DNA of 64,000 nucleotides, taken from the NCBI GenBank assembly GCA_965216685.1, contig OZ244195.1, positions 657,610-721,609 on the forward strand, in the 5' to 3' direction. How positions within the stretch are numbered: position 1 is the stretch's first letter; every line of letters starts with the position of its first letter. Both the position numbers and the translations under genes were made by a program. Of this stretch, positions 1-64,000 are shown in pieces. Origin of the DNA: Acidimicrobiales bacterium. GTDB taxonomy: Bacteria; Actinomycetota; Acidimicrobiia; Acidimicrobiales; SZUA-35. Below the pieces are notes generated by a model. That model was given only the letters and a program-made list of their open reading frames with translations, searched no databases and was not told the DNA's origin.

Positions 1-1
1 C

Positions 2-937
2 AGTTTCGAGATCCTCGAACCTGAACTGTTCGCCGGACTGTCGGCCCTGGTCCCGGTCCAGGATCTCCGTCGGGTCGCTGAGACCCAGGCCGACGCCTTC
101 GCCGGCAACCTGGCCCATGCCCTCCAACGGGAGCCGTTCGCCAAGGGGCTGCTCTGGCGGTGTGTCGTCATCCATGAAGCCGATCAGAGGGTGCGACTGG
201 TCTGGGCCTTCCACCACGGCATATTCGACGGCTTCAGCGCCGGAGTTCTCGACGCCGAGATCCGGAGTATTCTCAAGGGCGACGAACTTCTCGACGCCCA
301 GCCCTACAGCCGGTTCCTGAGCACCGTCACCGCCAACATCGACTGGCCGGCCGAGCTGGAGTCGTTCGACTACACAACCTGGTTGTCGTCGAATCGACCG
401 ACCACGGCAGCGCTGCAGTCCAACGACAATCGCGGTCGGTTGTCCCGCTCACTCGACGGCGAGAACCCGCTTGACGCGGCCCTGACCGCGGCCCACGGCC
501 TGCTCTCGGAGCTGACCGGAAGCCGTCAGGTGGCGGTCGGCTTCGTGGCCAACTGCCGCCGCTGGATGGGCGACGAGTTCTCCAACTGCCTGGGCGAGTT
601 TCTGGACGTCATTCCGGTGCTGCTCCAGGGCGACGGTGATCAGGCAACGGTGGCCCAGCGCACCGCAAGAGCCCAGAACGAGGGCCTGCACTACCTCCAC
701 TCGCTCTTTGAATGGACCGGCGATGACCCCGTGGTAAGTGAACTCCGCAGCGTCTACTGGAACGACCCGGGGTCCCTTGATCTGACGTTGCTCAACTTCC
801 AGGGCTACATCGCCCCCGGTGACCTCCCGGAGGACTCGGCCGACGGGCCGACCCTGGCCGTCGCTCACGTCAACGTCTGGTATGACGACGACCACCTGCA
901 TCTCGAAGTCATCAACGGCCCCACCCCGGGCCGGTGA
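2..937 (+). CDS. NRPS-type condensation (C) domain protein, 5' end cut by window edge
   Basis: Frame 2 is open from the first base. HHxxxDG catalytic motif (AFHHGIFDGFS) at about 212-232. The listed ORF 191..937 is only the Met-initiated tail. Confidence 0.7.
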   Translation, partial: SFEILEPELFAGLSALVPVQDLRRVAETQADAFAGNLAHALQREPFAKGLLWRCVVIHEADQRVRLVWAFHHGIFDGFSAGVLDAEIRSILKGDELLDAQPYSRFLSTVTANIDWPAELESFDYTTWLSSNRPTTAALQSNDNRGRLSRSLDGENPLDAALTAAHGLLSELTGSRQVAVGFVANCRRWMGDEFSNCLGEFLDVIPVLLQGDGDQATVAQRTARAQNEGLHYLHSLFEWTGDDPVVSELRSVYWNDPGSLDLTLLNFQGYIAPGDLPEDSADGPTLAVAHVNVWYDDDHLHLEVINGPTPGR

Positions 938-1001
938 GCATATCAATGGAACAAACCGGCAATAACACCGTCATGTCACGCGAACAATTTGGAGGAAAGC
1001 A

Positions 1002-1967
1002 GTGTCAGACCGGCGTCAACCCATAAGACAACGTGCCCAGCCATACACCAAGTATCTGGATCTGTATCTGATCTTGACCGTTGGATCGGTGTGGCTCCTG
1101 GCTCTAAGCTACGCAATTCTCGGCGACACTGCAGTTGACCTGCTGGGTGAGCTCGATCTCCGCAATCCGGCGGTTATTCTCGTCCTGCACAGTCCGGCGA
1201 TCGCCGCCTTCCTGATCTTCTATCTCTACGACGGCAGCCGGGGCATCAAGAACTTCTTCCGCACACTCGTACCCCGGAAGGCGGATCTGCCCTGGCTCCC
1301 GGTGCTGGCGGCCCTGATGTTGGCCTACATTTTCGTCGTCCGCTACTTGTGCATCGCCTTCGGTATCGACGTGCCCGATGACCCCGAGAGTCCGTGGGAG
1401 ATGCTGTTGACCTTCCTCGAACTCTTCTACAAGGAGGTCGGGATGGTGGCCATCACCATTGGCTGGTTCGGCTTCTACCTGCCTCTTTTCCACCGCATCA
1501 CCAACAGTCACGTGTGGTCCGGTATCGCCACCGGGTTCGGTATCGGCATGTTCGTGGCCCCTGGCAACCTGTTCGCCTCGTTCGAGCTGGCGACGGCGTG
1601 GCCGATCTACGTCTCCCAGCTCAGCATATTGGGGATCGGCATGAGCTTGCTGCTCAGCCGGATGAAGGGCAACGTTCTGTTCTTCCTGATTCCGTTCTGG
1701 GTCTCAGCCTCGGGAAGTGCCATGAGACTCTACTATTTCGAGCGACCGACCCAGCTGGTGCAGATCTCGCTGTTCAGCATCTTCGTCGTCGCCCTCTACT
1801 TCTATCTCAAGAGGGAAGGCAACGGGGAGTTGGAGAACGAGCCACACCTTTGGCCCGAGTACTTCGAGAACGAGTACACCACTCGGAAGAATGCCCCGAT
1901 CCCCGGCGAAGGCGACAGGAGCAAGACATTCGAGATCCATGAGAAGGCTGTCTCCGAGTCATCATAA
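1002..1967 (+). CDS. polytopic membrane protein, unknown function
   Basis: GTG start 6 nt after GGAGGA. About 8 hydrophobic segments. No motif I can name. Confidence 0.55.
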   Translation: MSDRRQPIRQRAQPYTKYLDLYLILTVGSVWLLALSYAILGDTAVDLLGELDLRNPAVILVLHSPAIAAFLIFYLYDGSRGIKNFFRTLVPRKADLPWLPVLAALMLAYIFVVRYLCIAFGIDVPDDPESPWEMLLTFLELFYKEVGMVAITIGWFGFYLPLFHRITNSHVWSGIATGFGIGMFVAPGNLFASFELATAWPIYVSQLSILGIGMSLLLSRMKGNVLFFLIPFWVSASGSAMRLYYFERPTQLVQISLFSIFVVALYFYLKREGNGELENEPHLWPEYFENEYTTRKNAPIPGEGDRSKTFEIHEKAVSESS

Positions 1968-1985
1968 AAAAGCGAAAGAATTCCG

Positions 1986-2717
1986 TTGAGTTCATCGATT
2001 TACTGGAATGTGCGTCCGTCCAGTACCGGCCGCCAGATCATCATGTTCCCGTTTCTGGGAGGATTCGGTTCGTCCTACAATCGCCTGGTCAAGGAGCTGA
2101 GCGGGGATTGGGACGTCTGGACCGTGAACCCGCCGGGCCACGGTCCGTCTTCACGACCGCCGTACCGCCGACTCACCCCGTTGGTCAATTGCTACCTGGA
2201 CGGACTGAATCCGGTGCTCAAGCCGGGGGCTCTGTTCTTCGGTCACAGCATGGGAGGCGTGATCGCCTACCACGTTCTGCTGGCCATGGGCGGCCAACCG
2301 ATGTTCGGTCGTCGCCAGCCGACCGACCTGGTGATTTCGGCGTCGTGCGCACCGAGGGATCTACGGGTGGCCGGTGTGGCCGAACTCCCGGAGCCGGAGC
2401 TGCTCGATCACCTGTTGAGTTTTGGCATGATCCCCAGCGAGGTGGTGGCCGACCGGTCGCTCATCGACCTCTTCCTCCCGGCCATACGGGCCGACTACGA
2501 GGTCCTTGAAGATGTCAAGCAGATGGCGCCGGTGCAGTTGGATGTACCGACCCGGCTGGTGCTCGGAGAGCTGGATCCACTCACTCCGGCCGGCACGGCG
2601 CAGGCTTGGCAGGACTACCTGGCCGAGCCGATTCAGGTCCACGTGCTGGAGCGGGAGGGACACATGTTCGTGTTGGAAGCCGTCGACTCGCTGAACAAGA
2701 TCCTGATCGATGGCTGA
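1986..2717 (+). CDS. type II thioesterase (alpha/beta hydrolase)
   Basis: GHSMGG nucleophile elbow, N-terminal FPFLGG, about 240 aa, NRPS/PKS context. Confidence 0.8.
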   Translation: MSSSIYWNVRPSSTGRQIIMFPFLGGFGSSYNRLVKELSGDWDVWTVNPPGHGPSSRPPYRRLTPLVNCYLDGLNPVLKPGALFFGHSMGGVIAYHVLLAMGGQPMFGRRQPTDLVISASCAPRDLRVAGVAELPEPELLDHLLSFGMIPSEVVADRSLIDLFLPAIRADYEVLEDVKQMAPVQLDVPTRLVLGELDPLTPAGTAQAWQDYLAEPIQVHVLEREGHMFVLEAVDSLNKILIDG

Positions 2718-2768
2718 CGGTGAACCCTATTCACCCGACGCCTCCCGCCACGGCGAGGTGACGGGCTG

Positions 2769-4118
2769 ATGGAGACCCGAGAGCCGACTGAGCAGGTCCC
2801 GTCCGAGGCCGATGTGGCCCGCAACTTCCGCTGGTTCCTGATCATCTGGGTGGCCCAGATGGTGGCCCGCATCGGCAACGGTCTGACCGCGTTCGGACTG
2901 GCGGTCTACGTCTATCAGCTCACCGGTTTGAGCACCTCGGTGGCCGCCGTCACCATGGCCGCATTCCTGCCGGCGTTCCTACTGGGTCCATTGGGTGGTG
3001 TTCTGGCCGACCGTTACGACCGCCGGCTGTTGATGATCCTGGGTGACACCATGTCGGCCATCGGGCTGGTCTTCCTCCTGGTGGCCTTTCGGGGCGGTTT
3101 CGCCAACCTGACCGTGATCTGCCTGGGGGTGGCCTTCAGTTCGATCTTCGGCTCCGTCATGGATCCGGCCTACCGGGCAACGGTCACCGATCTGTTGACC
3201 CCGGAGCAGTACTCGCGAGCCGGCGGTCTGGTTCAGTTGGCGTCGGCGTCCCAGTTCCTCATCTCCCCGGCCTTGGCCGGATTCCTGCTGGCCCGGTATG
3301 GCATCTCGACCATCATCGTCATCGACATCGCCACCATGGTCGTGACCATCGGGGCCATGGCCGTCGTGTGGCGAGGGGTGACCGGAGAACGACGAGTCCA
3401 GGAAACCGGCATGTGGGCCGACTTCCGAGTCGGGGTCCGGTTTCTCACTGACAACCAGGGCATCACCGTCTTGATGCTCCTGGTCACGTTGGTCACCTTC
3501 TGCATGGGCTTCCTGCAAACACTCCTGACTCCGATGATGCTTGATCTAACCAGCGAACAGGTGCTGGGGGTCGTGCGATCGGCCGCCGCGGTGGGGATGA
3601 TAATTTCGAGTTTGGCCATCGGTATTTTAAGCTTGGGTAACCGCCACCTCGCCTATATGGCAGTGGCCCTGACAGCTAACGGTGTTCTGGTATTTCTCAT
3701 GGGAGCAACGGTCAATGTGGTACTGATCGGGGTATTCACGTTCGCCTTCTTTATGACGCTCCCGATCCTGAATGTCAGCGTCGAGGTACTGGCCCGATCG
3801 GCAATTCCCAACGAAATGCAGGGCAAGGTATGGGGTCTCATGGGCCTCGTGTCCCAGATCGGCTACATCGTGGCCTACGCCGTTTCCGGCCTGCTGGCCG
3901 ACTATGTCTTCAACCCGCTGTTGGTGGCTGGCGGCGCACTGGCCGACAGCGTCGGGCAGCTCACCGGAGTCGGGCCGTCCCGAGGGATCGGCTTGATGTT
4001 CATGACGGTCGGGGTGATCCTGCCGATCATCGCCTTCGTGATCCCCCGGGTCGAGAGCATCAAAGCGCTGGAAGTGAATCTGGTCAAGCAAATGGTGAAG
4101 GTCGGAGAAGGGGCCTAG
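2769..4118 (+). CDS. MFS transporter (EntS/MFS_3-like exporter)
   Basis: About 12 TM segments. GPLGGVLADRYDRR loop motif typical of MFS. Confidence 0.8.
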   Translation: METREPTEQVPSEADVARNFRWFLIIWVAQMVARIGNGLTAFGLAVYVYQLTGLSTSVAAVTMAAFLPAFLLGPLGGVLADRYDRRLLMILGDTMSAIGLVFLLVAFRGGFANLTVICLGVAFSSIFGSVMDPAYRATVTDLLTPEQYSRAGGLVQLASASQFLISPALAGFLLARYGISTIIVIDIATMVVTIGAMAVVWRGVTGERRVQETGMWADFRVGVRFLTDNQGITVLMLLVTLVTFCMGFLQTLLTPMMLDLTSEQVLGVVRSAAAVGMIISSLAIGILSLGNRHLAYMAVALTANGVLVFLMGATVNVVLIGVFTFAFFMTLPILNVSVEVLARSAIPNEMQGKVWGLMGLVSQIGYIVAYAVSGLLADYVFNPLLVAGGALADSVGQLTGVGPSRGIGLMFMTVGVILPIIAFVIPRVESIKALEVNLVKQMVKVGEGA

Positions 4119-4122
4119 TTAC

Positions 4123-4611
4123 ATGTGGATTGTTGCCATCATCGGGGCGGGGATACTCACTGCCACCATCCAACTGTTGTTCCAGGGGTTCGACACCGGA
4201 TACGAACACATCATGGAGACGTACCTGCTGCACCAGTTCGCGGTGTCGCACGGCATCATCGCCGTTGGTGGATTCATCATCAATGTCCTGCAGGCCGACC
4301 GCACGGCCGAGCGGTTGGGATGGCCCGGCGGGCCGTTCCAGATCAAGTACGGATTCGCTCAGGTTGGCCTGGGCGTCATGGGGGTCATGTCAATATGGTT
4401 CCGGGGAAATTTCTGGGTCGGAACGTTGGTCACGCTCTACATATACGGCCTCAGCGGCCTCTGGACGCACACCATGGAACTACGGCGTAAACAACGGGAA
4501 GGTGGCTCGACTGATTGGATCGAGCTAGGCAATATAGTGCTAGACGTGATCTATCACATTGTGTTGACATGGATGTCGCTACAGATTCCCGGAGTATGGA
4601 GCCTGCAATGA
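4123..4611 (+). CDS. small integral membrane protein
   Basis: 162 aa with 4-5 hydrophobic helices. Stop overlaps the next start (ATGA). Confidence 0.5.
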   Translation: MWIVAIIGAGILTATIQLLFQGFDTGYEHIMETYLLHQFAVSHGIIAVGGFIINVLQADRTAERLGWPGGPFQIKYGFAQVGLGVMGVMSIWFRGNFWVGTLVTLYIYGLSGLWTHTMELRRKQREGGSTDWIELGNIVLDVIYHIVLTWMSLQIPGVWSLQ

Positions 4612-7010
4612 GCGACCGAAACTCGCTGCTCACCCGCCACGCCATCAACGATCTGGTCAGGAACAAAGGAGTCAATGCCGCCCTGCTGGTGGTGTTGACC
4701 CTGAGCGCCTTCCTGATGGCCACCGGAGCCATGGTCATGGAACGTCTGATCGGATCGGTCGATCAGCTTTTCGAACAGGCCCAACCGCCGCACTACCTGC
4801 AGATGCACAAGGGGGAGTACGATGCAGCCGCGCTCGATCAGTTCGCGGCCGACAACCCCGAGATCGCCACCTGGCTGATCGAGGACATGCTGGGCTACGA
4901 CAGCGCGGCCATCTCCTGGGACCGACCGTCAACCGGCGAGTCGGGTGATCTGGCCGAGAGCCTGATCGACAATCTCTTCGTGTCACAGAATCAGGAGTTC
5001 GACTTCCTGATCGATGAGACCGGGGTCATTCCCGAGCCCGGACCGGGCGAAATCTACGTACCCGTGGCCTACAAGCAGCAGTTTGATCTCCAGATCGGCG
5101 ACCGTCTGGGAGTGAGGACCGACAGCGGCATCCAGTACTTCGACACCAAGGGCTTTGTCCGCGATTCCCAGATGGCATCCTCGCTGTCGTCGGCCACCCG
5201 GTTCCTCATCTCTCCCGAGGACTTCGCCACCCTGGAGACGGCCGGGGGCGGGGCGTCGGAGATCATCGTCGAGTACCGGTTGACCGACACCTCGCTCACC
5301 TCAACCGTGCAGACGGCCTATGAATCAAATCAGGATCTCCCGAAGAACGGGCAAGCGGTTACCTATCAGCAGATCCGGCTCATCAACGCCTTCAGCGACG
5401 GTCTGGTGGCGCTGGCCCTGATATTCGTCAGCTTCCTGGTGATCGCCATCGCCATGCTCAACCTCCGATTCGTCATCCGGGGGACACTGGAAGATGAAGT
5501 GCGGGAGATCGGGGTGATGAAAGCCATCGGCATCCCCAACAAGAACATCAGCCGGCTGTACCTGTCGAAATACGCCATCTTGACCCTGGTCGGTTGCATC
5601 ATCGGCGGGCTCCTGGCCGTAGCCGCCACCAGCTACCTCACCCGCAGCGTCCAGGCCAACTACGCCGCTGCCGAGTACGGATTGTCCACCATCATCGTTC
5701 CGCTGCTGGCGTTGGCGCTGGTCTTCGGCTTTGTTGTGGCCATGTGCTGGAACTCCCTGCGGGCGGTGCGCCGGATCCAGGTGGTGAACGCCCTGGTCCA
5801 CGGCAGCACTCTCGATGAGAAGCAGACCCGACGCCAGGCCAAGCGGCAGGCCAAGCGGGCCCGTCGGGCCAACCTGGCCGGTGCCGGCGCCGACAACATG
5901 AACCGTCGTCTGGCCTTCCTCGATCTGCTGGCTGAACGCAAACAGTGGATCCTGATTCCCATCGTCTTCTTTCTCGCCGCCGTTCTCATGGTGCTGCCCA
6001 CCAACCTGCTCAGTACGTTCCAGAGTCCTCGCTTCGTCACCTACATGGGTGCACCGGAAACCGATGTGCGGGCCGATCTCCAGTTCTCGGAAGACGTCGA
6101 CTCGGTACGCAACGACATGCTGGCCGCTCTTGATGGCGATGACCGGGTTGCCGACATCCGGGTGTACGCCAACGTCTTGTATGAGACTCCGGGCGAAGAG
6201 GGTTGGGAGATCCTCCGGGTCGAGGTGGGCGACTACTCGACGGGAACCATCGAATTCAGTGACGGCCAACCGCCGGGCGACGGTGAGATCGCCCTGTCGG
6301 TGGCCAACGCCAACAAGTACGGATTGTCGCCGGGCGACGAGATGAGCATCCGTCAAGCCGGGCAGGAATCCTCGGTGACGGTGAGCGGCGTCTACCAGGA
6401 TGTGACCAGCGGTGGTTTCACCTCGAAGATGCAGGGTGAGGTCACCTCGGGAGCCGTTGGTTATGTGATCTACGCCGATCTGGGCGAAGGGAACGACCCG
6501 TCGGTGGTGGCGGCGGAGTACAACGAGCGGTTCCCGGCCGCGGCCGTCATTCCCATGCAGGAATACGTGCAGCAGACGCTGGCCTACGTCACCGACGCCT
6601 TCCGTAGCGCTGCCATCCTGTCGACATTGTTCGGGGTCGGGGTGGCACTGCTGATCATCAGTCTCTTCCTCAAACTTCGCCTGACCAAGGATCGGGTCAA
6701 GATCGGTGTCCTGTCGGCCATCGGCTTCTCGTCGGATGAGATCATCAGGCAGACGAAATTCAAAGTTGTCCTGGTGGCAGCCCTGGGCACGCTGCTGGGC
6801 GTATTGTTCGCGGCGACGATCGGAGAGTCCCTGGTGGGAGGAATGATCGCCCTTGTCGGGTTGGGGATCGAGAATCTCGACTTCATCCCGTCACCGCTGA
6901 TTGTGTACGTCCTTTACCCGCTGCTGTTGATTGCCGCCGGGTATCTGGGCGCCGTGTTCCTAACCGCAGGTCTACGTGACCCGGACAAGAGCAGTTGGTT
7001 GAAAGAATGA
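4608..7010 (+). CDS. ABC transporter permease, MacB/FtsX type (two FtsX modules)
   Basis: Likely start is ATG 4608 (MSDRNSLL) in an ATGA overlap. Two 4-TM FtsX-like modules, each preceded by a large extracytoplasmic region. Confidence 0.8.
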   Translation: MSDRNSLLTRHAINDLVRNKGVNAALLVVLTLSAFLMATGAMVMERLIGSVDQLFEQAQPPHYLQMHKGEYDAAALDQFAADNPEIATWLIEDMLGYDSAAISWDRPSTGESGDLAESLIDNLFVSQNQEFDFLIDETGVIPEPGPGEIYVPVAYKQQFDLQIGDRLGVRTDSGIQYFDTKGFVRDSQMASSLSSATRFLISPEDFATLETAGGGASEIIVEYRLTDTSLTSTVQTAYESNQDLPKNGQAVTYQQIRLINAFSDGLVALALIFVSFLVIAIAMLNLRFVIRGTLEDEVREIGVMKAIGIPNKNISRLYLSKYAILTLVGCIIGGLLAVAATSYLTRSVQANYAAAEYGLSTIIVPLLALALVFGFVVAMCWNSLRAVRRIQVVNALVHGSTLDEKQTRRQAKRQAKRARRANLAGAGADNMNRRLAFLDLLAERKQWILIPIVFFLAAVLMVLPTNLLSTFQSPRFVTYMGAPETDVRADLQFSEDVDSVRNDMLAALDGDDRVADIRVYANVLYETPGEEGWEILRVEVGDYSTGTIEFSDGQPPGDGEIALSVANANKYGLSPGDEMSIRQAGQESSVTVSGVYQDVTSGGFTSKMQGEVTSGAVGYVIYADLGEGNDPSVVAAEYNERFPAAAVIPMQEYVQQTLAYVTDAFRSAAILSTLFGVGVALLIISLFLKLRLTKDRVKIGVLSAIGFSSDEIIRQTKFKVVLVAALGTLLGVLFAATIGESLVGGMIALVGLGIENLDFIPSPLIVYVLYPLLLIAAGYLGAVFLTAGLRDPDKSSWLKE

Positions 7011-7792
7011 GAGACGACATGTCATCGCCAAACAATGATTCCATGCTCGAGTCGAATGACTTGACCAAAACCTACTACTCGACGGAGCCACCAACCCAGG
7101 TGCTCAACGGGATAGATCTAACGGTGGAGCGGGGCGAGTTCCTGGTGGTGATGGGAGCCTCTGGTTCAGGAAAGTCGACACTGCTCTACTGCATCAGCGG
7201 TATGGATCGGCCGACCAGTGGATCGGTGACGATGAATGGACGAGACCTCACCGCCCTCAGCGATGAGGAAATGAGCCACGTTCGACTGACGCAGATGGGT
7301 TTCATCTTTCAGCAGGGATACTTTCTGAGCAACTTGAACATCCGCGACAATATTCTGCTCCCGGCGCTCAAGGCAACTCCCAAGCAGAAGGATGCCGTGA
7401 TGGACCGAGTCGATGCCGTCATGGAACGATTTGGCATCGATCATGTCAAGCAACACGGCATCACCGAGGTATCGGGCGGGCAGCTGCAGCGAGCCTCCAT
7501 CTGCCGCGCCCTGGCATCCGAACCGGCCATTCTGTTTGCTGATGAGCCGACAGGTGCTCTGAACAGCAGCATGTCGGGCGAGGTCATGGATGCTCTGACC
7601 AACGTCCACCACGGCGGGACAACCCTGGTCATGGTGACCCATGATCCGGCCTGTGCAGCCCGAGGAAGCAGGGTGGTCTACCTCCGCGACGGACTTCTAC
7701 TCGATTCGCGGGACTTTGGCCTGTGGACCGAAGATCAGGCAGCAAAACGAGAAGACGCGCTAATTGGTTGGCTCAAAGGTATGGGTTTTTAG
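7007..7792 (+). CDS. ABC transporter ATP-binding protein (MacB/LolD-like)
   Basis: Walker A GASGSGKST, signature SGGQLQR, Walker B ILFADEPT. ATGA overlap with the permease stop. Confidence 0.9.
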   Translation: MRDDMSSPNNDSMLESNDLTKTYYSTEPPTQVLNGIDLTVERGEFLVVMGASGSGKSTLLYCISGMDRPTSGSVTMNGRDLTALSDEEMSHVRLTQMGFIFQQGYFLSNLNIRDNILLPALKATPKQKDAVMDRVDAVMERFGIDHVKQHGITEVSGGQLQRASICRALASEPAILFADEPTGALNSSMSGEVMDALTNVHHGGTTLVMVTHDPACAARGSRVVYLRDGLLLDSRDFGLWTEDQAAKREDALIGWLKGMGF

Positions 7793-7843
7793 TCATATGT
7801 AGCAGGAGATACACAGTACAAACACGGCTAATGGTGGGAATCC

Positions 7844-8107
7844 ATGCCGTCACAACCAAAGGGATTAGTGGTGACACAAGTAGAGTTTAAGAAGAAACTG
7901 GCGGAGTTCACTTCCAAAGGTGAAGATGAGTTTGCCATGTCCGATGACCTTCTGGATATCGATCTCGACTCACTCGGTATCTACGAATTCTTGATGGAAA
8001 TCGAAGATACGGTCGGCCAGGATGTGGACGTATCCGAATCGGTAACCACCGTGCAGGACCTCTACGATCTGGTCTTGACATCCTCCGGTACATCGTCTGG
8101 CGCGTAG
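7844..8107 (+). CDS. acyl carrier protein
   Basis: 87 aa, acidic, with the DSLGIYEF phosphopantetheine-attachment motif. Local GC is about 45-50% by direct count. Confidence 0.75.
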   Translation: MPSQPKGLVVTQVEFKKKLAEFTSKGEDEFAMSDDLLDIDLDSLGIYEFLMEIEDTVGQDVDVSESVTTVQDLYDLVLTSSGTSSGA

Positions 8108-8108
8108 C

Positions 8109-9347
8109 ATGACCGCCTCCCAGACCTCCGATGAGGTGGTCGTCACCGGGATGGGCGTGATCAGCCCCATCGGCCACGACGTGTCGAGCTTCGAGGCGAA
8201 TCTCTTTGCCGGCCGCCACGGCATCGTCCCCATCGACCACTTCGACACCTCCGACATCGCCGTCAAACTCTACGCTCCGGTGGGTCACATGAAGGCGGCC
8301 GAGGCCTTCACCCCCTCCGAGCTACGGCGTTTCGATGAATACAGCCTCTTCGGCCTGCTGGCCGCCCGCCAGGCCATCGAGGAGTCCGATGTCCTCGGTT
8401 CGGTCGATCCGTACCGGCTCAGTGTCTTCATGAGTACTGGGCTCGGCGGTGTCTACACCTCCATGCGGGAGTTCGAGAAGATGCAGGATTCGGGGCCCCG
8501 GAAGGTGTCGCCTCTGCTCATTCCCAATTGGATCGCCAACATGTTGTCGGGCATCATCTCCATCGAGATCGGAGCTCAGGGTCCCTCCTATGCTCACGTG
8601 GCAGCCTGCGCCTCCAGTGCAACCAGCATCGGCGAAGGCATGCGGGCCATCCGCCACGGCTACGCCGATGTTGTCGTGTGTGGCGGTGCCGAGGCTCTGA
8701 CCCACAAGCTGGCCATGGCCGGGTTCCAGAATCTGCGGGCCCTGACCAGCAGCGCTGACCCTGATCGAGCCAGTATCCCCTTCGACCAGGAGCGATCGGG
8801 CTTCGTGATGGGCGAAGGGGCGGCCGCCCTGATCCTGGAAAGTCGGAGCCACGCCGAGGCCCGGGGGGCCACCATCCACGCCACCATCGCCGGCTATGGC
8901 ATGACCAGCGACGCCCACCACATCACCGCACCGGCCGACGACGGCGTGGCCGGGGAACGAGCCATGCTCGACGCTCTGGCCGAAGCCGGCGAGAGGGACG
9001 GCAAGTACTACGTCAACGCCCACGGCACCAGCACGGTGAAGAACGACCGGTCCGAGGCCGGCATCATCAGCCGGGCACTGGGTGACCGGGCGCTGGTTTC
9101 GTCGACCAAATCGATGACCGGTCACCTCATCGGTGCCGCCGGGGCGGTGGAGGCCATTGCCTGTGTTCTGGCCCTGCAGCAACAGATCGTGCCGCCCACC
9201 GCCGGTACCGAAACCATCGACAGTGACATGACGATAGATGTGGTCCGGGGCGAGGCCCGACCGGCGGAGTTCGCTCGGGCCGTTTCGTTGTCCCTGGGCT
9301 TCGGGGGGCACAATGTCAGCTTGGTGATCGACGCCGCCGAGGTGTGA
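8109..9347 (+). CDS. beta-ketoacyl-ACP synthase II family (FabF-like KS)
   Basis: Active-site Cys in AACASSATS. His motifs HITAP and NAHGTST. GHLIGAAG near the C-terminus. Confidence 0.9.
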   Translation: MTASQTSDEVVVTGMGVISPIGHDVSSFEANLFAGRHGIVPIDHFDTSDIAVKLYAPVGHMKAAEAFTPSELRRFDEYSLFGLLAARQAIEESDVLGSVDPYRLSVFMSTGLGGVYTSMREFEKMQDSGPRKVSPLLIPNWIANMLSGIISIEIGAQGPSYAHVAACASSATSIGEGMRAIRHGYADVVVCGGAEALTHKLAMAGFQNLRALTSSADPDRASIPFDQERSGFVMGEGAAALILESRSHAEARGATIHATIAGYGMTSDAHHITAPADDGVAGERAMLDALAEAGERDGKYYVNAHGTSTVKNDRSEAGIISRALGDRALVSSTKSMTGHLIGAAGAVEAIACVLALQQQIVPPTAGTETIDSDMTIDVVRGEARPAEFARAVSLSLGFGGHNVSLVIDAAEV

Positions 9348-9964
9348 TCGAGCTGGCCGTCGCCCACTCGAACGGCCTGAGCCGGGCCGCCATCGACCGG
9401 CTTCGGGCCGCCCTCCCCAGCGAACGACGGCACAAGAGCAGCTCCTACCCTCACCAGTCAGACCGCGACGCCTCTGTCGTCACCTTCGCCCTGCTGCAAC
9501 GGCTGTGGCGGGAGCGAGACGGTGGACCGTTGCCCGACGTCGTGGCCGGGAACGGGGGCAAACCGACGTTCGCCGGAAACGAGGACCGTTACTTCAACCT
9601 GTCGCACGATCCCCCCATCTGCGTGTGCGTGCTGGCCCCGGCGCCGGTGGGGGTGGATGTGCAGACCAGAGTGCCGTTCGACGATGCTCTCTTCGATCGC
9701 ATCGCCTCCCCGAACGAGCGCGAACTGCGGGAGCAGTTCCGGCGATCCGATGACCTGAGCGCGCTGTGGACCGGCAAGGAGGCGATCATGAAGCGCTCGG
9801 GCCAGGGCCTGTCGTGCTCACCCCGGCACATCGACACCGTTGCCGCCACCGACATCGTGACGTTGCGGGAGGGCGCCGCCACCATCAGCGTCAGCGTCCA
9901 GGGAATGTCGGCCGACGAGGTGCTGGCCGAACTGCGAATCCGTCACCCACAACTCATCCCCTGA
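9344..9964 (+). CDS. 4'-phosphopantetheinyl transferase (Sfp type)
   Basis: GTGA overlap with the KAS stop. Motifs FNLSHD, VGVDVQ, WTGKEAIMK. Confidence 0.8.
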   Translation: MIELAVAHSNGLSRAAIDRLRAALPSERRHKSSSYPHQSDRDASVVTFALLQRLWRERDGGPLPDVVAGNGGKPTFAGNEDRYFNLSHDPPICVCVLAPAPVGVDVQTRVPFDDALFDRIASPNERELREQFRRSDDLSALWTGKEAIMKRSGQGLSCSPRHIDTVAATDIVTLREGAATISVSVQGMSADEVLAELRIRHPQLIP

Positions 9965-9965
9965 C

Positions 9966-10010
9966 AATTGCAGTAGAAAACGAGGCTACCCCTCGTTTTC
10001 TACTGCAATT
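9966..10010. repeat. family-A palindromic repeat, copy 1 (20-bp perfect stem, 5-nt loop)
   Basis: AATTGCAGTAGAAAACGAGG ctacc CCTCGTTTTCTACTGCAATT. Lies between convergent genes. The right arm encodes the last codons and TAG stop of the minus-strand gene. Confidence 0.85.
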
Positions 10011-10800
10011 CTTTGGAGTCGGGGACGCTCGACAGGTGGCGGGGCTGGCCCATGAAGACGCCGTCGCCGGCCGGGAGGACCTTGGCCGTCTCAACGAAGA
10101 ACTTCCGGGCCTGGTTGCCCACCATCCGGACGAAGCCGTAGTTGGCCGTGCCTCCGACCACGGCGCCCACACCGAAGGGCAACAGCTTACCGATGGCCAG
10201 GGCACTGCGGCGGGTTCCGTACTTGGCCACGACTTGTCCGGCCAGATCGGTGTTGATGCGACGCAGAGCGTCGAGGGTGAGGGCATCTCCCCCGGCCACG
10301 CCGGCCGCTCGTTGGCCGAGACCGTCGCCGGCCGCCGTTTGACCGGCGGCGTCGAGCAGTGAGGCGAACTTGTCGGCCGATTCCTCACCGAAGGCCAGCA
10401 CCGCCAGCACCCAGGCTCGACGTTCCTCCTCGGTTGCTTCGGTCAAGCCGTTGGCGGCTCCGATGGCCATGATCAGATCGGTGGCCCGCATTCCGAACCA
10501 GGCCATATCGGCGGCCAGGGCGCCGGCTGCGGTGGCGGTACCCACAACCGGAGCGGCGGCGATGGCCCCGGTGGCGGCACCGACCAGAGTCAGCTCCTTC
10601 TTGAACCGGGAGATGATGGCCGCGGTCTTCTCCTCGGCGGAATCGCCGTCGGCTTCGGCCGCGATCTCCAAGGCGTCGTCCCAACGCCGCTCCACCGCGG
10701 TGTCAACCGCTTTCAGCACCGCCTTGCCAAGAACATCGAGGGCCGGCCCCGGCACGTTCTCGACGGCCTTCTTCTGTAGGTACTTACTGATTTTCGACAT
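10000..10800 (-). CDS. EcsC-family-like membrane-associated protein
   Basis: Likely start is ATG 10800 (MSKISKYLQ). Gly/Ala-rich hydrophobic core. The C-terminal GKLLPFGVGAVVGGTANYGF..ARKFF resembles EcsC (recalled, not searched). Confidence 0.55.
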   Translation of the reverse strand: MSKISKYLQKKAVENVPGPALDVLGKAVLKAVDTAVERRWDDALEIAAEADGDSAEEKTAAIISRFKKELTLVGAATGAIAAAPVVGTATAAGALAADMAWFGMRATDLIMAIGAANGLTEATEEERRAWVLAVLAFGEESADKFASLLDAAGQTAAGDGLGQRAAGVAGGDALTLDALRRINTDLAGQVVAKYGTRRSALAIGKLLPFGVGAVVGGTANYGFVRMVGNQARKFFVETAKVLPAGDGVFMGQPRHLSSVPDSKELQ

Positions 10801-10882
10801 GGATCCGCTCTCCCGATTCACATCAACGATAACCGATGCCGTCGCCGGGGCATCGCCGGGCCCAACGTCAGTCCGGCCGGGT

Positions 10883-11245
10883 TCAGCCGGGGATGAAGAC
10901 CGTTCGCAAGGCGAGGCCCATGATGAACAGCCCGCCGAACCCGTAGAGCAGGTACTGCCAGCGCATGATCTGATGCCGGTACGAGTAGATGAGTGCCACC
11001 GACAGCAGGGCGATGAACCCGTAGAACTGGTGGATGCCGGCCACCTCCCGGCCGCTCGTGCGCAGAAACACCACTCCAAGGACGACTTCGATCCCGATCA
11101 GCACCTGGGCCACGGCGGTGGCCGGCCACAGGGCCCGGTGGCGGGCGGCCGGGACCCAGTGGGCAACCAGGGCCCACAGCCCGACCAGACCGTTGGCGAA
11201 CACCACCGTCCACCCCAGCACCCGGTGCGCAACCTCCAGCGACAT
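10883..11245 (-). CDS. small integral membrane protein (4 TM)
   Basis: 120 aa with four clear hydrophobic helices and GC3-rich codons. Confidence 0.6.
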   Translation of the reverse strand: MSLEVAHRVLGWTVVFANGLVGLWALVAHWVPAARHRALWPATAVAQVLIGIEVVLGVVFLRTSGREVAGIHQFYGFIALLSVALIYSYRHQIMRWQYLLYGFGGLFIMGLALRTVFIPG

Positions 11246-11299
11246 CGCCTACAGGGTAGTGCCGTGTCCGCTGACGTTGGTTCGGGACCAGCGCGACCG

Positions 11300-11345
11300 T
11301 TGTGTGCGCTCCGGCGTTCACATGTGAACGCCGGAGCGCACACAA
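11300..11345. repeat. family-B hairpin H1: 46-bp perfect palindrome
   Basis: TTGTGTGCGCTCCGGCGTTCACA|TGTGAACGCCGGAGCGCACACAA. Lies in the divergent intergenic region. Confidence 0.85.
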
Positions 11346-11393
11346 CCGGGATCCGATGCCGGACCGCGGGGTCAGCCGTGAAATAGTGGGAGG

Positions 11394-11690
11394 GTGCGTC
11401 ACCGTCGCTACTACATACGAACGCTGTCGACATCGGGACGGGCCGTGCCCTCGACCGGAGGCGATCTCATCGTGGCGGCCAAGGACCAGACCGGCGACCT
11501 CGACTGGGAACTCATCCACCGGTCGAGCCGGCGCCATGAGATCGCCCAGGAACCCTACGATCTCGAAATGTCGGGGCCCGAAGGCGACTTCAGCGGACCG
11601 GCCATACTGGTCAGATCGGATGGTCACTCCCATGTCTTTCGCGGGGTCGGCCGCCTCGACGGTTTCGATCCAGATGAGTTGAGCGGCTGA
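11394..11690 (+). CDS. hypothetical protein
   Basis: GC3-rich ORF. An alternative GTG start at about 11472 is preceded by GGAGG. No recognisable motif. Confidence 0.4.
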   Translation: MRHRRYYIRTLSTSGRAVPSTGGDLIVAAKDQTGDLDWELIHRSSRRHEIAQEPYDLEMSGPEGDFSGPAILVRSDGHSHVFRGVGRLDGFDPDELSG

Positions 11691-11744
11691 CCGTCGGCGG
11701 TCGGGGCCGCGATCAGCGTCCAGGTCCGGCGCCGTTACCATGGG

Positions 11745-12533
11745 ATGGTGTATTCGACCGAGTTGGTTTCCGAGACGGTCCGGCCGAGCCCGATATTCTT
11801 CCTGATTGTCGCACTGACCGTGGTCACCGGTTGGCTGACCACAACCGACCTGATTTCGACCGGCGTGGCGGTGTTCCTGTTCATCCTGGTGGCGTGGACC
11901 CTGTCGCTCATCTTCCACGAGTTCGCCCATGCCTTCGTGGCCTGGCGTAGCGGAGACCGCAGTATCTACCAGCGGGGATATCTCACGCTCGACCCCCGCA
12001 AGTACACCCATCCGGTGGTGTCGTTGATCCTGCCGCTCATTTTCATCATGCTCGGCGGTATCGCCCTTCCCGGTGGGGCGGTGATGATCAATCGGGCCGC
12101 CCTCAACAACAGCCAGGCCACCTTGGTGGCGCTGGCCGGCCCGTTCACGAACCTGGCCTTCGGAGCCGTCAGTCTGCTGGCGGTGGCCAATGGTGTGGTC
12201 GATCCGGTGGCCCAACCGGCCCTGACCCGGGCGGTGGCCTTCTTCGGTTTCCTCCAGATCTTCGTCTTTGTACTCAACATGTTGCCCATTCCCGGTCTCG
12301 ACGGTTACGCCGCCATCGAGCCGTCGCTACCGGAGTCGACCCGGCAGTTGATGCGGCCGGTCAGGAATTACGCCTTCCTGATCCTCATCTTTCTGCTGTT
12401 CTACGCCGAGTGGGCCCAGCGCTGGTTCTTCGGGCTGGTGTTCTTCATCCTCGATGCCTTCGGGGTCGACAACGACCTCTACCGGGAGGGCTACGAGCTG
12501 TTCCGATTCTGGGGCGAACTGAGCGTGTTCTAG
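11745..12533 (+). CDS. site-2 protease family (peptidase M50) metalloprotease
   Basis: HEFAHAFVA (HExxH) inside a TM helix. Several further TM segments. Confidence 0.8.
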   Translation: MVYSTELVSETVRPSPIFFLIVALTVVTGWLTTTDLISTGVAVFLFILVAWTLSLIFHEFAHAFVAWRSGDRSIYQRGYLTLDPRKYTHPVVSLILPLIFIMLGGIALPGGAVMINRAALNNSQATLVALAGPFTNLAFGAVSLLAVANGVVDPVAQPALTRAVAFFGFLQIFVFVLNMLPIPGLDGYAAIEPSLPESTRQLMRPVRNYAFLILIFLLFYAEWAQRWFFGLVFFILDAFGVDNDLYREGYELFRFWGELSVF

Positions 12534-12550
12534 GGACCCGGGCCCGGGGC

Positions 12551-13692
12551 TCAGGCGATGGCACCGCTTTGACGCAGCGCCGCCACCTCGTGGGCGTCGA
12601 ATCCCAACCGGGTAAGGACAGCATCGGTGTGTTGTCCCGGGTGGGCCGCCGGGCCGGCTACCGAGGCGCCGGTTCGGGAGAAGCGGGGGGCCGGGGCGGC
12701 CTGGGTCATGCCGCCGTTCTCGATGAAGGTCTTGCGGGCCACATTGTGAGGGTGACGGGTCGCCTCCTCCATCGACAGTACCGGAGCAAAGCAGACGTCG
12801 CTGTGCTCCATCAGCTCACACCACTCGTCACGGCTCTTGGCCTTGAAGATCTGGGCCATCCGGTCCTTCATCTCCGGCCAGCGAGTCTGATCATGCTGGC
12901 GGCCGAACGTTTCCTCATCCAGTCCGGCCAGCCGCTTCAGCTCGGCGTAGAACTGGGTTCGAGCGATCCGATCGACACATACTTGCCGTCGGCGCACTCG
13001 TAGACGTCGTAGAACGGAGCTCCGGTGTCGAGCAGGTTGGTGCCCCGTTCGGAACCCCACATGCCGGCGGCCTTCAGCCCCCAGACGAAGTTGATGAGTA
13101 CGGCCGATCCGTCGACCATGGCGGCGTCCACCACCTGCCCCTGGCCCGACTGCCGGGCCTCCAACATGGCGCACACCATCCCGAAGGCCAGCATCATGCC
13201 TCCCCCGCCGAAGTCGCCGATCAGGTTGATGGGTGGCGTGGGCGGCTGATCCTTGCGCCCCAGCGGTTCCAGGGCGCCGGCCAGGGCGATGTAGTTGATG
13301 TCGTGCCCGGCGGCCGAGGCATAGGGGCCGTCCTGGCCCCAGCCGGTCATGCGACCGTAGACAAGCCGGGGTTTGCGGGCCAGGCAGACCTCCGGTCCCA
13401 GGCCCAGCCGCTCGGTCACTCCGGGCCGGAAGCCTTCGATCAGGCCGTCGGCCTGCTCGACGAGTCGCAGCACGGACTCGACCCCGTCGGGGTGTTTGAG
13501 GTCGACGGCGACCGACTGGCGGCCCCGCCCCAACACGTCGGGCGGCGGCCGATCGGGGGCCGATTCGGGAACAGCCGACGACCGATCGATGCGGATCACG
13601 TCGGCCCCCATGTCGCTCAACATCATCCCGCAGAAGGGTCCGGGCCCGATTCCGGCCAACTCGATGATTGTGACGCCATGCAGTGGTCCCAT
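12551..13692 (-). pseudogene. alpha-methylacyl-CoA racemase / family III CoA-transferase, interrupted by a 1-nt frameshift
   Basis: N-terminal 245 aa ([20 protein letters not shown]...YVSIGSLEP) are in ORF 12937..13875. The C-terminal part ([12 protein letters not shown]...) is in ORF 12551..13705. The frames switch at a CCC run (plus-strand GGG 12955-12957). Confidence 0.75.
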
Positions 13693-13753
13693 GGCCCAAC
13701 AACATAGGTCACAGCTGCGGTTCGTAACGACTTCGGCCCGGCCCGGCGCCTGA

Positions 13754-14692
13754 TCAGCCTTGGGCCGTGGAGGCCTCGACCTCTGCCGCCAACTCGGCCA
13801 CGGCCTCGGCCAGCAGACCCCAGCGGGAGGCCGGTAGATCGTGACCCATACCGTCGACCTCGACGAGGCGGGCACCGGGTATCACCGCTGCGGTGTGTCG
13901 GCCGCCGTCGGGTTGGATCAGCGTGTCGGCCGAGCCATGAATGACGAGCGTGGGCACGGTGAGGGCGGCCAGATCGTCGTCCCGGTTGCCGGAGGCGATG
14001 ATGGCCCGGAACTGACGCCCGGTCCCGTCGACGTCGATTCCGTGCTCCAGCAGGCGGCGGGCCCGGTCTCGGGCCTTGTCGGGGTCCCACGAGTCGGAGG
14101 TGGCCCAGATCCGACCGGTGGCCACGGTGTGATCCAGCCAGCCTTCCATGTCGCGGGGCGGGGTATCGACCAACGCCTTGTGGGCCTCGGGGGTGGACCG
14201 GCCGTACCCGGGGTTCCCGGTCGACGACATGACCGAAGTCATCGATCGGACCCGATCGGGGTGGTTGATGGCCAGGGTCTGAGCAATCATCCCACCCATC
14301 GACTGGCCGAAGACATGGGCCTGTTGCCAGCCCACTGCGTCCAGTACGGCGGTGGCGTCGCGGGCCATGTCCACCAGGGTGTAAGGCGGCTGGTGGAAGT
14401 CGTGGTCGTCGGCGGTGCGATCTTCGGCCACCCGGCTGGAGTGGCCGACGTCGCGGTTGTCGAACCGGGCCACGGAGAAGCCCCGCTCGACGAATCGGGC
14501 CACGAACCCCTCCTCATAGGCCACCAGCGGCGAGCCCAGACCATTGATCATCAGCAGGGGCCGACCTGGTCCGGTGGCCGGATGGTGGACCGTCCAGAAC
14601 AGGTCGACGGTGGCCTCCGACCCCGAGTTGTCGAGAGGAGCCCTGGTGGTGCCCGAGACCGACGGTGGCGGGAATTCGGCTGGGGTGTCCAT
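13754..14692 (-). CDS. alpha/beta hydrolase
   Basis: GQSMGG nucleophile elbow. Likely start is ATG 14692 (MDTPAEF). Confidence 0.8.
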
Positions 14693-14799
14693 GGCCTCAC
14701 CAGGATCACACCTACCGTGGGCCAACACCCCATCGGATGAGACTAATCTCAAGGAATTCGCCAGCGGAACGAGCGGTTCCTGCTTGGGAGCGTACGAAC

Positions 14800-15510
14800 A
14801 TGGCAACCAAGAACAACTCCAAGAAGCGTGACCGGCGGGGGGCGAACAACGACGACCGGCCGCTGATCACCAGCCGCACGGTGGCGGTGGTTGTGGTGCT
14901 GCTGGCGGCCATGGGCCTGCTGTCGGCCCGATTCGGCCTGGGCCCCGATTCCGAACCGGTAGCGGCCATTGGCGCCGACGGCGATCAGGCCGAGGGCAAT
15001 CAGGTCGAGGGTGAAACCGAGGCGACGGCTCCCCAACTGGCGGCAGCACCGCCCGATTTCGGACCGGCGGCGGAGCTGACGGATCTCGACGGTTGGATCA
15101 ACACCGAGGCCGATGTCAGCGGCCTGGCCTCCTACGACGGTCAGGTCCGCATCGTCAAGTTCTGGACCTTCGGCTGCTTCAACTGCAAGAACACGCTCCC
15201 CCATCTCAAGGAGATCTACAACCGCTACCACCCCGAGGGTCTGGAGATCATCGCCGTTCACGCCCCCGAGTTCGATTACGAGGCCGATCCGGTCAACATC
15301 AACGCTGCCGTGGTCGAACAGGGCATCGTCTGGCCGGTGGCCCTGGACACCTCCAAGACCAACTTCCGGTCATGGCAAGGCGATCGGCGGTTCTGGCCTC
15401 GTATCTATGTCCTCGACCAGAACGGCAACATTCGTTTCGACCACATCGGCGAGGGGGCCTACGACGAACTGGAGGCCACGGTGGCCTACCTGCTGGCCAA
15501 CGGTGCATGA
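14800..15510 (+). CDS. membrane-anchored thioredoxin-like thiol-disulfide oxidoreductase (TlpA/ResA-like)
   Basis: Start at ATG 14800. N-terminal TM anchor. FGCFNC (CxxC) in a thioredoxin fold. Confidence 0.8.
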   Translation: MATKNNSKKRDRRGANNDDRPLITSRTVAVVVVLLAAMGLLSARFGLGPDSEPVAAIGADGDQAEGNQVEGETEATAPQLAAAPPDFGPAAELTDLDGWINTEADVSGLASYDGQVRIVKFWTFGCFNCKNTLPHLKEIYNRYHPEGLEIIAVHAPEFDYEADPVNINAAVVEQGIVWPVALDTSKTNFRSWQGDRRFWPRIYVLDQNGNIRFDHIGEGAYDELEATVAYLLANGA

Positions 15511-15554
15511 GAATGCCGGCCCGGCCCTCCCTCGAGCCCTAAGCTGATCTGACG

Positions 15555-16148
15555 ATGTCGACGTTGTTGTTGCTGGCTGAAGGGTTCGAGTCGGCCCAGC
15601 TGCCGTGCACCCTGGTCTTGCTGGTAACCGGGATCGCCGTCGGCATGACGGCCCGGGAGACGGCCATCCCGGCCATGGTGGCGTTCTGGCTCTCTGTGCT
15701 GGTTTTCAGCTGGACCCGGTTCAGCGACCGAGGCGCCGGCTGGCCGGCCCTGATCGCCGCCTTGGCCTTGATGGTGGCAGTCATCATCCTGTTCCTGCCT
15801 CCCATCAGGCGACTCGACCTGGTGGCCGTGGCCGCCGGGGCGCTGGTCGGCCTGGCCGCCGCCGAGCTGTGGCTTCCGTGCGTGGGCGAACAGTTCGGCG
15901 GGCTACTGTCCGAGTTGCCCGACCGGGGTCTGTCGGGTCTCATCCTGATGGGCATCTTCCTGCTCGGGACCCTCTCCCCCATCTTGGCTCTGGCTGCCAT
16001 CCACCACCTGATCCCCGACTGGATCCTGGAGCGGGCCGAGCCGGTGTGGTCCATCGTTGGTGGCTTCGTACTGTCGGCGTTGGCCGTGGCCACCGCCCTC
16101 GGCTTCCACGAGACGATCGTGGGCTGGCTCTTCGAATGGAGCGTGTGA
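15555..16148 (+). CDS. CcdA/DsbD-like cytochrome c biogenesis (reductant transfer) membrane protein
   Basis: About 6 TM segments. Cys in LPCTL and LPCVG. Sits next to the TlpA-like gene. Confidence 0.6.
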   Translation: MSTLLLLAEGFESAQLPCTLVLLVTGIAVGMTARETAIPAMVAFWLSVLVFSWTRFSDRGAGWPALIAALALMVAVIILFLPPIRRLDLVAVAAGALVGLAAAELWLPCVGEQFGGLLSELPDRGLSGLILMGIFLLGTLSPILALAAIHHLIPDWILERAEPVWSIVGGFVLSALAVATALGFHETIVGWLFEWSV

Positions 16149-16150
16149 CG

Positions 16151-17251
16151 CTACACCGGGGCCCCGGGGCCGGACACGGCGTCGAGCAGCTCGTATTCGG
16201 CTTCGGTGTCCACGAAGTCCTCGAACTGGATGACCCGCATCTCCTCGAACCGGCGACGTAGCCAGCCGTTGTTGGCGTCGAGCAGACCCAGCTTCTTGCA
16301 GTTGGGGACGATCTTGGCGAACAGCATCTGCTGGAAGGGGTCCTCGTTGGGATCGGCGGCGCTGAACACCGAGATGCCCTCACGGACATCGATGCCGACT
16401 CGTTCCCACACCTCCTGGCGGCGGAACCGGTCCCGCATCCTGACCGCAGCGTCGTAGGCGAACTCCTGGCGCTCGAACAGCTCGGCCTCCGACAGCCCGC
16501 CGTAGAACTCCTGGAGGCTGAGCACACCAAAGGCCACGTGGCGGGCTTCGTCGCTCATCACGTAGCGCAGCAGTTGCTTGAGCAGGGGATCCTCGGTTCG
16601 TTGCATCATGTTGCCGAAGGCGGCCAGGGCCAGTCCCTCGATCATGATCTGCATGCCCAGGTAGGTCATGTCCCAGCGGTGATCGCCGATGATGTCGTCG
16701 AGCAGGGCCTGCAGGTGCACATTGACGGGGTAGAACCCGTCGATCTTGGTGTCGAGGTACTTGGCGAAGACCTCGACGTGGCGGGCCTCGTCCATGACCT
16801 GGGTGGCGGCGTAGTACTTGGCGTCGATCCAGGGAACGGTCTCGACGATCTTGGCCGTGCAAACCAACGCGCCCTGCTCACCGTGGAGGAACTGGCTGAG
16901 GCTCCAGGCGTTGGTTTCCATCTCCAGGGCCAGCCACTCCTTCTCGGTCCAGGTCTGGAACGAGGTATTGGTGACGTCGATCCCGAACTCCAGAAGGTTG
17001 TCCCGGTTGGGCAGACCACGGCGGCGGATCATCTCCTCCTGGTCGACCTCGATCGACCAGTCGAGGTCGGTTTCGCCGTTCCACTGCGAACCCTTGGCCT
17101 TCTCGTAGAGCTTGTTGAGTCCGGCCCTGGCCCCCTTCTCGTAGTCCCAGGTGAAGATGGTGTCGGCGTTGTTGGTGACGGTGCGCACCGTGACGTCGAC
17201 GTCGTCGTTGGCCTGAACCAGTAGGTCCATGTCCTCGGTGTTGTACGGCAT
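16151..17251 (-). CDS. ferritin-like diiron oxygenase (AurF-like family)
   Basis: Two E..H iron-ligand motifs (DEARHVEVF, SDEARHVAF). Start at ATG 17251 (MPYNTED). Confidence 0.7.
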   Translation of the reverse strand: MPYNTEDMDLLVQANDDVDVTVRTVTNNADTIFTWDYEKGARAGLNKLYEKAKGSQWNGETDLDWSIEVDQEEMIRRRGLPNRDNLLEFGIDVTNTSFQTWTEKEWLALEMETNAWSLSQFLHGEQGALVCTAKIVETVPWIDAKYYAATQVMDEARHVEVFAKYLDTKIDGFYPVNVHLQALLDDIIGDHRWDMTYLGMQIMIEGLALAAFGNMMQRTEDPLLKQLLRYVMSDEARHVAFGVLSLQEFYGGLSEAELFERQEFAYDAAVRMRDRFRRQEVWERVGIDVREGISVFSAADPNEDPFQQMLFAKIVPNCKKLGLLDANNGWLRRRFEEMRVIQFEDFVDTEAEYELLDAVSGPGAPV

Positions 17252-17397
17252 GATCAGTCCCTTTACCACTGCGGCGTTTCGTGGGCGGCGCCCGTCTCGA
17301 CAATGATAACGCAAACGGCCCATCGCCCTTACACCGTCAGACGACCTGTTCGGTCCAACGTTCGACCGGTTGGGCCGCCGTGAGCCACCATGGTCCA

Positions 17398-18204
17398 ATG
17401 ACCAACACCGATCAGCCGGTCGCCCTGACCGCCAACACGACCACCGCGGTCGACGACTGGCCCACGATGGTGGCCGACCTCAACCGACTACTACGGCTCA
17501 AGACCACCCCGATCGGCATGAAGCTGTTCGAGACGGCGACCGAGATGGAAGCGGTGCCCCGCATTCGTCGGCCGCAGAACATCCATACCGCCGATCAGAT
17601 CGTGTCCATGGCGTCACGCCTCAGCTGGACCGTCGGTATCACCAACGACGATCTGGTCGGTTCACAGTGCGGCGCCGTGCTCGGCCTGCGACCGCAGGAC
17701 GACGAGTGGCGTAGCGGAGCTCATATGGCCGGCGTGTGGTTCGAAACCGATGACGATGCCGCCCTCCACCAGGAGGCCATGGCTGTGGTCCCGGCCGGCC
17801 GGTTCGCAGCCATGGCCGTCTCCCCGCTGGTCACCGGGCGGCTCGATCCGCCTGACATCTGCCTGATCTACGCCAACCCGGCTCAGATGATCCTGTTCAT
17901 CAACGGGCTGCAGTGGGCCGGCTACCACAAGCTGGAGTGGGCCTGTGTTGGCGAGTCCTCATGCGCCGATTCGTGGGGTCGGGCCTTGGCCACCGGCGAG
18001 CCCAGCCTGTCGATCCCCTGCTTCGCCGAGCGACGCTACGGCGGGGTGCCCGATGACGAGCTGCTGATGGCCCTGCCCCCGTCCTACCTGCCGAAGGTGG
18101 TGGCCGGGTTGGAGGCGCTGTCGGCCAACGGCCTCCGCTACCCCATACCGCCCTACGGCATCCAATCCGACGCCCGAGCCGGCCTGGGCGCCTCCTACGG
18201 CTGA
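17398..18204 (+). CDS. DUF169-like protein
   Basis: Start at ATG 17398. LKTTPIGMKLF...IRRPQNIHTADQ resembles the DUF169/COG2043 pattern (recalled). Confidence 0.55.
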   Translation: MTNTDQPVALTANTTTAVDDWPTMVADLNRLLRLKTTPIGMKLFETATEMEAVPRIRRPQNIHTADQIVSMASRLSWTVGITNDDLVGSQCGAVLGLRPQDDEWRSGAHMAGVWFETDDDAALHQEAMAVVPAGRFAAMAVSPLVTGRLDPPDICLIYANPAQMILFINGLQWAGYHKLEWACVGESSCADSWGRALATGEPSLSIPCFAERRYGGVPDDELLMALPPSYLPKVVAGLEALSANGLRYPIPPYGIQSDARAGLGASYG

Positions 18205-18980
18205 GAGCCTCGCATACCCCGCCAGCCCCGCTTCATCAGCGAGACCTGAGCCCACAACGACCACAGCGACAGGAGGAACCCGCCCAGGGCCGACAACCGG
18301 ATCCAGTTCTTCAACGAGTTGACCGTCGACTCTATGAGGTCTCCGGCATCCGACACCCGGGACTGCATGGCGTCGATCCGATCGCCGATTCGAGAGGCCT
18401 CGGTCGCCGTCAACGAATCGGCGGAAAGGGCCACCGCCACCGACTCGTCGGCCCCTTGCTGAAACTCGGCCAGCGAGGCCGACAGCTCCGACTTGTCGAC
18501 CGGCAGCCAGCGATACAGGACGTGGTCGTCGACGGCGGAGAACGCCTGGGAGGCCGAGGATGCGGTGTCACTCAGACCGTCGATCCGGGCCTGCAACTCG
18601 CTGAACTCCGAACCATCGACCCCATCTCGGTCGATCAGGTCGTCGGTCTGATCGATGCGGGTCTCCAACCGGTCGACGGCGGCGATCAGGGGCTCGGCTG
18701 TGGTTTCGGCCACGTCGGTGGCGGCGAAACCGAAGCGGATGGAGACGGCCAGGAGGGCAAACGACAACAGGCAGCCGAGGATTCCCAGGACGGCGGCCAG
18801 GACCCCGGCCAATCGACCGCCGAGGCCCCCCCGTTTGCGTTTGATCAGCGCCGGCGGAACGACGGTATCGCCGTCGACCCCTTCGAGCACGCTGTGACCG
18901 GGATCAGCTTCCGCCTCGCCACCGGCCAACGGCTGGAGTTCGGCGGCATCGCCGTTCGACTTGTTGTCATCGCCACTCAT
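18195..18980 (-). CDS. membrane protein with two TM helices flanking a coiled-coil-like domain
   Basis: Start at ATG 18980 (MSGDDNK). TM helices at about residues 55-80 and 225-245. Asp/Ser-rich helical middle. Confidence 0.5.
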   Translation of the reverse strand: MSGDDNKSNGDAAELQPLAGGEAEADPGHSVLEGVDGDTVVPPALIKRKRGGLGGRLAGVLAAVLGILGCLLSFALLAVSIRFGFAATDVAETTAEPLIAAVDRLETRIDQTDDLIDRDGVDGSEFSELQARIDGLSDTASSASQAFSAVDDHVLYRWLPVDKSELSASLAEFQQGADESVAVALSADSLTATEASRIGDRIDAMQSRVSDAGDLIESTVNSLKNWIRLSALGGFLLSLWSLWAQVSLMKRGWRGMRGSQP

Positions 18981-19079
18981 GGTCTCGCCTCGACTTTCGG
19001 CCATCCATCCTGGCCCACGGCCAAATGGTAGGCCAACCGGAAGTCGTGCAGGCGCAGTATCAACTTCTATCGTGTTGCC

Positions 19080-20069
19080 ATGTCTCCCCGTAGCACCGTC
19101 ACCCATCGCACCGTCGAGTCCTCCGGCCACCGGATCCACTGCGTCGAGTCGATCGACAGCATGGGAACCGATCGACCGCTGGTGGTGATGATCCATGGGT
19201 TCCCCGAGAGCTGGTACTCGTGGCGGCATCAGATCCCGGCCTTGGCCGCGACCGGGTTCCGTCCCCTGGCCATCGATGTCCGGGGCTACGGCCGATCGTC
19301 GGCGCCTACCGAGGTGGAGGCCTACGCCATGACAGCGCTGGTGGGCGACGTTATGGCCGTGCTGGACGATGCTGGGGCCGCTCAGGCCGTGGTCGTGGGC
19401 CACGACTGGGGTGCCCCGGTGGCGTGGACCACCGCCCTGTGGCGGCCCGACCGGGTTCGAGGAGTGGCCGGCCTGTCGGTCCCCTACAACCCCCGTGGCG
19501 ACATCAAACCCCTCGACGGCTTCCGGGCCCTGGCCGGCGACGAGATCTTCTACGTCGACTACTTCCAGCAACCCGGAGTGGCCGAAGCCGAGGCCGAGGC
19601 CGATCTAGCCGCCTGGCTCCGGGGGTTCTACTTCACCGCCTCGGCCGAGTGCGATTTCTCCCAACCTTCGATGGGGTTCGTCACCCCCGGCGGCCAACTG
19701 CGGGATCGCCTGCAGCAACCCGACGACGGCCAGATGGCCTGGATGAGCGACGAGGACTTCGCCTTCTACCTGGGCGAATTCGAGCGGACCGGGCTGACCG
19801 GGGGGTTCAACCGGTACCGCAACATCACCCGGGACTGGTATGAACTGAGCGCCTGGCGCTTCGCCCCCATCACCGTGCCCGCGCTGTTCATCGGCGGAGA
19901 CCGCGACGGCCCGACCCGGTTGGGGGCCAAGGCCATCGAGAATCTGAGCCGGAACCTGCCCAACCTGGTCGGCAGCCATATCCTCGAGCGCTGCGGGCAC
20001 TGGGTTCAGCAGGAGCAGCCACAGGAGGTGAATCGCCTCCTGATCGACTTCATCAACGGGCTGAACTGA
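19080..20069 (+). CDS. epoxide hydrolase-like alpha/beta hydrolase
   Basis: [13 protein letters not shown] oxyanion motif and GHDWGA nucleophile motif. Confidence 0.85.
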
Positions 20070-20086
20070 CAGTACGGTGGCTGTTC

Positions 20087-21151
20087 GTGCGCAGTGCCAA
20101 AGACTTCTTCAAACCGCTGGCGGTGGGCGCCCCGGAACCCTTGCGGGAGATTCCGGTCAAGCCCAGCCGCATGATCCACTTCTTCCCGCCGTCGATCCCC
20201 AAGTTGGTGGCCAAGGTCCCCGATATCGCCCCCACCGTCGACATCCTCCTCGGTAACTTGGAGGACGGTGTGCCCATGGCCGACAAGGAAGCCGCTCGGG
20301 CCGGGCTGGTCGAGGTCGGCCGATCGGTCGACATGGGCTCGACCCAGCTGTGGACCCGGGTCAACTCCCTTGACTCCCCGTGGTGTCTCGACGATCTGAC
20401 CACCCTGGTCACCGAGATCGGTGACCGCCTCGATGTGATCATGATCCCCAAGGTCGAAGGGCCGGAGGACATCCACTACGTCGACCGACTGTTGGCCCAG
20501 CTGGAGGCCAGGGCCGGTCTCACCAGACCGCTGCTGGTACACGCCATTCTGGAAACGGCCCGGGGGGTGGCCAACGTCGAGGACATCTGCGCCGCCTCCC
20601 CCCGAATGCAGGGCCTTTCCTTGGGGCCGGCCGACCTGGCGGCCAACCGCCGGATGAAGACCACCAGAGTGGGAGGGGGCCACCCCGGCTACCTGGTGCG
20701 CCAGGACCCGCCCGAGGGCCCGGAGGGCCAAACCGACATCGGGGCCGACCGCTCCACCTACCAGCAGGACCTGTGGCACTACACCATCGCCCGCATGGTC
20801 GACGCCTGCGGGGCCAACGGGATCCTGCCGTTCTACGGCCCCTTCGGTGATATCGCCGACACTGTGGCCTGCGAGGATCAGTTCCGCAACGCCTATCTCC
20901 TGGGCTGTGTCGGCGCCTGGTCGCTTCATCCGGTACAGATCGGCATCGCCAAGAAGGTGTTCTCCCCCGATCCGGCCGAGGTGGCTCACGCCCAGCGGGT
21001 GATCGAGGCCATGGGTGACGGTACCGGCGCCATCATGCTCGACGGCAAGATGGAAGACGACGCCTCGGTCAAGCAATGTCACGTGGTCGTCGAACTGGCC
21101 CGATCGCTGGCCGAGCGCGACCCTGAACTGGCCGCGGCCTACGGATTCTGA
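20087..21151 (+). CDS. mcl: L-malyl-CoA/beta-methylmalyl-CoA lyase (HpcH family, Chloroflexus Mcl type)
   Basis: Colinear with the remembered Chloroflexus Mcl. Shared blocks include [73 protein letters not shown]. Confidence 0.85.
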
Positions 21152-21161
21152 GGGAGCGACC

Positions 21162-22046
21162 GTGAGCACACACCTACGTCCGCGACGCAGTGTGTTGTAC
21201 ATGCCGTCGTCCAACGAACGGGCGTTGGTCAAAGCCCAGAGCATTCCGGCTGACGCGCTCATCTTCGACCTGGAGGACGCGGTGGCCCCCGAGGCCAAGG
21301 AAACAGCCCGGGCCCAGGCGGTGGCGGCCGCCTCGTCGGGCCACTACGGCCACCGGGAGATCACCATTCGCTGCAATGGGCTCGACACGCCGTGGGGAGC
21401 CGACGACCTGGCCGCCGCCGCCCGCTCGGGAGCCGACGCCGTGGTCATTCCCAAGGTCGACTCCGTCGACTACCTCGACGAGGTCTCGGCCCAGTTGGAC
21501 CGGGCCGGGGCACCGGCCGAGGGCCCGGGGGCCATGGCTGTCTGGGCCATGGTGGAGACACCGAGGGCGGTGTTCGACGTCCGAACCTTGGCCGCCCATC
21601 GTCGGGTGGCCGTACTGGTCATGGGAACCAACGACCTGGTCACCGAACTCCGGGCCGTACCAGGAACCAACCGGGCCACCCTGCTGCCCTACCTGGCCCG
21701 TTCGGTGCTGGCCGCCCGGGAAGCGGGCAAGGCCATTCTCGACGGTGTCTACAACAACGTGAAGGACCTCGACGGGCTGGCGGCTGAAGCGGCCCAGGGG
21801 TTCGAGATGGGCTTCGACGGCAAGACCCTGATCCACCCGTCCCAGGTCGAGCCGACCAACGACATCTGGGCTCCCTCGGCCGACGAGATCGACCACGCCC
21901 AGCGGGTGGTCCAGGCCTTTTCCTCCGCCGAAGCCGAGGGCCGGGGGGTGGTCACGGTGGGTGGCCGCATGGTCGAGAACCTGCATCGAGACGACGCCCT
22001 GCGCATCCTGGCCACCGCCGAAGCCATCGCCGCCCTCGAACGCTGA
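21162..22046 (+). CDS. CitE/HpcH-family CoA-ester lyase or malyl-CoA thioesterase-like protein
   Basis: GTG 21162 preceded by GGGAG. LIFDLEDAV, VIPKV and LIHPSQV blocks typical of citrate lyase beta-like proteins. Confidence 0.75.
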   Translation: MSTHLRPRRSVLYMPSSNERALVKAQSIPADALIFDLEDAVAPEAKETARAQAVAAASSGHYGHREITIRCNGLDTPWGADDLAAAARSGADAVVIPKVDSVDYLDEVSAQLDRAGAPAEGPGAMAVWAMVETPRAVFDVRTLAAHRRVAVLVMGTNDLVTELRAVPGTNRATLLPYLARSVLAAREAGKAILDGVYNNVKDLDGLAAEAAQGFEMGFDGKTLIHPSQVEPTNDIWAPSADEIDHAQRVVQAFSSAEAEGRGVVTVGGRMVENLHRDDALRILATAEAIAALER

Positions 22047-22060
22047 GGGCCGAACGGCCG

Positions 22061-22083
22061 GCGTCGGCGTCGGCGTCGGCGTC
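22061..22083. repeat. hexanucleotide tandem repeat (GCGTCG) x4
   Basis: gcgtcg gcgtcg gcgtcg gcgtca read directly. Intergenic. Confidence 0.8.
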
Positions 22084-22110
22084 AGCCGGGTGCCCGTGCT
22101 CCGGCCCTCA

Positions 22111-22174
22111 CGTTGGCTGCCCAACGACCCGCCGAGGGCTCGCTTTGGCCGCTCAACGACCCGCCGAGGGGTCG
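22111..22174. repeat. 2 x 32-bp tandem direct repeat
   Basis: ttggctgcccaacgacccgccgaggg (22113-22138) versus ttggccgctcaacgacccgccgaggg (22145-22170). The two copies differ at 3 positions. Confidence 0.8.
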
Positions 22175-22221
22175 TGAACCCACCAAAGTGCGTGATATCG
22201 GGATGCGGCGACCTTCCGGCG

Positions 22222-23457
22222 CTAACCCCGGGGGACGTCGATCCAGGCGATGTCCTTGTCGACCCGGGGTTCACCGGGCAACCCCAGAACCTGCTCACCG
22301 AGAATGTTCTTCATGATCTCCGTGGTGCCGCCTTCAATGGTGTTGGCCCGAGCCCGCAGGAACGCGTGGCCCACCCCACTATTGAGGCCGGCCAGATCGA
22401 GGGTGCCCGGCCGGCGGAAGGTGTAGTCGTAGCCGATCTGACCGGCCATGCCCTGCAGGTCGACGGCCGCTTCGTAGATGTCCTGGTTGAGAATGGCGTC
22501 GATGGCTTTGCCCACCGATCCCTCCGGTCCGGGGTTTCCGGCTCGGGCCAGTTGCGAAGCTCGTCGGTTGGTGAGCCGCAGCACCTCGGCCCGTACCCAC
22601 AATTTCATGACCTCGTCACGGCGGGCCCGATCGTGGACCGACGGCGACTTGCGGTAGAGATCGACCAGCACCGAGATGGGACCGCTGCCCCGCTGCGGTG
22701 CCCGACCCCCTCCCCCGCCACCACCGATGGCGGTCCGTTCGTTCATCAGCGTGGTCAGCGCAGCCCGCCAGCCCTCGTCTTCGGCTCCGATGCGGTGAGC
22801 GTCGGGAATTCGCACATCGGTCAGGTAGACCTCGTTGAACTCTGCTTCACCGGTGATCTGCCGCAGCGGGCGGACCTCCACTCCCGGGGCGTTCATGTCG
22901 AGGGCGAAGTAGGTCATGCCCTTGTGTTTGGGCACGTTGGGATCGCTGCGGGTGACGAGCATGCCCCAGTCGGCGACATGGGCCAGGGTGTTCCACACCT
23001 TCTGGCCGTTGACGATCCATTCCTCGCCGTCCCGCACCGCCCGGGCCCCCAGCCCGGCGAAGTCGGATCCGGCCCCGGGCTCGGAGAACAGCTGGCACCA
23101 CCTTTCCTCGCCGGTGAACATCGGTCGGAGAAAGCGTTGCCTGACGGCATCGTCGCCATGGGTCACGATGGTGGGTCCGGCCAGGGCGATGAAGAACTGG
23201 GTGATGTCGGTGGGCTTGGCCCCGGCCTCGGCCAATCGCCGGTCGACGTGTCGCTGCCACTGACGAGACACTCCCAGCCCTCCGTGGCCGACGGGAAACT
23301 GGACCCAGGCCAGCCCGGCGTCGAACTGATGGCCCCGGAACTCCTGATAGCCCTCATTGGCCGGATCGTGGTCGGCCAGCAATCCGTCAACGGCGGCGTC
23401 GACCATGGCCTGCTGATCGCCGGTGTCGTCGGTTGCGTCGTCGGAGATGCCACTCAT
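22222..23457 (-). CDS. acyl-CoA dehydrogenase
   Basis: Start at ATG 23457 (MSGISDD). EEWIVNGQKVW and TIEGGTTEIMKNILGE blocks. The listed 987-aa ORF is an upstream over-extension. Confidence 0.9.
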   Translation of the reverse strand: MSGISDDATDDTGDQQAMVDAAVDGLLADHDPANEGYQEFRGHQFDAGLAWVQFPVGHGGLGVSRQWQRHVDRRLAEAGAKPTDITQFFIALAGPTIVTHGDDAVRQRFLRPMFTGEERWCQLFSEPGAGSDFAGLGARAVRDGEEWIVNGQKVWNTLAHVADWGMLVTRSDPNVPKHKGMTYFALDMNAPGVEVRPLRQITGEAEFNEVYLTDVRIPDAHRIGAEDEGWRAALTTLMNERTAIGGGGGGGRAPQRGSGPISVLVDLYRKSPSVHDRARRDEVMKLWVRAEVLRLTNRRASQLARAGNPGPEGSVGKAIDAILNQDIYEAAVDLQGMAGQIGYDYTFRRPGTLDLAGLNSGVGHAFLRARANTIEGGTTEIMKNILGEQVLGLPGEPRVDKDIAWIDVPRG

Positions 23458-23487
23458 GTCGTCAGCATACGCGGCTACCGTACGGCG

Positions 23488-24750
23488 ATGACGAGCGCGG
23501 CCGACCAGAACGACGGGCCGGTGTCCGATCGGTCGAGCTGGCTCCCGGTCTGGTCGCTCGGCCTCTACACCATCACCGCCTACGGCACCTGGGCCTACGC
23601 CTTCGGCGTGCTGATGGAGGCCATCAGCGACGAGACCGGCTGGACAACCAGCTTCCTGGGATCGGTCTACGGCGTCGCCATGCTCTTGACCGGAGCATCG
23701 GCCTTCTGGACCGGTCGCCTGCTCGACCGGTTCGGTCCGATCGTGCCCCTGGGACTGCACGCCGTGGTGGCCAGCGGCTTGATGCTGACCGCGGTGTCCA
23801 TCGATCACCAACTGTTGTTCGGCCTGTTGTTCGCGGTCGGCGCCGGCCTGAGCGGGGCCACCGGCTTCTACGCCATGACCACGGTGATCGCCGCCCGTTG
23901 CCGGCCCGATCGCCCCGACCGGGCCATTGCCGTGCTCACCCTGATCGGCGCCTTCTGCTCCCCCATCTACCTGCCGCTCACCGCCTGGCTCCTCAGCCTG
24001 TGGCCGTGGCGTACCGTGGCTCGAGCTCTGGTTCTGGCCGGGGTGGTGGGAGCGTTGCAGGCTGCGGTGATCGTCCGGCGAGTCGGCCGGGTCGGGGTCG
24101 GCGACGCCGCTGGAACCGTCGGGCCGTCGCCCCGGTGGTCGAGCGCAGTGGGGCGAGCGGTGGTCGAGCCCGCGGTGCGCCGGGCGTTGATCGTCTACCT
24201 CCTGGCCGGGTCGGCCGCCAGCTGTGTGTGGGTGTTCCAGGTCCCGATGATGACGGGGGCCGGCCTGGGGCTCGGATTGGCCGGCACGCTGGCCGGGTTC
24301 AGAGGGTTCTGCCAGATCTTCGGCCGGATGGGTCTGACCGGTGCCGTCGAGCGATTTGGACCGGCCCGGCTGCTGTCGGCCGCCTACGGTCTTACTGCTG
24401 TCGGCAGCTTGGCCCTGCTGGCGGCGAGCATCGTCGGTCCGAGATCCTCGACGGCCGTCGTCGGGCTGGCCGCGGTGTTCGCCCTGGTGGCCGGGACCGG
24501 GCTGGGAGCATCGAGCCCGCTGCAGGCCATTCACGCTCGAACCCACTTCGATCACCGGGACCTCGGCCTGCTCATGGGCCTGCAGGCGGCTGTTCTGGGG
24601 CTGGCCGGAGCGCTCGGTCCGGTGGCCGGCGCCCTTCTCCGCGACGCCTCGGGTGGCTGGACTCCCACCATCGCCGCCGTGGTCGCCATCCTGGCGATCG
24701 GTACCGGCATTCTCATGACCGAACCGGATCGCCGCGAAACCGAGCCCTAG
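23488..24750 (+). CDS. MFS transporter
   Basis: Start at ATG 23488 (MTSAADQ). About 12 TM segments. The listed 929-aa ORF is an over-extension. Confidence 0.75.
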   Translation: MTSAADQNDGPVSDRSSWLPVWSLGLYTITAYGTWAYAFGVLMEAISDETGWTTSFLGSVYGVAMLLTGASAFWTGRLLDRFGPIVPLGLHAVVASGLMLTAVSIDHQLLFGLLFAVGAGLSGATGFYAMTTVIAARCRPDRPDRAIAVLTLIGAFCSPIYLPLTAWLLSLWPWRTVARALVLAGVVGALQAAVIVRRVGRVGVGDAAGTVGPSPRWSSAVGRAVVEPAVRRALIVYLLAGSAASCVWVFQVPMMTGAGLGLGLAGTLAGFRGFCQIFGRMGLTGAVERFGPARLLSAAYGLTAVGSLALLAASIVGPRSSTAVVGLAAVFALVAGTGLGASSPLQAIHARTHFDHRDLGLLMGLQAAVLGLAGALGPVAGALLRDASGGWTPTIAAVVAILAIGTGILMTEPDRRETEP

Positions 24751-24760
24751 AATCGGTCGG

Positions 24761-26050
24761 ATGTCAGCCGCCGAGTCAACGGACGCCCCATATTCCCATG
24801 GGGGTGGGCACTCCCACCAGATGGAGGGCGGGTGGGATGAGTGGATGTCGAACCCCGTTCTGCGGGCGCTGCTCAGCCTGCTTCTGGTCGCCGCCGTGAT
24901 CACCGCCATCGCCGTGGCCAATCTGTGGCCCGACGGTTCGGGGCGGACCGCAGTGCGGGCCGAGGCGGCCACGGTGGGTCTGGCGGCCGAGCGGATCGAG
25001 GCCGTGGTCGAGGAGGTGGTCGACGAGGAGTGCGACTTCTCGACCCAGGGCAATGAATGGGAGTGCCGAACGGTGGTGGTGACGCCGTCGGCCGGGCCCG
25101 ACGCCGGGTCACTGCTGATACTGCCCGAGTTCGTCAAGGACAGCGGCCCTCCGGTTCCCGACCTGTCCGTGGGCGACGACATCATGATCGACTACGAACC
25201 CAACACCGGGTTCTACTCCTACGGCGATCAGGACCGCCGCTCGGCGCTGCTGTGGTTGTTCATCACCTTCGCCGTGGTTGTGGTGGCGCTCGGCCGGTTG
25301 CGGGGTCTGCTGGCCCTGGCCGCCATGGCCACCACAGTGGCCGTGCTGGTGGGCTTCGTGGCTCCGTCGGTGCTGGACGGTAACGACCCGGTGGCGGTGT
25401 CAGTGGTGGCCGCCGCGGTCATCGCTTTCGTCAGCCTGTATCTGACCCACGGGGTCAACCCCACCACCACCGTGGCCTTGATCGGCACCTTGTTGGCGCT
25501 CCTGCTCACGCTGGTGCTGTCGAGTTTGTTCTTCGATCTGGCCCGGTTCACCGGCCTGGCCACCGAGGAGGGGATCCTGCTTCCGGTGCTGGCTCAGGAC
25601 ATCAACATGGCTTCGTTGCTTCTGGGCGGCGCCGTTATCGGGGCCCTGGGCGCATTGGACGACGTGACCGTGACCCAGGTGGCCACGGTGGCCGAGTTGC
25701 GGGCTCAGAATCCCCATCTGAGCCGCCGCCAGCTGTTCGCCTCCGGCATCCGAGTCGGCCGGGAACACATCGCGGCCACCGTGAACACGCTGCTGCTGGC
25801 CTACGCCGGTGTCAGCATGCCATTGTTGCTGCTCTTCGTGGTTTCCGACCTGTCCCTGGTCATGATCGCCAACTCCGAGATCGTGGCTGTGGAGATCGTG
25901 CGCACCCTTTGTGGCTCGCTCGGTCTGATCGCGGCGGTCCCCATCACCACCTGGCTGACCGCCGTTCTGGTCTCGGCCGGCGCCCCCAGCGATCGTCATC
26001 ACCACACCGAGGCCGCCCCACCAACAATTGCAGCAGAAAACGAGGGCTGA
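24761..26050 (+). CDS. YibE/F-like membrane protein
   Basis: N-terminal TM, extracytoplasmic domain, then about 7 TM. YibE/F-like organisation (recalled). The last 8 codons and stop lie in repeat copy 2. Confidence 0.7.
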   Translation: MSAAESTDAPYSHGGGHSHQMEGGWDEWMSNPVLRALLSLLLVAAVITAIAVANLWPDGSGRTAVRAEAATVGLAAERIEAVVEEVVDEECDFSTQGNEWECRTVVVTPSAGPDAGSLLILPEFVKDSGPPVPDLSVGDDIMIDYEPNTGFYSYGDQDRRSALLWLFITFAVVVVALGRLRGLLALAAMATTVAVLVGFVAPSVLDGNDPVAVSVVAAAVIAFVSLYLTHGVNPTTTVALIGTLLALLLTLVLSSLFFDLARFTGLATEEGILLPVLAQDINMASLLLGGAVIGALGALDDVTVTQVATVAELRAQNPHLSRRQLFASGIRVGREHIAATVNTLLLAYAGVSMPLLLLFVVSDLSLVMIANSEIVAVEIVRTLCGSLGLIAAVPITTWLTAVLVSAGAPSDRHHHTEAAPPTIAAENEG

Positions 26051-26070
26051 CCTCGTTTTCCACTGCAATT
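26026..26070. repeat. family-A palindromic repeat, copy 2
   Basis: AATTGCAGCAGAAAACGAGG gctga CCTCGTTTTCCACTGCAATT. Two internal mismatches. Lies between convergent genes. Confidence 0.85.
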
Positions 26071-26084
26071 CTGGGAAGGGGAAG

Positions 26085-27488
26085 CTAGAGACGGCAGACA
26101 CCATCGGCGACGGCGGCCTTGGCCACCGCCTCGGCCACCCGCATGGGCACCGACTTGTCGAACACCGAGGGCACGATGAAGTCGGCGGTCAAGTCGTCGG
26201 GTCCAACCGAATCGGCGATGGCGGCGGCCGCCGCCAGCTTCATGTTCTCGGTGATGTCGGAGGCGGCCACGTCGAGGGCGCCCCGGAAGATACCGGGGAA
26301 AGCCAGCACGTTGTTGATCTGGTTGGGGTAGTCGCTTCGGCCGGTGGCCATGACCGCCACCAGGCCTTCCACCGCCTCGGGCTGGATCTCGGGATCGGGG
26401 TTGGCCATGGCGAACACGATCGGGTCGGGGGCCATGGCCCTGACGTCGTCCACCGACAACAGTCCAGGGCCGCTCAAGCCGAGAAAGACATCGGCGCCGT
26501 CGATGACCTCACTGATCGAACCTCGACGCCGATCCCGGTTGGTGTTCTCGGCGAACCACTGCTTGGCCGGATTGAGGTTGTCCCGTCCGTCGTAGATCGC
26601 GCCCTGGCGGTCGACACCGATGATGGAACCGACTCCCGCCCCCAGCAGGATCTTGCCCACGGCGACCCCGGCGGCCCCCATGCCGGCCACCACCACCGAC
26701 ACATCGGCCATCTCCTTGCCGGCGATCTTGAGAGCATTGTTCAGTCCGGCCAGGGCCACCACTGCCGTACCGTGCTGATCGTCATGGAACACCGGGATGT
26801 CGAGACGCTGCTTCAGCGTCTCCTCCACCTCGAATGCTCCGGGGGCGGCGATGTCCTCCAGGTTGATGCCGCCAAAGGTGGGCGCAAGCCGGATGACGGT
26901 TTCGATGAGATCATCGGGGCTGTCGACGTCCAGGCAGATGGGGAAGGCGTCGACCCGGCCGAACTCCTTGAACAGCAGAGCCTTACCCTCCATGACGGGC
27001 ATGGCCGCCTTCGGTCCGATGTCGCCCAGCCCCAGCACCGCAGTGCCGTCGCTGACGATGGCCACGGTGTTCTTGCGGATGGTGTGGGTGTCGGCCATCG
27101 TCTCGTCGGCGGCGATGGCCCGACAAACCCGGGCCACCCCCGGGGTGTAGGCCATGGAGAGATCGTCCTTGTCGCCCACCGGGAAAAGGGGCAACACCTC
27201 GATCTTGCCACCCTCGTGCATGCGGAAGGTCCGATCGAAGTGGTCGAGCAGTTCCACTCCCTCAACCTGTCGGGCCACGGCCACGATCTGAGCCTGATGG
27301 TCCACATCGGCACAGTTGACCACGATGTCGCGCTCCAGGATCGGTCCCTTGGCCACAAATCCCTCGATGGCGAAAATGTTGCCTCCGGCCTCGCCGATGG
27401 CCACCGCCAGCCGGCCGAGAACACCGGGCCGGTTGTCGAGCCGGACGCGAAGGTTGACCGAGTACTGCGCTCCTGTGGTGCGGTTCAT
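26085..27488 (-). CDS. NAD(P)-dependent malic enzyme with N-terminal ACT-like domain
   Basis: VSDGTAVLGLGDIG, FHDDQHGTAVV and VVAGMGAAG blocks. Confidence 0.9.
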   Translation of the reverse strand: MNRTTGAQYSVNLRVRLDNRPGVLGRLAVAIGEAGGNIFAIEGFVAKGPILERDIVVNCADVDHQAQIVAVARQVEGVELLDHFDRTFRMHEGGKIEVLPLFPVGDKDDLSMAYTPGVARVCRAIAADETMADTHTIRKNTVAIVSDGTAVLGLGDIGPKAAMPVMEGKALLFKEFGRVDAFPICLDVDSPDDLIETVIRLAPTFGGINLEDIAAPGAFEVEETLKQRLDIPVFHDDQHGTAVVALAGLNNALKIAGKEMADVSVVVAGMGAAGVAVGKILLGAGVGSIIGVDRQGAIYDGRDNLNPAKQWFAENTNRDRRRGSISEVIDGADVFLGLSGPGLLSVDDVRAMAPDPIVFAMANPDPEIQPEAVEGLVAVMATGRSDYPNQINNVLAFPGIFRGALDVAASDITENMKLAAAAAIADSVGPDDLTADFIVPSVFDKSVPMRVAEAVAKAAVADGVCRL

Positions 27489-27597
27489 GGTTTTGCAACC
27501 TAGCGGTGTGCCCGGCGGAACTGCGGCCTTCGATCGGGTCGTTTATAGTTGGGCCACCAGGGCCCGGGGGGTCACCAGCGGGGAGGAAGGCACCGAC

Positions 27598-28449
27598 ATG
27601 AACGACAATGAGAGCGTCGCAACCGGACCGACGGCGACCAAGGCAGCTGAGCGACCCGAGCTGTACACCAAGTCGGGCCGGATCAAGAAGTCGATCTACG
27701 AGGCCGAGCTGGCCCGGCTCCAGGAGGAGTTCGTCAAGCTCCAGCGTTATGTGGCGGTCAAGGGCCTCAAGGTCCTGATCATCTTCGAAGGTCGGGGCTC
27801 GGCCGGCAAGGGAGGCGTGATCAAACGGATCACCGAGCGCACTTCGCCTCGCATCATGAAGGTGGTGGCTCTACCCAAACCGACCGAGCGGGAACGGACC
27901 CAGTGGTATTTTCAACGCTACGTCGAGCACCTTCCGGCCGGCGGGGAGGTGGTGCTGTTCGATCGATCCTGGTACAACCGGTCGAACGTGGAACGGGTCA
28001 TGGGATTCTGTTCCGATGAGGAACTGCAGGAGTTCCTGCGTACCTGCCCGGAATTCGAGCGCATGTTGGTCCGTTCCGGCATCATCCTGCTCAAGTATTG
28101 GTTCTCGGTCAGCTACGACGAGCAGAAGCGACGGTTCGAATCCCGCAACGAGGAGCCGTTGAAACGGTGGAAGCTGTCCGACATGGACTTGGCCGAACAT
28201 CGGCTCTATGTCGACTACTCGGAGGCCAAGGACATCACCTTCCAGTACACCGACACCAAGCAGGCCCCGTGGTACGTGGTGCCGTCGGACGACAAACGCT
28301 CGGCCCGGCTCAACTGCATGAGCCACATCCTGTCGATGATCGATTACGAGGACATTCTCCCCGACCCGGTTGAGTTGCCGGAACGGGAGGATCGACCCTA
28401 CATCCGGCCACCGATGAACGAGCAGTCGTTCGTACCCAACCTCTGGTAA
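27598..28449 (+). CDS. ppk2: polyphosphate kinase 2
   Basis: Start at ATG 27598. FEGRGSAGKGG P-loop, FDRSWYNR, WYVVPSDDK. Confidence 0.9.
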   Translation: MNDNESVATGPTATKAAERPELYTKSGRIKKSIYEAELARLQEEFVKLQRYVAVKGLKVLIIFEGRGSAGKGGVIKRITERTSPRIMKVVALPKPTERERTQWYFQRYVEHLPAGGEVVLFDRSWYNRSNVERVMGFCSDEELQEFLRTCPEFERMLVRSGIILLKYWFSVSYDEQKRRFESRNEEPLKRWKLSDMDLAEHRLYVDYSEAKDITFQYTDTKQAPWYVVPSDDKRSARLNCMSHILSMIDYEDILPDPVELPEREDRPYIRPPMNEQSFVPNLW

Positions 28450-28483
28450 TCACGCCGACTCCGGGCCGGACACCGACTGCCGG

Positions 28484-29119
28484 CTACATACGGCGGAGCA
28501 GATCGGTCTTCTTGGCCTCGAACTCGGCGTCGCTGATGATGCCCTTCGATCGGAGATCAGCCAGTCGTTCGATCTGATCGGGGATGGACAGGGCGGCCGG
28601 GTTCCCGTCTCCCAGGTTGCGGCCCACCCGGTCGAACTTGCGGTTCTCGTTGCCTTCCATCTGGCGGTAGATCTCGTTCTGTACGTTGAGGGGCTTCCGC
28701 ACGTTACCGAAGGCCTGCTGACCCATCTCCCCGGCTGACTCCACCACCAGCTCCCCGGCACCCAGCATGCGCTCGAAGAGGCTCTGGCGGAAGAACACGG
28801 TGTTGATGCGTTCGAGCGGGATCTCGATGCCACTGCGGCTGAGCACTCCGGAGCGGTTGATCAGCCGATCGGTGGTGAGCACGAAGTTCGTGTTCACCCA
28901 CACCAGGTAGCGGGCACCGAACCAGAACAGCACGAACACGATCAGGGCGGCGGCCATGATGGACACGATGGGAACGGCCTCGAAGAAGACCAGGGCCACC
29001 AGCCCGAGGAGGACGGCGCCGACCAGGGCGACGGTCTGAGGAGCGAAGAACCACCAGTGGGGGTGGAGGTCGAGCACCACCTGCTCGCCCTCATTGAGTT
29101 GTTCTCTAGGAAAGGCCAC
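28484..29119 (-). CDS. membrane bPH (YdbT-like) domain protein with C-terminal SHOCT domain
   Basis: Two TM segments plus a PH-like region. C-terminal LADLRSKGIISDAEFEAKKTDLL is a SHOCT pattern. Confidence 0.7.
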   Translation of the reverse strand: MAFPREQLNEGEQVVLDLHPHWWFFAPQTVALVGAVLLGLVALVFFEAVPIVSIMAAALIVFVLFWFGARYLVWVNTNFVLTTDRLINRSGVLSRSGIEIPLERINTVFFRQSLFERMLGAGELVVESAGEMGQQAFGNVRKPLNVQNEIYRQMEGNENRKFDRVGRNLGDGNPAALSIPDQIERLADLRSKGIISDAEFEAKKTDLLRRM

Positions 29120-30068
29120 GGGTAACCAGGGTAGTTGACCGGTACCCCGTCGGACTGGTGCCCCGTAGCCGTTTGAAGGCCGAGCTGAAGGAGTAGGGGG
29201 TGGAGTAGCCGACCTGGGAGGCCACGGCGGTCACCGAGTCCTGCCCCGATCGCAGCAGGTCGGCGGCCAGGGAGATTCTCAGTTCGGTCAGGTAGGTCAT
29301 GGGGGGAACGTTCATGCACTCGCTGAAGCGGCGGGCGAACAGGGCCCGCGACACCCCGACCTCGGACGCCAGGGAGGCCACCGTCCACCGTTGGGCCGGG
29401 GCCTCGTGCAGGAGGCGGAGGGCGGGCCCGACGATCGGATCGGCATCCGCGGTGTACCAGTCGGGGGCGTGGCCGCCGGGTCGCTCGAACAGGGCCCGGG
29501 CCGAGGCGATGACCAACAGGTCGAGCAGCCGGCTGAGAATCAGGCTCTGACCGGGGCGATCGTGACCCAACTCGGCGGAAAGCACGGCCAGCAACGGCGA
29601 CTGATGCTCATCGGCCGGCAACACGGCCAGTGGGGGCAGAGCGGCGATGAACCGTTGCCCCACCTCGGAGGCCGACTCGTAGATGCCGATGAGCATGCGA
29701 CAAGTGCCGCCGGTGGGGTCGGCGGCGTTGCCCCAGGTGCGGACCCCGAGCCCCATCACCTCACTCAGATCGGCACCGTCGATTGTGGTGCAACGCTGCC
29801 CGGGGTGGACGATCACCTGGGGCGGTGTGTCGGGGCTGTCGGCCATGATGTAGGGGTCGGTCCCGCTGACCACGGCGATGTCACCGGCACTCACCAGCAC
29901 CGGCTCGCCGTCGTCGGGAACCAGCCAGGCCCAGCCGTCGGTGACGGCGATGAGGGCCAGCGGAGCCTCATCACGGATGTGCAGAGACCACGGCGGGTCG
30001 AGAAGCGCTCGGAGGACGAAGGCGTCGACCGCCCGGGGACCGTCGAGCAAACCGGTGAGTGCGTCCAT
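29106..30068 (-). CDS. AraC-family transcriptional regulator (cupin + HTH)
   Basis: Start at ATG 30068 (MDALTGLL). C-terminal double HTH (..LASEVGVSRALFARRF.., ..VASQVGYSTPYSFSSAFKR..). Confidence 0.8.
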   Translation of the reverse strand: MDALTGLLDGPRAVDAFVLRALLDPPWSLHIRDEAPLALIAVTDGWAWLVPDDGEPVLVSAGDIAVVSGTDPYIMADSPDTPPQVIVHPGQRCTTIDGADLSEVMGLGVRTWGNAADPTGGTCRMLIGIYESASEVGQRFIAALPPLAVLPADEHQSPLLAVLSAELGHDRPGQSLILSRLLDLLVIASARALFERPGGHAPDWYTADADPIVGPALRLLHEAPAQRWTVASLASEVGVSRALFARRFSECMNVPPMTYLTELRISLAADLLRSGQDSVTAVASQVGYSTPYSFSSAFKRLRGTSPTGYRSTTLVTRGLS

Positions 30069-30152
30069 GCCGATGATGCTATAGACGAACGCGTATGAAA
30101 TCAAGAGAATCAACCATGGATCGTCTTCATTTCGCCCCGTACGGTACGAGAC

Positions 30153-30719
30153 ATGACAACCCACACCCCACAACCCCCAGACCCCGTCCGGCTACCGGCT
30201 GACGAGGTGCTCCGTCTGATTGACAAGCGGTCCTATGGCGTGCTGGCCTCGACGTCGCCGGCCGGCCGGAGCCATTCAGCCGGGGTGCTCTACTCCCGGA
30301 CCGGATCATCACTTGTCTTCAGCACCATGCGATCAAGTCGCAAAGCCCGCAACGTGGCCGCCAATCCCCATGTGGCCATGACCATCCCCGTCCGCCGAGT
30401 GCCCGTCGGTGGTCCGCCGTCGGCCATCATGTTCCAGGGCCGGGCCGAGATCCTCGACCTCGATGACCGCTGGCTGCGAAGCCAAGCCGACGCCGGCCAT
30501 CTCAAGTCGATAACCGGCCATGGTGAGTTGGAGCTTGCCGGTGGCTGTTTCGTCCGGATCGACCTGCCCGACCGGGTGGTGACCTACGGCCTGGGCATGT
30601 CGTTGCTGTCGCTGATCAGAGACCCGCTGAATGCCTCCGGTTGGAGCGACCTCAGCACAGTACACCGGGCTGCCGGGCACCGGGCTGCCGGAGCAGGTTT
30701 GTGCGTTGCGGTGTCATAG
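30153..30719 (+). CDS. pyridoxamine 5'-phosphate oxidase-family (FMN/F420 split-barrel) protein
   Basis: SYGVLASTSPAGRSHSAGV...RKARNVAANPHVAM pattern. The C-terminal about 20 aa derive from a 15-bp duplication and hairpin H2. Confidence 0.7.
   Translation: MTTHTPQPPDPVRLPADEVLRLIDKRSYGVLASTSPAGRSHSAGVLYSRTGSSLVFSTMRSSRKARNVAANPHVAMTIPVRRVPVGGPPSAIMFQGRAEILDLDDRWLRSQADAGHLKSITGHGELELAGGCFVRIDLPDRVVTYGLGMSLLSLIRDPLNASGWSDLSTVHRAAGHRAAGAGLCVAVS
30663..30692. repeat. 15-bp tandem duplication inside a CDS
   Basis: caccgggctgccggg / caccgggctgccgga (14/15 identical). Encodes HRAAG-HRAAG. Confidence 0.85.
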
Positions 30720-30740
30720 TGACACCGCAACGCACAAACC
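30696..30740. repeat. family-B hairpin H2 (21-bp perfect stem, loop TAG)
   Basis: GGTTTGTGCGTTGCGGTGTCA tag TGACACCGCAACGCACAAACC. The loop TAG is the stop codon of the upstream gene. Confidence 0.85.
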
Positions 30741-30770
30741 TTCCCATGGCTCGACACGTGGCCCAAACCA

Positions 30771-32831
30771 TTGTCACAGTGGTCGGCTACCCTCGCCAGG
30801 GTGGGTTCCGATCAGTTGCTCGACGGTCTGAACCGGGCTCAGGTCAGGGCGGTGACAACACCGCCGGGCCGGGTTCTGGTGGTGGCCGGAGCCGGTTCGG
30901 GCAAGACGCGGGTGCTGACCCGGCGTATCGCCTGGCGGATCGAGCAGGGTGAGACGGACCCCCGCCGGGTCCTGGCCCTCACCTTCACCCGCAAGGCCGC
31001 CATCGAGCTGCGTGAGCGGCAGCATCGCCTGGGGCTCCGCGACCGGGTACCGGCCGGCACCTTTCACAGCTTCGCCCTCAGCCAGCTGCGGCAGCGCTGG
31101 GACGAGCGCCGCACCGTACCCCCCACCCTCATCAACAGCAAGATCAGGTTCCTGTCCCGGCTTTCCCGCCCACCCCCCGGAGTCGACCTCACCGACATCG
31201 TGGCCGAGATCGAATGGGCCCGGGCCCGCATGGTCGAACCCGACGACTACGGGCACCGGGCCAACAAGGCCGGGCGGGTGCCTCCGGTGGCACCCGAGTT
31301 CATCTCCCAACTGATGGTCGACTACCAGAAGGAGAAGCGACGCAAGCGGGTCGTCGACTTCGACGACCTGCTGGAGCTGGCCATCCGCGACCTACGGGCC
31401 GACCCCGACTACGCCGCGGCCGTGCGATGGCGTCATCGCCACTTCTACGTCGACGAGTTCCAGGACGTCAACCCCCTGCAGCATGCTCTGCTGCTGGAGT
31501 GGCTGGGCGACCGTGACGATCTGTTCATGGTGGGTGATCCCCGCCAGTCGATCTATGCCTGGAACGGGGCCGACCCCGAGTTGATGAACTCACTCATCGG
31601 GACCGACGACATCACCACCATCAACCTGGTCGACAACTACCGCTCCACCCCCCAGGTCCTGGGCCTGGCCGCCACCGTGACGACCACGGAATCGACAACC
31701 AGGGTCGACACCGACCTCGTCGGCCACCGACCCGATGGGCCGGCCCCCACACTGACCCGCTACCGGACCGATCGAGCCGAAGCCGTGGGCATAGCCGAAG
31801 CGGTGCGGCTGGCCAATGCCGGCGGGTACCGCTACTCCCAACAGGCGGTCCTGGTTCGTACCAACGCCCAGCTGGCCTTGATCGAACAGGAGCTGACGGC
31901 CCTGCGCATCCCCAGCCGGGTGCGGTCGGGAGCAGGTCCGCTGGGCAGCCCTGAGGTCAAAGCGGTGTTGGCCGCCATCGGGCGCCAGGGCATCGACCTG
32001 GTTCAGCAGTTGGAGGAGCTCGATCAACAGCTCACCGAAGGCGACACCGACCGCGACCACAACGGCCGGCAACCACCGGCGACGGTGGCCGGCCGGGTGG
32101 AGCGGCACAACAACCTGGCCGCCCTCAGCCGACTGATCCACGACTACCTGGCCACCGAACCGGCGCCCACCGGGCCCGGGTTCCTGGCCTGGTTGGCCAC
32201 GGTGAACGGCAGCGATGTCGAAGCGGGAGACGACGCCGTCGACCTGGTGACCTTCCACGGGGCCAAGGGGCTGGAGTGGCCGGTGGTCCACATCGCCGGG
32301 CTGGAGGACGGTTTCGTGCCGGTGATCCACGCCACCACTCGGGCCCAGCTGGCCGAAGAGATGCGTCTTCTCTACGTGGCCCTGACCCGGGCCGAGGAGT
32401 CGCTCAATCTGTCGTGGGCCGAGCAGCGCACCTTCGGCACCAAGACGGTCGGCCGGGACCCGGCTCCGATCCTCGATCGGCTGGCAGCAGCCATAGCCGA
32501 GGTCGGCGGGTCCGCCCTCCTGCCCGACTGGCGAGCCCACATCGCCCGTTCCCGCCGGGCCATCGACGGCGACGGCCGAGCCGACAACGGGGGCGGCCAG
32601 CCCTCACACGACAGCGAGGCAACCTATCGCCAGCTGCAACGCTGGCGCGACCGTAAGGCCCGGGCCGGGCAGGTCCCGGCCCACGTCATCATCTCCGATC
32701 AGGCCCTTCGGGCCGTGGCCCGACATCGTCCCACCACCATCGGCCGGCTGGCCGCCGTCACCGACCTGCGACCGGCCAAACTGACCCGGTTCGGTCCCGA
32801 GATTCTCGACATCGTCCTGTCCGATCGGTGA
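30771..32831 (+). CDS. UvrD/PcrA-family DNA helicase with C-terminal HRDC domain (UvrD2-like)
   Basis: GAGSGKT Walker A, VDEFQD, TFHGAKGLEW. C-terminal HRDC-like YRQLQRWRDRKA...ISDQALRAVA. Confidence 0.85.
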   Translation: MSQWSATLARVGSDQLLDGLNRAQVRAVTTPPGRVLVVAGAGSGKTRVLTRRIAWRIEQGETDPRRVLALTFTRKAAIELRERQHRLGLRDRVPAGTFHSFALSQLRQRWDERRTVPPTLINSKIRFLSRLSRPPPGVDLTDIVAEIEWARARMVEPDDYGHRANKAGRVPPVAPEFISQLMVDYQKEKRRKRVVDFDDLLELAIRDLRADPDYAAAVRWRHRHFYVDEFQDVNPLQHALLLEWLGDRDDLFMVGDPRQSIYAWNGADPELMNSLIGTDDITTINLVDNYRSTPQVLGLAATVTTTESTTRVDTDLVGHRPDGPAPTLTRYRTDRAEAVGIAEAVRLANAGGYRYSQQAVLVRTNAQLALIEQELTALRIPSRVRSGAGPLGSPEVKAVLAAIGRQGIDLVQQLEELDQQLTEGDTDRDHNGRQPPATVAGRVERHNNLAALSRLIHDYLATEPAPTGPGFLAWLATVNGSDVEAGDDAVDLVTFHGAKGLEWPVVHIAGLEDGFVPVIHATTRAQLAEEMRLLYVALTRAEESLNLSWAEQRTFGTKTVGRDPAPILDRLAAAIAEVGGSALLPDWRAHIARSRRAIDGDGRADNGGGQPSHDSEATYRQLQRWRDRKARAGQVPAHVIISDQALRAVARHRPTTIGRLAAVTDLRPAKLTRFGPEILDIVLSDR

Positions 32832-32876
32832 TGATCAAGGCAACGGGAGGTGTCCGGGGACGACCTGAAGGGCCGG

Positions 32877-35057
32877 TCAGGCCGATCGTTGGTCGGGCAT
32901 GACGACCACCACCACGGTCTGGGGGCAGTGCTCCAGAACGTGCTCGGTCGTGGGCCCGAGACTGGGACGGCTACCGGGGACCCGCCGGATCTGAGCGCCG
33001 ATCACCACCAGGTCGGCCTCGATGCTGTTGGCCCGCTTGACGATTTCGGTGGCCGATGACCCGGCAAAACGGATCTCGGTTTCCGCCGTCGCCCTCGTCT
33101 CCATGGCGTAGCGGTGGGCCTCGGCCAACAGGCCCCCGGCCACGTCGTCGTCGACTCTGGCCGACGCTCGAAACCGTTCGAACAACGAACCGGGACCGGT
33201 TCCACCCCGGGGACGGTAGACGACGTGACTGAGCAGAAGGTGCGTCCCCAGGTTGGACGAGAGGTTGGCCGCCAACTCCAACGCAGCCTGGGAGGATCGA
33301 CTCCCGGCAATGGGAACGAGAGCCTGGGCGAACACCCCGGGGAGGCGGCCCGGATGGTTCATGGCCTTGCGTACGATGACCACCGGGAGATCGCTGAGGT
33401 TGAGCAGTTCATCGACCAGTGACGACGCGATGTGACCAGGTCCCGCCTCACTGCCGGCCCCCACGGCAATAGCCCCGTAGCCCAGGCGCGATTGGGCGAT
33501 GATCGCCCGGGCGGCGGCGACATCGTCGAGATCGGGAGAGAGTTCGGTGACCTCGAACTCGCGACCATGAAGCACGTTGCCCATGACGTCGATGTTGGGA
33601 CCGCCGCCATCGGACCGCACCGCCACCACCGTGGCCGCCAGATCCTCGGGCCAGGTGAAGTGCACGATCTGGGCGGCGACGATCGAGTTGGCCTCCGAGA
33701 CCGAGGGCAACAGGATCCGGCTGCTGCGAATCAAGAGGTTGCTCTCGAGAGCTTGTTCCCGGGCCAGTCGTTCCCGTTCCGCCACCGACCCCTCCAGGCC
33801 ACGGCTGAACACCCGTAGTCCGACCGAAGCCAACAGTGACGTCACCAGCGGGATCATCACGATCATGGTGAACGCCGTCTGGTTGAGGACCCCGAGAGAC
33901 AGCCCGACGGTGGCGATGATGATCTCCAACGCTCCCCGGGCGTTGAGGCCCGAGCCCAGCACCAATCCTTCACGGTTGGTCAGTCCACCCAACCGGGCCC
34001 CGGCGAAGGCACCGATGAACTTGAGCCCCAACGCCACCAACAGCAGGATCAGGGCCCAGCCCAAAGCCGACCCCCGCAGCAGCGACAGGTCGAGCCGCAG
34101 CCCGGCGGTGGCAAAGAACAGAGGGGCGAACAGCACCGAGGTGAGATCTACGATGGCGTGCTCGGCTTCAACCTGGCGGTAACGGGAGCGAGCCAGCACG
34201 ACCCCGGCCACAAAGGTACCCAGGACGGCCTCGACACCGAGGGCCTGGGTGATGACGCCGAAGCTCAACATGGTGGCCACGATCGCCGTCAAGGCCCCTC
34301 GCTGGTTGGGCCCCTCTCGCCGCACCGTCCTCAGAGCGGTGTCCACCACCCGCTGGCCGACCGTCAGGGCGCCGGCCATGAACATGGTCAGTCCGGCCAC
34401 GGTGAGCACCGCGTCCAGAGCCGAGACATGACCCGACGCGGCCAGACCGGCAATGACGCCCAGGATGACCCAGCCGATCAGGTCGTTGGCCATGCCGGCG
34501 GCAATGGTGATCTGACCGACGTCGCGACGCATCAAGTTGAGGTCGCTCAGTATCTTGGCGATGACGGCCAGGGCCGAGACGGCCACCGCGGCGGCAATGA
34601 ACAGAGCGAAGACGATTCGATCCGGCCCCTCGCCGCCGACCGAACCGTAGAACGTGGGGGGCATCAGCCAGCCGGCGATCAACCCGCCGGTCAGCGGCAC
34701 GATCACACTGCCGGTGGTGACCAGGGCGGCCGCCCTCCCCAGCCGGGTGATGAGGGCCAGGTCGGTTTCGAAGCCGGCCACGACGAGCAGGAAGGCCGCC
34801 CCGAACCAGGAGACGGCCAGCAGCATGGCCGACTGGGTGTCGGCTTGGTCACCCGAGGGCAGGAACCAGTCGAACAACCCCGCGACGATCATCCCCAACA
34901 CGCTCGGGCCGAGGATCAGTCCGGCCGTCAGTTCGCCGACGACCGAGGGAAGACCGGCACGGCGGGCCACGCCGCCGAGCAGCCGAGCCACCGCAAACAG
35001 TGTCAGCAACTGGGTCCAGAACACCAGCAGCTCGTGATGGCTGAGGCTTGTCAACAT
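32877..35057 (-). CDS. CPA2-type cation:proton antiporter fused to tandem universal stress protein domains
   Basis: About 12 TM Na+/H+ exchanger region, followed by two USP-like modules (..LLPSVSEANS.., ..LVPIAGSRSS..). Confidence 0.8.
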   Translation of the reverse strand: MLTSLSHHELLVFWTQLLTLFAVARLLGGVARRAGLPSVVGELTAGLILGPSVLGMIVAGLFDWFLPSGDQADTQSAMLLAVSWFGAAFLLVVAGFETDLALITRLGRAAALVTTGSVIVPLTGGLIAGWLMPPTFYGSVGGEGPDRIVFALFIAAAVAVSALAVIAKILSDLNLMRRDVGQITIAAGMANDLIGWVILGVIAGLAASGHVSALDAVLTVAGLTMFMAGALTVGQRVVDTALRTVRREGPNQRGALTAIVATMLSFGVITQALGVEAVLGTFVAGVVLARSRYRQVEAEHAIVDLTSVLFAPLFFATAGLRLDLSLLRGSALGWALILLLVALGLKFIGAFAGARLGGLTNREGLVLGSGLNARGALEIIIATVGLSLGVLNQTAFTMIVMIPLVTSLLASVGLRVFSRGLEGSVAERERLAREQALESNLLIRSSRILLPSVSEANSIVAAQIVHFTWPEDLAATVVAVRSDGGGPNIDVMGNVLHGREFEVTELSPDLDDVAAARAIIAQSRLGYGAIAVGAGSEAGPGHIASSLVDELLNLSDLPVVIVRKAMNHPGRLPGVFAQALVPIAGSRSSQAALELAANLSSNLGTHLLLSHVVYRPRGGTGPGSLFERFRASARVDDDVAGGLLAEAHRYAMETRATAETEIRFAGSSATEIVKRANSIEADLVVIGAQIRRVPGSRPSLGPTTEHVLEHCPQTVVVVVMPDQRSA

Positions 35058-35146
35058 GGTGTTGGTCAGCGGCTTCCCGGACGACCCGCAACGGGCCTTC
35101 CCTCACTCCTCCACGTCGAGCCGGCGAAACCCGGACCCGACCGCGC

Positions 35147-35923
35147 TCACTTCATAGCGTAGCGAGCCAGCACCGGAGCGTGATCGCTGGGCTTGGTGCC
35201 CTTACGGGCGTTGCGATCGACCAAGTCGAGCCGGCAGACGTCAGCCAGCGCCCTGGTCGAGAGAATGTAGTCGATCCGCATTCCTTGACGTTTGTGGAAC
35301 CGACCGGCCTTGTAGTCGTAGTAGCTGAACAGGCCGGGATCGGGATAACGGTCACGGAAGGTGTCGATCAGGCCCCACTGGATGACATCGGCCAAGGCCG
35401 CCCGCTCTTGCGGCGTGACATGGGTGAGACCCTCGAAGGCGGCAACGTCCCACACGTCGCGGTCGTCGGGGGCGATGTTCCAGTCGCCGGCGACAACGAC
35501 AGGCTCGGTGGGATCGGCGGTGGCCTCGAGGTGGGCTCGGAGCCGCTTGAGCCAACCGATCTTGTAGTGGTACTGCTCGTGGCCGACCTCCCGACCGTTG
35601 GGCACATAGACGCTGTTGACCCGGACCGGCCCGCAGCGGGCCGACACCAACCGGGCGTCGCTGTCGGGTTCGATGCCGGGTGCGAATCCCTGGACGACAT
35701 CGTCGATCCCGACCCGGGAGAGGACGGCCACGCCGTTCCACTGACCTTGCCCGTGGTGGGCGACCTCGTAGCCGAGGTCGGTGAAGGCCTCCACCGGCAC
35801 CGCATCGTCGGCCAGCTTTGTTTCCTGCAGGCAGACAATGTGGGGTTGAACCTCGGCCAGCCACGGCTCAACCCGAGGCATGCGGGCATTGAGCGAATTG
35901 ACATTCCAAGTGGCAACGAGCAT
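35147..35923 (-). CDS. xthA: exodeoxyribonuclease III
   Basis: WNVNSLNAR, CLQETK, DHAPV motifs. 258 aa. Confidence 0.9.
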   Translation of the reverse strand: MLVATWNVNSLNARMPRVEPWLAEVQPHIVCLQETKLADDAVPVEAFTDLGYEVAHHGQGQWNGVAVLSRVGIDDVVQGFAPGIEPDSDARLVSARCGPVRVNSVYVPNGREVGHEQYHYKIGWLKRLRAHLEATADPTEPVVVAGDWNIAPDDRDVWDVAAFEGLTHVTPQERAALADVIQWGLIDTFRDRYPDPGLFSYYDYKAGRFHKRQGMRIDYILSTRALADVCRLDLVDRNARKGTKPSDHAPVLARYAMK

Positions 35924-36015
35924 CGTCTAAACCTACCGTTCTACGGCACCGCCGGCGGTTGATTCGAGAGCCTCCGGCCCCGATATCGATGAGCTCAACA
36001 AGGTAGGATCTGCCC

Positions 36016-39000
36016 GTGACCTCTCCATCAAACGGTGACCTCGCCGATTCCCAGGGCCCGAACTCGTGGTTTGTACAGGAGCTGTACCAACAGTATCTCG
36101 ACAACCCCCGGTCGGTACCGACCGAGTGGCAGGAGATCTTCGCCCAGGGCCCGCCGGGAACCGTGGCCCCCAGCGCCCCGGCCGAGGGGCGCACCGTTCG
36201 GCTCGATGAGGTCACGCAAGCGGCTCCGGATCCGGCCCAGCCGGCGCCACCGGGCCCGAACACCCAGCCTCCGGCAAGTCCGCCTCCGGCCCCGACCCCC
36301 GATCCAACCCGATCGGCGCCCGAGCCGCCGTCGGTCTTCGAACCGTCACCGTCGGCCCTGTCGCAGGCCGAACCCGAGCCTGCGGCCGAGACGGCGGCCC
36401 CATCTCCTTCGGCCGAATCGGCCGCCCCTCCTACGGTCAACGGCGGACCACAACCGGCCGCGACCGACGACGGGGGCGAGGAATCCGAGGAGGAGCCCGC
36501 CAACGAGACGGTGCCGCTGCGAGGGGTGTCGGCCCTCATCGCCTCCAACATGGAGGCCAGCCTGGAGGTGCCGACGGCCACCAGCTTCCGCGAGGTTCCG
36601 GCCAAACTTCTCGAGGTCAACCGCCGAATCCTCAACAACCACCTGCGGCGGGTTCGGGGCGGCAAGGTCAGCTTCACCCACATCATCGGCTACGCCGTGG
36701 TCAGGGCGATACGAACCACCACGCCAAGCCTCAACAACACCTACCAGGTGAACGACGACGGCAAGCCCGAGCTGGTCCGCAACGGCCACGTGAACCTGGG
36801 GATCGCCGTCGATCTGCAGAAGGACGACGGTAGTCGCACCCTGATGGTGCCGGTCATCAAGGCGGCCGACACCCTCGATTTCTCCGAGTTCGTCGACGCC
36901 TACGAAGCGCTCATCGACAAGGTCCGCAACAGCAAGGTCACCGTCGACGACCTCACCGGGGCCACGGTCACGCTCACCAACCCCGGCACCATCGGCACCG
37001 TACAGTCGGTGCCCCGCCTCATGAAGGGGCAGGGCGCCATCATCGGTGTCGGCCGGATCGGCTATCCCACCGAATACCAGGCGGCCGATCCCAAGATGCT
37101 GGCCCATCTCGGCATCTCCAAGATCATCGCCCTGACCTCAACCTATGACCACCGCATCATCCAGGGCGCGGAGTCGGGCCTGTTCCTGAAGAAGGTTCAC
37201 GAGTTGCTGTTGGGAGAGGACGGCTTCTACGACCAGGCCTTTGCCGATGTCGGCGTCCCCTACGAAGCGGTCAAATGGCGCATCGACCACGGCGCCACTG
37301 ACGCCGAGGAGGGCGTGGGCGGCACGGTGGCCAAACAGCTGTCGGTCAACACCCTCATCAACCAGTACCGGGTACGAGGGCATCTGATCGCCAACACCAA
37401 TCCCCTGGCCGACAAGGCCAAGGAGATGCACACCGAACTCGATCCCGCCACCTACGGGCTGACCATCTGGGACCTCGACCGGGAATTCCTCACCGGCGCC
37501 ACCGACGGGATCTACGCCTCGATCGGCGGATTCGCCCAGATGATGAAACTGGGCGACATTCTCGGCGTACTACGCGACGCCTACTGCCGGGCCATCGGTG
37601 TTGAATACATGCACATCGCCGACCCCGACGAGAAGCGCTGGATCCAGGAACAGGTGGAGGGGCAACCGGTCAGTTTCGACCGGGAGGAGCAGACCCACAT
37701 CCTGGAACGACTGAGCGCGGCCGAAGCACTGGAGCAGTTCCTCCACACCCGCTACGTCGGCCAGAAACGGTTCGGCATCGAAGGCACGGAAAGCGCCATC
37801 CCCATTCTGGACGCCGTGCTGTCGAAGGCGGCCGATGACCACATGGAACGGGCCGTCATCGGTATGGCCCACCGGGGTCGGTTGAACGTTCTCGTCAACA
37901 TCATGGGCAAGCGGTACCAGGATCTCTTCACCGAGTTCGAAGGAGCCATCGACGAGAACGCCATCCAGGGTTCGGGTGATGTCAAGTACCACCTGGGCCA
38001 GGTGGGCAAGCACACCAGCCCTGACGGCAACCAGATCGGCATTGAGCTGGCGGCCAATCCCTCACACCTGGAGGCGGTGGATCCGGTGGTGGTGGGCATG
38101 GCTCGGGCCTACATGGATCAGAGCTCCTCCGGCAACTATCCGGTGCTGCCGATTCTCATCCACGGTGATGCCGCCTTCGCCGGCCAGGGAGTGGTCACCG
38201 AAACGCTCAACCTCTCCCAGGTTCGCGGTTACAAGGTCGGGGGCACGATTCACCTGATCGTCAACAACCAGCTCGGCTACACCACCGCTCCCCACCAGTC
38301 GCGCTCGTCGGAGTATTCAACCGACGTGGCCAAGACGGTTCAGGCCCCCATCTTCCACGTCAACGCCGACGATCCCGAGGCCTGTGTACGGGTGGCCCAG
38401 CTGGCCTTCGACTTCCGTCAACAGTTCAACAAGGACGTGGTCATCGACATGATCGGCTACCGCCGATTCGGTCACAACGAGGGCGACGATCCGAGCTACA
38501 CCCAGCCTCTGATGTACCGCAAGATCGCCGACCGACCGTCGGTGCGCACCCTCTACACCCAGGCTCTGATCGATCGGGGAGACCTGACCCAGACCGAGGC
38601 CGCCGAGGCGCTCGAGCATTTCGAGCAGATGCTGCAGACGGCTCTCGATCTCACCCGGGGATCGGTCAAGTCGGATCTGAAGGCCAAACCGGCACCGCCG
38701 GCCGAAGGTGTACTGCCCCACGTCGAAACGGGGGTGTCGGCCGAAACGATCCGGAACGTCTACCGCACCATCAGCACGATCCCCGAGAACTTCACCGTGC
38801 ATCCCAAGCTGTTGAGACAGCTCAACGCCCGCAACGACCTGTTCGAGTCGGGTCAGGTCGATTGGGCCATCGGCGAGGCGTTGGCCATCGGCACGCTACT
38901 GGCCGAAGGCACATCGGTCAGACTGGCCGGCCAGGACTCGCGGCGGGGCACCTTCGCCCACCGTCACGCCACCCTGCACGACTATCAGACCGGGGCCGAA

Positions 39001-39891
39001 TACACGCCGCTGACCGAGGTGGCTCCGGTCGGCACCGATTTCTGGGTGTACGACTCGACGCTGTCGGAATACGCCGGGCTCGGCTTCGAGTACGGCTATG
39101 CCGTGGCCAATCCTCATGCCCTGGTGATGTGGGAGGCCCAGTTCGGCGACTTCGTGAACGGGGCCCAGATCATCGTCGACCAGTTCCTGGTGGCGGCCGA
39201 GGACAAGTGGAACCAGACGGTGAACCTGGTCATGCTCCTCCCCCACGGCTATGAGGGTCAGGGCCCCGAGCATTCATCGGGTCGGCTGGAGCGGTTCCTC
39301 CTGCTGTGTGCCGACGACAACATCCAGGTGGCCAACGTGACCACGGCGGCCCAGCTGTTCCACCTCATTCGCCGCCAGATCGTGCGCACCAACTCCAAAC
39401 CGCTGGTGCTGTTCACCCCCAAGTCACTGCTCCGGGCCAAGACCACTCGCTCCCCGGTGGAGGCTCTGACCAGGGGTTCGTTCGAGGAGGTCCTCGATGA
39501 TTCCGGCGTGGTCGACCCCAAGACGGTGAGCCGGGTCATCTTCGCCAGCGGCAAGGTGGCGGTGGAGGCCCAAACCCACCGCGACGAACACGAGTTGCAG
39601 AACGTGGCCATCGTCCGCATGGAGCAGCTGTACCCGTGGCCGTTCAAGCGGGTGGCCCACACCCTGGAGCGTTACTTCAACGCCCGGGAGATCGTCTGGC
39701 TTCAGGAGGAGCCGGAGAACATGGGTGCGTGGAACGCCATCAAGGGTCGCCTCTACGAGGCTCACGGTGACACCCATCGGATCCGGCGGGTCAGCCGTCA
39801 TGAGTCGGGCAGCCCGGCCACCGGTTCGGTTGCCATTCATCGGCAGGAACAAGCCGAGCTCCTCGACCGGGCCTTCGGCGGTCTCGGCTAG
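36016..39891 (+). CDS. kgd: multifunctional 2-oxoglutarate decarboxylase/dehydrogenase E1 with E2-like acyltransferase domain
   Basis: 1291 aa. Pro/Ala linker, E2 catalytic block TYDHRIIQGA, then the ThDP-dependent E1 body. GTG start. Confidence 0.95.
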   Translation: MTSPSNGDLADSQGPNSWFVQELYQQYLDNPRSVPTEWQEIFAQGPPGTVAPSAPAEGRTVRLDEVTQAAPDPAQPAPPGPNTQPPASPPPAPTPDPTRSAPEPPSVFEPSPSALSQAEPEPAAETAAPSPSAESAAPPTVNGGPQPAATDDGGEESEEEPANETVPLRGVSALIASNMEASLEVPTATSFREVPAKLLEVNRRILNNHLRRVRGGKVSFTHIIGYAVVRAIRTTTPSLNNTYQVNDDGKPELVRNGHVNLGIAVDLQKDDGSRTLMVPVIKAADTLDFSEFVDAYEALIDKVRNSKVTVDDLTGATVTLTNPGTIGTVQSVPRLMKGQGAIIGVGRIGYPTEYQAADPKMLAHLGISKIIALTSTYDHRIIQGAESGLFLKKVHELLLGEDGFYDQAFADVGVPYEAVKWRIDHGATDAEEGVGGTVAKQLSVNTLINQYRVRGHLIANTNPLADKAKEMHTELDPATYGLTIWDLDREFLTGATDGIYASIGGFAQMMKLGDILGVLRDAYCRAIGVEYMHIADPDEKRWIQEQVEGQPVSFDREEQTHILERLSAAEALEQFLHTRYVGQKRFGIEGTESAIPILDAVLSKAADDHMERAVIGMAHRGRLNVLVNIMGKRYQDLFTEFEGAIDENAIQGSGDVKYHLGQVGKHTSPDGNQIGIELAANPSHLEAVDPVVVGMARAYMDQSSSGNYPVLPILIHGDAAFAGQGVVTETLNLSQVRGYKVGGTIHLIVNNQLGYTTAPHQSRSSEYSTDVAKTVQAPIFHVNADDPEACVRVAQLAFDFRQQFNKDVVIDMIGYRRFGHNEGDDPSYTQPLMYRKIADRPSVRTLYTQALIDRGDLTQTEAAEALEHFEQMLQTALDLTRGSVKSDLKAKPAPPAEGVLPHVETGVSAETIRNVYRTISTIPENFTVHPKLLRQLNARNDLFESGQVDWAIGEALAIGTLLAEGTSVRLAGQDSRRGTFAHRHATLHDYQTGAEYTPLTEVAPVGTDFWVYDSTLSEYAGLGFEYGYAVANPHALVMWEAQFGDFVNGAQIIVDQFLVAAEDKWNQTVNLVMLLPHGYEGQGPEHSSGRLERFLLLCADDNIQVANVTTAAQLFHLIRRQIVRTNSKPLVLFTPKSLLRAKTTRSPVEALTRGSFEEVLDDSGVVDPKTVSRVIFASGKVAVEAQTHRDEHELQNVAIVRMEQLYPWPFKRVAHTLERYFNAREIVWLQEEPENMGAWNAIKGRLYEAHGDTHRIRRVSRHESGSPATGSVAIHRQEQAELLDRAFGGLG

Positions 39892-39900
39892 CTGCACGGG

Positions 39901-39945
39901 CCACCAGCCGCCAGCCACCAGCCACCAGCCACCAGCCACCAGCCA
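39901..39945. repeat. heptanucleotide microsatellite (CCACCAG) x about 6.4
   Basis: ccaccag ccgccag ccaccag ccaccag ccaccag ccaccag cca. Begins 10 nt after the kgd stop and abuts repeat copy 3. Confidence 0.9.
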
Positions 39946-39994
39946 ATTCTTGCAGCAGAAAACGAGGCCGGCCCTCGTTTTCTACTGCAGGATT
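39945..39994. repeat. family-A palindromic repeat, copy 3 (degenerate ends)
   Basis: AATTCTTGCAGCAGAAAACGAGG ccggc CCTCGTTTTCTACTGCAGGATT. The right arm carries the stop and last codons of the HAD gene. Confidence 0.8.
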
Positions 39995-40707
39995 TCGAGG
40001 TCGAGGAGGGCCTGCAGCTCGGTCAGGGCGGCGATGGGGTCGACGACCTTGATGGTGGTCATGCCCATGGCTCGGGCCGGCTTCAGGTTGACGCCCAGGT
40101 CGTCGAGAAACACCACCTCGGCCGGCTCCACGCCGGCCCGGTCGAGGGCATGCTGGTAGAACTCGGGTTCCGGTTTTCGTACGCCGACCACCGATGATTC
40201 GATGATGAAGTCGAAGCGATCCAACACGCCGGCCACCGCCGCCTTCTCCTCCGAGGTCCGCCGATCGACCTGGTCCGATCGATCGGCGGCGAAGTTATTG
40301 GTCAGGCAGGCGGTGATCAGGCCGGCTCGTTTGATGGTGTCGATGGCGGCGGCCATGGCCGGTCGCACGGTCCCGGCCAGCATGGCCAGAACGGCTCGGC
40401 CGTCGATCTCATGACCGAGCTCACCGGCTTCGGCCTCGAAAAGGGCGACAAACCGGTCGATGTCGACGTCGCCTCGTTCCAGTCGGGCCCAGGCGTTGTC
40501 GTCCGGGTTGGTGGCGTTGATGGTGCGGATGAAGCCATCGGGTAGTGCATTGCGCCGCTCGTAGCGGGCAAAGGCCTCGAACGGGCTCGTGAGAACCACG
40601 CCGCCGAAGTCGAAGAACACGGCTCGAAACGACGATTCGGTCACGGGCCACGATGGTAGTCGGTGATGTTCGGACCGTTCGGGCCTGCTGGGGTTTTTCC
40701 GGGCCAT
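39982..40707 (-). CDS. HAD-superfamily hydrolase
   Basis: DxD motif in VFFDFGGVVL, and a later FLDDLGVN motif. The start is uncertain (ATG 40707 or an internal GTG). Confidence 0.7.
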   Translation of the reverse strand: MARKNPSRPERSEHHRLPSWPVTESSFRAVFFDFGGVVLTSPFEAFARYERRNALPDGFIRTINATNPDDNAWARLERGDVDIDRFVALFEAEAGELGHEIDGRAVLAMLAGTVRPAMAAAIDTIKRAGLITACLTNNFAADRSDQVDRRTSEEKAAVAGVLDRFDFIIESSVVGVRKPEPEFYQHALDRAGVEPAEVVFLDDLGVNLKPARAMGMTTIKVVDPIAALTELQALLDLEILQ

Positions 40708-40747
40708 CGTTCTGATTCGGCTGCGAGCGTGATTGACTGTGCATGTC

Positions 40748-42454
40748 ATGCCACGCCCTGATCGACACGTGATCGTCGACGGATCCAACGTTGCCACCGA
40801 AGGTCGCTCGCTACCCAGCCTCAATCAGCTGGACCAAGCGGTGCAGGCCTTCCAACGCGACAACCCCGACGCCACGGTTACCGTCATCGTCGACGCCACC
40901 TTCGCCCACCGCATCGCCAAGAAGGAGCGCAAGGCGTTCGACGCCGCAGTCGATGCCGGTGAGATCGTTGTGCCGCCGGCCGGTGCCATCGGCCGGGGTG
41001 ACGCCTTCATCCTCCAGGTGGCCGACAAGGGCAACGCCGAGGTCATCTCCAATGATTCGTTCCAGGAGTTCCATGGCGAGCACAAGTGGCTGTTCGACGA
41101 GGGCCGGTTGATCGGGGCCAAACCGGTGGAGGGCATCGGCTGGATCTTCGTCGACCGGGTACCGGTGCGGGGACCGGAGAGTCGCCGAGCCACCCGCTCG
41201 GCATCGTCCCGTTCGTCGAAGAAGACGGCAAAGCGAACAACCAGAAGTTCGGCCAAATCGCAGGCCAAGTCCGATTCACGAAGCACCGACGGCGGAGGCA
41301 GGAAGAGCGGTGGACAGGCCACCGAGAAGGCCGGTCGGGAAACCGGCCGGAGGAAACAGGCGGCCAGGAAGTCAGACGGAGGCGACCGGAAGAAGTCGGC
41401 CCGGAACAAGGAGGCGTCGGCCGACAACAAGGCGGCCGACAAGAAGAGCGACAAGGATGGGTCTGGCGACAACAGAGGGAGCAGCAAGAAATCCAAGGAG
41501 CTGAACAGCCCTTCCGAGTTCCTGAGCTTCGTCACCAAACATTCGATCGGCGATGTGGTCACCGGCACGGTCGAACGGTTCTCCTCCCACGGCTGCTACC
41601 TGCGGATCTCGGGAGCCCAGTGCTACCTGCCGGTCAAGGCCATGGGCGAACCTGCCCCTTCCAAGGCACGAGATATTGTCTCCGCCGGCGGGGCGGTCGA
41701 GGTAAAGATCGAATCGCTCGATGCCGATCGCCGAGGCATCAACGTCGAGCTGGTCCGGGTCCTCGACGGCCCAGTCACGGGCGCCGGTAGGCGTTCGGAA
41801 TCAACAAGTCCTTCCGCCAGACGTCGCGGCAGGGGTAAGCAAAATCAGCCCTCTCAACCATCAGCGGCCGTCGTCGACGGATCGGGTCGAGAGGCGAATC
41901 CCACAAGGAGCAAAACCAACGTGGCTTCAAAATCCACCAAGAAACCGGCCAAGAAGGCCGCCAAGAAGACGGCCGCCAAGGCCACAAAGAAAGTGGCCAG
42001 GAAATCGACGGCCAAGAAGACCGCCAAGAAAGCTCCAGCCAAGAAGGTGACGGCCAAGAAGGCCACCACGAAGAAGGCCACCACGAAGAAGACCACGGCC
42101 AAGAAAGCTCCAGCCAAGAAGACGGCGAAGAAGACCACGGCCAAGAAAGCTCCGGCAAAGAGGGCACCAGCCAAGAAGACGGCGAAGAAGACCACGGCCA
42201 AGAAAGCTCCGGCCAAGAAAGCTCCGGCCAAGAAAGCTCCGGCCAAGAAGGCACCAGCCAAGAAGACGGCGAAGAAGACCACGGCCAAGAAAGCCACGGC
42301 CAAGAAGACCACCAAAAAGGCACCAGCCAAGAAAGCCACGGCCAAGAAGACCACCAAAAAGGCACCGGCCACGGCGACCGCCTCAAAGCGAGCGCAGCGG
42401 GCGTCGGCCCGCAAGTCGACCAAGAAGGCGGCCAGGCGATCACGGCGTCGCTGA
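40748..42454 (+). CDS. NYN (Zc3h12a-like) nuclease domain - S1 RNA-binding domain - Lys/Ala-rich histone-H1-like tail protein
   Basis: The N-terminal VIVDGSNVA...VIVDATF...ISND is NYN/PIN-like. The S1-like block is [20 protein letters not shown]. About 170 aa of AKKxAKK repeats follow. Start is ATG 40748 or upstream GTG/TTG. Confidence 0.7.
41915..42420 (+). repeat. nested near-perfect tandem DNA repeats encoding the (A/T/P)KK tail
   Basis: Units such as gccaagaaagctccg x3 and aagaagacggcgaagaagaccacggccaagaaagc x3 are read directly. Confidence 0.8.
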
Positions 42455-42540
42455 GGCGGCACAGCGTGGCGGGCTGAGGCTTCACCGGCCCGGACCGCGA
42501 AGCCAACCGAGATCGAAGGGGCGACGGTAGCCTCAGCACC

Positions 42541-44235
<1,695 letters not shown>

Positions 44236-44246
44236 CGACACCGCAA

Positions 44247-44266
44247 CCCGACCTCGCCCGGTCGGG
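44247..44266 (+). terminator. candidate stem-loop after ettA
   Basis: CCCGACC tcgccc GGTCGGG, 7-bp GC-rich stem, 12 nt after the stop. No U-tract. Confidence 0.3.
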
Positions 44267-44271
44267 CCGGC

Positions 44272-44308
44272 GGTCTCACATCGTGGCCGGTGCTGCCGAT
44301 GTGAGACC
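44272..44308 (+). promoter_or_regulatory. 12-bp stem / 13-nt loop hairpin ending 1-2 nt before the next start codon
   Basis: GGTCTCACATCG tggccggtgctgc CGATGTGAGACC, then c-ATG (44310). Confidence 0.4.
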
Positions 44309-44309
44309 C

Positions 44310-44651
44310 ATGGCATCTCGTTCAGCGTCAGGCTCCACCAAGACCCGGAAGGCGTCGGCCAAGAACAAGAAGTGGAAGAGCCGGGCTGTGCTTCGCCTGA
44401 TCGAGGCCGGCAGCACTGCCGAGTGCCCCCACTGCGGGGAGCGGGTGAAGTTCCGGGCCCGCCATCGGGATCAGCAGGTCATCTGCAACGTGTATGTCGA
44501 TGGGGTGTGGAACCGGGTCGAGCAGTACCACGCCGAATGCTACGACGATGCCGGTACGCCCTACGGCAAACCCGACAAGAAGCAGAGCCTGACCCGCAAC
44601 CAACCCAAGAAGTCCGACGCCGCCGGGCAGGACAAGTCGGCCAAGAAGTAG
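44310..44651 (+). CDS. small basic zinc-ribbon-like protein
   Basis: 113 aa. CPHC...C..Y....HAEC Cys/His pattern between Lys-rich tails. Confidence 0.5.
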   Translation: MASRSASGSTKTRKASAKNKKWKSRAVLRLIEAGSTAECPHCGERVKFRARHRDQQVICNVYVDGVWNRVEQYHAECYDDAGTPYGKPDKKQSLTRNQPKKSDAAGQDKSAKK

Positions 44652-44701
44652 CCGTCCACAATTCGGACCGACGATTGGGTGAATACGAACGTCGGCAACC
44701 T

Positions 44702-45493
44702 ATGGTGACGCAGGTGCCTTCCCATTCCGACGTTCCTCCCATCAGCACCGACCTGGACGACCACCAATTGGCGGCCGCCGTCGCCGCCGAAACAGGCAAG
44801 CTGCTGGTTTCGGTTCGACGGCAGATGGTGGAACAGGGAACCGATCACTGGTCACTCAAAGACGCCGGCGACCAGGCGGCACACCAGTTCATCGTCGAGT
44901 CGCTATCCCAGGCCCGTCCTGATGACGCCGTACTCTCCGAAGAGGGGGCCGATCGCCGGGAACGGCTCACGGCGCCGCGGGTGTGGATCGTCGACCCGCT
45001 CGACGGAACCAGGGAGTTTGCCGAGCCGCCCCGGATCGACTGGGCGGTTCATATCGCTCTGGTCACCAACGGGGTGCCCATCGCCGGAGCCGTGGCCCTA
45101 CCGGCCGAGGGTGTGACGTTGACGACCCGACCGGCCGAGCAGCTCCCCGACGCTGTTGACGGCCGGCCCCGAGTCATCGTCAGCCGGACCCGGCGACCAC
45201 CGGCGGCCCAGATGCTGGCCCGGGAACTGGGAGCCGACTACATCGAGCTCGGCTCGGCCGGAGCCAAAGCCATGGCCGTCGTCCGGGGCCAGGCCGACAT
45301 CTACGCCCATTCGGGCGGCCAATACGAGTGGGACTCCTGTGCCCCGGTGGCTGTGGCCCAGGCCGCCGGTCTCCACTGCTCGCGGCTCGACGGCTCACCC
45401 ATGCTCTACAACAATCCCGACCCCTATCTCCCCGACCTCCTGATCTGCCGCCCGGAGTGGGCTGAGCGGAGTCTGGCCATCCTCAACGGCTGA
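44702..45493 (+). CDS. cysQ: 3'(2'),5'-bisphosphate nucleotidase / inositol monophosphatase family
   Basis: Start at ATG 44702. EEG, WIVDPLDGT and WDSCAP motifs. Confidence 0.75.
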   Translation: MVTQVPSHSDVPPISTDLDDHQLAAAVAAETGKLLVSVRRQMVEQGTDHWSLKDAGDQAAHQFIVESLSQARPDDAVLSEEGADRRERLTAPRVWIVDPLDGTREFAEPPRIDWAVHIALVTNGVPIAGAVALPAEGVTLTTRPAEQLPDAVDGRPRVIVSRTRRPPAAQMLARELGADYIELGSAGAKAMAVVRGQADIYAHSGGQYEWDSCAPVAVAQAAGLHCSRLDGSPMLYNNPDPYLPDLLICRPEWAERSLAILNG

Positions 45494-45504
45494 ACGAGCA
45501 GGCG

Positions 45505-46359
45505 GTGACCCACGGCGACATGAAGTACGGCGACATGGAATACAGGGTGATTGACTACCAGATCAGCGGGAGAAGCGCCGTCGTCACCCTTGATCGCCCC
45601 GACCGGGGCAACGCTTGGACCGGCCGGCTCCACGCCGAATACATCCACGCCGTGGCCCGGGCCGAGATCGACCAGGCCGTGCGAACGATCGTCATCACCG
45701 GAAACGGTTGGGCCTTTTGTGTCGGCGGCGACTCCGATGCCCTGGCCGGTCACGCCGACCGGGGATCCTACGACGATGGCCTGGCAGCGGCCGAAGGCTC
45801 GACCACCCACATGCCCGGTCGCGACCTCCATCCCCAATTCGACCACCAACTGGCCTTCCACTTCGGGCTGACCAAGCCAGTGCTGGCCGCCATCAACGGC
45901 CCTGCAGCGGGCATCGGTCTGGCCCTGGCCTGCTTCGCCGACGTGCGATTCGCCGTTCCCGGGGCCAAGTTGACAACGGCCCACGGGAAGCTGGGTCTGC
46001 CGCCCGAATACGGTTTGTCGTGGATCCTGCCCCGCCACATCGGGTTGACCAGAGCCATGGATCTGTTGTTGACCTCGCGTGTGATTCTGACCGATGAGGC
46101 GTTCCAGTGGGGTCTGATCAACCGCCTGGTTCCACCATCAGAACTCATGGAGACGGTTTTGGACTACGCCGAGACCATGGCAACCCAGAACTCGCCGTCG
46201 GCCCTGGCCGCCACCCGCCACATGACCTACCTCGATCAGCACCGTGGAATCGGTGAGTCGGTGACCGATTCCCTCGTTCGGCTGAACCAGATGATGGGTT
46301 CGGCCGAGTATCGTCAAGGGGTCGAGGCGCTCCGAGACAAACGATCACCGGACTTCTGA
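45505..46359 (+). CDS. enoyl-CoA hydratase/isomerase (crotonase) family
   Basis: FCVGGD oxyanion region. Typical C-terminal EALRDKRSPDF. Confidence 0.85.
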   Translation: MTHGDMKYGDMEYRVIDYQISGRSAVVTLDRPDRGNAWTGRLHAEYIHAVARAEIDQAVRTIVITGNGWAFCVGGDSDALAGHADRGSYDDGLAAAEGSTTHMPGRDLHPQFDHQLAFHFGLTKPVLAAINGPAAGIGLALACFADVRFAVPGAKLTTAHGKLGLPPEYGLSWILPRHIGLTRAMDLLLTSRVILTDEAFQWGLINRLVPPSELMETVLDYAETMATQNSPSALAATRHMTYLDQHRGIGESVTDSLVRLNQMMGSAEYRQGVEALRDKRSPDF

Positions 46360-46371
46360 GGCAGGCGAACG

Positions 46372-47967
46372 TTGCCAGTGCAGTCAACCGAACCAGATGA
46401 CCTTCACCTGGGCGCCTTCTCCGATGATCCGCCGTGGTTGATGACCGACCAGGAACCACAATGGCTCGACGTGGTCGATCTGTTGCGGCGCCAGCAGGCC
46501 CGTAACCTTCCCGAACTGTTGACCCCCCCTCGGGTTCCCCCGCTGCGGCGGGCGGCCAGGGTGATGACCGTGCTCGGCCGGGCCATCGGCATTTGGCGGC
46601 TCCGGGAGCGGGGAACCGAGCAGTCACGGGCCGCCTTGTCCCGTCGCATCCGGGAGGCGGCCGAGATTCTCGGTCCGACCTACATCAAGCTGGCCCAGAT
46701 CATAAGCGCCGGTGAAGGAGTGTTTCCCCCCGAGCTGGTGGCCGAATGCAAGAAGTGCCGCGATCAGGTACCGGCCGTTCCCTACGACCAGGTGGTGGCG
46801 GTCATCGAACAGGATCTCGGTCAACCCCTTCACCAGATCTTCCGCCACATCGATCCGACACCGGTGGCGGCGGCGTCCATCGCCCAGGTCCACCGGGCCA
46901 CGCTGGTGTCGGGTCAGAACGTGGTGGTCAAGGTACAGCGCCCCGGAATCGACCAGGTTGTGCGCCGGGATCTCCAGGTGCTCAGCTGGCTGGCCCCCCA
47001 TCTGGTCGGCCGAATTCCGGTGTCGGCCCTGGCCAATCCCCCGGCTCTGGTCGAGCTGTTCGCCGAAACCATCGTCGAGGAGCTCGATTTCCGGTTGGAG
47101 GCGGCCAACATGCTCGATGTCGGCCGGGTCTACGCCGAGCTGGATCAACGCAACTTCATCGTGCCCCGGCCCCACCCGGTCCACGTCACCCGACGGGTTC
47201 TGGTCATGGAGGAGCTCGGCGGCTTCAACTTCAACGACGTCGAAGCCATGCGAGCGGCCGGGGTCGACACCGAGGCGGTGCTCAAGACGGGCATGATCGG
47301 TTTCCTGGAGGGTGTCTTTCTCCACGGCGTGTTCCACGGTGACCTGCACGGCGGGAACCTCTACATCATGGCCGACGGTCGAACCGCCCTGATGGACTTC
47401 GGCATCACCGGACGTCTGACCGAGAGCGAGCGCTTGGCCTTCCTGCGGATGATGATGTCGGCCACCACCAACAACGTCAGTGGCCAGATCGAAGCGCTCC
47501 GGGATCTGGGCGCTCTCCCCCACGACGTCGACATCGACGCCGTCATCCGCGACCTCGGCCTCGACGGGCCGCCCATCGATCCCACCACTCTGGCCCCCGA
47601 TCAGCTGGTCAAGGAGCTCCAGCGGGTGGTCAAGGCCCTGTTGGGATACGGCGCCCGTATGCCCAAACCGTTGATGCTGTACGTGAAGAACCTGATCTTC
47701 ATCGACGGCGCCACCGCCACGCTCGCTCCCTCCCTCGACCTGTTCGCCGCCATCACCGAGGTGGCCACCCACTTCGCCACGACCCACGGACCAACGATCG
47801 CCGCTCAGCTGGGGATGCAACAGCAAACCTGGGACCTCGACCTCGACGGGGTGAAGGCCGGATTCGGTATCGACCCGGCCACCACATCCCATTTCACCTA
47901 CTCCGACCTCAAACAGCGGCGGGAGCTGATCCGCCGCCGGCTGGGCGATCAAGTCGGCAACAGCTGA
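46372..47967 (+). CDS. ABC1/UbiB-family atypical kinase
   Basis: LGPTYIKLAQ, AAASIAQVHRA, HGDLHGGN. Confidence 0.85.
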   Translation: MPVQSTEPDDLHLGAFSDDPPWLMTDQEPQWLDVVDLLRRQQARNLPELLTPPRVPPLRRAARVMTVLGRAIGIWRLRERGTEQSRAALSRRIREAAEILGPTYIKLAQIISAGEGVFPPELVAECKKCRDQVPAVPYDQVVAVIEQDLGQPLHQIFRHIDPTPVAAASIAQVHRATLVSGQNVVVKVQRPGIDQVVRRDLQVLSWLAPHLVGRIPVSALANPPALVELFAETIVEELDFRLEAANMLDVGRVYAELDQRNFIVPRPHPVHVTRRVLVMEELGGFNFNDVEAMRAAGVDTEAVLKTGMIGFLEGVFLHGVFHGDLHGGNLYIMADGRTALMDFGITGRLTESERLAFLRMMMSATTNNVSGQIEALRDLGALPHDVDIDAVIRDLGLDGPPIDPTTLAPDQLVKELQRVVKALLGYGARMPKPLMLYVKNLIFIDGATATLAPSLDLFAAITEVATHFATTHGPTIAAQLGMQQQTWDLDLDGVKAGFGIDPATTSHFTYSDLKQRRELIRRRLGDQVGNS

Positions 47968-47982
47968 GCCTCACCCGGCGTT

Positions 47983-48024
47983 CTGTGCGCCCTACACCCC
48001 GTTTCCGGGGCGTAGGGCGCACAG
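47983..48024. repeat. family-B hairpin H3
   Basis: CTGTGCGCCCTACACCCCG tttc CGGGGCGTAGGGCGCACAG, with 1 mismatch. Lies 16 nt after the stop. Confidence 0.8.
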
Positions 48025-48063
48025 GTCTTCGGCATTCTCCGACCAAGCCGCTAGAAATGACGG

Positions 48064-48723
48064 GTGCGCCTTGTCATCGCCGAATGCACCGTCGACTACG
48101 CCGGTCGCCTCACCGCTCACCTTCCCCGGGCCACCCGCCTGATCATGGTCAAGGCCGACGGCTGCGTCTCGGTCCATGCCGACGGCGGGGCCTACAAACC
48201 GATGAACTGGATGACGGCCCCCAACACGGTGCGGGAGGCCGACGACGAGTGGGTGGTGACCAACCCCAAGGGCGAGACCCTAACCATCACCATCCACCAG
48301 ATGATCAGCGACGTGTCACACGAACTGGGCAACGATCCGGGCCTGCAGAAGGATGGAGTCGAAGCTCATCTGCAAGAGCTGTTGGCCACCGATCCGGGCC
48401 GCCTCGGCCCCGGCATGCGGTTGATCCGCCGAGAGTTTCCGACCGAAATCGGCCCGGTCGACCTGTTGTGCCGCAACGCCGATGACGAGGTGGTGGCGGT
48501 CGAGATCAAGCGGCGGGGTGAGATCGACGGGGTTGAGCAGTTGACCCGCTACCTCGACTTCCTCAACCGCCAGCCCGACCTGTCGCCGGTCAGAGGCATG
48601 TTCGTGGCCCAGGAGATCAAGCTGCAGGCCAAAACTCTGGCCAGCGACCGCGACATCGACTTCCTGGAGGTCGATTACGACGAACTTCGGGGCATCGAGC
48701 GGCCCCAGCAGAAGCTCTTCTGA
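48064..48723 (+). CDS. nucS: endonuclease NucS (EndoMS)
   Basis: GTG start. [16 protein letters not shown]... and the C-terminal [20 protein letters not shown] nuclease block. Confidence 0.9.
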
Positions 48724-48735
48724 CCGCTTTACGTT

Positions 48736-48790
48736 TCCAAAATTGCAGTGGAAAACGAGCTGTGAGCTCGTTTTCCACTGCAATTTTGGA
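48736..48790. repeat. family-A palindromic repeat, copy 4 (25-bp perfect stem)
   Basis: TCCAAAATTGCAGTGGAAAACGAGC tgtga GCTCGTTTTCCACTGCAATTTTGGA. Confidence 0.85.
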
Positions 48791-48805
48791 GCGAGGGTTG
48801 GCTCC

Positions 48806-49675
48806 TCAGCTGTAGGTCAGGAGGCCGTTGTCGAGCACGACCCGGCCGTCGTCGGCCACCGTCTGGTGGACGGCCCGGCCGTCGTCCTCCACCCACATGC
48901 GGACGGTGAGAGCCTCACCGGGCAGGACCGGTGAGCTGAAGCGCCCGTCCATCGACTTGAACCGGGCCGGATCCGACCCACACAGGGTGTGCAGCAAGGC
49001 CCGGCCGGTGAAGCCGTACGTGCACAGCCCGTGGAGGATGGGGCGGGGGAAGCCACCGACGTCGGAGAACTGTTTGTCGGAGTGCAACGGGTTTCGGTCA
49101 CCGCACAACCGGTAGAGCAGGGCCTGATCAGGGCGGGTTTGATAGGTGACCTCGCGGTCGGGCCTGCGTTCGGGGGCCACGTTGACGGCGGCCGACGGTC
49201 CCCGGTCGCCGCCGAACCCTCCCTCACCGATGATGAACATCGACGAGGTGGTCTCGAACAGAGGCTGCCCGTCGTCGGTCGAGGTGGCCGTGGCCTTCAT
49301 GGCCACCAGCGCCCCCTTGCCCTTGTCGTAGATGCCGGTCAGTTCGTCGACCATCTCCACTTCACCCGATGCCGGAATGGGGCGGTGTATCGTCACTCCC
49401 TGCTGACCGTGGACCAGCATGCGGTTGTCCCAGGTTCCGGCCGCCTCACGGGCGCTGCGGCCGCCCTCGGCCTTGAAGCTCGACATGACCACGAAGGTGG
49501 GGAACACCTGCTGATCGACCCCTCTGGTGTTCTCAGTGGTGAACTCCAGCTCGCGGCTGACCGGGTCAAGGGTTCCGGCCCCTATTCCCAGCGCGTAGAG
49601 CAGGCAGTCGTCGCTGGTCCACGACCAGCGACGGGGCTCGCCTCTCGTACCGACGGCGTCCGGGTTTACGGGCAT
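48806..49675 (-). CDS. MaoC-like (R)-specific enoyl-CoA hydratase, double hot-dog
   Basis: 289 aa. The C-terminal hot-dog carries GDRNPLHSD. Confidence 0.85.
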   Translation of the reverse strand: MPVNPDAVGTRGEPRRWSWTSDDCLLYALGIGAGTLDPVSRELEFTTENTRGVDQQVFPTFVVMSSFKAEGGRSAREAAGTWDNRMLVHGQQGVTIHRPIPASGEVEMVDELTGIYDKGKGALVAMKATATSTDDGQPLFETTSSMFIIGEGGFGGDRGPSAAVNVAPERRPDREVTYQTRPDQALLYRLCGDRNPLHSDKQFSDVGGFPRPILHGLCTYGFTGRALLHTLCGSDPARFKSMDGRFSSPVLPGEALTVRMWVEDDGRAVHQTVADDGRVVLDNGLLTYS

Positions 49676-49736
49676 GGCATCATCCTTCCGATGAATCGTC
49701 CTTCCGACGAGTAGTGGTGGTGTTGGCTGAGCGGGA

Positions 49737-50663
49737 TCAAAACGGCGTCGGCCGACCGGGGCCGGTGACCGGTTGTCCCGACATGTCGCTGTTGGGCTGG
49801 GCCTCGGCCATCAACTTCTTCACCGCCGGGCCGATGGCGACCGGGTCGTCGACCGGTTCGACGGCCGGTCCCCGGTGCCACATGTTGGCTACGGCCAGAA
49901 CCCGACCGCTGGCCTCGAACACCCGGCCGGTCACCGGAGCCGACTCACTGCTGGCCAGCCAGGTGGCGATGGGGGCGATCCAGCGAGGATGCATCTGCTC
50001 CCGCTCCTCGTCACTACCCTGCCCCATCCCCAGGTTCTCGGTCATGCGGGTCAGGGCGGCCGGGGCAATGGCGTTGACCGTCACCCCGTAGCGGTGGAGT
50101 TCCTGGGCGGCGATGATGGTGAAGGCGGCGATCCCGGCCTTGGCCGCCCCGTAGTTGGTCTGACCCGGGTTGCCGTAGATGCCCGACACCGAGCTGGTGT
50201 TGATGATGCGGGCGTCGTTGGATTCACCGGCTTTGGCCCGTTCCCGCCAGTAGGCGGCGGCATGACGGGCGGGGGCGAACGTACCCTTCAGGTGGACCTG
50301 GATCACGGCGTCCCACTCGGCCTCAGTCATGTTGGTCAGCATGCGATCCCGCAGAATGCCGGCATTGTTGATGACGACGTCGATGCCCCCGAAGTGGTCG
50401 ATGGCGGTGTCGATGAGATTCTTGGCCCCGGCGAAGTCGGACACGTCGTCACCGTTGACCACGGCCTCGCCCCCCGATTCGGTTATCTCCGCCACCACCT
50501 GCTGGGCCGGGCTGAGATCGTCACCGGTTCCGTCGACATCGCCCCCCAGATCGTTCACCACCACCTTCGCCCCGTGGTGGGCCAGCATCAGCGCATGCTC
50601 CCGGCCGATGCCCCGCCCCGCGCCGGTCACGACGGCGATTCGCCCCTCACACAGCTTTGTCAT
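49737..50663 (-). CDS. SDR-family oxidoreductase (MFE-2-like 3-hydroxyacyl-CoA dehydrogenase type)
   Basis: TGAGRGIG, NNAGI, YGAAK. Confidence 0.85.
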   Translation of the reverse strand: MTKLCEGRIAVVTGAGRGIGREHALMLAHHGAKVVVNDLGGDVDGTGDDLSPAQQVVAEITESGGEAVVNGDDVSDFAGAKNLIDTAIDHFGGIDVVINNAGILRDRMLTNMTEAEWDAVIQVHLKGTFAPARHAAAYWRERAKAGESNDARIINTSSVSGIYGNPGQTNYGAAKAGIAAFTIIAAQELHRYGVTVNAIAPAALTRMTENLGMGQGSDEEREQMHPRWIAPIATWLASSESAPVTGRVFEASGRVLAVANMWHRGPAVEPVDDPVAIGPAVKKLMAEAQPNSDMSGQPVTGPGRPTPF

Positions 50664-50788
50664 CTCTCACCTCGTTGCTCATGTCGAAGGGCAGTGCCCT
50701 ACGGTGGCCGCAATCGGGCAAACCCGTTGACGATGATGTCACATTGCCACTGTCGTTCCAAAGTTCCCGTACCGTCACAGTGTGGACG

Positions 50789-53152
50789 ATGACCGCCAAC
50801 CCGGCATTCGACGTGGCAGAATGGACTCCGGTGACTACTGAAGGTGACGGTGACCAGACAGGATCCATCGATCAGTCGGGCGTTCAGGCCGACTCGGTCG
50901 AAGCTCTGCTGGCCGAGCTTCTGGGCTCCGATGTCAATCCACCGGTTGACGCCACCGACCAGGTCGATCAGTCCGCCGGCGATGCCGGCCCGATCGACCT
51001 GAACGACGTCATCATCGGGAGCGAAGATCCAACGATGGTGTTCCCCTCGACCGGTACCCCGGCCGAGGAGGAGTCGGCCGAGGCGGTCGACAAACCGGCT
51101 TTCGACCGGGGCGAGGTTGGTCTCGACGGCGACGTGGTCGACGAGACGGCGGTCCTCCATACGGCCGGCCCCGAACCCACCGTTGTGGCGCCCATGCCGG
51201 TGGCGCCGCCGGTCGATCGGGCCGCACCACCCGACCGGCCGCCGGCCGAGCCGAGGCGATCCAGGGGCTCGGGCCCCGGACGATTGCTGAAGTTGGGCGC
51301 GCTGGCCCTACTTGGTCTGTGCCTGCTCCTGGTGGCGGCCTGGGCCGTCGATCTGGCCCGTCATCAGGACACGGTGATGCGGGGGATTGAATTGGCGGGA
51401 ACGTCGCTCGAAGGTATGAGCCGAGCCGATCTGGACGAGCTGCTCGACGAGCAACGGGATGAGCTGGCGGCCACGCCGCTCGACGTGGTGGTGGGGGAAA
51501 CGACGATAACCACCGATCCGGTCACCATGGGCATGGCCTTCGACCGCGACGCCATGGTCGACGACGCCATGGGTGTGGGACGTACCGGATTCTTTCCCAC
51601 CCGACCGTTGACCTGGGTCGGATCACTGTTCAGCAGCCAGGAACTTGAACCCCGCTATGCCATCGATGCCGACGCCACCACCGAGGCGGCCCAAGCCGTC
51701 GTCGCCAGCCTGCTCGATCAGCCGGTGGAGCCGGAGCTGATTCTCGACGGCAGCGACCAATTCACCGTGCTGCCGGGTGAGAGTGGCATCACGTTCAGCT
51801 CCCGGGAACTGGTGGGACTGCTCCCATCGGTTGTCGAGGCCGGGCCGCCCTATGAGGTCGAGCTGCAGGCCATCGTGGCCCAGCCCGAGATCGATCAGTC
51901 CGATCTGGAAGCGGTGGCCGCCGAGATCAACGATCTGACGGCCGAACCGGTCCGGATTCAGGTTCTCGACGACTTCGCCGACGTCGAACCGGCCATGTTG
52001 AAGTCATGGGCCGACGCCGAAACCGAGGGCGAGGTGACCTGGTCATTCGAGCCGTCACGAGTGCTGGCCGATCTCCGCCCCCTTTTCCCGACACTGGGTT
52101 CGGAGGATCAGCGGGCCCGATTCACCGTGGTCGATCAGGAGCCGGTGATCGTCCCGGCCTCGGAGACGGTGGTCTGCTGTGACGAGGATTCGGTCAACCG
52201 CCTGCTGTCGGGTCTCCAGGCTCCGATCCCGGTGGCCGACGACGACGAGGACGACAGCGAATCATCCGAAGACGATGAGGCTCCGGCCCGCACGATCGTT
52301 CTGGAGCCCTCCATCGTCGGGGCCGACGAGGGGGTGGCCGAGCTTGAGACCCTGGGCATCGTGGAGGAGGTCAGCACTTTCACCACCAATCACGCCTGCT
52401 GCCAGCCCCGGGTCAAGAACATCCAGCGGTTCGCCGACCTGATGCAGGGTGTCATCATCCGGCCGGGCGAGTCGTTCTCCCTCAACGATCACGTCGGCCG
52501 TCGTACCATCGAGAAGGGCTTCGTGGCCGACGGGGCCATCAACCTCGGGGTTCTGGAGCCACAGGTCGGTGGCGGCATCAGCCAGTACGCAACCACCTTC
52601 TTCAACGCCTCGTTCTTCGCCGGACTGGAGTTCCTGGAATACCAGTCGCACTCGCTGTACATCTCCCGCTATCCCCGGGGTCGTGAAGCCACCATCTCAT
52701 GGCGCCGACCCGATCTCGAGGTTCGCAACAACACACCGTACGGAATCCTGGTCTGGAACGAGTACACCTCGACCTCGATCACGGTGAGCTTCTACTCGAC
52801 CAAACACCTCGAGGTCGAGGCGCTGCCGCTGCAACGTTCATCGGAGCGTCAGTGTCGGGTCGACATCACCCCCCGTTTGATCACCTATCCCGACGGTACA
52901 ACGGCCGAAGACAGCGTCTACGCCGTCTACCGGCCCGGTGAAGGCCTCGACTGTGCCGGCAACTCGACTCGACCAGAGCTCGAGCCCGAAGCCCCCACCG
53001 CCACCGAGCCCCAGCCGGAACCCGAGCCGGAGCCAGAACCAGAACCCGAGCCGGAGCCCGAGCCTGAGCCGGAGCCGGCCGATCCCGATGATGATCCGGC
53101 GGCAGCCGTCAACACCACTCAGGAGGCCACAGGCGACGACGGGGGTGGTTAG
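50789..53152 (+). CDS. VanW-domain cell-envelope protein with N-terminal TM anchor and C-terminal (EP)n tail
   Basis: VanW block RPGESFSLND...GGGISQYATTFFNA. TM LGALALLGLCLLLVAAWAV. Start is ATG 50789 or GTG 50780. Confidence 0.75.
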   Translation: MTANPAFDVAEWTPVTTEGDGDQTGSIDQSGVQADSVEALLAELLGSDVNPPVDATDQVDQSAGDAGPIDLNDVIIGSEDPTMVFPSTGTPAEEESAEAVDKPAFDRGEVGLDGDVVDETAVLHTAGPEPTVVAPMPVAPPVDRAAPPDRPPAEPRRSRGSGPGRLLKLGALALLGLCLLLVAAWAVDLARHQDTVMRGIELAGTSLEGMSRADLDELLDEQRDELAATPLDVVVGETTITTDPVTMGMAFDRDAMVDDAMGVGRTGFFPTRPLTWVGSLFSSQELEPRYAIDADATTEAAQAVVASLLDQPVEPELILDGSDQFTVLPGESGITFSSRELVGLLPSVVEAGPPYEVELQAIVAQPEIDQSDLEAVAAEINDLTAEPVRIQVLDDFADVEPAMLKSWADAETEGEVTWSFEPSRVLADLRPLFPTLGSEDQRARFTVVDQEPVIVPASETVVCCDEDSVNRLLSGLQAPIPVADDDEDDSESSEDDEAPARTIVLEPSIVGADEGVAELETLGIVEEVSTFTTNHACCQPRVKNIQRFADLMQGVIIRPGESFSLNDHVGRRTIEKGFVADGAINLGVLEPQVGGGISQYATTFFNASFFAGLEFLEYQSHSLYISRYPRGREATISWRRPDLEVRNNTPYGILVWNEYTSTSITVSFYSTKHLEVEALPLQRSSERQCRVDITPRLITYPDGTTAEDSVYAVYRPGEGLDCAGNSTRPELEPEAPTATEPQPEPEPEPEPEPEPEPEPEPEPADPDDDPAAAVNTTQEATGDDGGG
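53006..53077 (+). repeat. GAGCCN hexanucleotide repeat encoding (EP)12
   Basis: gag ccc cag ccg gaa ccc gag ccg gag cca ... read directly. Confidence 0.85.
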
Positions 53153-53155
53153 CGG

Positions 53156-53178
53156 GTTTCGGCCCCGACAGCCGAAAC
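53156..53178 (+). terminator. candidate stem-loop after the VanW gene
   Basis: GTTTCGGC cccgaca GCCGAAAC, 4 nt after the stop. No U-tract. Confidence 0.3.
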
Positions 53179-53224
53179 TCGAAGCGAGGCGCTCCGGGCC
53201 GAAGCCGGTAGGTTTTGCTGGTAA

Positions 53225-54493
53225 GTGGATCAGCATTATGAACCTGTCCGCAAGACCGACATTGTGGTGGTTGGAGCAGGACCAGCGGGCACTGCGGCAG
53301 CCATCGAGGCGGTACGTTCCGGACTCGACGTCGTCGTCATAGACAAGGCAACCTTTCCCCGCTCCAAATGCTGCGGGGACGGTCTGACCACCAGCGCCCT
53401 CCGCCAACTGGAGGATCTCGGTTTCGATCCCGCTTCGGTTCCCAGCTGGACCCGGGTCGACGATGTCGTCATCACGAGCCCGGCCGGGCGCCGGCGAACC
53501 TATCCCCTGCCTCGGGCCGACGGCGTCTTCGCCGCCGTGGCCCGGCGATCCGAGCTCGACCATCAGCTGGTGCTACTGGCCCGCCGGGCCGGAGCGGAAG
53601 TGCTGGAGAACCATGAACTGGTCGACCTCGACCAGGACCAGTCGTCGGTGACGCTGCGGGTCCAGCACGACGATCGCACCTGCAACATCCGCACCCGGTT
53701 CGTGGTGGCGGCCGATGGTATGTGGTCACGCACCCGCAAGCTGGCCGGGGTGGCACCAGCCGGCTATCGGGGCGACTGGCACGCCTTTCGCCAATACTTC
53801 AAAGGAGTGTCGACCTTCGCCCAGGACAAATTGATCGTCTGGTTCGAACCCGACCTCCTGCCGGGCTATGCCTGGTCCTTCCCCCTGGCCGACGGGCGGG
53901 CCAATGTAGGGTTCGGCATCATCCGAGCCGAAGGGGGAAAGCGGATCCAGAACATGAAGTCGTTGTGGTCCGCTCTGCTGGAACGACCCCACATCCGATC
54001 CCAGTTGGGGTCAAAGGCGGAACCGGAGGAGCCTCATCGAGCGTGGCCGATCCCGGCCCGTCTCGGCCAACTTCCGCTGGCCCTGGGCCGGGTGTTGTTC
54101 ACCGGAGACGCCGCCGCCGTGACCGATCCCATGAGCGGGGAGGGCATCGGCCAGGCCCTGGAGAGTGGCCGGATGGCCGTGGGGGCCATCGTCGGCGAGG
54201 GCATCGACCATCCCACCGCGGTACGCGACCGCTATCAGAAAACCCTGTCCCGCAGCATCGGTCGGGATCACCGCTTGGCCCAATCACTTTCCCGACTGCT
54301 GGCCACGCCATGGATCACCGAGGCGGCACTGACCGCCACCGGCGCCACCGCCTGGACCCGGGAAAACTTTGCCCGCTGGCTGTTCGAGGACTACCCCCGG
54401 GCCACCCTGATCAACCCTCGCCGCTGGCCGGAGAAGCCGCTGGGTCAACCTGCCCCCTTCGCTTGTCTGGATTCGTCGAACTCCCCAACCTAG
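53225..54493 (+). CDS. FAD-dependent oxidoreductase, geranylgeranyl reductase family
   Basis: VVVGAGPAGTAAA dinucleotide-binding motif, KCCGDGL, FTGDAAAVTDPMSGEGI. Confidence 0.8.
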   Translation: MDQHYEPVRKTDIVVVGAGPAGTAAAIEAVRSGLDVVVIDKATFPRSKCCGDGLTTSALRQLEDLGFDPASVPSWTRVDDVVITSPAGRRRTYPLPRADGVFAAVARRSELDHQLVLLARRAGAEVLENHELVDLDQDQSSVTLRVQHDDRTCNIRTRFVVAADGMWSRTRKLAGVAPAGYRGDWHAFRQYFKGVSTFAQDKLIVWFEPDLLPGYAWSFPLADGRANVGFGIIRAEGGKRIQNMKSLWSALLERPHIRSQLGSKAEPEEPHRAWPIPARLGQLPLALGRVLFTGDAAAVTDPMSGEGIGQALESGRMAVGAIVGEGIDHPTAVRDRYQKTLSRSIGRDHRLAQSLSRLLATPWITEAALTATGATAWTRENFARWLFEDYPRATLINPRRWPEKPLGQPAPFACLDSSNSPT

Positions 54494-54503
54494 AGTTTTG
54501 CTC

Positions 54504-55511
54504 ATGGCCTCAGCATCTGCACGCGAACTTCGCTCCGGATCATCCGAGCTGCCACCGGCCGACTACATCGAGGAGACGCGCCGGCTGTATGCCACCCTTG
54601 GCTACGACGACTACCGTTGGGCCGAGCGACCTGAACGCCCGGCCTGGAGCCCAATCGACAAGCCATTGCGGTCAGCCACCGTCGCCATCGTCGGATCCGG
54701 AGGTGTCTACCGGCGAGGCCAGATCGCCTTCCACACCAAGGACGACACGTCGATCCGGGTCATCGACGTCGATACACCGGCTGAGGAACTGCGGGTGTCA
54801 CACTTCGCATACGATCAAACCGACGCCCGGTCCGACCCCAACTGCGTGTTCCCACTGGAACGGCTGCGGGAACTGGTGGAGCAGGGTGTGGTCGGCGGCA
54901 TCAGTCCCCTCCACTTCGGTTTCATGGGAGGAATCTACTCGACCCGACGCCTGCTGGCCGAGACGGCGGAGTTGCTGAGCGACCAGCTCAAGCGGATGCA
55001 CGATGGCGGCCAACTTGATGTCGTGCTACTGGTACCGGTTTGACCGGTCTGCCACCAGTCGGTCGGTCTGATCGCACGACAAATCGAGGACAGCGGCATC
55101 CCCACGATCTCCTTGACATCGGCCCGAAGCATCACCGAGCGGGCCAACCCGCCTCGCTCCGTCTTCATCGACCTGCCCCTGGGTCACACGGCCGGAGCCC
55201 CCAACGACCCGGTGGGCCAACGGCAGCTCCTCACCGACGCTCTGGTGGCCGGATTTGCCATGACCGAACCGGGCCAGATCGTCGATCTGCCGTTCCGTTG
55301 GATCGACGACAAGTGGAAGTCGGCACCGCTCTCGTGGAGCCGGAAGGCGCAGGAACAGGGAGTCACCGACGTCTCGGCCGGCGACACCAGAACGGCCCGA
55401 GACCCGAATCCGCATTATCACGACGACGCCGATCGGGCGGCGGCCGAGGCGGTGGCCTGGGATGAACAGTGCCAGGTCTGCCTGGGTCTGCCCGATCAGG
55501 GCGCCGGCTGA
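54504..55511 (+). CDS. GrdB (glycine/sarcosine/betaine/proline reductase selenoprotein B) family protein with in-frame TGA 55041-55043: candidate Sec codon, or a nonsense-disrupted gene
   Basis: ORFs 54498..55043 and 55113..55511 share a frame with no other stop between them. Read-through gives LLVPV-U-PVCHQSVGLIARQIEDSGIPT. Confidence 0.6.
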
Positions 55512-57697
55512 GTCCACCTTTCCGACCGGTCCTGAACGAACTCGATCAGTTCGTCCTCGGCCATTGGCTTGGCCAGGAGGGGTCCCTGGGCAACATGGCA
55601 TCCCAGCGAACGGAGCACCGAGAGGGTGGCCTGATCGGCGACGCCGTCGGCCACCACTGTTCGGTCCAGCAACTTCGACAGCTCGATCAGAGCCCGGGCG
55701 AAGAGTAGATTATCCGAGTGGTCGTTCAGCTCGGCCACGAACTTGGGACCGAGTTTGACCTCGGTGATCGGCAGCTCCCGAACCATCGTCGGCGACGAAC
55801 AGGGGGCGGCCAGCTCTTCGGCCGCCACCCCGAGACCGTGATCGACGATCTGGCGCAGGACCCGCACCTGATCGGTATGGCTGCCCAGCGCCGCTATGTC
55901 GGTCAGCCGAAGGGTGAACCTCGAGGGATGAATGTCGTGACCGCGAAGGACGTCGAGGGCATAGGGCAGCCAGTCGTCGGCCAGGAGGCAGCCGGCCGGT
56001 AGCGGCACCGACATTCGCACCGGGAGGCCGACCTGCTCCAGCCGCTGGGCGGCCCGAACGGCCGAGGTCAGCACGAAGCGACCGTAGCGCACCAGCTCGC
56101 CTGCCAGCTCCAACAACTCAACGAAGTGCGTCGGTTTGAGGATCCCCTGTTCGGCGTGGTGCCACCGGGGCTCACCTTCGACACCGACCAGTGCGCCGGT
56201 CTCCAGGTCGAATCGGCCATGGAACCAGACGGCGAACGACTCGTCATCCAGGGCGGAGCCGACTTCCGCCCCCAGGAGCAAGCGGTCGAAGGTCAGACGC
56301 CCGGGGTCCTCGTGATAGATGACGAACGTTCTGTCCGACCGCTTCGACTCGTACATGGCGATGTCGGCGCAACGGATGGCTTCCTCGGTCGTCTTGGCCT
56401 GCTCCGGCAGTAGGACGATTCCAATCGACGGTGTGACCACCAGGCTCACCCCGTCGATATCGATCTTTCGCTGGAATATCCGGTGGATGCGACGAGCCAG
56501 ATCAGCGGCCGCTCCCCTTTCCGAGACACCATTGGCGAGGACGGCGAACTCATCGCCGCCAAGGCGGGCCACGACCGACGCGTCGGACAACTCCTCGACC
56601 AGGCGGGCGGCCAGCGCCTGCAGCAAACGATCGCCGGCCGGATGACCGAAGGTGTCATTGACCTCCTTGAATCGGTTGAGGTCGAGCAACAGCAGTATCG
56701 ACCCGACTCCGCCGGTGGATCCGGCCAGGGTGCGATCAAGCTGACGGAGCAGGACCATCCGATTGCTCAGTCCTGTCAGGTGATCGCGTTCGGCTTGGTG
56801 CCGGATGAGTTCGGTGGCTTCGGCCAACTCCGAAATGTCGGCCGAAACCCCGTGTACCAGACCGCTGCGGGAGTCGCGCTCCACCGAGTGGCGGAACACC
56901 CGGGTCAGCCCGTCCCGTCCGATGACGGTCGTGGTCACCTGCCGGCGGCCTGCCCCGTAGTCCAGTCGGGCCACTTCGGCCACGTCCTTGGTGGCCACGA
57001 AGTCGGTCCACCGCATGCCGACCAGCTCGGACGGCTGGTAGCCCAACAACTCCTCGCAGTTGCCGACAACGGTCACGAACGTCCGGGTTTCGACATCGAC
57101 CTCCCAGAAGAAGACCTCGGAAGCCTGGATGAGCGCCTGATAGCGCTCGGCCGAAACCTCCCACATCTTCCGACGATCGCGGAAGTAGAGATCGAAAGCC
57201 GGAAACAACAGGCTCATGACCAGGGGTATGACGAACCAGTCAGCAGCACCATCCAGGAAGGCCAGGCTTCCGGCAACGCCCACTCCCACCACGGCCAGGA
57301 CCGCCAGCAGCGATCGCCGCTGAACCGGTATGGCCACCACCACAATGGCGGTGATGGCCACCGCAGCCACGGCAAAGGCATCGGGTATGAGCAGGCAGCA
57401 GGCCCCGGTGACGAGGATGTCGCTCAGCGAATTGGCGAAATCGGCGCTGTGACCTCCGAAGCGGCGGTAGATGAGAAAACCCGACAGCGGAACGTAAAGG
57501 GCGGCCACCGATGCTACATAGAGGCGAGCCTGAATGGTCAGATCGAGGGGCAGGACAACTACCACCGCCCCGAAGAAGATGCCGATCATGGTCCGGAACT
57601 GTGTCAGTCTGGAATCGGTGTGGGAGAACCCCAGCACGGTGTGACCGAGCCGATTCAGGCGATCGGTTCGCACCACGCTGGGATCGAGGCGGTCCAT
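55496..57697 (-). CDS. membrane-anchored PAS-GGDEF-EAL signalling protein (EAL domain apparently degenerate)
   Basis: N-terminal about 6 TM. RLGGDEFAVL is intact. The EAL region reads VEGEPRW with several catalytic positions substituted. Confidence 0.85.
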   Translation of the reverse strand: MDRLDPSVVRTDRLNRLGHTVLGFSHTDSRLTQFRTMIGIFFGAVVVVLPLDLTIQARLYVASVAALYVPLSGFLIYRRFGGHSADFANSLSDILVTGACCLLIPDAFAVAAVAITAIVVVAIPVQRRSLLAVLAVVGVGVAGSLAFLDGAADWFVIPLVMSLLFPAFDLYFRDRRKMWEVSAERYQALIQASEVFFWEVDVETRTFVTVVGNCEELLGYQPSELVGMRWTDFVATKDVAEVARLDYGAGRRQVTTTVIGRDGLTRVFRHSVERDSRSGLVHGVSADISELAEATELIRHQAERDHLTGLSNRMVLLRQLDRTLAGSTGGVGSILLLLDLNRFKEVNDTFGHPAGDRLLQALAARLVEELSDASVVARLGGDEFAVLANGVSERGAAADLARRIHRIFQRKIDIDGVSLVVTPSIGIVLLPEQAKTTEEAIRCADIAMYESKRSDRTFVIYHEDPGRLTFDRLLLGAEVGSALDDESFAVWFHGRFDLETGALVGVEGEPRWHHAEQGILKPTHFVELLELAGELVRYGRFVLTSAVRAAQRLEQVGLPVRMSVPLPAGCLLADDWLPYALDVLRGHDIHPSRFTLRLTDIAALGSHTDQVRVLRQIVDHGLGVAAEELAAPCSSPTMVRELPITEVKLGPKFVAELNDHSDNLLFARALIELSKLLDRTVVADGVADQATLSVLRSLGCHVAQGPLLAKPMAEDELIEFVQDRSERWTQPAP

Positions 57698-57842
57698 GTC
57701 CTTCTATCGGCCCGAGCAGCGCCGACGTTGATCGGAAACGTGCAGCCGGCGCGCCGGCGCCAGGTTCCACGTGGTCTTCGTCATTCTCCTACACTCAATG
57801 GCCGCAGCTCGTGGCCTGTATCGGCCCATCAAAAGGAGCACC

Positions 57843-58751
57843 ATGACCGACCTCGGATTCGACGGCAACGTGGCCATTGTCACCGGCGCGGGCGGAGGCC
57901 TGGGTCGCCAGCATGCGCTCGAGTTGGCCCGGCGGGGGGCGAGGGTTGTGGTCAATGATCTCGGCGGTGCCGTCGACGGAACCGGAGGGTCGAGCGGTCC
58001 GGCCGATGAGGTGGTGGCCGAAATCGGTGCCCTGGGAGGCGAAGCCGTGGCCGACGCCAACAGCGTCGCCACCGCCGAAGGAGGCGAGGCGGTCGTGCAG
58101 ACGGCGATCGAGGCCTTCGGTCGGGTCGACATCGTCATCAACAACGCCGGCATCCTACGGGACAAGACGTTCCACAACATGACCGACGAACTGTTGACCC
58201 CGGTGATCGATGTGCATCTCAAAGGGGCGTTTCATGTCACCCGGCCGGCCTGGATCCATTTTCGGGAGCAGGGCTATGGTCGGGTGGTGAACACCTCGTC
58301 GAGTTCCGGTCTGCTGGGAAACTTTGGCCAGACCAACTACGCGGCGGCCAAGATGGGGCTGGTCGGGCTTACCCGGGTGTTGGCGGCCGAAGGGGCCAAG
58401 TACAACATCCGAGCCAATGCCATCGCCCCGGTGGCTCGTACCCGCATGACCGAGGACATTCTCGGCACCATGGCCGAACAGCTCGACCCCAAGCTCGTCA
58501 CCCCGCTGGTCATCTGGTTGGCCCACGAGTCGAATCCCACCACCGGATCGGTCTATTCGGCCGCCGGTGGAACCGTGGCCCGGTTCTTCGTCGGCCTCAC
58601 CGAGGGCACTCATCGCGGCGCCCGGATCACGGCCGAAACCGTTCGGGACGACTGGGACAAGATCAACGACGAGGCGGGCTACATCGTGCCCTCGGGACCG
58701 GCCGACGAATTTGCCAAGCTTCTCAAGCAGTGGCAGGCCGAGCAGTCTTGA
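57843..58751 (+). CDS. SDR-family oxidoreductase (paralog of 49737..50663)
   Basis: AAAAGGAG RBS, then ATG 57843. TGAGGGLG, NNAGI, YAAAK. Confidence 0.85.
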   Translation: MTDLGFDGNVAIVTGAGGGLGRQHALELARRGARVVVNDLGGAVDGTGGSSGPADEVVAEIGALGGEAVADANSVATAEGGEAVVQTAIEAFGRVDIVINNAGILRDKTFHNMTDELLTPVIDVHLKGAFHVTRPAWIHFREQGYGRVVNTSSSSGLLGNFGQTNYAAAKMGLVGLTRVLAAEGAKYNIRANAIAPVARTRMTEDILGTMAEQLDPKLVTPLVIWLAHESNPTTGSVYSAAGGTVARFFVGLTEGTHRGARITAETVRDDWDKINDEAGYIVPSGPADEFAKLLKQWQAEQS

Positions 58752-58761
58752 CGCTCACGCT

Positions 58762-58813
58762 GAACTTTGGGACTGTTACGACCCGTTAACGGGTCGTAAC
58801 AGTCCCAAAGTTC
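58762..58813. repeat. 52-bp perfect palindrome centred on GTTAAC
   Basis: GAACTTTGGGACTGTTACGACCCGTT|AACGGGTCGTAACAGTCCCAAAGTTC. Lies between convergent genes. Confidence 0.85.
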
Positions 58814-58822
58814 GGGCCGCGC

Positions 58823-59263
58823 CTAGTCCATCACGGCCAGGATGGGGCCGGCGTGGTGGGCCACCATGCGCCACCGCCGGCCGTCGTGTTCGAAAACGTT
58901 GATGGCGACGGCGGCACCGGTGTGACCGTCGGCGATCATGTTCTCGGCCACCGTGACCCAACCAATTGGTCCTCGACGGACGGTGCGCTCCTCGGTGACG
59001 ATGATCTGGGGATTGCCTCCGGCGCCGAAAATCGCGGCCCACGAGGCTTCAACGGCCGGCCAGCCCATAAGCGGCGACCGGCCCGGATGGGCGCACGATA
59101 CCTCATCGCCGTGAGACCACACGGCGGACATCAGCTCGCCGTCAGCCGTTTCCAGAGCCCGATAGAAGCGGGCGTTGGCCTGTGACAGCGCCGACTCGGT
59201 GATGTCTTCGGTCGGATCGCCTGGCTCGTCAGTCACGGAGCCACTGTAGTTGCAGCAGCCCAA
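58823..59263 (-). CDS. SnoaL/NTF2-like fold protein
   Basis: ANARFYRALETADGELMSAVWS...RWRMVAHH pattern. The start may be GTG at about 59236. Confidence 0.6.
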   Translation of the reverse strand: MGCCNYSGSVTDEPGDPTEDITESALSQANARFYRALETADGELMSAVWSHGDEVSCAHPGRSPLMGWPAVEASWAAIFGAGGNPQIIVTEERTVRRGPIGWVTVAENMIADGHTGAAVAINVFEHDGRRWRMVAHHAGPILAVMD

Positions 59264-59307
59264 AGGGCCGGATCCGGCCGGCCTTTGTCGGCCAGCACTT
59301 TGTACAC

Positions 59308-59859
59308 TTGGGCCCCTTGGCCGGCCTGCCCCTCTTCATCAAACGATTCGACCGGGCGATCGACGACCGTTTCAGACCACTTCGGGGTCGGCCGCTCATC
59401 GACCGGTTGTTCTACCTGGCCAGTGAAGGTGCCGACTACTCGCGACTGTGGCACGTGATCGGCTTGACCATGGCGCTGGTCAGCCCCCGTCGCCGCCCCG
59501 ACGCCGTCCGCCTGGCCATTGCTCTCGGAGTCGAGTCAGCCCTGGTGAACGGCCTGTTGAAGACGCTCATACCGAGGGAGCGTCCGGAACTTCTGCCCGA
59601 CGCCGCCTTCGCCGTTCGCCGTCCCCGCACCAAGAGCTTTCCCAGTGGGCACGCCAGTTCGGCCTGCCTCACGGCCACGCTCCTGTCAGAGTCGCTACCC
59701 CGGCTCAGGCCGCTGTGGTGGACGCTGGCCGCCGTGGTGTCCGCCAGCAGGATTCACAATCGGATGCATCACCCTTCCGACGTTGGGGCTGGAGCCGCTC
59801 TGGGAACGGCCATGGGGCGGCTGGTGCAGCGGGTTTGGCCCCTCAAAGCCGGCCGGTGA
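59308..59859 (+). CDS. PAP2-family phosphatase
   Basis: KTLIPRERP, PSGH, SRIHNRMHHPSD tripartite motif. Coordinates are taken from the ORF track. Confidence 0.8.
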   Translation: MGPLAGLPLFIKRFDRAIDDRFRPLRGRPLIDRLFYLASEGADYSRLWHVIGLTMALVSPRRRPDAVRLAIALGVESALVNGLLKTLIPRERPELLPDAAFAVRRPRTKSFPSGHASSACLTATLLSESLPRLRPLWWTLAAVVSASRIHNRMHHPSDVGAGAALGTAMGRLVQRVWPLKAGR

Positions 59860-59865
59860 TCAGAA

Positions 59866-60078
59866 TCAGGCGTCGGCCGGCTCGGCCAGCTTGGGGTCGC
59901 TGAGTAGGGAACGAACGTCGAGCAACAGGTCGGCAACCTCGCTGGCCGACACCAACTGACGCTCGATCAAGCCCCCCAGACCCTCGTCGATCAGAGCAAG
60001 AGCCTCTTCCACCGTGGTGATCGGTGTCACTTCAATTTCATCGAGCTCTGTCAAAACCGCTCCTCTATTTCCAATCAT
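59866..60078 (-). CDS. small acidic hypothetical protein (70 aa)
   Basis: ATG 60078 (MIGNRGAV...). GC3-rich. No motif recognised. Confidence 0.35.
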   Translation of the reverse strand: MIGNRGAVLTELDEIEVTPITTVEEALALIDEGLGGLIERQLVSASEVADLLLDVRSLLSDPKLAEPADA

Positions 60079-60289
60079 CAGCGGATTGCTCCGCTGGGAA
60101 GTAGAACCTCTTCTGTGGCTCCAGCATTCCCGGTTCCGGCCTCCGAACGCAAAACTCGTAGCTGAGAATTCCGTCACTGTAACTCGCCCGTCCGAACTTT
60201 GCGAATCGATGTCGATGATTGTCGGCCGGCAGCAAGAATCCGGACCAAACCGGTGCGAATCGACCGTTCACGTGTCAGTCTGGATCCCC

Positions 60290-62740
60290 ATGGAACGACC
60301 TTCAGGCCACCTTTTCATCGGAGAACAGATTGAAGCCGCCTCCGGTGACCGCACGGGCGAGTCGATACTGATCGACAGCGGCGACCTGACCACCCACGGT
60401 GTCATCGTGGGCATGACCGGTTCAGGCAAGACCGGCATGGGTATCGTCTTGCTGGAGGAGGCGTTGCTGGCCGGTATCCCGGTGCTGGCCATCGACCCCA
60501 AGGGCGATCTGGGCAACCTGTGCCTGACCTTCCCCGGACTGTCGGCCGGCGAGTTCGAGCCGTGGATGGATGAGGGCACGGCTCGGGTGGAAGGAGTCAG
60601 CACCGCCGACCTGGCCACCAGGACGGCCGACCTGTGGCGCTCCGGTCTCGACTCGTGGGGTCTGGGCGGCGACGATGTGGCCGCCCTGGCCGCCGCCGCC
60701 GATCCCGTCATCTACACCCCCGGTTCCACCGCCGGTGTCCCGCTCGACGTTCTGGGACGGCTCAGCGTTCCCTCCACCACCGACCCGTCGGCCCGCCAGG
60801 ACGAGATCGATTCCACCGTGAGCGGCCTACTCGGTCTCATCGGAATCGAGAGCGATCCGCTGTCGGGTCGGGAGCACATCCTGTTGGCCAATCTCATTTC
60901 CCGGTCGTGGGACAGCGGGGTCGATCTCGACATGCCAACCCTGCTGGCTCAGCTCCTGGACCCGCCGATCCGCAAGCTGGGAGTGCTCGATCTCGACACG
61001 TTCTACCCGGCCAAGGACCGCCAGGCCCTGGTGTTGAAGCTCAACGGGCTGCTGGCGTCACCCAGCTTCTCGGCCTGGGCCGAGGGCGCACCGCTGGACA
61101 TCGGCCAGATGCTGTGGGACGACGGCGGCAAGGCCCGGGCGGCCGTCGTCAGCTTGGGTCATCTGGAGGAGACCGAGCGTCAGTTCGCCACCACCCTGGT
61201 GTTGTCGAAGGTCATCTCGTGGATGCGGAGCCAGGCCGGCACCGGTGAGCTGCGGGCCCTGGTCTACATCGACGAGGTCATGGGGTTGGCCCCACCGGTG
61301 GGCAACCCTCCGCCCAAGAAACCGATCCTCACCCTGCTCAAGCAGGCCCGGGCCTTCGGGGTCGGCCTGGTATTGTCGACCCAGAACCCGGTCGATCTCG
61401 ACTACAAGGCCATCAGCAATGCCGGGACCTGGTTGATCGGACGACTGCAGACCGAGCAGGACAAAGCCCGCCTGGTTGACGGGTTGAAAACAGCCGACGG
61501 CTCGGCTGACATCGGGGAGCTGGAGTCCACCATCTCCAGCCTGGGCAAGCGGCAGTTCCTGCTCCGAACCACCAAGTCGTCGACGATGCCGGTGCTGAGT
61601 TCCCGCTGGGCCATGAGTTATCTGGCCGGACCGCTCACCTCCGATCAGATCTCTTCGCTGATGGTCGACAAGGCTGCGGCTCTGGTCGGTGCCGGACCGG
61701 CTCCGGCCACACCCGCTGCCGCCGCGTCGGACCCGACCGCAGCGGCCGTTGCCCCGACCGCAGCGGCCACACCCGGGGCCGGCGCCGTGGGCAGCCTGGC
61801 CGATGACGAATCGGCCGTGGCCCCGTCGTTCCCCGATTCGCTACCCGTTCGTTATGTCACGGCCTCGGCCCCGTGGCTCGAACAGCTGGATCTGGGTGCC
61901 GGCGGTGATCGGCTGCAGGCGGCCATCGCCGCCCGGGTCAACCTGCTGTTCGACGAGACCAAGGCCGACCTCCGCCACGACGAGGAGTGGGAGGCCATCA
62001 TCCCCCTCACCGGTGATCGGCTCGATGTCGACTCGGCCGTCAACGTCGACTTCGACGACCGGGACTTCACCACCGATCCCCCGGCCAAGCCGGTCTATGT
62101 CCTGCCACCGTTCGAGATCGGGGCCTCCGATGTCCGCTCGTTGGGAGCAGCGCTGAAGAATCAGCTGGCGGCCGACGAGGTCTTCGAGTTGTTCACCAAT
62201 CCGGAGATGAAGCTGTACTCCCGTCCCGGCGAGACACGGGAGGAGTTCGAGACCCGTTGCCGCGACGCCGCCGACGAGGGCATGGACGCCGAGGTGTCGA
62301 AGATCCGCGACAAACTGGAGCGCAAGCGGGATTCGCTGGAGGTGGCGCTGGCCAAGGCCGCCGACCGGGTCGACGAGCTGGAGGTGCAGGCCGACGGCCG
62401 GCGAAACGCCCAATTGATCGATATCGGAACGTCGGTCCTGGGTGGCCTCCTGGGCGGACGCAGCCGGACCCGGGGGCTGGCCAGCGCGGCCCGCCGCATG
62501 GGTTCCAGCAGCCGCCAGAAAGCCTCTACCGAGGCTCGGCTGGAAAGCGCCCGCAACCGCGTGGCGGAGAAGGTCGACGACCTGGAGGAGCTGGAAACCG
62601 AGCTGGCCGATGCCGTTCTCGACATCGAGTCGGAGTGGGTTCTGAAATCACAGAACATCGAACCGTTCGAGGTTCCGCTGGAGAAGACCGACATCAGGGT
62701 CGAAGACCTGATGCTGATCTGGATCCCCACCTCCCGCTGA
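60290..62740 (+). CDS. HerA/FtsK-like P-loop ATPase (DUF87/DUF853 type) with long C-terminal coiled-coil extension
   Basis: Walker A GMTGSGKTG. Walker B-like LVYIDEV. STQNPVDLDYKAISNAGTWLIGRLQTEQDK. An alternative start is ATG 60209. Confidence 0.75.
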   Translation: MERPSGHLFIGEQIEAASGDRTGESILIDSGDLTTHGVIVGMTGSGKTGMGIVLLEEALLAGIPVLAIDPKGDLGNLCLTFPGLSAGEFEPWMDEGTARVEGVSTADLATRTADLWRSGLDSWGLGGDDVAALAAAADPVIYTPGSTAGVPLDVLGRLSVPSTTDPSARQDEIDSTVSGLLGLIGIESDPLSGREHILLANLISRSWDSGVDLDMPTLLAQLLDPPIRKLGVLDLDTFYPAKDRQALVLKLNGLLASPSFSAWAEGAPLDIGQMLWDDGGKARAAVVSLGHLEETERQFATTLVLSKVISWMRSQAGTGELRALVYIDEVMGLAPPVGNPPPKKPILTLLKQARAFGVGLVLSTQNPVDLDYKAISNAGTWLIGRLQTEQDKARLVDGLKTADGSADIGELESTISSLGKRQFLLRTTKSSTMPVLSSRWAMSYLAGPLTSDQISSLMVDKAAALVGAGPAPATPAAAASDPTAAAVAPTAAATPGAGAVGSLADDESAVAPSFPDSLPVRYVTASAPWLEQLDLGAGGDRLQAAIAARVNLLFDETKADLRHDEEWEAIIPLTGDRLDVDSAVNVDFDDRDFTTDPPAKPVYVLPPFEIGASDVRSLGAALKNQLAADEVFELFTNPEMKLYSRPGETREEFETRCRDAADEGMDAEVSKIRDKLERKRDSLEVALAKAADRVDELEVQADGRRNAQLIDIGTSVLGGLLGGRSRTRGLASAARRMGSSSRQKASTEARLESARNRVAEKVDDLEELETELADAVLDIESEWVLKSQNIEPFEVPLEKTDIRVEDLMLIWIPTSR

Positions 62741-62750
62741 TCACCCCTTC

Positions 62751-62790
62751 TGTGCGCCTCCAGCCCCGTTTCCGGGGGCTGGAGCGCACA
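62751..62790. repeat. family-B hairpin H4
   Basis: TGTGCGCCTCCAGCCCCG tttc CGGGGGCTGGAGCGCACA (two 1-nt bulges). Lies 10 nt after the stop. Confidence 0.8.
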
Positions 62791-62807
62791 CAATGGGTTG
62801 ACCGCGA

Positions 62808-63806
62808 CTAGCGAGGGGCCAGGTCCTCGATGGCGGCCACCGGGTCGACTCCTCCGAAGTTGAACACGGTGAGCACCGGGGTGTCGATGCCGTTCTCCAC
62901 GTAGCGCTGGATGTGTTCCCGACAGGCTTCCGGTGAGCCGTGGATGAACAGTTCATCAACCACGGTGTCGGGGATGGCGGCCAGGGCGGCTTTGCGGTCG
63001 CCGGCCTGCCAGGCCTCCCACATGCCGCCCAGCGATTCGTTGCGCCCCAGCCACTGGTGGAAGGCGGCGTAGACCGGGACGTTGAGGTAGCCGGCGATGG
63101 CGAAGCGGGCCTTGGCTCGAACCTCGTCGGTGTTGGTACTGGGGCACACGAACAGGCGGGCCACCACCTCCCGCTCGGCCTCAACCCCGTCCTCGTCGAC
63201 CGGGGCAGCGGCGTGCACGATGGCTCCGACCTTGGCCGCATCCTCGGCCGACAACCAGTTGGTGATCGCCCCGTCGGCCTCCCGGCCGGCCAGCCGCAAC
63301 ATGCCTTCCCGCAGGGCGGCCAACACGATGGGCGGAGGCTGCTCGGGAACCAGGTCGAGTCGGAATCCCTTGATGTCGAAGGTCTCGTAGGTCTCGGTGA
63401 CCTTCTCACCGCCCAGCGATGCCTTCAGGAAGCGGATCATGTCTCGGCAGCGCTGGTAGGGCTGGTCGAAGGCGATGTCGTTCCAACGCTCGACGATCAC
63501 GTTTGACGATGACCCTATCCCCATCACGAATCGGCCGGGGGCGGCATCGGCCATGGTGGCGGCGCTCTGGGCCATCAGGGCCGGACCTCGGGTGAAGGCC
63601 GGCACGATGGCGGTACCCAGGCGCAGCTCGGGAGCCCAGGCCGAGGCCAGAGCCAGCGGGGTGAACCCGTCACTGGCTGAGCTCTCGGCCGACCAGGCGT
63701 CGGTGTAGCCGGCGTCGACCAACCGGCGGAAGATGTCGCGATGCTGGTGGAGACGAACGTCGGACAGGGGGACGGTCATGCCGTAGCGGCGAGTCGTGGG
63801 CCTCAT
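62808..63806 (-). CDS. LLM-class (luciferase-like) flavin/F420-dependent oxidoreductase
   Basis: Typical LLM blocks: LRLGTAIVPAFTRGP, RFVMGIGSS. The start may be ATG 63779. Confidence 0.85.
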   Translation of the reverse strand: MRPTTRRYGMTVPLSDVRLHQHRDIFRRLVDAGYTDAWSAESSASDGFTPLALASAWAPELRLGTAIVPAFTRGPALMAQSAATMADAAPGRFVMGIGSSSNVIVERWNDIAFDQPYQRCRDMIRFLKASLGGEKVTETYETFDIKGFRLDLVPEQPPPIVLAALREGMLRLAGREADGAITNWLSAEDAAKVGAIVHAAAPVDEDGVEAEREVVARLFVCPSTNTDEVRAKARFAIAGYLNVPVYAAFHQWLGRNESLGGMWEAWQAGDRKAALAAIPDTVVDELFIHGSPEACREHIQRYVENGIDTPVLTVFNFGGVDPVAAIEDLAPR

Positions 63807-63911
63807 GCCGCTTCACCGTAGCCCGAAAAACCCACTCTGTTCGGGCCAGTTTTCGGCCTTTTCGCCCGCTATCGACCGAAACTGTCACACCCCATCGTCA
63901 TAGTGAGACCC

Positions 63912-64000
63912 ATGGCAAGCTCACAACTGCAACTCATTCACAGTGATGACTCGTGGAAGCTTGATCAGCACACCATCAGCCTGGGTCGGGCCGGCATAGC
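63912..64000 (+). CDS. possible 5' end of an ORF running off the window
   Basis: ATG 63912 (MASSQLQLIHSDDSWKLDQH...), open to the window end. Only 29 codons are visible and GC3 is weak. Confidence 0.2.
   Translation, partial: MASSQLQLIHSDDSWKLDQHTISLGRAGI

What the first reader, a model, noticed from the sequence alone, without database searches (positions are those of the whole stretch)
9966..10010. Family-A palindromic repeat: four copies, all at convergent gene junctions, with compensatory base changes
A 45-55 bp hairpin-forming element occurs four times, at 9966-10010, 26026-26070, 39945-39994 and 48736-48790. The consensus is AATTGCAG-YR-GAAAACGAG-S, a 5-nt variable loop, then S-CTCGTTTTC-YR-CTGCAATT. 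Every copy lies in the short gap between two convergent genes: PPTase/EcsC-like, YibE-F/malic enzyme, kgd/HAD and nucS/MaoC. Differences between copies preserve pairing. Copy 1 has GTAG paired with CTAC, while copy 4 has GTGG paired with CCAC. The innermost pair is G:C in copies 1-3 and C:G in copy 4. That covariation argues the hairpin itself, as RNA or single-stranded DNA, is under selection. On either strand the inner part reads CGAGG-loop-CCTCG-TTTTC, a small stem followed by a T-tract. The element could therefore work as a bidirectional intrinsic terminator packaged in a dispersed REP/MITE-like repeat. I do not recognise this sequence as a described repeat family.
Basis: seen in the sequence. 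Interest (0 to 1): 0.7.

Follow-up and report, generated by a model that had tools for sequence, protein, structure and literature searches.

The report
Dispersed hairpin repeat at convergent gene ends
A 45-55 bp perfect-palindrome DNA repeat has recently spread to the short gaps between convergent genes in one Acidimicrobiia genome; it is a new sequence family that resembles the mycobacterial TRIT and the proteobacterial REP elements in design and location, and whether it stops transcription is plausible but unproven.

Summary
Four near-identical palindromes (arms of 20-26 bp) lie at the stated coordinates, and shuffled sequence gives none. An exhaustive covariance-model search of the window finds exactly these four. 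All four sit at convergent gene junctions (13 of 55 junctions are convergent; p about 0.002-0.006), and three flanking genes take their stop codon from the element.

The window comes from an Acidimicrobiia genome, not Mycobacterium. Eleven syntenic loci from relatives (NucS 85-95% identical, about 190 kb) hold no copy. The same junctions there range from a 4 bp overlap to 115 bp of unrelated DNA, so the copies are recent, lineage-specific insertions.

The closest known thing is TRIT, the conserved palindromic terminator motif of mycobacteria. I recovered two real TRITs from M. tuberculosis. They share the architecture and context but not the sequence.

Each strand also reads like a GYRG-tagged REP, but the tag is on both strands and paired, and the window has no RAYT or transposase.

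Classical terminator scoring is negative for nearly all configurations. The terminator idea is therefore plausible, not shown.

Verdict: a new member of a known kind, of moderate interest.

The parts
9966..10010 (.). Copy 1: arms 9966-9985 and 9991-10010 (20 bp, perfect), loop CTACC. It starts 1 nt after the PPTase stop codon (9962-9964). The EcsC-like gene on the - strand ends at the TAG (10000-10002) inside the right arm.
26026..26070 (.). Copy 2: arms 26026-26045 and 26051-26070, loop GCTGA. Two C.A/A.C mismatches on the + strand become G.U pairs on the - strand. The YibE/F gene reads 8 codons into the left arm and stops at the TGA (26048-26050) in the loop. The malic-enzyme stop codon lies 14 nt beyond the right arm.
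39945..39995 (.). Copy 3: arms 39945-39967 and 39973-39995, loop CCGGC. The outer arms deviate from the consensus on both sides (AATTCTTGCAG / CTGCAGGATTT). The HAD gene on the - strand ends at the TAG (39982-39984) inside the right arm, and its last codons differ from those of relatives (LEILQ* against LELL*).
48736..48790 (.). Copy 4: arms 48736-48761 and 48765-48790 (26 bp, perfect), 3-nt loop. It lies 12 nt after the nucS stop codon and 15 nt before the MaoC stop codon. The 82-bp spacer here replaces spacers of -4 to 115 bp of unrelated sequence in relatives.
39900..39945 (.). (GCCACCA) x 6.6 microsatellite abutting the left end of copy 3, between the kgd stop codon and the element. It is absent from all relatives, so it is part of the inserted spacer.

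Best explanation
Family A is a lineage-restricted palindromic repeat of about 45-55 bp that has recently multiplied in one Acidimicrobiia genome. It persists at the 3' ends of convergently transcribed genes. Its layout is outer stem (AATTGCAG-YR), A-tract (GAAAA), short G+C inner stem (CGAGG), loop, then the mirror image. A transcript entering from either side therefore makes the same 20-26 bp hairpin with a U4 run after the inner stem. The most likely role is as a transcript 3'-end element that acts in both directions. It would limit read-through into the opposing gene, as a non-canonical and probably factor-assisted (NusG or Rho) terminator. It may also protect the upstream mRNA from 3' exonucleases, as shown for an E. 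coli REP. Shown here: the repeat, the hairpin, the convergent-junction bias, the overlap with stop codons, insertion relative to relatives, and distinctness from TRIT. Inferred: that it is transcribed, that it affects 3' ends, and how it spreads.
For: The repeat and hairpin are real and far beyond chance. All 4 copies lie at convergent junctions (13 of 55 junctions; hypergeometric p = 0.002, or 0.006 when only junctions containing a 3' end are counted). The element abuts or overlaps stop codons. It is 42-56% G+C in a 65% G+C window, with invariant A4/T4 runs flanking the inner stem. Pairing is kept through 5 double changes, with 90.6% of cells paired against 33-48% when the partner is slid. 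The element is absent from 11 syntenic relative loci, where the same junctions have other hairpins or almost no spacer. This shows that convergent spacers in this clade repeatedly acquire hairpin DNA. The closest analogues have measured effects at 3' ends. TRIT sites coincide with mapped RNA 3' ends on both strands in M. tuberculosis (Table S3 of 10.1101/2022.06.01.494293). [quoted passage not shown]
Against: There are no expression data for this organism. The classical terminator score is negative for 30 of 32 configurations tested, and the consensus terminator scan did not flag copy 1. Mycobacterial RNA polymerase does not terminate in vitro at hairpins without U-tracts. In M. tuberculosis the 3' ends mapped at two TRITs lie inside the 5' arm, not after the hairpin: the offsets past the hairpin centres sum to -34 nt. 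One of those sites shows more read-through when Rho is depleted. So even the analogue is not a proven intrinsic terminator. The convergent-junction bias is equally expected for a selfish element tolerated only where it harms nothing. Only four copies could be examined.
Confidence: 0.5

Rival explanations
1. A purely selfish miniature mobile element (MITE- or REP-like) with no host function. It inserts widely and survives only where insertion is harmless, which means the dead space between convergent genes. Its symmetry reflects how it is copied (terminal inverted repeats, or hairpin-templated synthesis), not selection on an RNA.
For: It is species-specific and the copies are nearly identical, implying recent spread. 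Copies are extra DNA relative to relatives. Three insertions remodel gene C-termini. Copy 4 differs from copy 1 by changes mirrored exactly on both arms, so its two arms are identical over 24 nt, as expected if a copy is born symmetric. On each strand, GYRG precedes a 9-bp stem with a 5-nt loop, as in tagged REPs.
Against: No transposase, RAYT or integrase is present in the window. No target-site duplication is visible. No solo arms or longer parent element were found. Copies 2 and 3 share the same arm asymmetry (GCAG on the left, GTRG on the right), so both arms are inherited rather than regenerated from one. The invariant A4/T4-flanked G+C stem looks like terminator design. This rival is compatible with the best explanation, because REPs are both mobile and functional.
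Confidence: 0.3
2. An RNA-processing site. The 20-26 bp perfect duplex formed in the transcript is a substrate for a double-strand-specific RNase (RNase III type), so the element sets 3' ends or mRNA decay by cleavage rather than by stopping the polymerase.
For: The stems span about two helical turns of near-perfect duplex, the classical RNase III substrate by established knowledge. In M. tuberculosis the 3' ends mapped at the two TRITs fall on average 17 nt before the hairpin centre, inside the 5' arm. That fits cleavage better than termination. [quoted passage not shown]
Against: The evidence is entirely indirect and comes from a different family in a different organism. The Term-seq positions could be a ligation or mapping artefact of perfect palindromes. 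Nothing was tested on family A.
Confidence: 0.1
3. A DNA-level site: a palindromic binding site for a dimeric protein, or a cruciform-forming sequence, with a role in topology, replication or roadblocking of the polymerase.
For: Sequence conservation exceeds what structure alone requires: 15 of 24 pairs are invariant. The element has perfect two-fold symmetry. REP/BIME elements have been proposed to bind gyrase and IHF (background knowledge; see the REP function debate).
Against: At 45-55 bp with a variable loop, it is long for an operator. It lies at gene ends, never in the 12 divergent (promoter) regions. G.U-compatible transitions in copies 2 and 3 preserve RNA pairing on one strand but break DNA symmetry. 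No candidate binding protein is encoded nearby.
Confidence: 0.07

Closest known systems
TRIT (Tuberculosis Rho-independent terminator), the conserved palindromic motif at gene ends in Mycobacterium (Gardner et al. 2011, PMC3152330)
   Same: Both are multi-copy, conserved in sequence as well as structure, palindromic and therefore bidirectional, and sit within a few nt of stop codons, including convergent junctions. The two real TRITs read here (L134 12554-12610 and 15738-15800) have 21-24 bp near-perfect arms with an A/T-rich patch next to a G+C inner stem (AAAATCGCACG...CGTGCGATTTTG). One of them fills 63 of the 75 nt between convergent genes. They vary in the same ways as family A: double changes on both arms, and an A.C mismatch that is G.U on the other strand.
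   Different: The sequences are unrelated. The TRIT arm is CGAGCAGACNCNNAATCGCAC and the family A arm is AATTGCAGYRGAAAACGAGG. The family model scores TRITs at 16-20 bits, like any palindrome, against 59-80 bits for members. Arm alignments are not better than shuffles. TRIT arms are absent from the window, and family A arms are absent from about 280 kb of mycobacterial DNA. TRIT loops are 14-16 nt against 3-5 nt here. TRIT was reported only in Mycobacterium, whereas this genome is from class Acidimicrobiia.
REP elements (repetitive extragenic palindromes) of the GTAG-tagged superfamily, mobilised by RAYT transposases (Di Nocera et al. 2013, PMC3733652)
   Same: Both are short dispersed palindromes downstream of genes, enriched between convergent and unidirectional genes, species-specific in sequence, and proposed to act as terminators or mRNA stabilisers. 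On each strand the unit is GYRG + 9-bp stem + 5-nt loop. The tetranucleotide is GTAG x3, GTGG x3 and GCAG x2 across the 8 arms, which is the same degeneracy described for the REP tag. Those are also the only variable arm positions.
   Different: The REP tag is unpaired and at one end only, giving the unit a polarity. Here a tag-like motif is on both strands and the two pair with each other, and 7-12 further outer pairs are added, giving a fully symmetric 45-55 bp element with 20-26 bp stems instead of 6-9 bp. No RAYT is present in the window. Tagged REPs were not reported from Actinobacteria in that survey.
Canonical bidirectional intrinsic terminator
   Same: An A-tract, a G+C stem-loop and a T-tract arranged symmetrically between convergent genes.
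   Different: The U-run is only 4 nt and the stem it follows is 5 bp (-5 to -7 kcal/mol). Once the outer arms are transcribed, the A and U runs pair with each other inside a much longer hairpin that has no good tail. Scores are negative. Unlike ordinary terminators, the sequence is repeated almost identically at unrelated loci.
MITEs and Correia-type elements (Neisseria) that fold through their terminal inverted repeats
   Same: Small non-coding repeats consisting essentially of two inverted ends. They are found near gene ends, are transcribed into long hairpins, and can supply stop codons or alter C-termini (background knowledge; review PMC3184786 listed).
   Different: No target-site duplication, no internal region, and no related autonomous element were seen. 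At 45-55 bp it is at the very bottom of the MITE size range.

Membership tests
TRIT (Gardner et al. 2011) | Matches the conserved TRIT sequence motif | tested here: not met
   Two TRITs were recovered at Term-seq/RNIE-flagged sites in M. tuberculosis. Their arm GAGCAGACNCNNAATCGCAC has no match with up to 3 mismatches in the window. Model R1 scores them at 16-20 bits. Arm alignments are not significant.
TRIT (Gardner et al. 2011) | Palindromic, hence bidirectional, stable hairpin | tested here: met
   Both strands fold to 20-26 bp stems with z-scores of -4.9 to -11.9.
TRIT (Gardner et al. 2011) | Narrow positioning at gene termini, often overlapping the end of the coding sequence | tested here: met
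   All 8 flanking stop codons lie within the element or less than 54 nt from it (6 of 8 within 15 nt). Three genes end inside the element.
TRIT (Gardner et al. 2011) | Restricted to the genus Mycobacterium | tested here: not met
   The closest NucS relatives are labelled Acidimicrobiia, Acidimicrobiales or Actinomycetota MAGs. No family A copy was found in about 280 kb of mycobacterial DNA.
GTAG-tagged REP / RAYT system | Short stem-loop (stems mostly 6-9 bp, loops 4-5 nt) present in many copies | tested here: inconclusive
   The inner unit has a 9-bp stem and a 5-nt loop, but the whole element pairs over 20-26 bp. The copy number is known only for 64 kb (4 copies). The 5.39 Mb source contig could not be read.
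GTAG-tagged REP / RAYT system | Unpaired GTAG (GYRG) tag at one end only | tested here: not met
   GYRG is present 5' of the inner stem on both strands (GTAG x3, GTGG x3, GCAG x2), but it pairs with CYRC of the other arm.
GTAG-tagged REP / RAYT system | A RAYT (Y1/HUH transposase) gene in the genome, typically flanked by the repeats | not testable with these tools
   None of the 56 window genes has a transposase domain.
GTAG-tagged REP / RAYT system | Located downstream of genes, between convergent or unidirectional ORFs | tested here: met
   4 of 4 copies are at convergent junctions and none are at divergent junctions.
Canonical intrinsic terminator | G+C-rich hairpin followed immediately by a 7-9 nt U-rich tract | tested here: not met
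   The scan did not flag copy 1. Hairpin/T-tail scores are -8 to -68 for the inner configurations and -52 to +1 for the full hairpin (the formula was recalled from d'Aubenton Carafa et al. 1990).
MITE | Terminal inverted repeats flanked by a target-site duplication, with a related autonomous IS | tested here: inconclusive
   The arms could be TIRs, but no duplication is visible at any of the 4 copies. There are no solo arms or parent element in the window. The whole genome was not searchable.
Any Rfam family | Reaches a family's gathering score | tested here: not met
   There were 0 hits at gathering threshold in the whole window. In permissive mode only eukaryotic miRNA-precursor hairpins appear, all far below threshold.

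The most novel reading that the evidence does not exclude
Family A and TRIT may be two independent instances of one actinobacterial strategy. In this reading a sequence-specific palindrome, not a generic hairpin, marks gene ends because a dedicated factor recognises it. The factor could be a double-strand RNA/DNA binder or nuclease, or an HUH/RAYT-like enzyme that also spreads the element. The GYRG motif on both strands would make family A the first 'double-tagged' REP-type element in Actinomycetota, born symmetric and mobilised as single-stranded DNA. The TRIT 3' ends that map inside the 5' arm would reflect processing by that factor rather than termination.
Probability: 0.15. Interest if true: 0.7.

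Novelty: new member of a known kind. Interest (0 to 1): 0.38.

Why it matters
High-G+C actinobacteria have few canonical terminators, and how their transcripts end is an open question. TRIT has been the only conserved terminator-like motif described, and only in Mycobacterium. A second family, unrelated in sequence but with the same design and placement, in a distant class (Acidimicrobiia) suggests the strategy is more general and evolves repeatedly. The comparison with relatives also shows that convergent-gene spacers in this clade turn over rapidly by gain and loss of hairpin DNA. These insertions rewrite the last codons of neighbouring genes, which affects gene annotation in MAGs. On present evidence, from four copies and no expression data, it is a useful lead rather than a discovery.

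Tried and rejected
1. The single genome-contig scan with the 18-base core was a misjudgement.
2. A strict 24-base pattern found nothing in JGI metagenomes or IMG/VR. A relaxed 22-base pattern found 5 metagenome hairpins that lack the AATT ends and the CGAGG stem and come from contigs of 44-69% G+C. I rejected these as members. The viral scan was again empty.
3. blastn of copy 4 against all PLSDB plasmids gave no match.
4. The source genome was identified only as a 5.39 Mb contig carrying an identical NucS (P0247). It is not in the contig index.
5. I tried to derive TRIT from mycobacterial plasmids (195 kb) and from three M. ulcerans chromosomal places reached through IS2606. No recurrent hairpin was found. 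A tblastn of Kgd against plasmids gave no Mycobacterium record. TRIT was finally obtained from the clpB locus using Term-seq table flags.
6. No paper prints the TRIT consensus; most 'TRIT' text hits were 'Triton'.
7. A by-eye resemblance between family A and TRIT arms (AGCAGA...AAAA.CG) was tested and rejected.
8. An apparent 403-bp convergent spacer at 12534-12936 turned out to be coding.

Full report
**1. The observation**

- The core GAAAACGAG-N7-CTCGTTTTC occurs four times with no mismatch, against none in 100 dinucleotide-preserving shuffles. The half-arm TTGCAGYRGAAAACGAG occurs eight times, twice per element, against 0.2 expected.
- Each copy folds on either strand into a 20-26 bp hairpin, with MFE -28.5 to -46.4 kcal/mol and z-scores -4.9 to -11.9.
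- I aligned the copies (A1) and built covariance model R1. A search of the whole window with all filters off returns exactly these four (59-80 bits on either strand). The next hits, at 20 bits or less, are unrelated long palindromes that match on structure alone. So there are four copies and no degenerate ones in 64 kb.

**2. Context**

- I called genes with a codon-usage model trained on the window. This gave 56 genes and 55 junctions: 13 convergent, 30 tandem and 12 divergent.
- All four copies lie at convergent junctions. The hypergeometric probability is 0.002, or 0.006 if only junctions containing a 3' end are counted.
- The element is not merely in the gap. The EcsC-like and HAD genes both finish with (T/C)TG CAG TAG supplied by an arm (..KELQ*..LEILQ*). 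The YibE/F gene reads eight codons into copy 2 and stops at a TGA in its loop (..PTIAAENEG*).
- The element is 42-56% G+C in a 65% G+C window.

**3. Pairing and variation**

- On the four-copy alignment, 90.6% of cells pair, against 33-48% when partners are slid by 1-3 columns. Fifteen of 24 pairs never vary. Five pairs show a change on both sides, each in a single copy.
- Copies 2 and 3 carry uncompensated transitions. These are C.A mismatches in the + strand RNA and G.U pairs in the - strand RNA.
- The two arms of copy 4 are identical to each other over 24 nt, yet differ from copy 1 at five positions. Copies 2 and 3 share the same asymmetry, GCAG on the left arm and GTRG on the right.
- Mirrored changes are therefore real. 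In a DNA palindrome, however, they can come from selection on a hairpin, from a copying mechanism that makes symmetric products, or from a dimeric binding protein. Four sequences cannot decide between these.

**4. Whose genome, and is the element ancestral?**

- The closest NucS proteins are from MAGs labelled Acidimicrobiia, Acidimicrobiales or Actinomycetota, not Mycobacterium.
- An identical NucS (P0247) sits on a 5.39 Mb contig, which is presumably the source genome. That contig is not in the contig index.
- I fetched eleven syntenic loci from relatives with 85-95% NucS identity, about 190 kb in all. None contains the element; the best R1 score is 14.5 bits.
- The nucS/MaoC spacer is 82 bp in the window. 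In the relatives it is 89, 48, 9, 115, 19, 8, -4 and 32 bp, with unrelated sequence.
- The kgd/HAD spacer is 90 bp in the window and 4-65 bp elsewhere, sometimes with a different G+C-rich hairpin.
- The copies are therefore recent, lineage-specific additions.
- More generally, convergent spacers in this clade turn over quickly by gaining and losing hairpin-forming DNA. The 52-nt perfect palindrome at the SDR/SnoaL junction (58762-58813) is likewise absent from relatives.

**5. Wider searches**

- My one scan of the species-representative genomes was wasted on a core pattern that proved generic.
- A specific 24-base pattern has no match in the JGI metagenomes or in IMG/VR.
- A relaxed 22-base pattern that all four copies satisfy found five metagenome hairpins. 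They lack the family's ends and inner stem and come from contigs of 44-69% G+C, so I reject them as members.
- There is no match in PLSDB plasmids.
- Rfam has nothing at gathering thresholds. In permissive mode it returns only sub-threshold miRNA-precursor hairpins.
- The arm sequence does not occur in the searched literature.

**6. Comparison with TRIT**

- Gardner et al. (PMC3152330) described TRIT as a well-conserved palindromic motif. It has 147 copies in M. tuberculosis, is mostly bidirectional, is tightly positioned at stop codons, and was found only in Mycobacterium. [quoted passage not shown]
- The sequence is given only in a figure, and no other paper prints it.
- Mycobacterial plasmids and three M. 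ulcerans chromosomal places did not reveal it.
- Table S3 of the M. tuberculosis Term-seq preprint flags 3' ends that coincide with TRIT predictions. Two of them, at secE2 and clpB, are 3.2 kb apart.
- I retrieved the clpB locus (L134). At exactly the expected places I read two hairpins that share a conserved arm:
  - CGAGCAGACGCGGAATCGCAC-16 nt-GTGCGATTCCGCGTCTGCTCG
  - GGCGAGCAGACACAAAATCGCACG-14 nt-CGTGCGATTTTGCGTCTGCTCGCC
- They have the same design as family A: outer stem, A/T-rich patch, G+C inner stem, loop, mirror image. They have the same context; one fills 63 of 75 nt between convergent genes. They show the same kinds of variation.
- The sequences are unrelated. R1 scores them at 16-20 bits, arm alignments are no better than shuffles, and neither family's arm occurs in the other's DNA.
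- Family A is an analogue of TRIT, not a member.

**7. Comparison with REPs**

- The published definition is a short stem-loop (stems mostly 6-9 bp, loops 4-5 nt) with an unpaired GTAG tag at one end. The tag is degenerate as GYAG, GYRG or GTRG in some families and mostly GTGG in one. REPs lie between convergent or unidirectional genes and are linked to RAYT transposases. None was reported from Actinobacteria (PMC3733652).
- In family A the tetranucleotide 5' of the 9-bp inner stem is GTAG (3 arms), GTGG (3 arms) or GCAG (2 arms). All fit GYRG, and these are the only variable arm positions.
- That is suggestive. However, the motif is on both strands and paired, the element has no polarity, and none of the 56 window genes has a transposase domain.
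- Membership in the REP/RAYT system therefore fails on one tested feature and cannot be tested on another.

**8. Does it terminate transcription?**

- The symmetric A4/G+C stem/T4 core looks like a bidirectional terminator.
- By the classical hairpin-plus-T-tail score (formula recalled from d'Aubenton Carafa et al. 1990) the picture is less favourable:
  - The inner hairpin is too weak, at -5 to -7 kcal/mol with scores of -8 to -24.
  - The full hairpin lacks a good tail, with scores of -52 to +1. Only copy 4 is marginally positive.
  - The consensus scan did not flag copy 1.
  - The TRITs score just as poorly.
- Mycobacterial RNA polymerase does not terminate in vitro at hairpins without U-tracts. 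It tolerates imperfect tracts and is helped by NusG (PMC3993855).
- For TRIT itself, a memory-independent calculation is informative. The two mapped 3' ends are 3221 nt apart, while the hairpin centres are 3187 nt apart. For converging transcripts, the offsets past the centres therefore sum to -34 nt. The ends thus lie on average 17 nt before the centre, inside the 5' arm.
- Read-through at the secE2 site rises on Rho depletion, while read-through at the clpB site does not.
- An E. coli REP was recently shown to be a partially Rho-dependent terminator and an mRNA stabiliser.
- The best-supported reading for family A is a bidirectional transcript 3'-end element that works non-canonically, with termination assisted by factors and/or 3'-end protection or processing. 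Simple intrinsic termination is not supported.

**9. Verdict**

- The repeat is real, new in sequence, confined among everything searchable to one Acidimicrobiia genome, and recently inserted at convergent gene ends.
- It belongs to a known kind of element (REP and TRIT-like palindromic gene-end repeats).
- Its function and its means of spreading remain inferences.
- Interest is moderate. It extends the TRIT phenomenon beyond Mycobacterium and offers a second, independent family on which the open question of actinobacterial transcript 3'-end formation could be tested.

Noticed in passing
window 58762-58813: A 52-nt perfect palindrome (GAACTTTGGGACTGTTACGACCCGTT / its reverse complement, no loop) fills the 71-bp spacer between the convergent SDR and SnoaL genes. 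Relatives have only 16-17 bp of unrelated sequence there, so it is also an insertion. It is unrelated in sequence to family A and may be a member of another dispersed family.
   Followed up: partly
window 47983-48024 and about 62751-62790; also 11299-11346 and 30695-30741: A second hairpin family. CTGTGCGCCCTACACCCCG-loop and CTGTGCGCCTCCAGCCCCG-loop share 15 of 19 arm positions, with the differences mirrored on the other arm. One lies in a tandem junction upstream of nucS, the other at the convergent HerA-like/luciferase junction. Two further long perfect palindromes share only the outer TGTGCG...CGCACA motif; one of these lies in a divergent region.
   Followed up: partly
window 39900-39945: A (GCCACCA) x 6.6 microsatellite lies directly against the left end of copy 3. 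It is absent from every relative. Whether it arose with the insertion is unknown.
   Followed up: partly
L134 12554-12610 and 15738-15800 (M. tuberculosis clpB and secE2/Rv0380c): The Term-seq 3' ends attributed to these two TRITs lie inside the 5' arm of each hairpin: the offsets past the hairpin centres sum to -34 nt. Read-through at the secE2 site rises strongly after Rho depletion, but not at the clpB site. This is hard to reconcile with simple intrinsic termination at TRIT. It suggests processing, a roadblock, or a mapping/ligation artefact of perfect palindromes.
   Followed up: partly
window 12551-13705 (- strand): The CoA-transferase family III gene appears split between two reading frames. 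The Pfam match to the C-terminal part is in the frame of ORF 12551-13705, while the best codon-usage signal upstream is in the frame of 12937-13692. This could be a frameshift, a sequencing error or a pseudogene.
   Followed up: no
window 1-9964: Copy 1 sits at the end of a small biosynthetic-looking cluster. It comprises a condensation domain protein, thioesterase, MFS transporter, FtsX/ABC pair, carrier protein, ketosynthase and the PPTase.
   Followed up: no
L133 15272-15304, 15569-15601, 15664-15696: A relative (NucS 94% identical) has three copies of a different short hairpin, ACTCATGAGTTTGC-N5-GCAAACTCATGAG, within one roughly 590-bp intergenic region. So relatives have their own local hairpin repeats.
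   Followed up: no
L007, L022, L025, L039, L041, L050, L063, L065, L070, L076, L079, L106 and others (gut Coriobacteriia/Eggerthellaceae and 'Clostridiales' MAGs): Many contigs from these MAGs carry a nearly identical hairpin with conserved flanks, (C)GCGCCCG-GAAAACGAGCC-AGTG-GCTCGTTTTC-AGCGGAG. It looks like yet another conserved-sequence terminator-like repeat family, in an unrelated lineage.
   Followed up: no
L140 936-1000, L122 2990-3041, L143 10661-10775: Relatives carry their own unrelated hairpins at the same convergent junctions, for example GTCTGCGCGC...GCGCAGAC in L140 and GGTGGGGCTCCCGG-AACC-GGGAGCCCCACC in L122. L143 has a 115-bp structured spacer. This illustrates rapid turnover of gene-end hairpins in this clade.
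   Followed up: partly

Follow-up and report, generated by a model that had tools for sequence, protein, structure and literature searches.

Four hairpins, H1 to H4 (Family B), lie dispersed over the window, the 64-kb stretch of DNA analysed here, and by sequence comparison they form a single family, its members graded in similarity in the series H2-H1-H4-H3. They look like an element of a common type, met here in a lineage that has received little study: a repeat family with changes mirrored on both arms, placed at stop codons and absent from relatives. From these features we infer that the copies are transcribed, that they act as terminators or at transcript 3' ends, and how they may be copied. 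The account that we favour, and consider somewhat probable, is that H1-H4 are young, lineage-specific dispersed palindromic repeats serving as bidirectional terminators without a U-tract or as protectors of 3' ends. The positions and gene settings of these hairpins, and of the Family-A and singleton hairpins that share the window, are given in Table 1.

Table 1. Long hairpins of the 64-kb window with their structure and gene setting.
Hairpin	Position	Strand	Structure	Setting
H1	11297..11348	.	Family B; perfect 52-nt palindrome	Divergent: 120-aa membrane-protein gene (start 11245, - strand) / 98-aa + strand ORF (11394-11690)
H2	30693..30743	.	Family B; perfect 22-24-bp stem	PNPOx-like ORF 30153-30719 ends in the hairpin loop, whose TAG (30717-30719) is its stop; uvrD2 downstream
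H3	47983..48024	.	Family B; 19-bp stem, one A.C mismatch, loop TTTC (GAAA on - strand)	First base 15 nt past ABC1-kinase stop; last base 39 nt ahead of nucS GTG 48064
H4	62743..62798	.	Family B; core 62751-62790, stem lengthened by flanks ACCC..TT / AA..GGGT	Convergent: stop 62740 of the HerA-like/DUF853 gene and stop 62808 of the luciferase-like monooxygenase gene, 10 and 17 nt off
A1	9964..10012	.	Family A (AATTGCAGTAGAAAACGAGG..CCTCGTTTTCTACTGCAATT)	Convergent genes; right-arm TAG is the stop of the - strand EcsC-like gene
A2	26016..26080	.	Family A	Convergent YibE/F and malic-enzyme genes; loop TGA is the YibE/F (+ strand) stop
A3	39945..39995	.	Family A	Convergent 2-oxoglutarate dehydrogenase (OGDH) and HAD hydrolase genes; right-arm TAG is the HAD (- strand) stop
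A4	48736..48790	.	Family A; perfect 26-bp stem	Convergent nucS and MaoC dehydratase genes
Singleton	58760..58815	.	Perfect 56-nt palindrome, no loop	Convergent SDR and SnoaL-like genes

The foot TGTGCG[CT]...[GA]CGCACA is common to all four Family-B hairpins. The window has four matches to TGTGCGY-N15-40-RCGCACA where 0.04 would be expected, and in 100 dinucleotide-preserving shuffles the count never came to four; an earlier note on this DNA had singled out the stem-base motif, which is indeed far beyond expectation, and the other copies, H1 and H2, also fold as hairpins. The word TGTGCGC occurs four times in 64 kb where about 1.5 occurrences are expected, three of them inside Family-B hairpins, and is otherwise at background frequency. 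Being this rare in the window, it is not a common word of its 65% G+C sequence. Computed folding energies of H1-H4 lie between -40 and -49 kcal/mol on both strands, with z-scores between -6.6 and -9.7, and the foot-to-foot distance is 40 nt for H1, H3 and H4 and 37 nt for H2. The single A.C mismatch of H3 on the + strand corresponds to G.U on the - strand, and the mid-stem of H4 is shifted by one base, so that one base bulges out of each arm, C on the left and G on the right, or else a 7-nt loop forms. The 12 nt following each hairpin contain 1-5 T on both strands; there is no T-tract and hence, as had been pointed out before, no canonical intrinsic terminator.

H3 and H4 are the pair that the earlier note described as true repeats with a common foot, apex and loop and a complementary change in mid-stem, and their sequences read just so. 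The two have in common TTCTGTGCGCC (left flank and foot), CCCCGTTTCCGGGG, GCGCACA and TCACCC, are identical at 11 + 14 + 7 bases, and carry the same apex and loop, CCCCG-TTTC-CGGGG, whereas a 5-bp block in mid-stem differs between them yet is complementary within each. Two details of that description need adjusting. The sequences given for H3 and H4 were right, with the strings beginning 2-3 nt upstream of the positions attached to them, a trivial offset; and the left flank TCACCC is present in both copies, but at offsets of 7 and 4 nt, and in H4 it partly pairs with GGGT of the right flank.

H1 and H2 had been credited with the foot only and with unrelated interiors, which proved wrong: their arms are identical at 17 of 20 positions (85%), and the three substitutions and a one-base length difference are each mirrored on the opposite arm. 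H4 has ties to both pairs. Its right arm matches H1 over TTGTGTGCGCTCC[A/G]GC, and the reverse complement of that arm, ATTGTGTGCGCTCCAGC, resembles H1 (GTTGTGTGCGCTCCGGC); the left arm of H4 (TTCTGTGCGCC) is of the H3 type. H4 is thus a mosaic of two arm types, and this explains the one-base offset in its mid-stem. The interior is not "freely covarying", as had been proposed, since the copies form a graded homologous series, and common descent alone can therefore explain the shared foot.

In an alignment of the four sequences, 90.6% of cells pair and 13 of 22 pairs have changed on both sides; neither value was reached in any of 500 shuffles, figures that rest on four related sequences and do not amount to a probability, though the pattern is clear. 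Sliding the registers of the same alignment by 1-3 columns lowers the paired cells to 31-55%. Pairing has been kept through change on both arms. That the stems have so few mismatches, although the copies differ at many positions, is in keeping with selection on pairing. It also fits copying from arm to arm by template switching, which can make multi-base compensatory changes in one event (PMC8794818) and would account for the block that differs between H3 and H4.

A covariance model built from H1-H4 (R1) found no further member in the 64-kb window. The model gives other long hairpins 18-33 bits from structure alone, so that its matches in related loci are no proof of membership. The best of these, at 28 bits, a score that unrelated long hairpins also attain, is a hairpin in a relative (L081 7877-7923), which lies 4 nt past the stop of an ABC-F gene and has a foot, GTGCGCC...GGCGCAC, resembling that of Family B.

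The window is chromosomal DNA of Acidimicrobiia/Acidimicrobiales, and the best match to its NucS among species-representative genomes is 93%, in an Acidimicrobiia MAG. Three sets of relatives, with 78-91% protein identity, share gene order with the window. Their retrieved regions contain no Family-A or Family-B hairpin and neither motif. At the sites comparable to those of H2, H3, H4, A2, A3, A4 and the singleton, none of seven has a hairpin in the syntenic relatives; the same junction is present without it for H3, H4, A3, A4 and the singleton, while gene content differs in relatives at the H2 and A2 sites, which are therefore not clean empty-site comparisons. The spacers are mostly shorter in the relatives: 6-20 nt against 67 nt in the window between the HerA-like and monooxygenase genes, 9-48 against 82 nt between nucS and MaoC, 4-65 against 90 nt between OGDH and HAD, and 16-21 against 71 nt between SDR and SnoaL. 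The notion of a dispersed, insertion-like element is borne out by this absence from orthologous junctions and by the longer spacers, and the hairpins are, on comparison of these loci, lineage-specific additions. Coding flanks align well between window and relatives but spacers do not, and insertion boundaries, a target-site duplication and a clean empty site are therefore not definable.

Stems of at least 16 bp number seven in the window, compared with 1.2 per 64 kb over 1.47 Mb of related loci, which also have scattered long hairpins. The H3/H4 pattern TGTGCGCCN{4,6}CCCCGTTTCCGGGG had no match in metagenome contigs or in viral contigs, and the Family-A pattern had none in metagenome contigs. 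Searches by blastn with H3 against plasmids and with H1 against phages gave no match. Rfam, run over the whole window at gathering thresholds, gave no match either; with E values up to 10, the segment 47900-48900, which includes H3 and A4, yielded only sub-threshold look-alikes of miRNA precursors, generic hairpin matches.

Gene content differs exactly at some hairpin sites. At the H3 site (47967-48064), two relatives have the ABC1 gene and nucS separated by an RDD-domain gene that is absent from the window; the closest MAG (L001) has neither RDD gene nor hairpin at this junction. At the H2 site (29106-30719), an AraC and PNPOx pair stands between the bPH_2 gene and uvrD2 in the window only, with H2 at its right edge, and at the A2 site (26050-26085) Aldolase_II and MFS genes stand between the YibE/F and malic-enzyme genes in relatives only. 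These coincidences are suggestive; the numbers are small, and the relatives differ among themselves too.

The earlier note had proposed mapping the hairpins relative to genes and had not weighed their position. Three of the four Family-B hairpins (H2, H3 and H4) are at gene 3' ends, H1 being the sole exception, and among all nine long hairpins of the window eight overlap a stop codon or lie within 0-17 nt of one. Family A and the singleton (n=5) are all between convergent genes, starting 0-53 nt past the stop of the + strand gene (all but one at most 12 nt) or overlapping it, and lying 0-15 nt from the stop of the - strand gene. The leading functional reading is therefore a role in non-canonical termination or at the 3' end, comparable to that of TRIT or REP.

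A Pfam scan of about 50 ORFs of the 64-kb window shows housekeeping genes, and none of these ORFs encodes a transposase, a RAYT, an integrase or any further enzyme specific to hairpins; the hairpin-binding transposase or nuclease genes that the earlier note suggested looking for are thus not found in the window. DNA-metabolism genes adjoin three of the four Family-B hairpins (H2/uvrD2, H3/nucS and H4/HerA-like), a pattern seen after the fact, and relatives keep these genes without the hairpins.

Several features near the hairpins were recorded along the way. Directly upstream of nucS, CCGCTAGAAA-N6-GTG is found in the window (48047-48066) and in two relatives (L001 6252-6268, L082 about 12195-12212); this element is conserved across relatives while the remainder of the nucS spacer is not, and it is likely to be the nucS promoter with a leaderless start. 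At uvrD2 (30771-30803), GTG 30801 is probably the start of a leaderless message, with TACCCT 7 nt upstream, and the counterpart in a relative (L088) has TACGAT-N7-GTG at the same place. Another 6 nt upstream of the uvrD2 TACCCT is TTGTCACAGTG, which we take to resemble, loosely, the mycobacterial RecA-independent damage-promoter motif. A CoA-transferase family III gene on the - strand (12551-13875) is seemingly split over two overlapping frames; the Pfam match in one frame covers profile positions 1-247 of 366, and the split may be a frameshift or mark a pseudogene. A 15-nt tandem array (ACGGCCAAGAAGGCC, about 24 copies, 41937-42371) lies in ORF 40733-42454, where it encodes a Lys/Ala-rich repeat tail; for this ORF no Pfam match was found in relatives.

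Family A has the consensus AATTGCAG-YR-GAAAACGAG..CTCGTTTTC-YR-CTGCAATT over its four copies, where YR is TA, CA or TG. Its sequence places an A-run and a T-run on either side of a GC core, which would be like a bidirectional terminator. Short tandem repeats occur next to two of the hairpins: a perfect 15-nt duplication (CACCGGGCTGCCGGG x1.9, 30663-30691) just 5' of H2, within the tail of the PNPOx-like ORF, and a (GCCACCA) x6.6 array (39900-39945) immediately 5' of A3. An Ilumatobacteraceae MAG of the Acidimicrobiia (L065) carries two copies of a palindrome of its own, CGATCACGCC[A/T]GGGGTC[A/T]GACCCCAGGCGTGATCG, within 9 kb (2017-2057 and 10662-10696), which suggests that lineage-specific hairpin families are common in Acidimicrobiia.

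The closest precedent for Family B is TRIT, the Tuberculosis Rho-independent terminator motif of Mycobacterium (Gardner et al. 2011, PMC3152330), which is conserved in sequence and structure, palindromic, bidirectional, located tightly around stop codons and confined to one genus (PMC3152330). Family B resembles it as a sequence-and-structure family, palindromic and bidirectional, dispersed within one lineage and lacking a proven factor, and in being placed narrowly around stops and partly inside coding sequence, as H2 is, with H1 as the exception. The two differ in host (Acidimicrobiia against Mycobacterium, with no known sequence relation), in the interior, which in Family B varies by mirrored changes, strong sequence conservation being described for TRIT, and in number, with 147 TRIT copies against the four of Family B so far, a count that refers to the 64 kb of genome read.

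In mycobacteria, the predominant type of predicted terminator is reported to be a U-tract-less hairpin no more than 50 nt from the stop (PMC12288462), and Family B shares with these "I-shaped" terminators (Unniraman et al. 2001; reviewed in PMC12288462) a stable hairpin at most 50 nt past the stop, the absence of a U-tail and a high-GC actinobacterial host. H2, H3 and H4 are such stable, U-tail-less hairpins at most 50 nt downstream of a stop; H1 is not. The class differs from Family B in being defined by structure and position, without a shared sequence, and its activity as a terminator is disputed (PMC3993855). The U-rich tract of 7-9 nt that comes after the GC-rich hairpin of a canonical terminator is absent from all of H1-H4, and a terminator scan of 40000-59999 did not call H3.

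Other accounts of the family involve an enzyme acting on DNA. REPs affect mRNA stability and termination, and H1-H4 could be REP-type or IS200/IS605-type substrates, their foot read and the elements copied by a HUH/Y1 transposase (RAYT or TnpA) encoded elsewhere in the genome, with effects on transcripts secondary; we regard this as unlikely, while granting it some weight. A conserved foot with a variable interior and insertions specific to this lineage would suit it, and the REP/BIME/REPIN elements with RAYT of Proteobacteria (PMC3479197, PMC3116915) are, like Family B, short palindromes that lie outside genes but close to gene ends; one genome holds several classes of hairpin, and the hairpin foot has a conserved element, which in REP is read by the enzyme. 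Yet the stem of a REP is imperfect and bulged, measures about 10 bp and is accompanied by a GTAG guide on its 5' side, whereas Family-B stems are near-perfect over 17-24 bp and their TGTGCGC foot is itself paired. No GT[AG]G stands 5' of the foot, the flanks before TGTGCG being GTTG, GGTT, GTTC and CTTC, and where a REP needs a mismatched bulge to be bound by its nuclease, TnpA-REP in E. coli (PMC3479197), the palindromes of H1 and H2 are perfect, H3 contains a single mismatch and H4 one-base bulges. Membership in the REP/RAYT system fails on these two defining features, the GTAG guide and the bulged, imperfect stem. REP systems also have their extragenic repeats in high copy number, and the 64 kb read here contain four copies; the way in which Family B spread may nonetheless be REP-like. 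Neither a Y1 transposase nor a RAYT was seen among the roughly 50 window ORFs, and the literature searched holds no paper joining REP, RAYT and Actinobacteria. It also seems improbable to us, if worth stating, that both hairpin families are undescribed, recently expanding mobile elements of Acidimicrobiia in the form of perfect palindromes; these would insert at or over stops, sometimes supplying the stop in loop or arm, their arms would be kept complementary by template switching, a putative enzyme would recognise the TGTGCGC foot in its paired form, and gains or losses of genes may be favoured where they insert. That the hairpins are attC-like or other structure-specific recombination sites mediating gene gain and loss is scarcely credible. 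Integron attC sites, read as folded single strands, likewise have conserved ends and a variable self-complementary centre, and one may cite the position of H2 at the edge of a gene pair that relatives lack, of H3 where two relatives have the extra RDD-domain gene and of A2 where relatives have two extra genes. However, attC sites have other cores (the ends here are TGTGCGC / GCGCACA, with no GTTRRRY/RYYYAAC core); the extrahelical bases and cassette arrays of attC are missing here, and the window encodes no integrase; housekeeping genes in mixed orientations flank the hairpins; the closest MAG lacks the hairpin along with the RDD gene; gene content often differs between the relatives themselves; and the numbers are small. 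The attC-like reading lacks every defining feature.

The remaining accounts place the hairpins in RNA or treat them as binding sites. A stem of 17-24 bp is long enough for RNase III. H1-H4 might thus be dsRNA processing sites, cut by RNase III or a similar enzyme in read-through ABC1-nucS and PNPOx-uvrD2 messages, which would be separated or destabilised, with the polymerase not stopped, which we think rather unlikely. Their stems of that length are almost free of mismatches, two copies stand between co-directional genes, and the foot-to-foot length is constant (with H2 shorter); but one copy is between convergent genes and one between divergent genes, and a constant length is expected from common descent as well. 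Little can be said for DNA operators, in which a dimeric regulator would read two TGTGCGC half-sites and control nearby DNA-repair genes. In its favour, the uvrD2 start comes about 27-57 nt after H2, the nucS start 39 nt past the end of H3, and both divergent starts are about 50 nt from H1; the three DNA-metabolism neighbours, noticed after the fact, would be its targets. Operators have no need, however, of 10-13 further complementary bp between half-sites, nor of mirrored substitutions; the centres of the half-sites are separated by 33 bp, and relatives keep the same genes without the sites. The reading is very unlikely because the interior pairing is unnecessary to it and H4 stands between two gene 3' ends. 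Nor would we expect unrelated local terminator hairpins, alike by chance or convergence, an idea that the data already disfavour. U-tract-less hairpins at gene ends are common in high-GC Actinobacteria, and related loci do hold scattered long hairpins, but chance or convergence would have to produce the 11 + 14 + 7 identical bases of H3 and H4, the 85% identity of the H1 and H2 arms and a foot present in four hairpins where 0.04 are expected, all without any hairpin at the orthologous junctions of relatives.

Three further candidates were tried and rejected: DNA-uptake-sequence pairs, as TGTGCGC is at background frequency outside the hairpins; CRISPR, as there is no regular spacing; and a sequencing-adapter artefact, as the copies differ in sequence and occupy exact intergenic positions.

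Under the favoured account of dispersed repeats acting at gene ends, four copies of a short non-coding palindromic repeat would have spread recently in this Acidimicrobiia lineage, landing in spacers just past stop codons and once over a stop codon. A transcript from either strand would then fold into a 17-24-bp hairpin without a U-tract, which would act as a bidirectional "I-shaped" terminator or as a barrier protecting or processing the transcript 3' end. Such a hairpin could insulate the next gene, nucS from the ABC1 kinase gene and uvrD2 from the PNPOx-like gene, or convergent partners from one another, as with the HerA-like and monooxygenase genes. Complementarity of the arms would persist in one of two ways: a change on one arm might be selected against until matched, or be copied across by intramolecular template switching. 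The TGTGCGC foot would be kept mainly through common descent and may also be read by a putative copying enzyme or binding factor.

Mycobacterial RNA polymerase is reported to need a U-tract in vitro (PMC3993855). The hairpins may therefore not terminate transcription alone, and may instead protect or process 3' ends once termination has come about in another way. They are also not required at those junctions, because relatives manage without hairpins at the same places.

These hairpins leave the current understanding of termination or transposition unchanged. They mark likely transcript boundaries, which is of use in annotating Acidimicrobiia genomes. If confirmed genome-wide, they would be a useful natural case for how repeats spread and how perfect stems last, by selection or by template switching, because they are absent in relatives with about 85-90% protein identity and many of their changes are mirrored on both arms. 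Such confirmation would also mean that Acidimicrobiia, a widespread and little-studied actinobacterial class, have their own young families of gene-end palindromes, comparable to TRIT and the REPs.

What the first reader, a model, noticed from the sequence alone, without database searches (positions are those of the whole stretch)
54504..55511. Single in-frame TGA joins two ORFs into one GrdB-family protein with a U-x-x-C motif: candidate selenoprotein
ORFs 54498..55043 and 55113..55511 are in the same frame. I read the 69 nt between them codon by codon (ccg gtc tgc cac cag tcg gtc ggt ctg atc ... tcc ttg) and found no second stop, so one TGA (55041-55043) is the only interruption. Read-through gives ...DVVLLVPV-U-PVCHQSVGLIARQIEDSGIPTISLTSARSITERANPPRSVFIDLPLGHTAGAPND... 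This is one continuous domain resembling the glycine/sarcosine/betaine/D-proline reductase selenoprotein B (GRDB) family. In that family, as I recall it, a redox Sec or Cys sits at exactly this type of position, three residues before a Cys. Neither half looks like a complete protein. The gene starts 10 nt after an FAD-dependent geranylgeranyl-reductase-like oxidoreductase (53225..54493), so the pair may be a two-gene redox module. A possible hairpin pairs 55042-55049 with 55061-55068 (8 bp including 2 G-U, 11-nt loop), but I cannot score it as a SECIS. Standard gene callers would report two fragments or a pseudogene.
Basis: partly seen in the sequence, partly recalled or inferred. Interest (0 to 1): 0.8.

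Follow-up and report, generated by a model that had tools for sequence, protein, structure and literature searches.

The report
PrdB-like selenoprotein gene split by UGA
The two "fragments" are one gene for a selenocysteine-containing redox protein of the PrdB/GRDB family, a selenoprotein family catalogued in ocean metagenomes since 2005, so this is a real but largely expected case that gene callers mis-annotate.

Summary
One in-frame TGA (55041-55043) interrupts a 335-codon frame (54504-55511). The selenoprotein reading is strongly supported:
- All 84 orthologous loci examined, from at least four phyla, carry TGA at this codon, followed by a conserved C-terminal half.
- 44 of 45 full-length homologs have Cys there (CPVCHQ).
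- The 23 codons after the UGA are the most protein-constrained part of the gene and contain no restart codon.
- TGA is otherwise the commonest stop codon in the window.

Synonymous sites just downstream are under RNA-level constraint (Gln+5 CAG 80/80, Leu+9 CUG 78/80). The SECIS fold is unresolved.

The protein is PrdB-like but not D-proline reductase: it scores below the PrdB equivalog cut-off and no PrdA was seen nearby. The FAD-reductase "module" is only lineage synteny. Sec-type proteins carry a C-terminal CxxC that is absent from Cys-type homologs. The Sec machinery could not be checked.

The family (pfam07355, UxxC) is a known abundant marine selenoprotein family, so this is a new member of a known kind.

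The parts
54504..55511 (+). Complete selenoprotein gene: 335 codons including Sec180, with the stop TGA at 55509-55511. PrdB-like member of the GRDB (PF07355) family.
   Evidence: single open frame. Pfam GRDB 28.3 bits (cut-off 22). NCBIfam TIGR04483 PrdB 160.8 bits over residues 45-267, i.e. across the TGA.
55041..55043 (+). UGA codon read as selenocysteine (Sec180).
   Evidence: TGA in 84/84 orthologous loci. Cys in 44/45 full-length homologs (Thr in one); the 23 codons after it have entropy 0.41/0.25/1.19 at codon positions 1/2/3 and no in-frame start codon.
55041..55052 (+). U-P-V-C redox motif (Sec180...Cys183), followed by invariant His184-Gln185.
   Evidence: UPVCHQ in all Sec-type loci. 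C183, H184 and Q185 are invariant in 39 aligned sequences.
55050..55076 (+). Hairpin A, the family-wide SECIS candidate. Pairs 55050-52 with 55074-76 and 55054-61 with 55065-72; core CAG 55056-58 with CUG 55068-70; apical loop G-G-U-C-G 55061-65, about +21 to +25 from the U of UGA. In the window it carries two mismatches (C55055.A55071 and U55059.U55067).
   Evidence: Gln+5 CAG 80/80 and Leu+9 CUG 78/80 are the two lowest codon entropies of 84 conserved columns. RNAalifold picks this register.: -12.6 kcal/mol on average in other phyla, but only -4.8 in the window.
55042..55068 (+). It includes the G and A of the UGA and is mutually exclusive with hairpin A.
   Evidence: -8.0 kcal/mol in the window; mean -5.4 in Acidimicrobiales and +2.8 in other phyla; coupled synonymous sites 55055 and 55067 place the window (C, U) in the state that favours B.
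55470..55481 (+). C-terminal C-Q-V-C motif (Cys323...Cys326), a second conserved redox-type motif specific to the Sec-type clade.
   Evidence: CxxC in the tail of 72/81 Sec-type proteins across phyla; 0/45 Cys-type homologs have it.
53225..54493 (+). Upstream FAD-dependent geranylgeranyl-reductase-family gene. It is a neighbour by lineage synteny and is not shown to be a functional partner.
   Evidence: TIGR02032 201.6 bits (cut-off 158.8); within 10 kb in 38/61 Acidimicrobiales loci, directly adjacent in 14, and in 0/19 loci of other phyla.

Best explanation
Bases 54504-55511 are one gene for a 335-residue selenoprotein of the GRDB/PrdB-like family in an Acidimicrobiales (Actinomycetota) chromosome. 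UGA 55041-55043 is decoded as selenocysteine.

Shown:
- The UGA, and translation beyond it, are conserved across many species and phyla.
- Homologs have Cys at this position.
- The mRNA just downstream carries RNA-level constraints that overlap the coding sequence.

Inferred:
- SelB with Sec-tRNA(Sec) is recruited by a SECIS formed from the first ~35 nt after the UGA. The conserved CAG/CUG-cored hairpin A puts a G/U-containing apical loop about 21-25 nt from the UGA.
- In this lineage hairpin A competes with hairpin B, a UGA-proximal hairpin that must melt when the ribosome reaches the UGA.
- The protein works as a selenol/thiol oxidoreductase. As in PrdB/GrdB, Sec180 is the attacking nucleophile and Cys183 resolves it to a selenenylsulfide.
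- The clade-specific C-terminal Cys323-x-x-Cys326 tail probably relays reducing equivalents from a thioredoxin-like donor.

The protein is not D-proline reductase. No pyruvoyl subunit PrdA was seen nearby, and gene context across the wider family points to acyl-CoA metabolism. The substrate is unknown.
For: - One continuous domain: the PrdB profile spans the TGA (residues 45-267).
- Truncated gene calls: close relatives end at ...LLVPV, while full-length relatives have CPVCHQ.
- TGA conservation: TGA in 84/84 loci followed by 131-170 in-frame codons. One search places the loci in Acidimicrobiales, Acidobacteriota, Binatia/'delta proteobacteria' and Chloroflexota.
- Translation past the UGA: protein-level purifying selection immediately after the UGA and no restart codon before 55113.
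- No codon reassignment: TGA is the stop codon of 29 of 51 window ORFs.
- RNA-level constraint: the CAG/CUG codon entropies are the lowest in the gene, Gly+8 is never GGC, Ala+11 prefers GCA, and hairpin codons differ from the rest (Mann-Whitney p = 0.017); the CAG/CUG pair occurs in only 1 of 6 Cys-type genes.
- Two hairpin states: hairpin energetics and coupled synonymous sites.
- C-terminal CxxC: specific to the Sec-type clade.
- Context: a CoA-transferase gene is adjacent in 4 of 4 contexts sampled from the 40-45%-identity Cys-type branch; a convergent gene immediately downstream recurs in 34 Sec-type loci; where Pfam context is available it is an enoyl-CoA hydratase.
- Literature: PMC1088965 and PMC2398784 list 'Proline reductase PrdB, pfam07355, UxxC' as an abundant marine selenoprotein family; a preprint reports selA, selB, selC and selD in another Acidimicrobiia order. 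PMC11229817 describes the role of Sec151 in genuine PrdB.
Against: - No selA, selB, selD or tRNA-Sec in the window or in 1.5 Mb of related loci, so the machinery is unverified for this genome.
- No Rfam match, and the local fold is not more stable than shuffles.
- Neither hairpin shows significant base-pair covariation.
- In the window hairpin A is weak (-4.8 kcal/mol) and has about zero predicted probability in the exposed mRNA.
- The protein is below the NCBIfam cut-offs for PrdB (160.8 vs 300) and for the selenoprotein-B subfamily (38 vs 65.45).
- The substrate and the role of the C-terminal CxxC are inferred only.
Confidence: 0.88

Rival explanations
1. The TGA is a sequencing or assembly error or a recent inactivating mutation, so the locus is a pseudogene or really carries TGC/TGT.
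For: A single-base change from TGC/TGT gives TGA. Public gene calls report fragments.
Against: TGA occurs at the identical codon in 84/84 independently assembled loci from several phyla. The downstream half is under purifying selection.
Confidence: 0.01
2. Translation really stops at the UGA, and a second protein is made separately from the TTG at 55113, giving two polypeptides that might assemble.
For: ORFs 54498-55043 and 55113-55511 both exist. Gene callers annotate a small downstream ORF in relatives.
Against: The 23 codons between the UGA and 55113 (PVCHQSVGLIARQIEDSGIPTIS) are the most conserved peptide of the gene. They show a coding-type substitution pattern and contain no in-frame start. 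They include the invariant C183-H184-Q185. The PrdB profile runs uninterrupted across the site.
Confidence: 0.03
3. The UGA is read through, but not as selenocysteine: for example near-cognate Trp or Cys insertion, or Cys inserted by a Sec-like route in a genome without full Sec machinery.
For: The Sec machinery was not found in the sequence available. SECIS evidence is structural-constraint evidence rather than a scored model.
Against: The position is a catalytic Cys in homologs and Sec in genuine PrdB. The family is a recognised selenoprotein family. RNA constraints sit exactly where a bacterial SECIS lies. TGA is a normal stop elsewhere in the window. Sec machinery is reported in related Acidimicrobiia.
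Confidence: 0.05
4. It is the PrdB subunit of a genuine D-proline reductase (Stickland-type), as some database names suggest.
For: The best NCBIfam hit is TIGR04483 PrdB. Some JGI homologs are named 'D-proline reductase (dithiol) PrdB'. The UxxC motif is the same, with Sec at about the same profile position as U151 of C. difficile PrdB.
Against: The score of 160.8 is far below the equivalog cut-off of 300. No PrdA, PrdC or other prd-operon protein family appears among the annotated neighbours, and no conserved partner of any kind is seen across 80 loci. The protein has extra N- and C-terminal extensions with a CxxC tail. The hosts are Acidimicrobiales and other lineages not known as Stickland fermenters (the physiology is my own knowledge).
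Confidence: 0.03

Closest known systems
'Proline reductase PrdB' environmental selenoprotein family (pfam07355, UxxC) of Zhang, Fomenko & Gladyshev 2005 (PMC1088965) and Zhang & Gladyshev 2008 (PMC2398784)
   Same: Same Pfam family and same U-x-x-C Sec motif. Sec forms predominate over Cys forms (235 Sec vs 110 Cys in GOS). It is an environmental or uncultured-bacterial gene that annotation truncates at the UGA.
   Different: Those surveys used short reads and lumped everything as PrdB. They did not, in the text I could read, report host lineage (here Acidimicrobiales plus Acidobacteriota, Binatia and Chloroflexota), the absence of PrdA, the C-terminal CxxC tail, or the SECIS-region codon constraints. 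I could not check sequence identity with their entries.
D-proline reductase subunit PrdB of Clostridium sticklandii / Clostridioides difficile (TIGR04483; Kabisch 1999; PMC11229817)
   Same: Homologous over essentially the whole ~240-residue PrdB profile. Sec lies in a UxxC motif at about the equivalent position (U151 in C. difficile). The presumed chemistry is nucleophilic selenol plus resolving Cys.
   Different: Genuine PrdB is ~26 kDa, is encoded in a prd operon with PrdA, and works with the pyruvoyl protein PrdA, the maturase PrdH and the electron carrier PrdC. Here the score is half the equivalog cut-off, none of those partners was seen nearby, the protein has a 45-residue N-terminal and ~70-residue C-terminal extension with CxxC, and the hosts are different.
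Glycine/sarcosine/betaine reductase selenoprotein B (GrdB, GrdF, GrdH; TIGR01917, TIGR01918, NF040794, NF040795)
   Same: Same Pfam GRDB superfamily, with Sec at the start of a U-x-x-C motif in the C-terminal half of the domain.
   Different: Only weak matches (36-41 bits against cut-offs of 65-800). GrdB has U-x-x-C-x-x-C, whereas here the motif is U-P-V-C-H-Q-S. GrdB proteins are ~430 residues and work with GrdA and GrdE; neither is seen here.
Cys-type paralogous/orthologous branch of the same family (e.g. P0015, P0020, P0035, P0047; 40-47% identity)
   Same: Same length class and fold (AlphaFold model pLDDT 93.6). Identical CPVCHQ active-site peptide with Cys in place of Sec.
   Different: No C-terminal CxxC (0/45). 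The gene is adjacent to, and in three cases overlaps, a family-III CoA-transferase gene (4/4 sampled). The SECIS-like codon constraints are absent in the six genes examined.

Membership tests
Bacterial selenoprotein gene (UGA decoded as Sec) | In-frame UGA conserved among orthologs, with coding sequence continuing downstream | tested here: met
   TGA in 84/84 loci. Downstream codons show protein-level purifying selection, and there is no restart codon for 23 codons.
Bacterial selenoprotein gene (UGA decoded as Sec) | Cys-containing homologs with Cys aligned to the UGA | tested here: met
   Cys in 44/45 full-length homologs (CPVCHQ); one has Thr.
Bacterial selenoprotein gene (UGA decoded as Sec) | SECIS: a stable stem-loop immediately downstream of the UGA, with a small apical loop containing G (criteria as stated in PMC1088965) | tested here: inconclusive
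   RNA-level constraint is clear, and hairpin A fits the criteria family-wide: loop GUN or GGUCG at about +21 to +25. In the window, however, hairpin A is weak (-4.8 kcal/mol) and competes with hairpin B (-8.0). There is no significant pair covariation, no Rfam model hit, and bSECISearch was not available.
Bacterial selenoprotein gene (UGA decoded as Sec) | Genome encodes selA, selB, selC (tRNA-Sec) and selD | not testable with these tools
   None found in the 64-kb window or in 1.5 Mb of related loci. The rest of the genome is not available. A preprint reports the machinery in Actinomarinales, another Acidimicrobiia order.
Bacterial selenoprotein gene (UGA decoded as Sec) | Selenium demonstrably incorporated in the protein | not testable with these tools
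   Requires 75Se labelling or mass spectrometry.
Pfam GRDB (PF07355) | Score at or above the Pfam gathering threshold | tested here: met
   28.3 bits against a cut-off of 22 (E = 1.4e-6). Most database homologs carry precomputed PF07355.
D-proline reductase PrdB (NCBIfam TIGR04483 equivalog) | Score at or above the equivalog cut-off (300 bits) | tested here: not met
   160.8 bits, although the alignment covers profile positions 17-235 of 238.
D-proline reductase PrdB (NCBIfam TIGR04483 equivalog) | Encoded with the pyruvoyl proprotein PrdA (and PrdC and other prd-operon genes) | tested here: not met
   no such Pfam family among annotated neighbours in the window or in L001, L002 and L005; no conserved partner across 80 loci. 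A distant location in the genome cannot be excluded.
D-proline reductase PrdB (NCBIfam TIGR04483 equivalog) | Sec in a U-x-x-C motif at the catalytic position | tested here: met
   U-P-V-C. Residue 180 maps to about profile position 150-152, compared with U151 in C. difficile PrdB. This is an approximate mapping from alignment ends, not a residue-level alignment.
Glycine/betaine/sarcosine/D-proline reductase selenoprotein B subfamily (TIGR01918) / GrdB | Score at or above the subfamily cut-off (65.45 bits) | tested here: not met
   38.0 bits.
Glycine/betaine/sarcosine/D-proline reductase selenoprotein B subfamily (TIGR01918) / GrdB | U-x-x-C-x-x-C motif of GrdB (as described in PMC13188914) | tested here: not met
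   the motif is U-P-V-C-H-Q-S, with no third Cys.
'Proline reductase PrdB' marine selenoprotein family (Zhang et al. 2005/2008) | pfam07355 domain with a Sec-containing UxxC motif and Cys homologs | tested here: met
   Direct sequence comparison with their AACY/JCVI entries was not possible.

The most novel reading that the evidence does not exclude
The Sec-type clade may be a free-standing selenoenzyme that needs no pyruvoyl partner. It would act on a CoA-activated or otherwise activated carboxylic acid, using Sec180/Cys183 plus a clade-specific C-terminal CxxC tail as an internal redox relay. Its UGA decoding would be governed by a bistable SECIS region in which lineages switch, through coupled synonymous changes, between a UGA-proximal hairpin and a canonical downstream hairpin. 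That would give a biochemical handle on one of the most abundant environmental selenoprotein families whose function has never been determined, and a new kind of SECIS architecture.
Probability: 0.25. Interest if true: 0.65.

Novelty: new member of a known kind. Interest (0 to 1): 0.38.

Why it matters
- Annotation: the gene is systematically mis-annotated. Public protein sets contain 185-200-residue stubs and orphan ~140-150-residue ORFs for dozens of species, so selenoproteome and metabolic inventories of Acidimicrobiales and other soil, sediment and marine lineages miss it.
- Biology: the family has been listed since 2005 among the most abundant marine selenoproteins under the name 'proline reductase PrdB'. 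The data here show that this clade lacks the PrdB equivalog score and any PrdA partner nearby, so the name is probably wrong and the function is open.
- Leads: the clade-specific CxxC tail, the CoA-transferase coupling in the Cys-type branch, and the coupled synonymous sites in the SECIS region are concrete starting points for experiments.
- Novelty: the existence of a Sec codon in this family is not new.

Tried and rejected
- Rfam gathering-threshold scan of the window: no hits. This is not informative, because bacterial SECIS elements are poorly represented in Rfam.
- Single-sequence fold of 55030-55110: z = 0.25, not distinguishable from shuffles.
- Pair-covariation counts for both hairpins: neither exceeds shuffles because the columns are too conserved. 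RNAalifold gives only -3.07 kcal/mol.
- My first energy comparison ('A better in 78/82') was inflated, because non-canonical pairs were scored as pairs. It is superseded.
- Mutual-information scan for covarying columns: dominated by the deep clade split and uninformative.
- tRNA-Sec search in 83 loci plus the window: none.
This is weak negative evidence only.
- Pfam scan of the 30 largest window ORFs: no SelA, SelB or SelD.
- The source contig of the window is not on record.
- A crude scan for other TGA-interrupted coding frames gave one hit, at 42475. It lies in the spacer upstream of the ABC-F gene and has no redox motif, so I treat it as spurious. The same scan failed to recover the 55041 TGA itself, so it says nothing about other selenoprotein genes.
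- The 'two-gene redox module' with the FAD reductase is rejected as a general feature.
Full report
OBSERVATION. The frame from 54498 (ATG at 54504) to the stop at 55509-55511 is open except for one TGA at 55041-55043. The 69 nt between the two listed ORFs contain no further stop. Read-through gives ...LLVPV-U-PVCHQSVGLIAR.... The upstream ORF 53225-54493 ends 10 nt before the ATG and passes the NCBIfam cut-off for the geranylgeranyl-reductase family (TIGR02032: 201.6 bits, cut-off 158.8).

FAMILY. With Cys substituted for the stop, the 335-residue protein matches Pfam GRDB (PF07355) above threshold (28.3 bits, cut-off 22). It matches the NCBIfam D-proline reductase PrdB model over residues 45-267, corresponding to profile positions 17-235 of 238 (160.8 bits). 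The match runs straight across the TGA, so the two ORFs are halves of one domain. The score is well below the PrdB equivalog cut-off (300), and the hits to GrdB, GrdF, GrdH and the 'various selenoprotein B' subfamily are all below their cut-offs. The protein is PrdB-like but does not qualify as PrdB or GrdB.

SEC/CYS EVIDENCE. A search of 5.8 billion proteins returned two classes of relative. The closest ones (60-82% identity) are only 185-200 residues long and cover half the query. More distant ones (29-47% identity) are full length. In alignment, 11 of the 12 short relatives sampled end exactly at ...LLVPV, the residue before the window's TGA; the twelfth, P0058, diverges earlier. The full-length proteins carry C-P-V-C-H-Q there. 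In a 45-sequence set of full-length homologs, the position is Cys in 44 and Thr in 1. Cys183, His184 and Gln185 are invariant.

TGA CONSERVATION. DNA for four of the truncated relatives shows TGA followed by 155-162 in-frame codons beginning PVCHQSVGL. A scan of one genome per GTDB species found 211 relatives. In the 80 best loci the codon is TGA every time, making 84 of 84 with the window and the earlier loci. The hosts are mostly Acidimicrobiales/Acidimicrobiia MAGs. Acidobacteriota (Holophagales, Thermoanaerobaculia), Binatia/'delta proteobacteria'/Multivoraceae and a Chloroflexota MAG are also represented. This excludes sequencing error and a pseudogene.

THE UGA IS TRANSLATED. Across 80 distinct genes, the 23 codons between the UGA and the first possible restart codon (TTG 55113) have mean column entropies of 0.41, 0.25 and 1.19 at codon positions 1, 2 and 3. 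That makes this stretch the most protein-constrained part of the gene. The window has no in-frame ATG, GTG or TTG there, so this peptide can only be made by decoding the UGA. TGA is also the most used ordinary stop codon in the window (29 of 51 ORFs), so the recoding is site-specific and not a genome-wide reassignment.

RNA-LEVEL CONSTRAINT. I compared synonymous codon usage at 84 amino-acid columns that are at least 95% conserved.
- The two lowest relative entropies in the whole gene are Gln+5 (CAG 80/80) and Leu+9 (CUG 78, UUG 2).
- Other Leu columns have relative entropies of 0.56-0.81, and the other two Gln columns 0.67 and 0.93.
- Gly+8 never uses GGC, which is the preferred codon at the ten other conserved Gly columns.
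- Ala+11 prefers GCA, which is rare elsewhere.
- Codons +4 to +11 differ from the rest of the gene (0.47 vs 0.72; Mann-Whitney p = 0.017).
- In six Cys-type genes, residue +9 is not even fixed as Leu, and CAG and CUG occur together only once (small sample).
An RNA element therefore overlaps these codons specifically in the Sec-type genes.

WHICH HAIRPIN. Two mutually exclusive hairpins can form.
- Hairpin A (window 55050-55076) has the complementary CAG/CUG codons as its core and an apical loop GUN or GGUCG about 21-25 nt from the U of UGA. This fits the published description of bacterial SECIS elements: a stem-loop immediately downstream of the UGA with a small apical loop containing G (PMC1088965). 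From my own knowledge, it also fits the spacing of the E. coli fdhF element.
It includes the G and A of the UGA.
Pair counting gives 81% paired cells for A and 86% for B, and neither beats shuffles because the columns barely vary. RNAalifold, run without a prior structure, chooses the register of A, but weakly.

My first energy comparison scored non-canonical pairs as pairs and was misleading. With canonical pairs only:

| Set | Hairpin A (kcal/mol) | Hairpin B (kcal/mol) | A better in |
|---|---|---|---|
| Window | -4.8 | -8.0 | - |
| Acidimicrobiales-like (n = 64, mean) | -6.8 | -5.4 | 25 of 64 |
| Other phyla (n = 18, mean) | -12.6 | +2.8 | 18 of 18 |

When only the mRNA from +12 onward is folded, the A core has probability above 0.5 in 33 of 81 sequences and about zero in the window.

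COUPLED SYNONYMOUS SITES. The third positions of His+4 (window 55055) and Gly+8 (window 55067) co-vary strongly:
- CAC with GGU: 40 sequences
- CAU with GGA/GGG: 30
- CAU with GGU: 9
- CAC with GGR: 3
Fisher p = 3e-11 overall and 2e-7 within Acidimicrobiales. On a rough UPGMA tree, His3 changed at least 16 times and Gly3 at least 8 times. In all 5 nearest-neighbour pairs where Gly3 differs, His3 differs too. So this is not one ancestral split, although a proper phylogenetic test was not run.

The pattern fits a two-state reading. U plus A completes hairpin A and breaks B. C plus U weakens A twice and completes B. The combination that serves neither hairpin is rare. The window (C, U) is in the B state. 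The invariance of CAG/CUG in both states is explained only by A. B must also be unwound when the UGA reaches the ribosomal A site (inference from general knowledge of the ribosome footprint).

I therefore regard the presence of a SECIS-type RNA element as well supported and its exact fold in this lineage as unresolved.

SEC MACHINERY. No tRNA genes and no Rfam families are found in the window. None of the 30 largest window ORFs is SelA, SelB or SelD. No tRNA-Sec lies near any of 83 related loci. The window's contig is not on record in the collection. This requirement therefore remains untested for this genome. A 2026 preprint reports selA, selB, selC and selD in all 84 complete genomes of Actinomarinales, another order of Acidimicrobiia.

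CONTEXT AND FUNCTION.
- The FAD/geranylgeranyl-reductase-like gene lies within 10 kb in 38 of 61 Acidimicrobiales loci. It is directly adjacent in only 14, mostly the window's closest relatives. It is absent from all 19 loci of other phyla. It behaves like the other syntenic neighbours (SDR, MaoC dehydratase, SnoaL, PAP2, NucS, ABC1), so a dedicated two-gene module is not supported.
- No PrdA, PrdC or GrdA family appears in any annotated neighbourhood.
- The only recurrent cross-phylum neighbour of the Sec-type gene is a convergent ~270-residue gene immediately downstream (34 loci, 5 from other phyla). The Pfam context of L001 and L002 identifies it as an enoyl-CoA hydratase.
- In the Cys-type branch at 40-45% identity, all four contexts sampled have an adjacent same-strand family-III CoA-transferase gene. 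Three overlap the start of the homolog by 4-8 nt.
- A more distant homolog sits among three enoyl-CoA hydratases and an SDR, and another has no such neighbours.
This suggests, but does not show, a link to acyl-CoA metabolism.

EXTRA REDOX MOTIF. A C-terminal CxxC is present in 72 of 81 Sec-type proteins and in 0 of 45 Cys-type homologs. It appears as CQVC at residues 323-326 in the window, QCxVCLGL in Acidimicrobiales, CPTCVFL in Acidobacteriota and ECIVCSNW in Binatia. It is a plausible relay for re-reducing the Sec180-Cys183 selenenylsulfide; this is inference.

STRUCTURE. An AlphaFold model of a 47%-identical Cys-type homolog is confident (pLDDT 93.6, pTM 0.92). It has no significant Foldseek match in the PDB (best TM about 0.30), and the sequence has no PDB relative. 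The fold has no experimental template in the PDB copy searched.

COMPARISON WITH WHAT IS KNOWN. 'Proline reductase PrdB' with a UxxC motif and pfam07355 was the third most abundant selenoprotein family in the Sargasso Sea (42 sequences; PMC1088965). It had 235 Sec and 110 Cys members in GOS (PMC2398784). Reviews from 2022 and 2026 list D-proline reductase (TIGR04483, UxxC) and GrdB (PF07355) as established selenoproteins. In genuine Prd, Sec151 of the 26-kDa PrdB attacks the alpha-carbon of D-proline bound to the pyruvoyl group of PrdA. PrdH and PrdC are also required, and U151C is inactive (PMC11229817). The window's gene shares the domain, the motif and the approximate Sec position. It fails the equivalog score and has no PrdA partner nearby.

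VERDICT. It belongs to a selenoprotein family known for two decades, so it is a new member of a known kind and only moderately interesting. Four things appear not to be described in the papers I could read: the clade-specific CxxC tail, the lack of a PrdA partner, the CoA-transferase coupling of the Cys-type branch, and the coupled synonymous sites that suggest two alternative SECIS-region folds.

Noticed in passing
window 55055 and 55067 (A3 columns 21 and 33), and the same positions in L001-L085: Two synonymous third-codon positions 12 nt apart (His+4 and Gly+8) co-vary: CAC+GGU 40, CAU+GGR 30, CAU+GGU 9, CAC+GGR 3, with repeated independent switches on a rough tree. This is consistent with lineages toggling between two mutually exclusive hairpins after the UGA.
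   Followed up: partly
L086 4880-6903, L088 4779-6903, L091 3784-5891, L092 5001-8423: Cys-type homologs of the selenoprotein are adjacent to a family-III CoA-transferase (PF02515) gene on the same strand in 4 of 4 contexts sampled. Three overlap it by 4-8 nt.
   Followed up: partly
window 55470-55481 and the C-termini of L001-L085: A C-terminal CxxC tail is present in 72/81 Sec-type proteins and 0/45 Cys-type homologs. L008 has the first Cys replaced by Arg (QRQVCLG), and a sub-clade (L055, L058, L060, L062, L064, L065) lacks the tail altogether.
   Followed up: partly
protein P0007 (347 aa, from a 77-kb ENA contig): One full-length homolog has Thr instead of Cys/Sec at the catalytic position (TPVCHQ).
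   Followed up: no
window 55496-57697 (- strand): A PAS-GGDEF-EAL (c-di-GMP turnover) gene converges on the selenoprotein gene, and their 3' ends overlap by 16 nt. In most related loci this position is occupied by a convergent enoyl-CoA hydratase gene instead.
   Followed up: partly
window 50657-53152 (+): An 831-residue protein with VanW and PG_binding_4 domains and a proline-rich C-terminal tail lies upstream of the FAD reductase. It is syntenic in 32 Acidimicrobiales loci.
   Followed up: no
window 22222-25185 (-): A 987-residue protein in which only the last ~300 residues match acyl-CoA dehydrogenase domains. The ~690-residue N-terminal part has no Pfam match at E <= 1e-5.
   Followed up: no
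window 18195-19571 (-) and 1002-1967 (+): Two sizeable ORFs (458 and 321 residues, high GC3) with no Pfam family at E <= 1e-5.
   Followed up: no
window 36016-39891 (+) and 48064-48723 (+): A fused 2-oxoglutarate dehydrogenase E1/E2-type protein (1291 residues) and the endonuclease NucS. Both are typical of Actinomycetota chromosomes, which fits the Acidimicrobiales assignment.
   Followed up: no
protein P0058 (187 aa, from a 293-kb ENA contig): This close relative diverges from the family consensus about 60 residues before the Sec position and ends differently. That looks like a frameshift in that assembly rather than a real variant.
   Followed up: no
window 42475-42477 (+): A crude scan for TGA codons flanked by open, high-GC3 frame flagged this site just upstream of the ABC-F gene (42541-44235). 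There is no redox motif around it and it lies in the intergenic spacer, so it is probably spurious. The same scan did not recover the 55041 TGA.
   Followed up: partly
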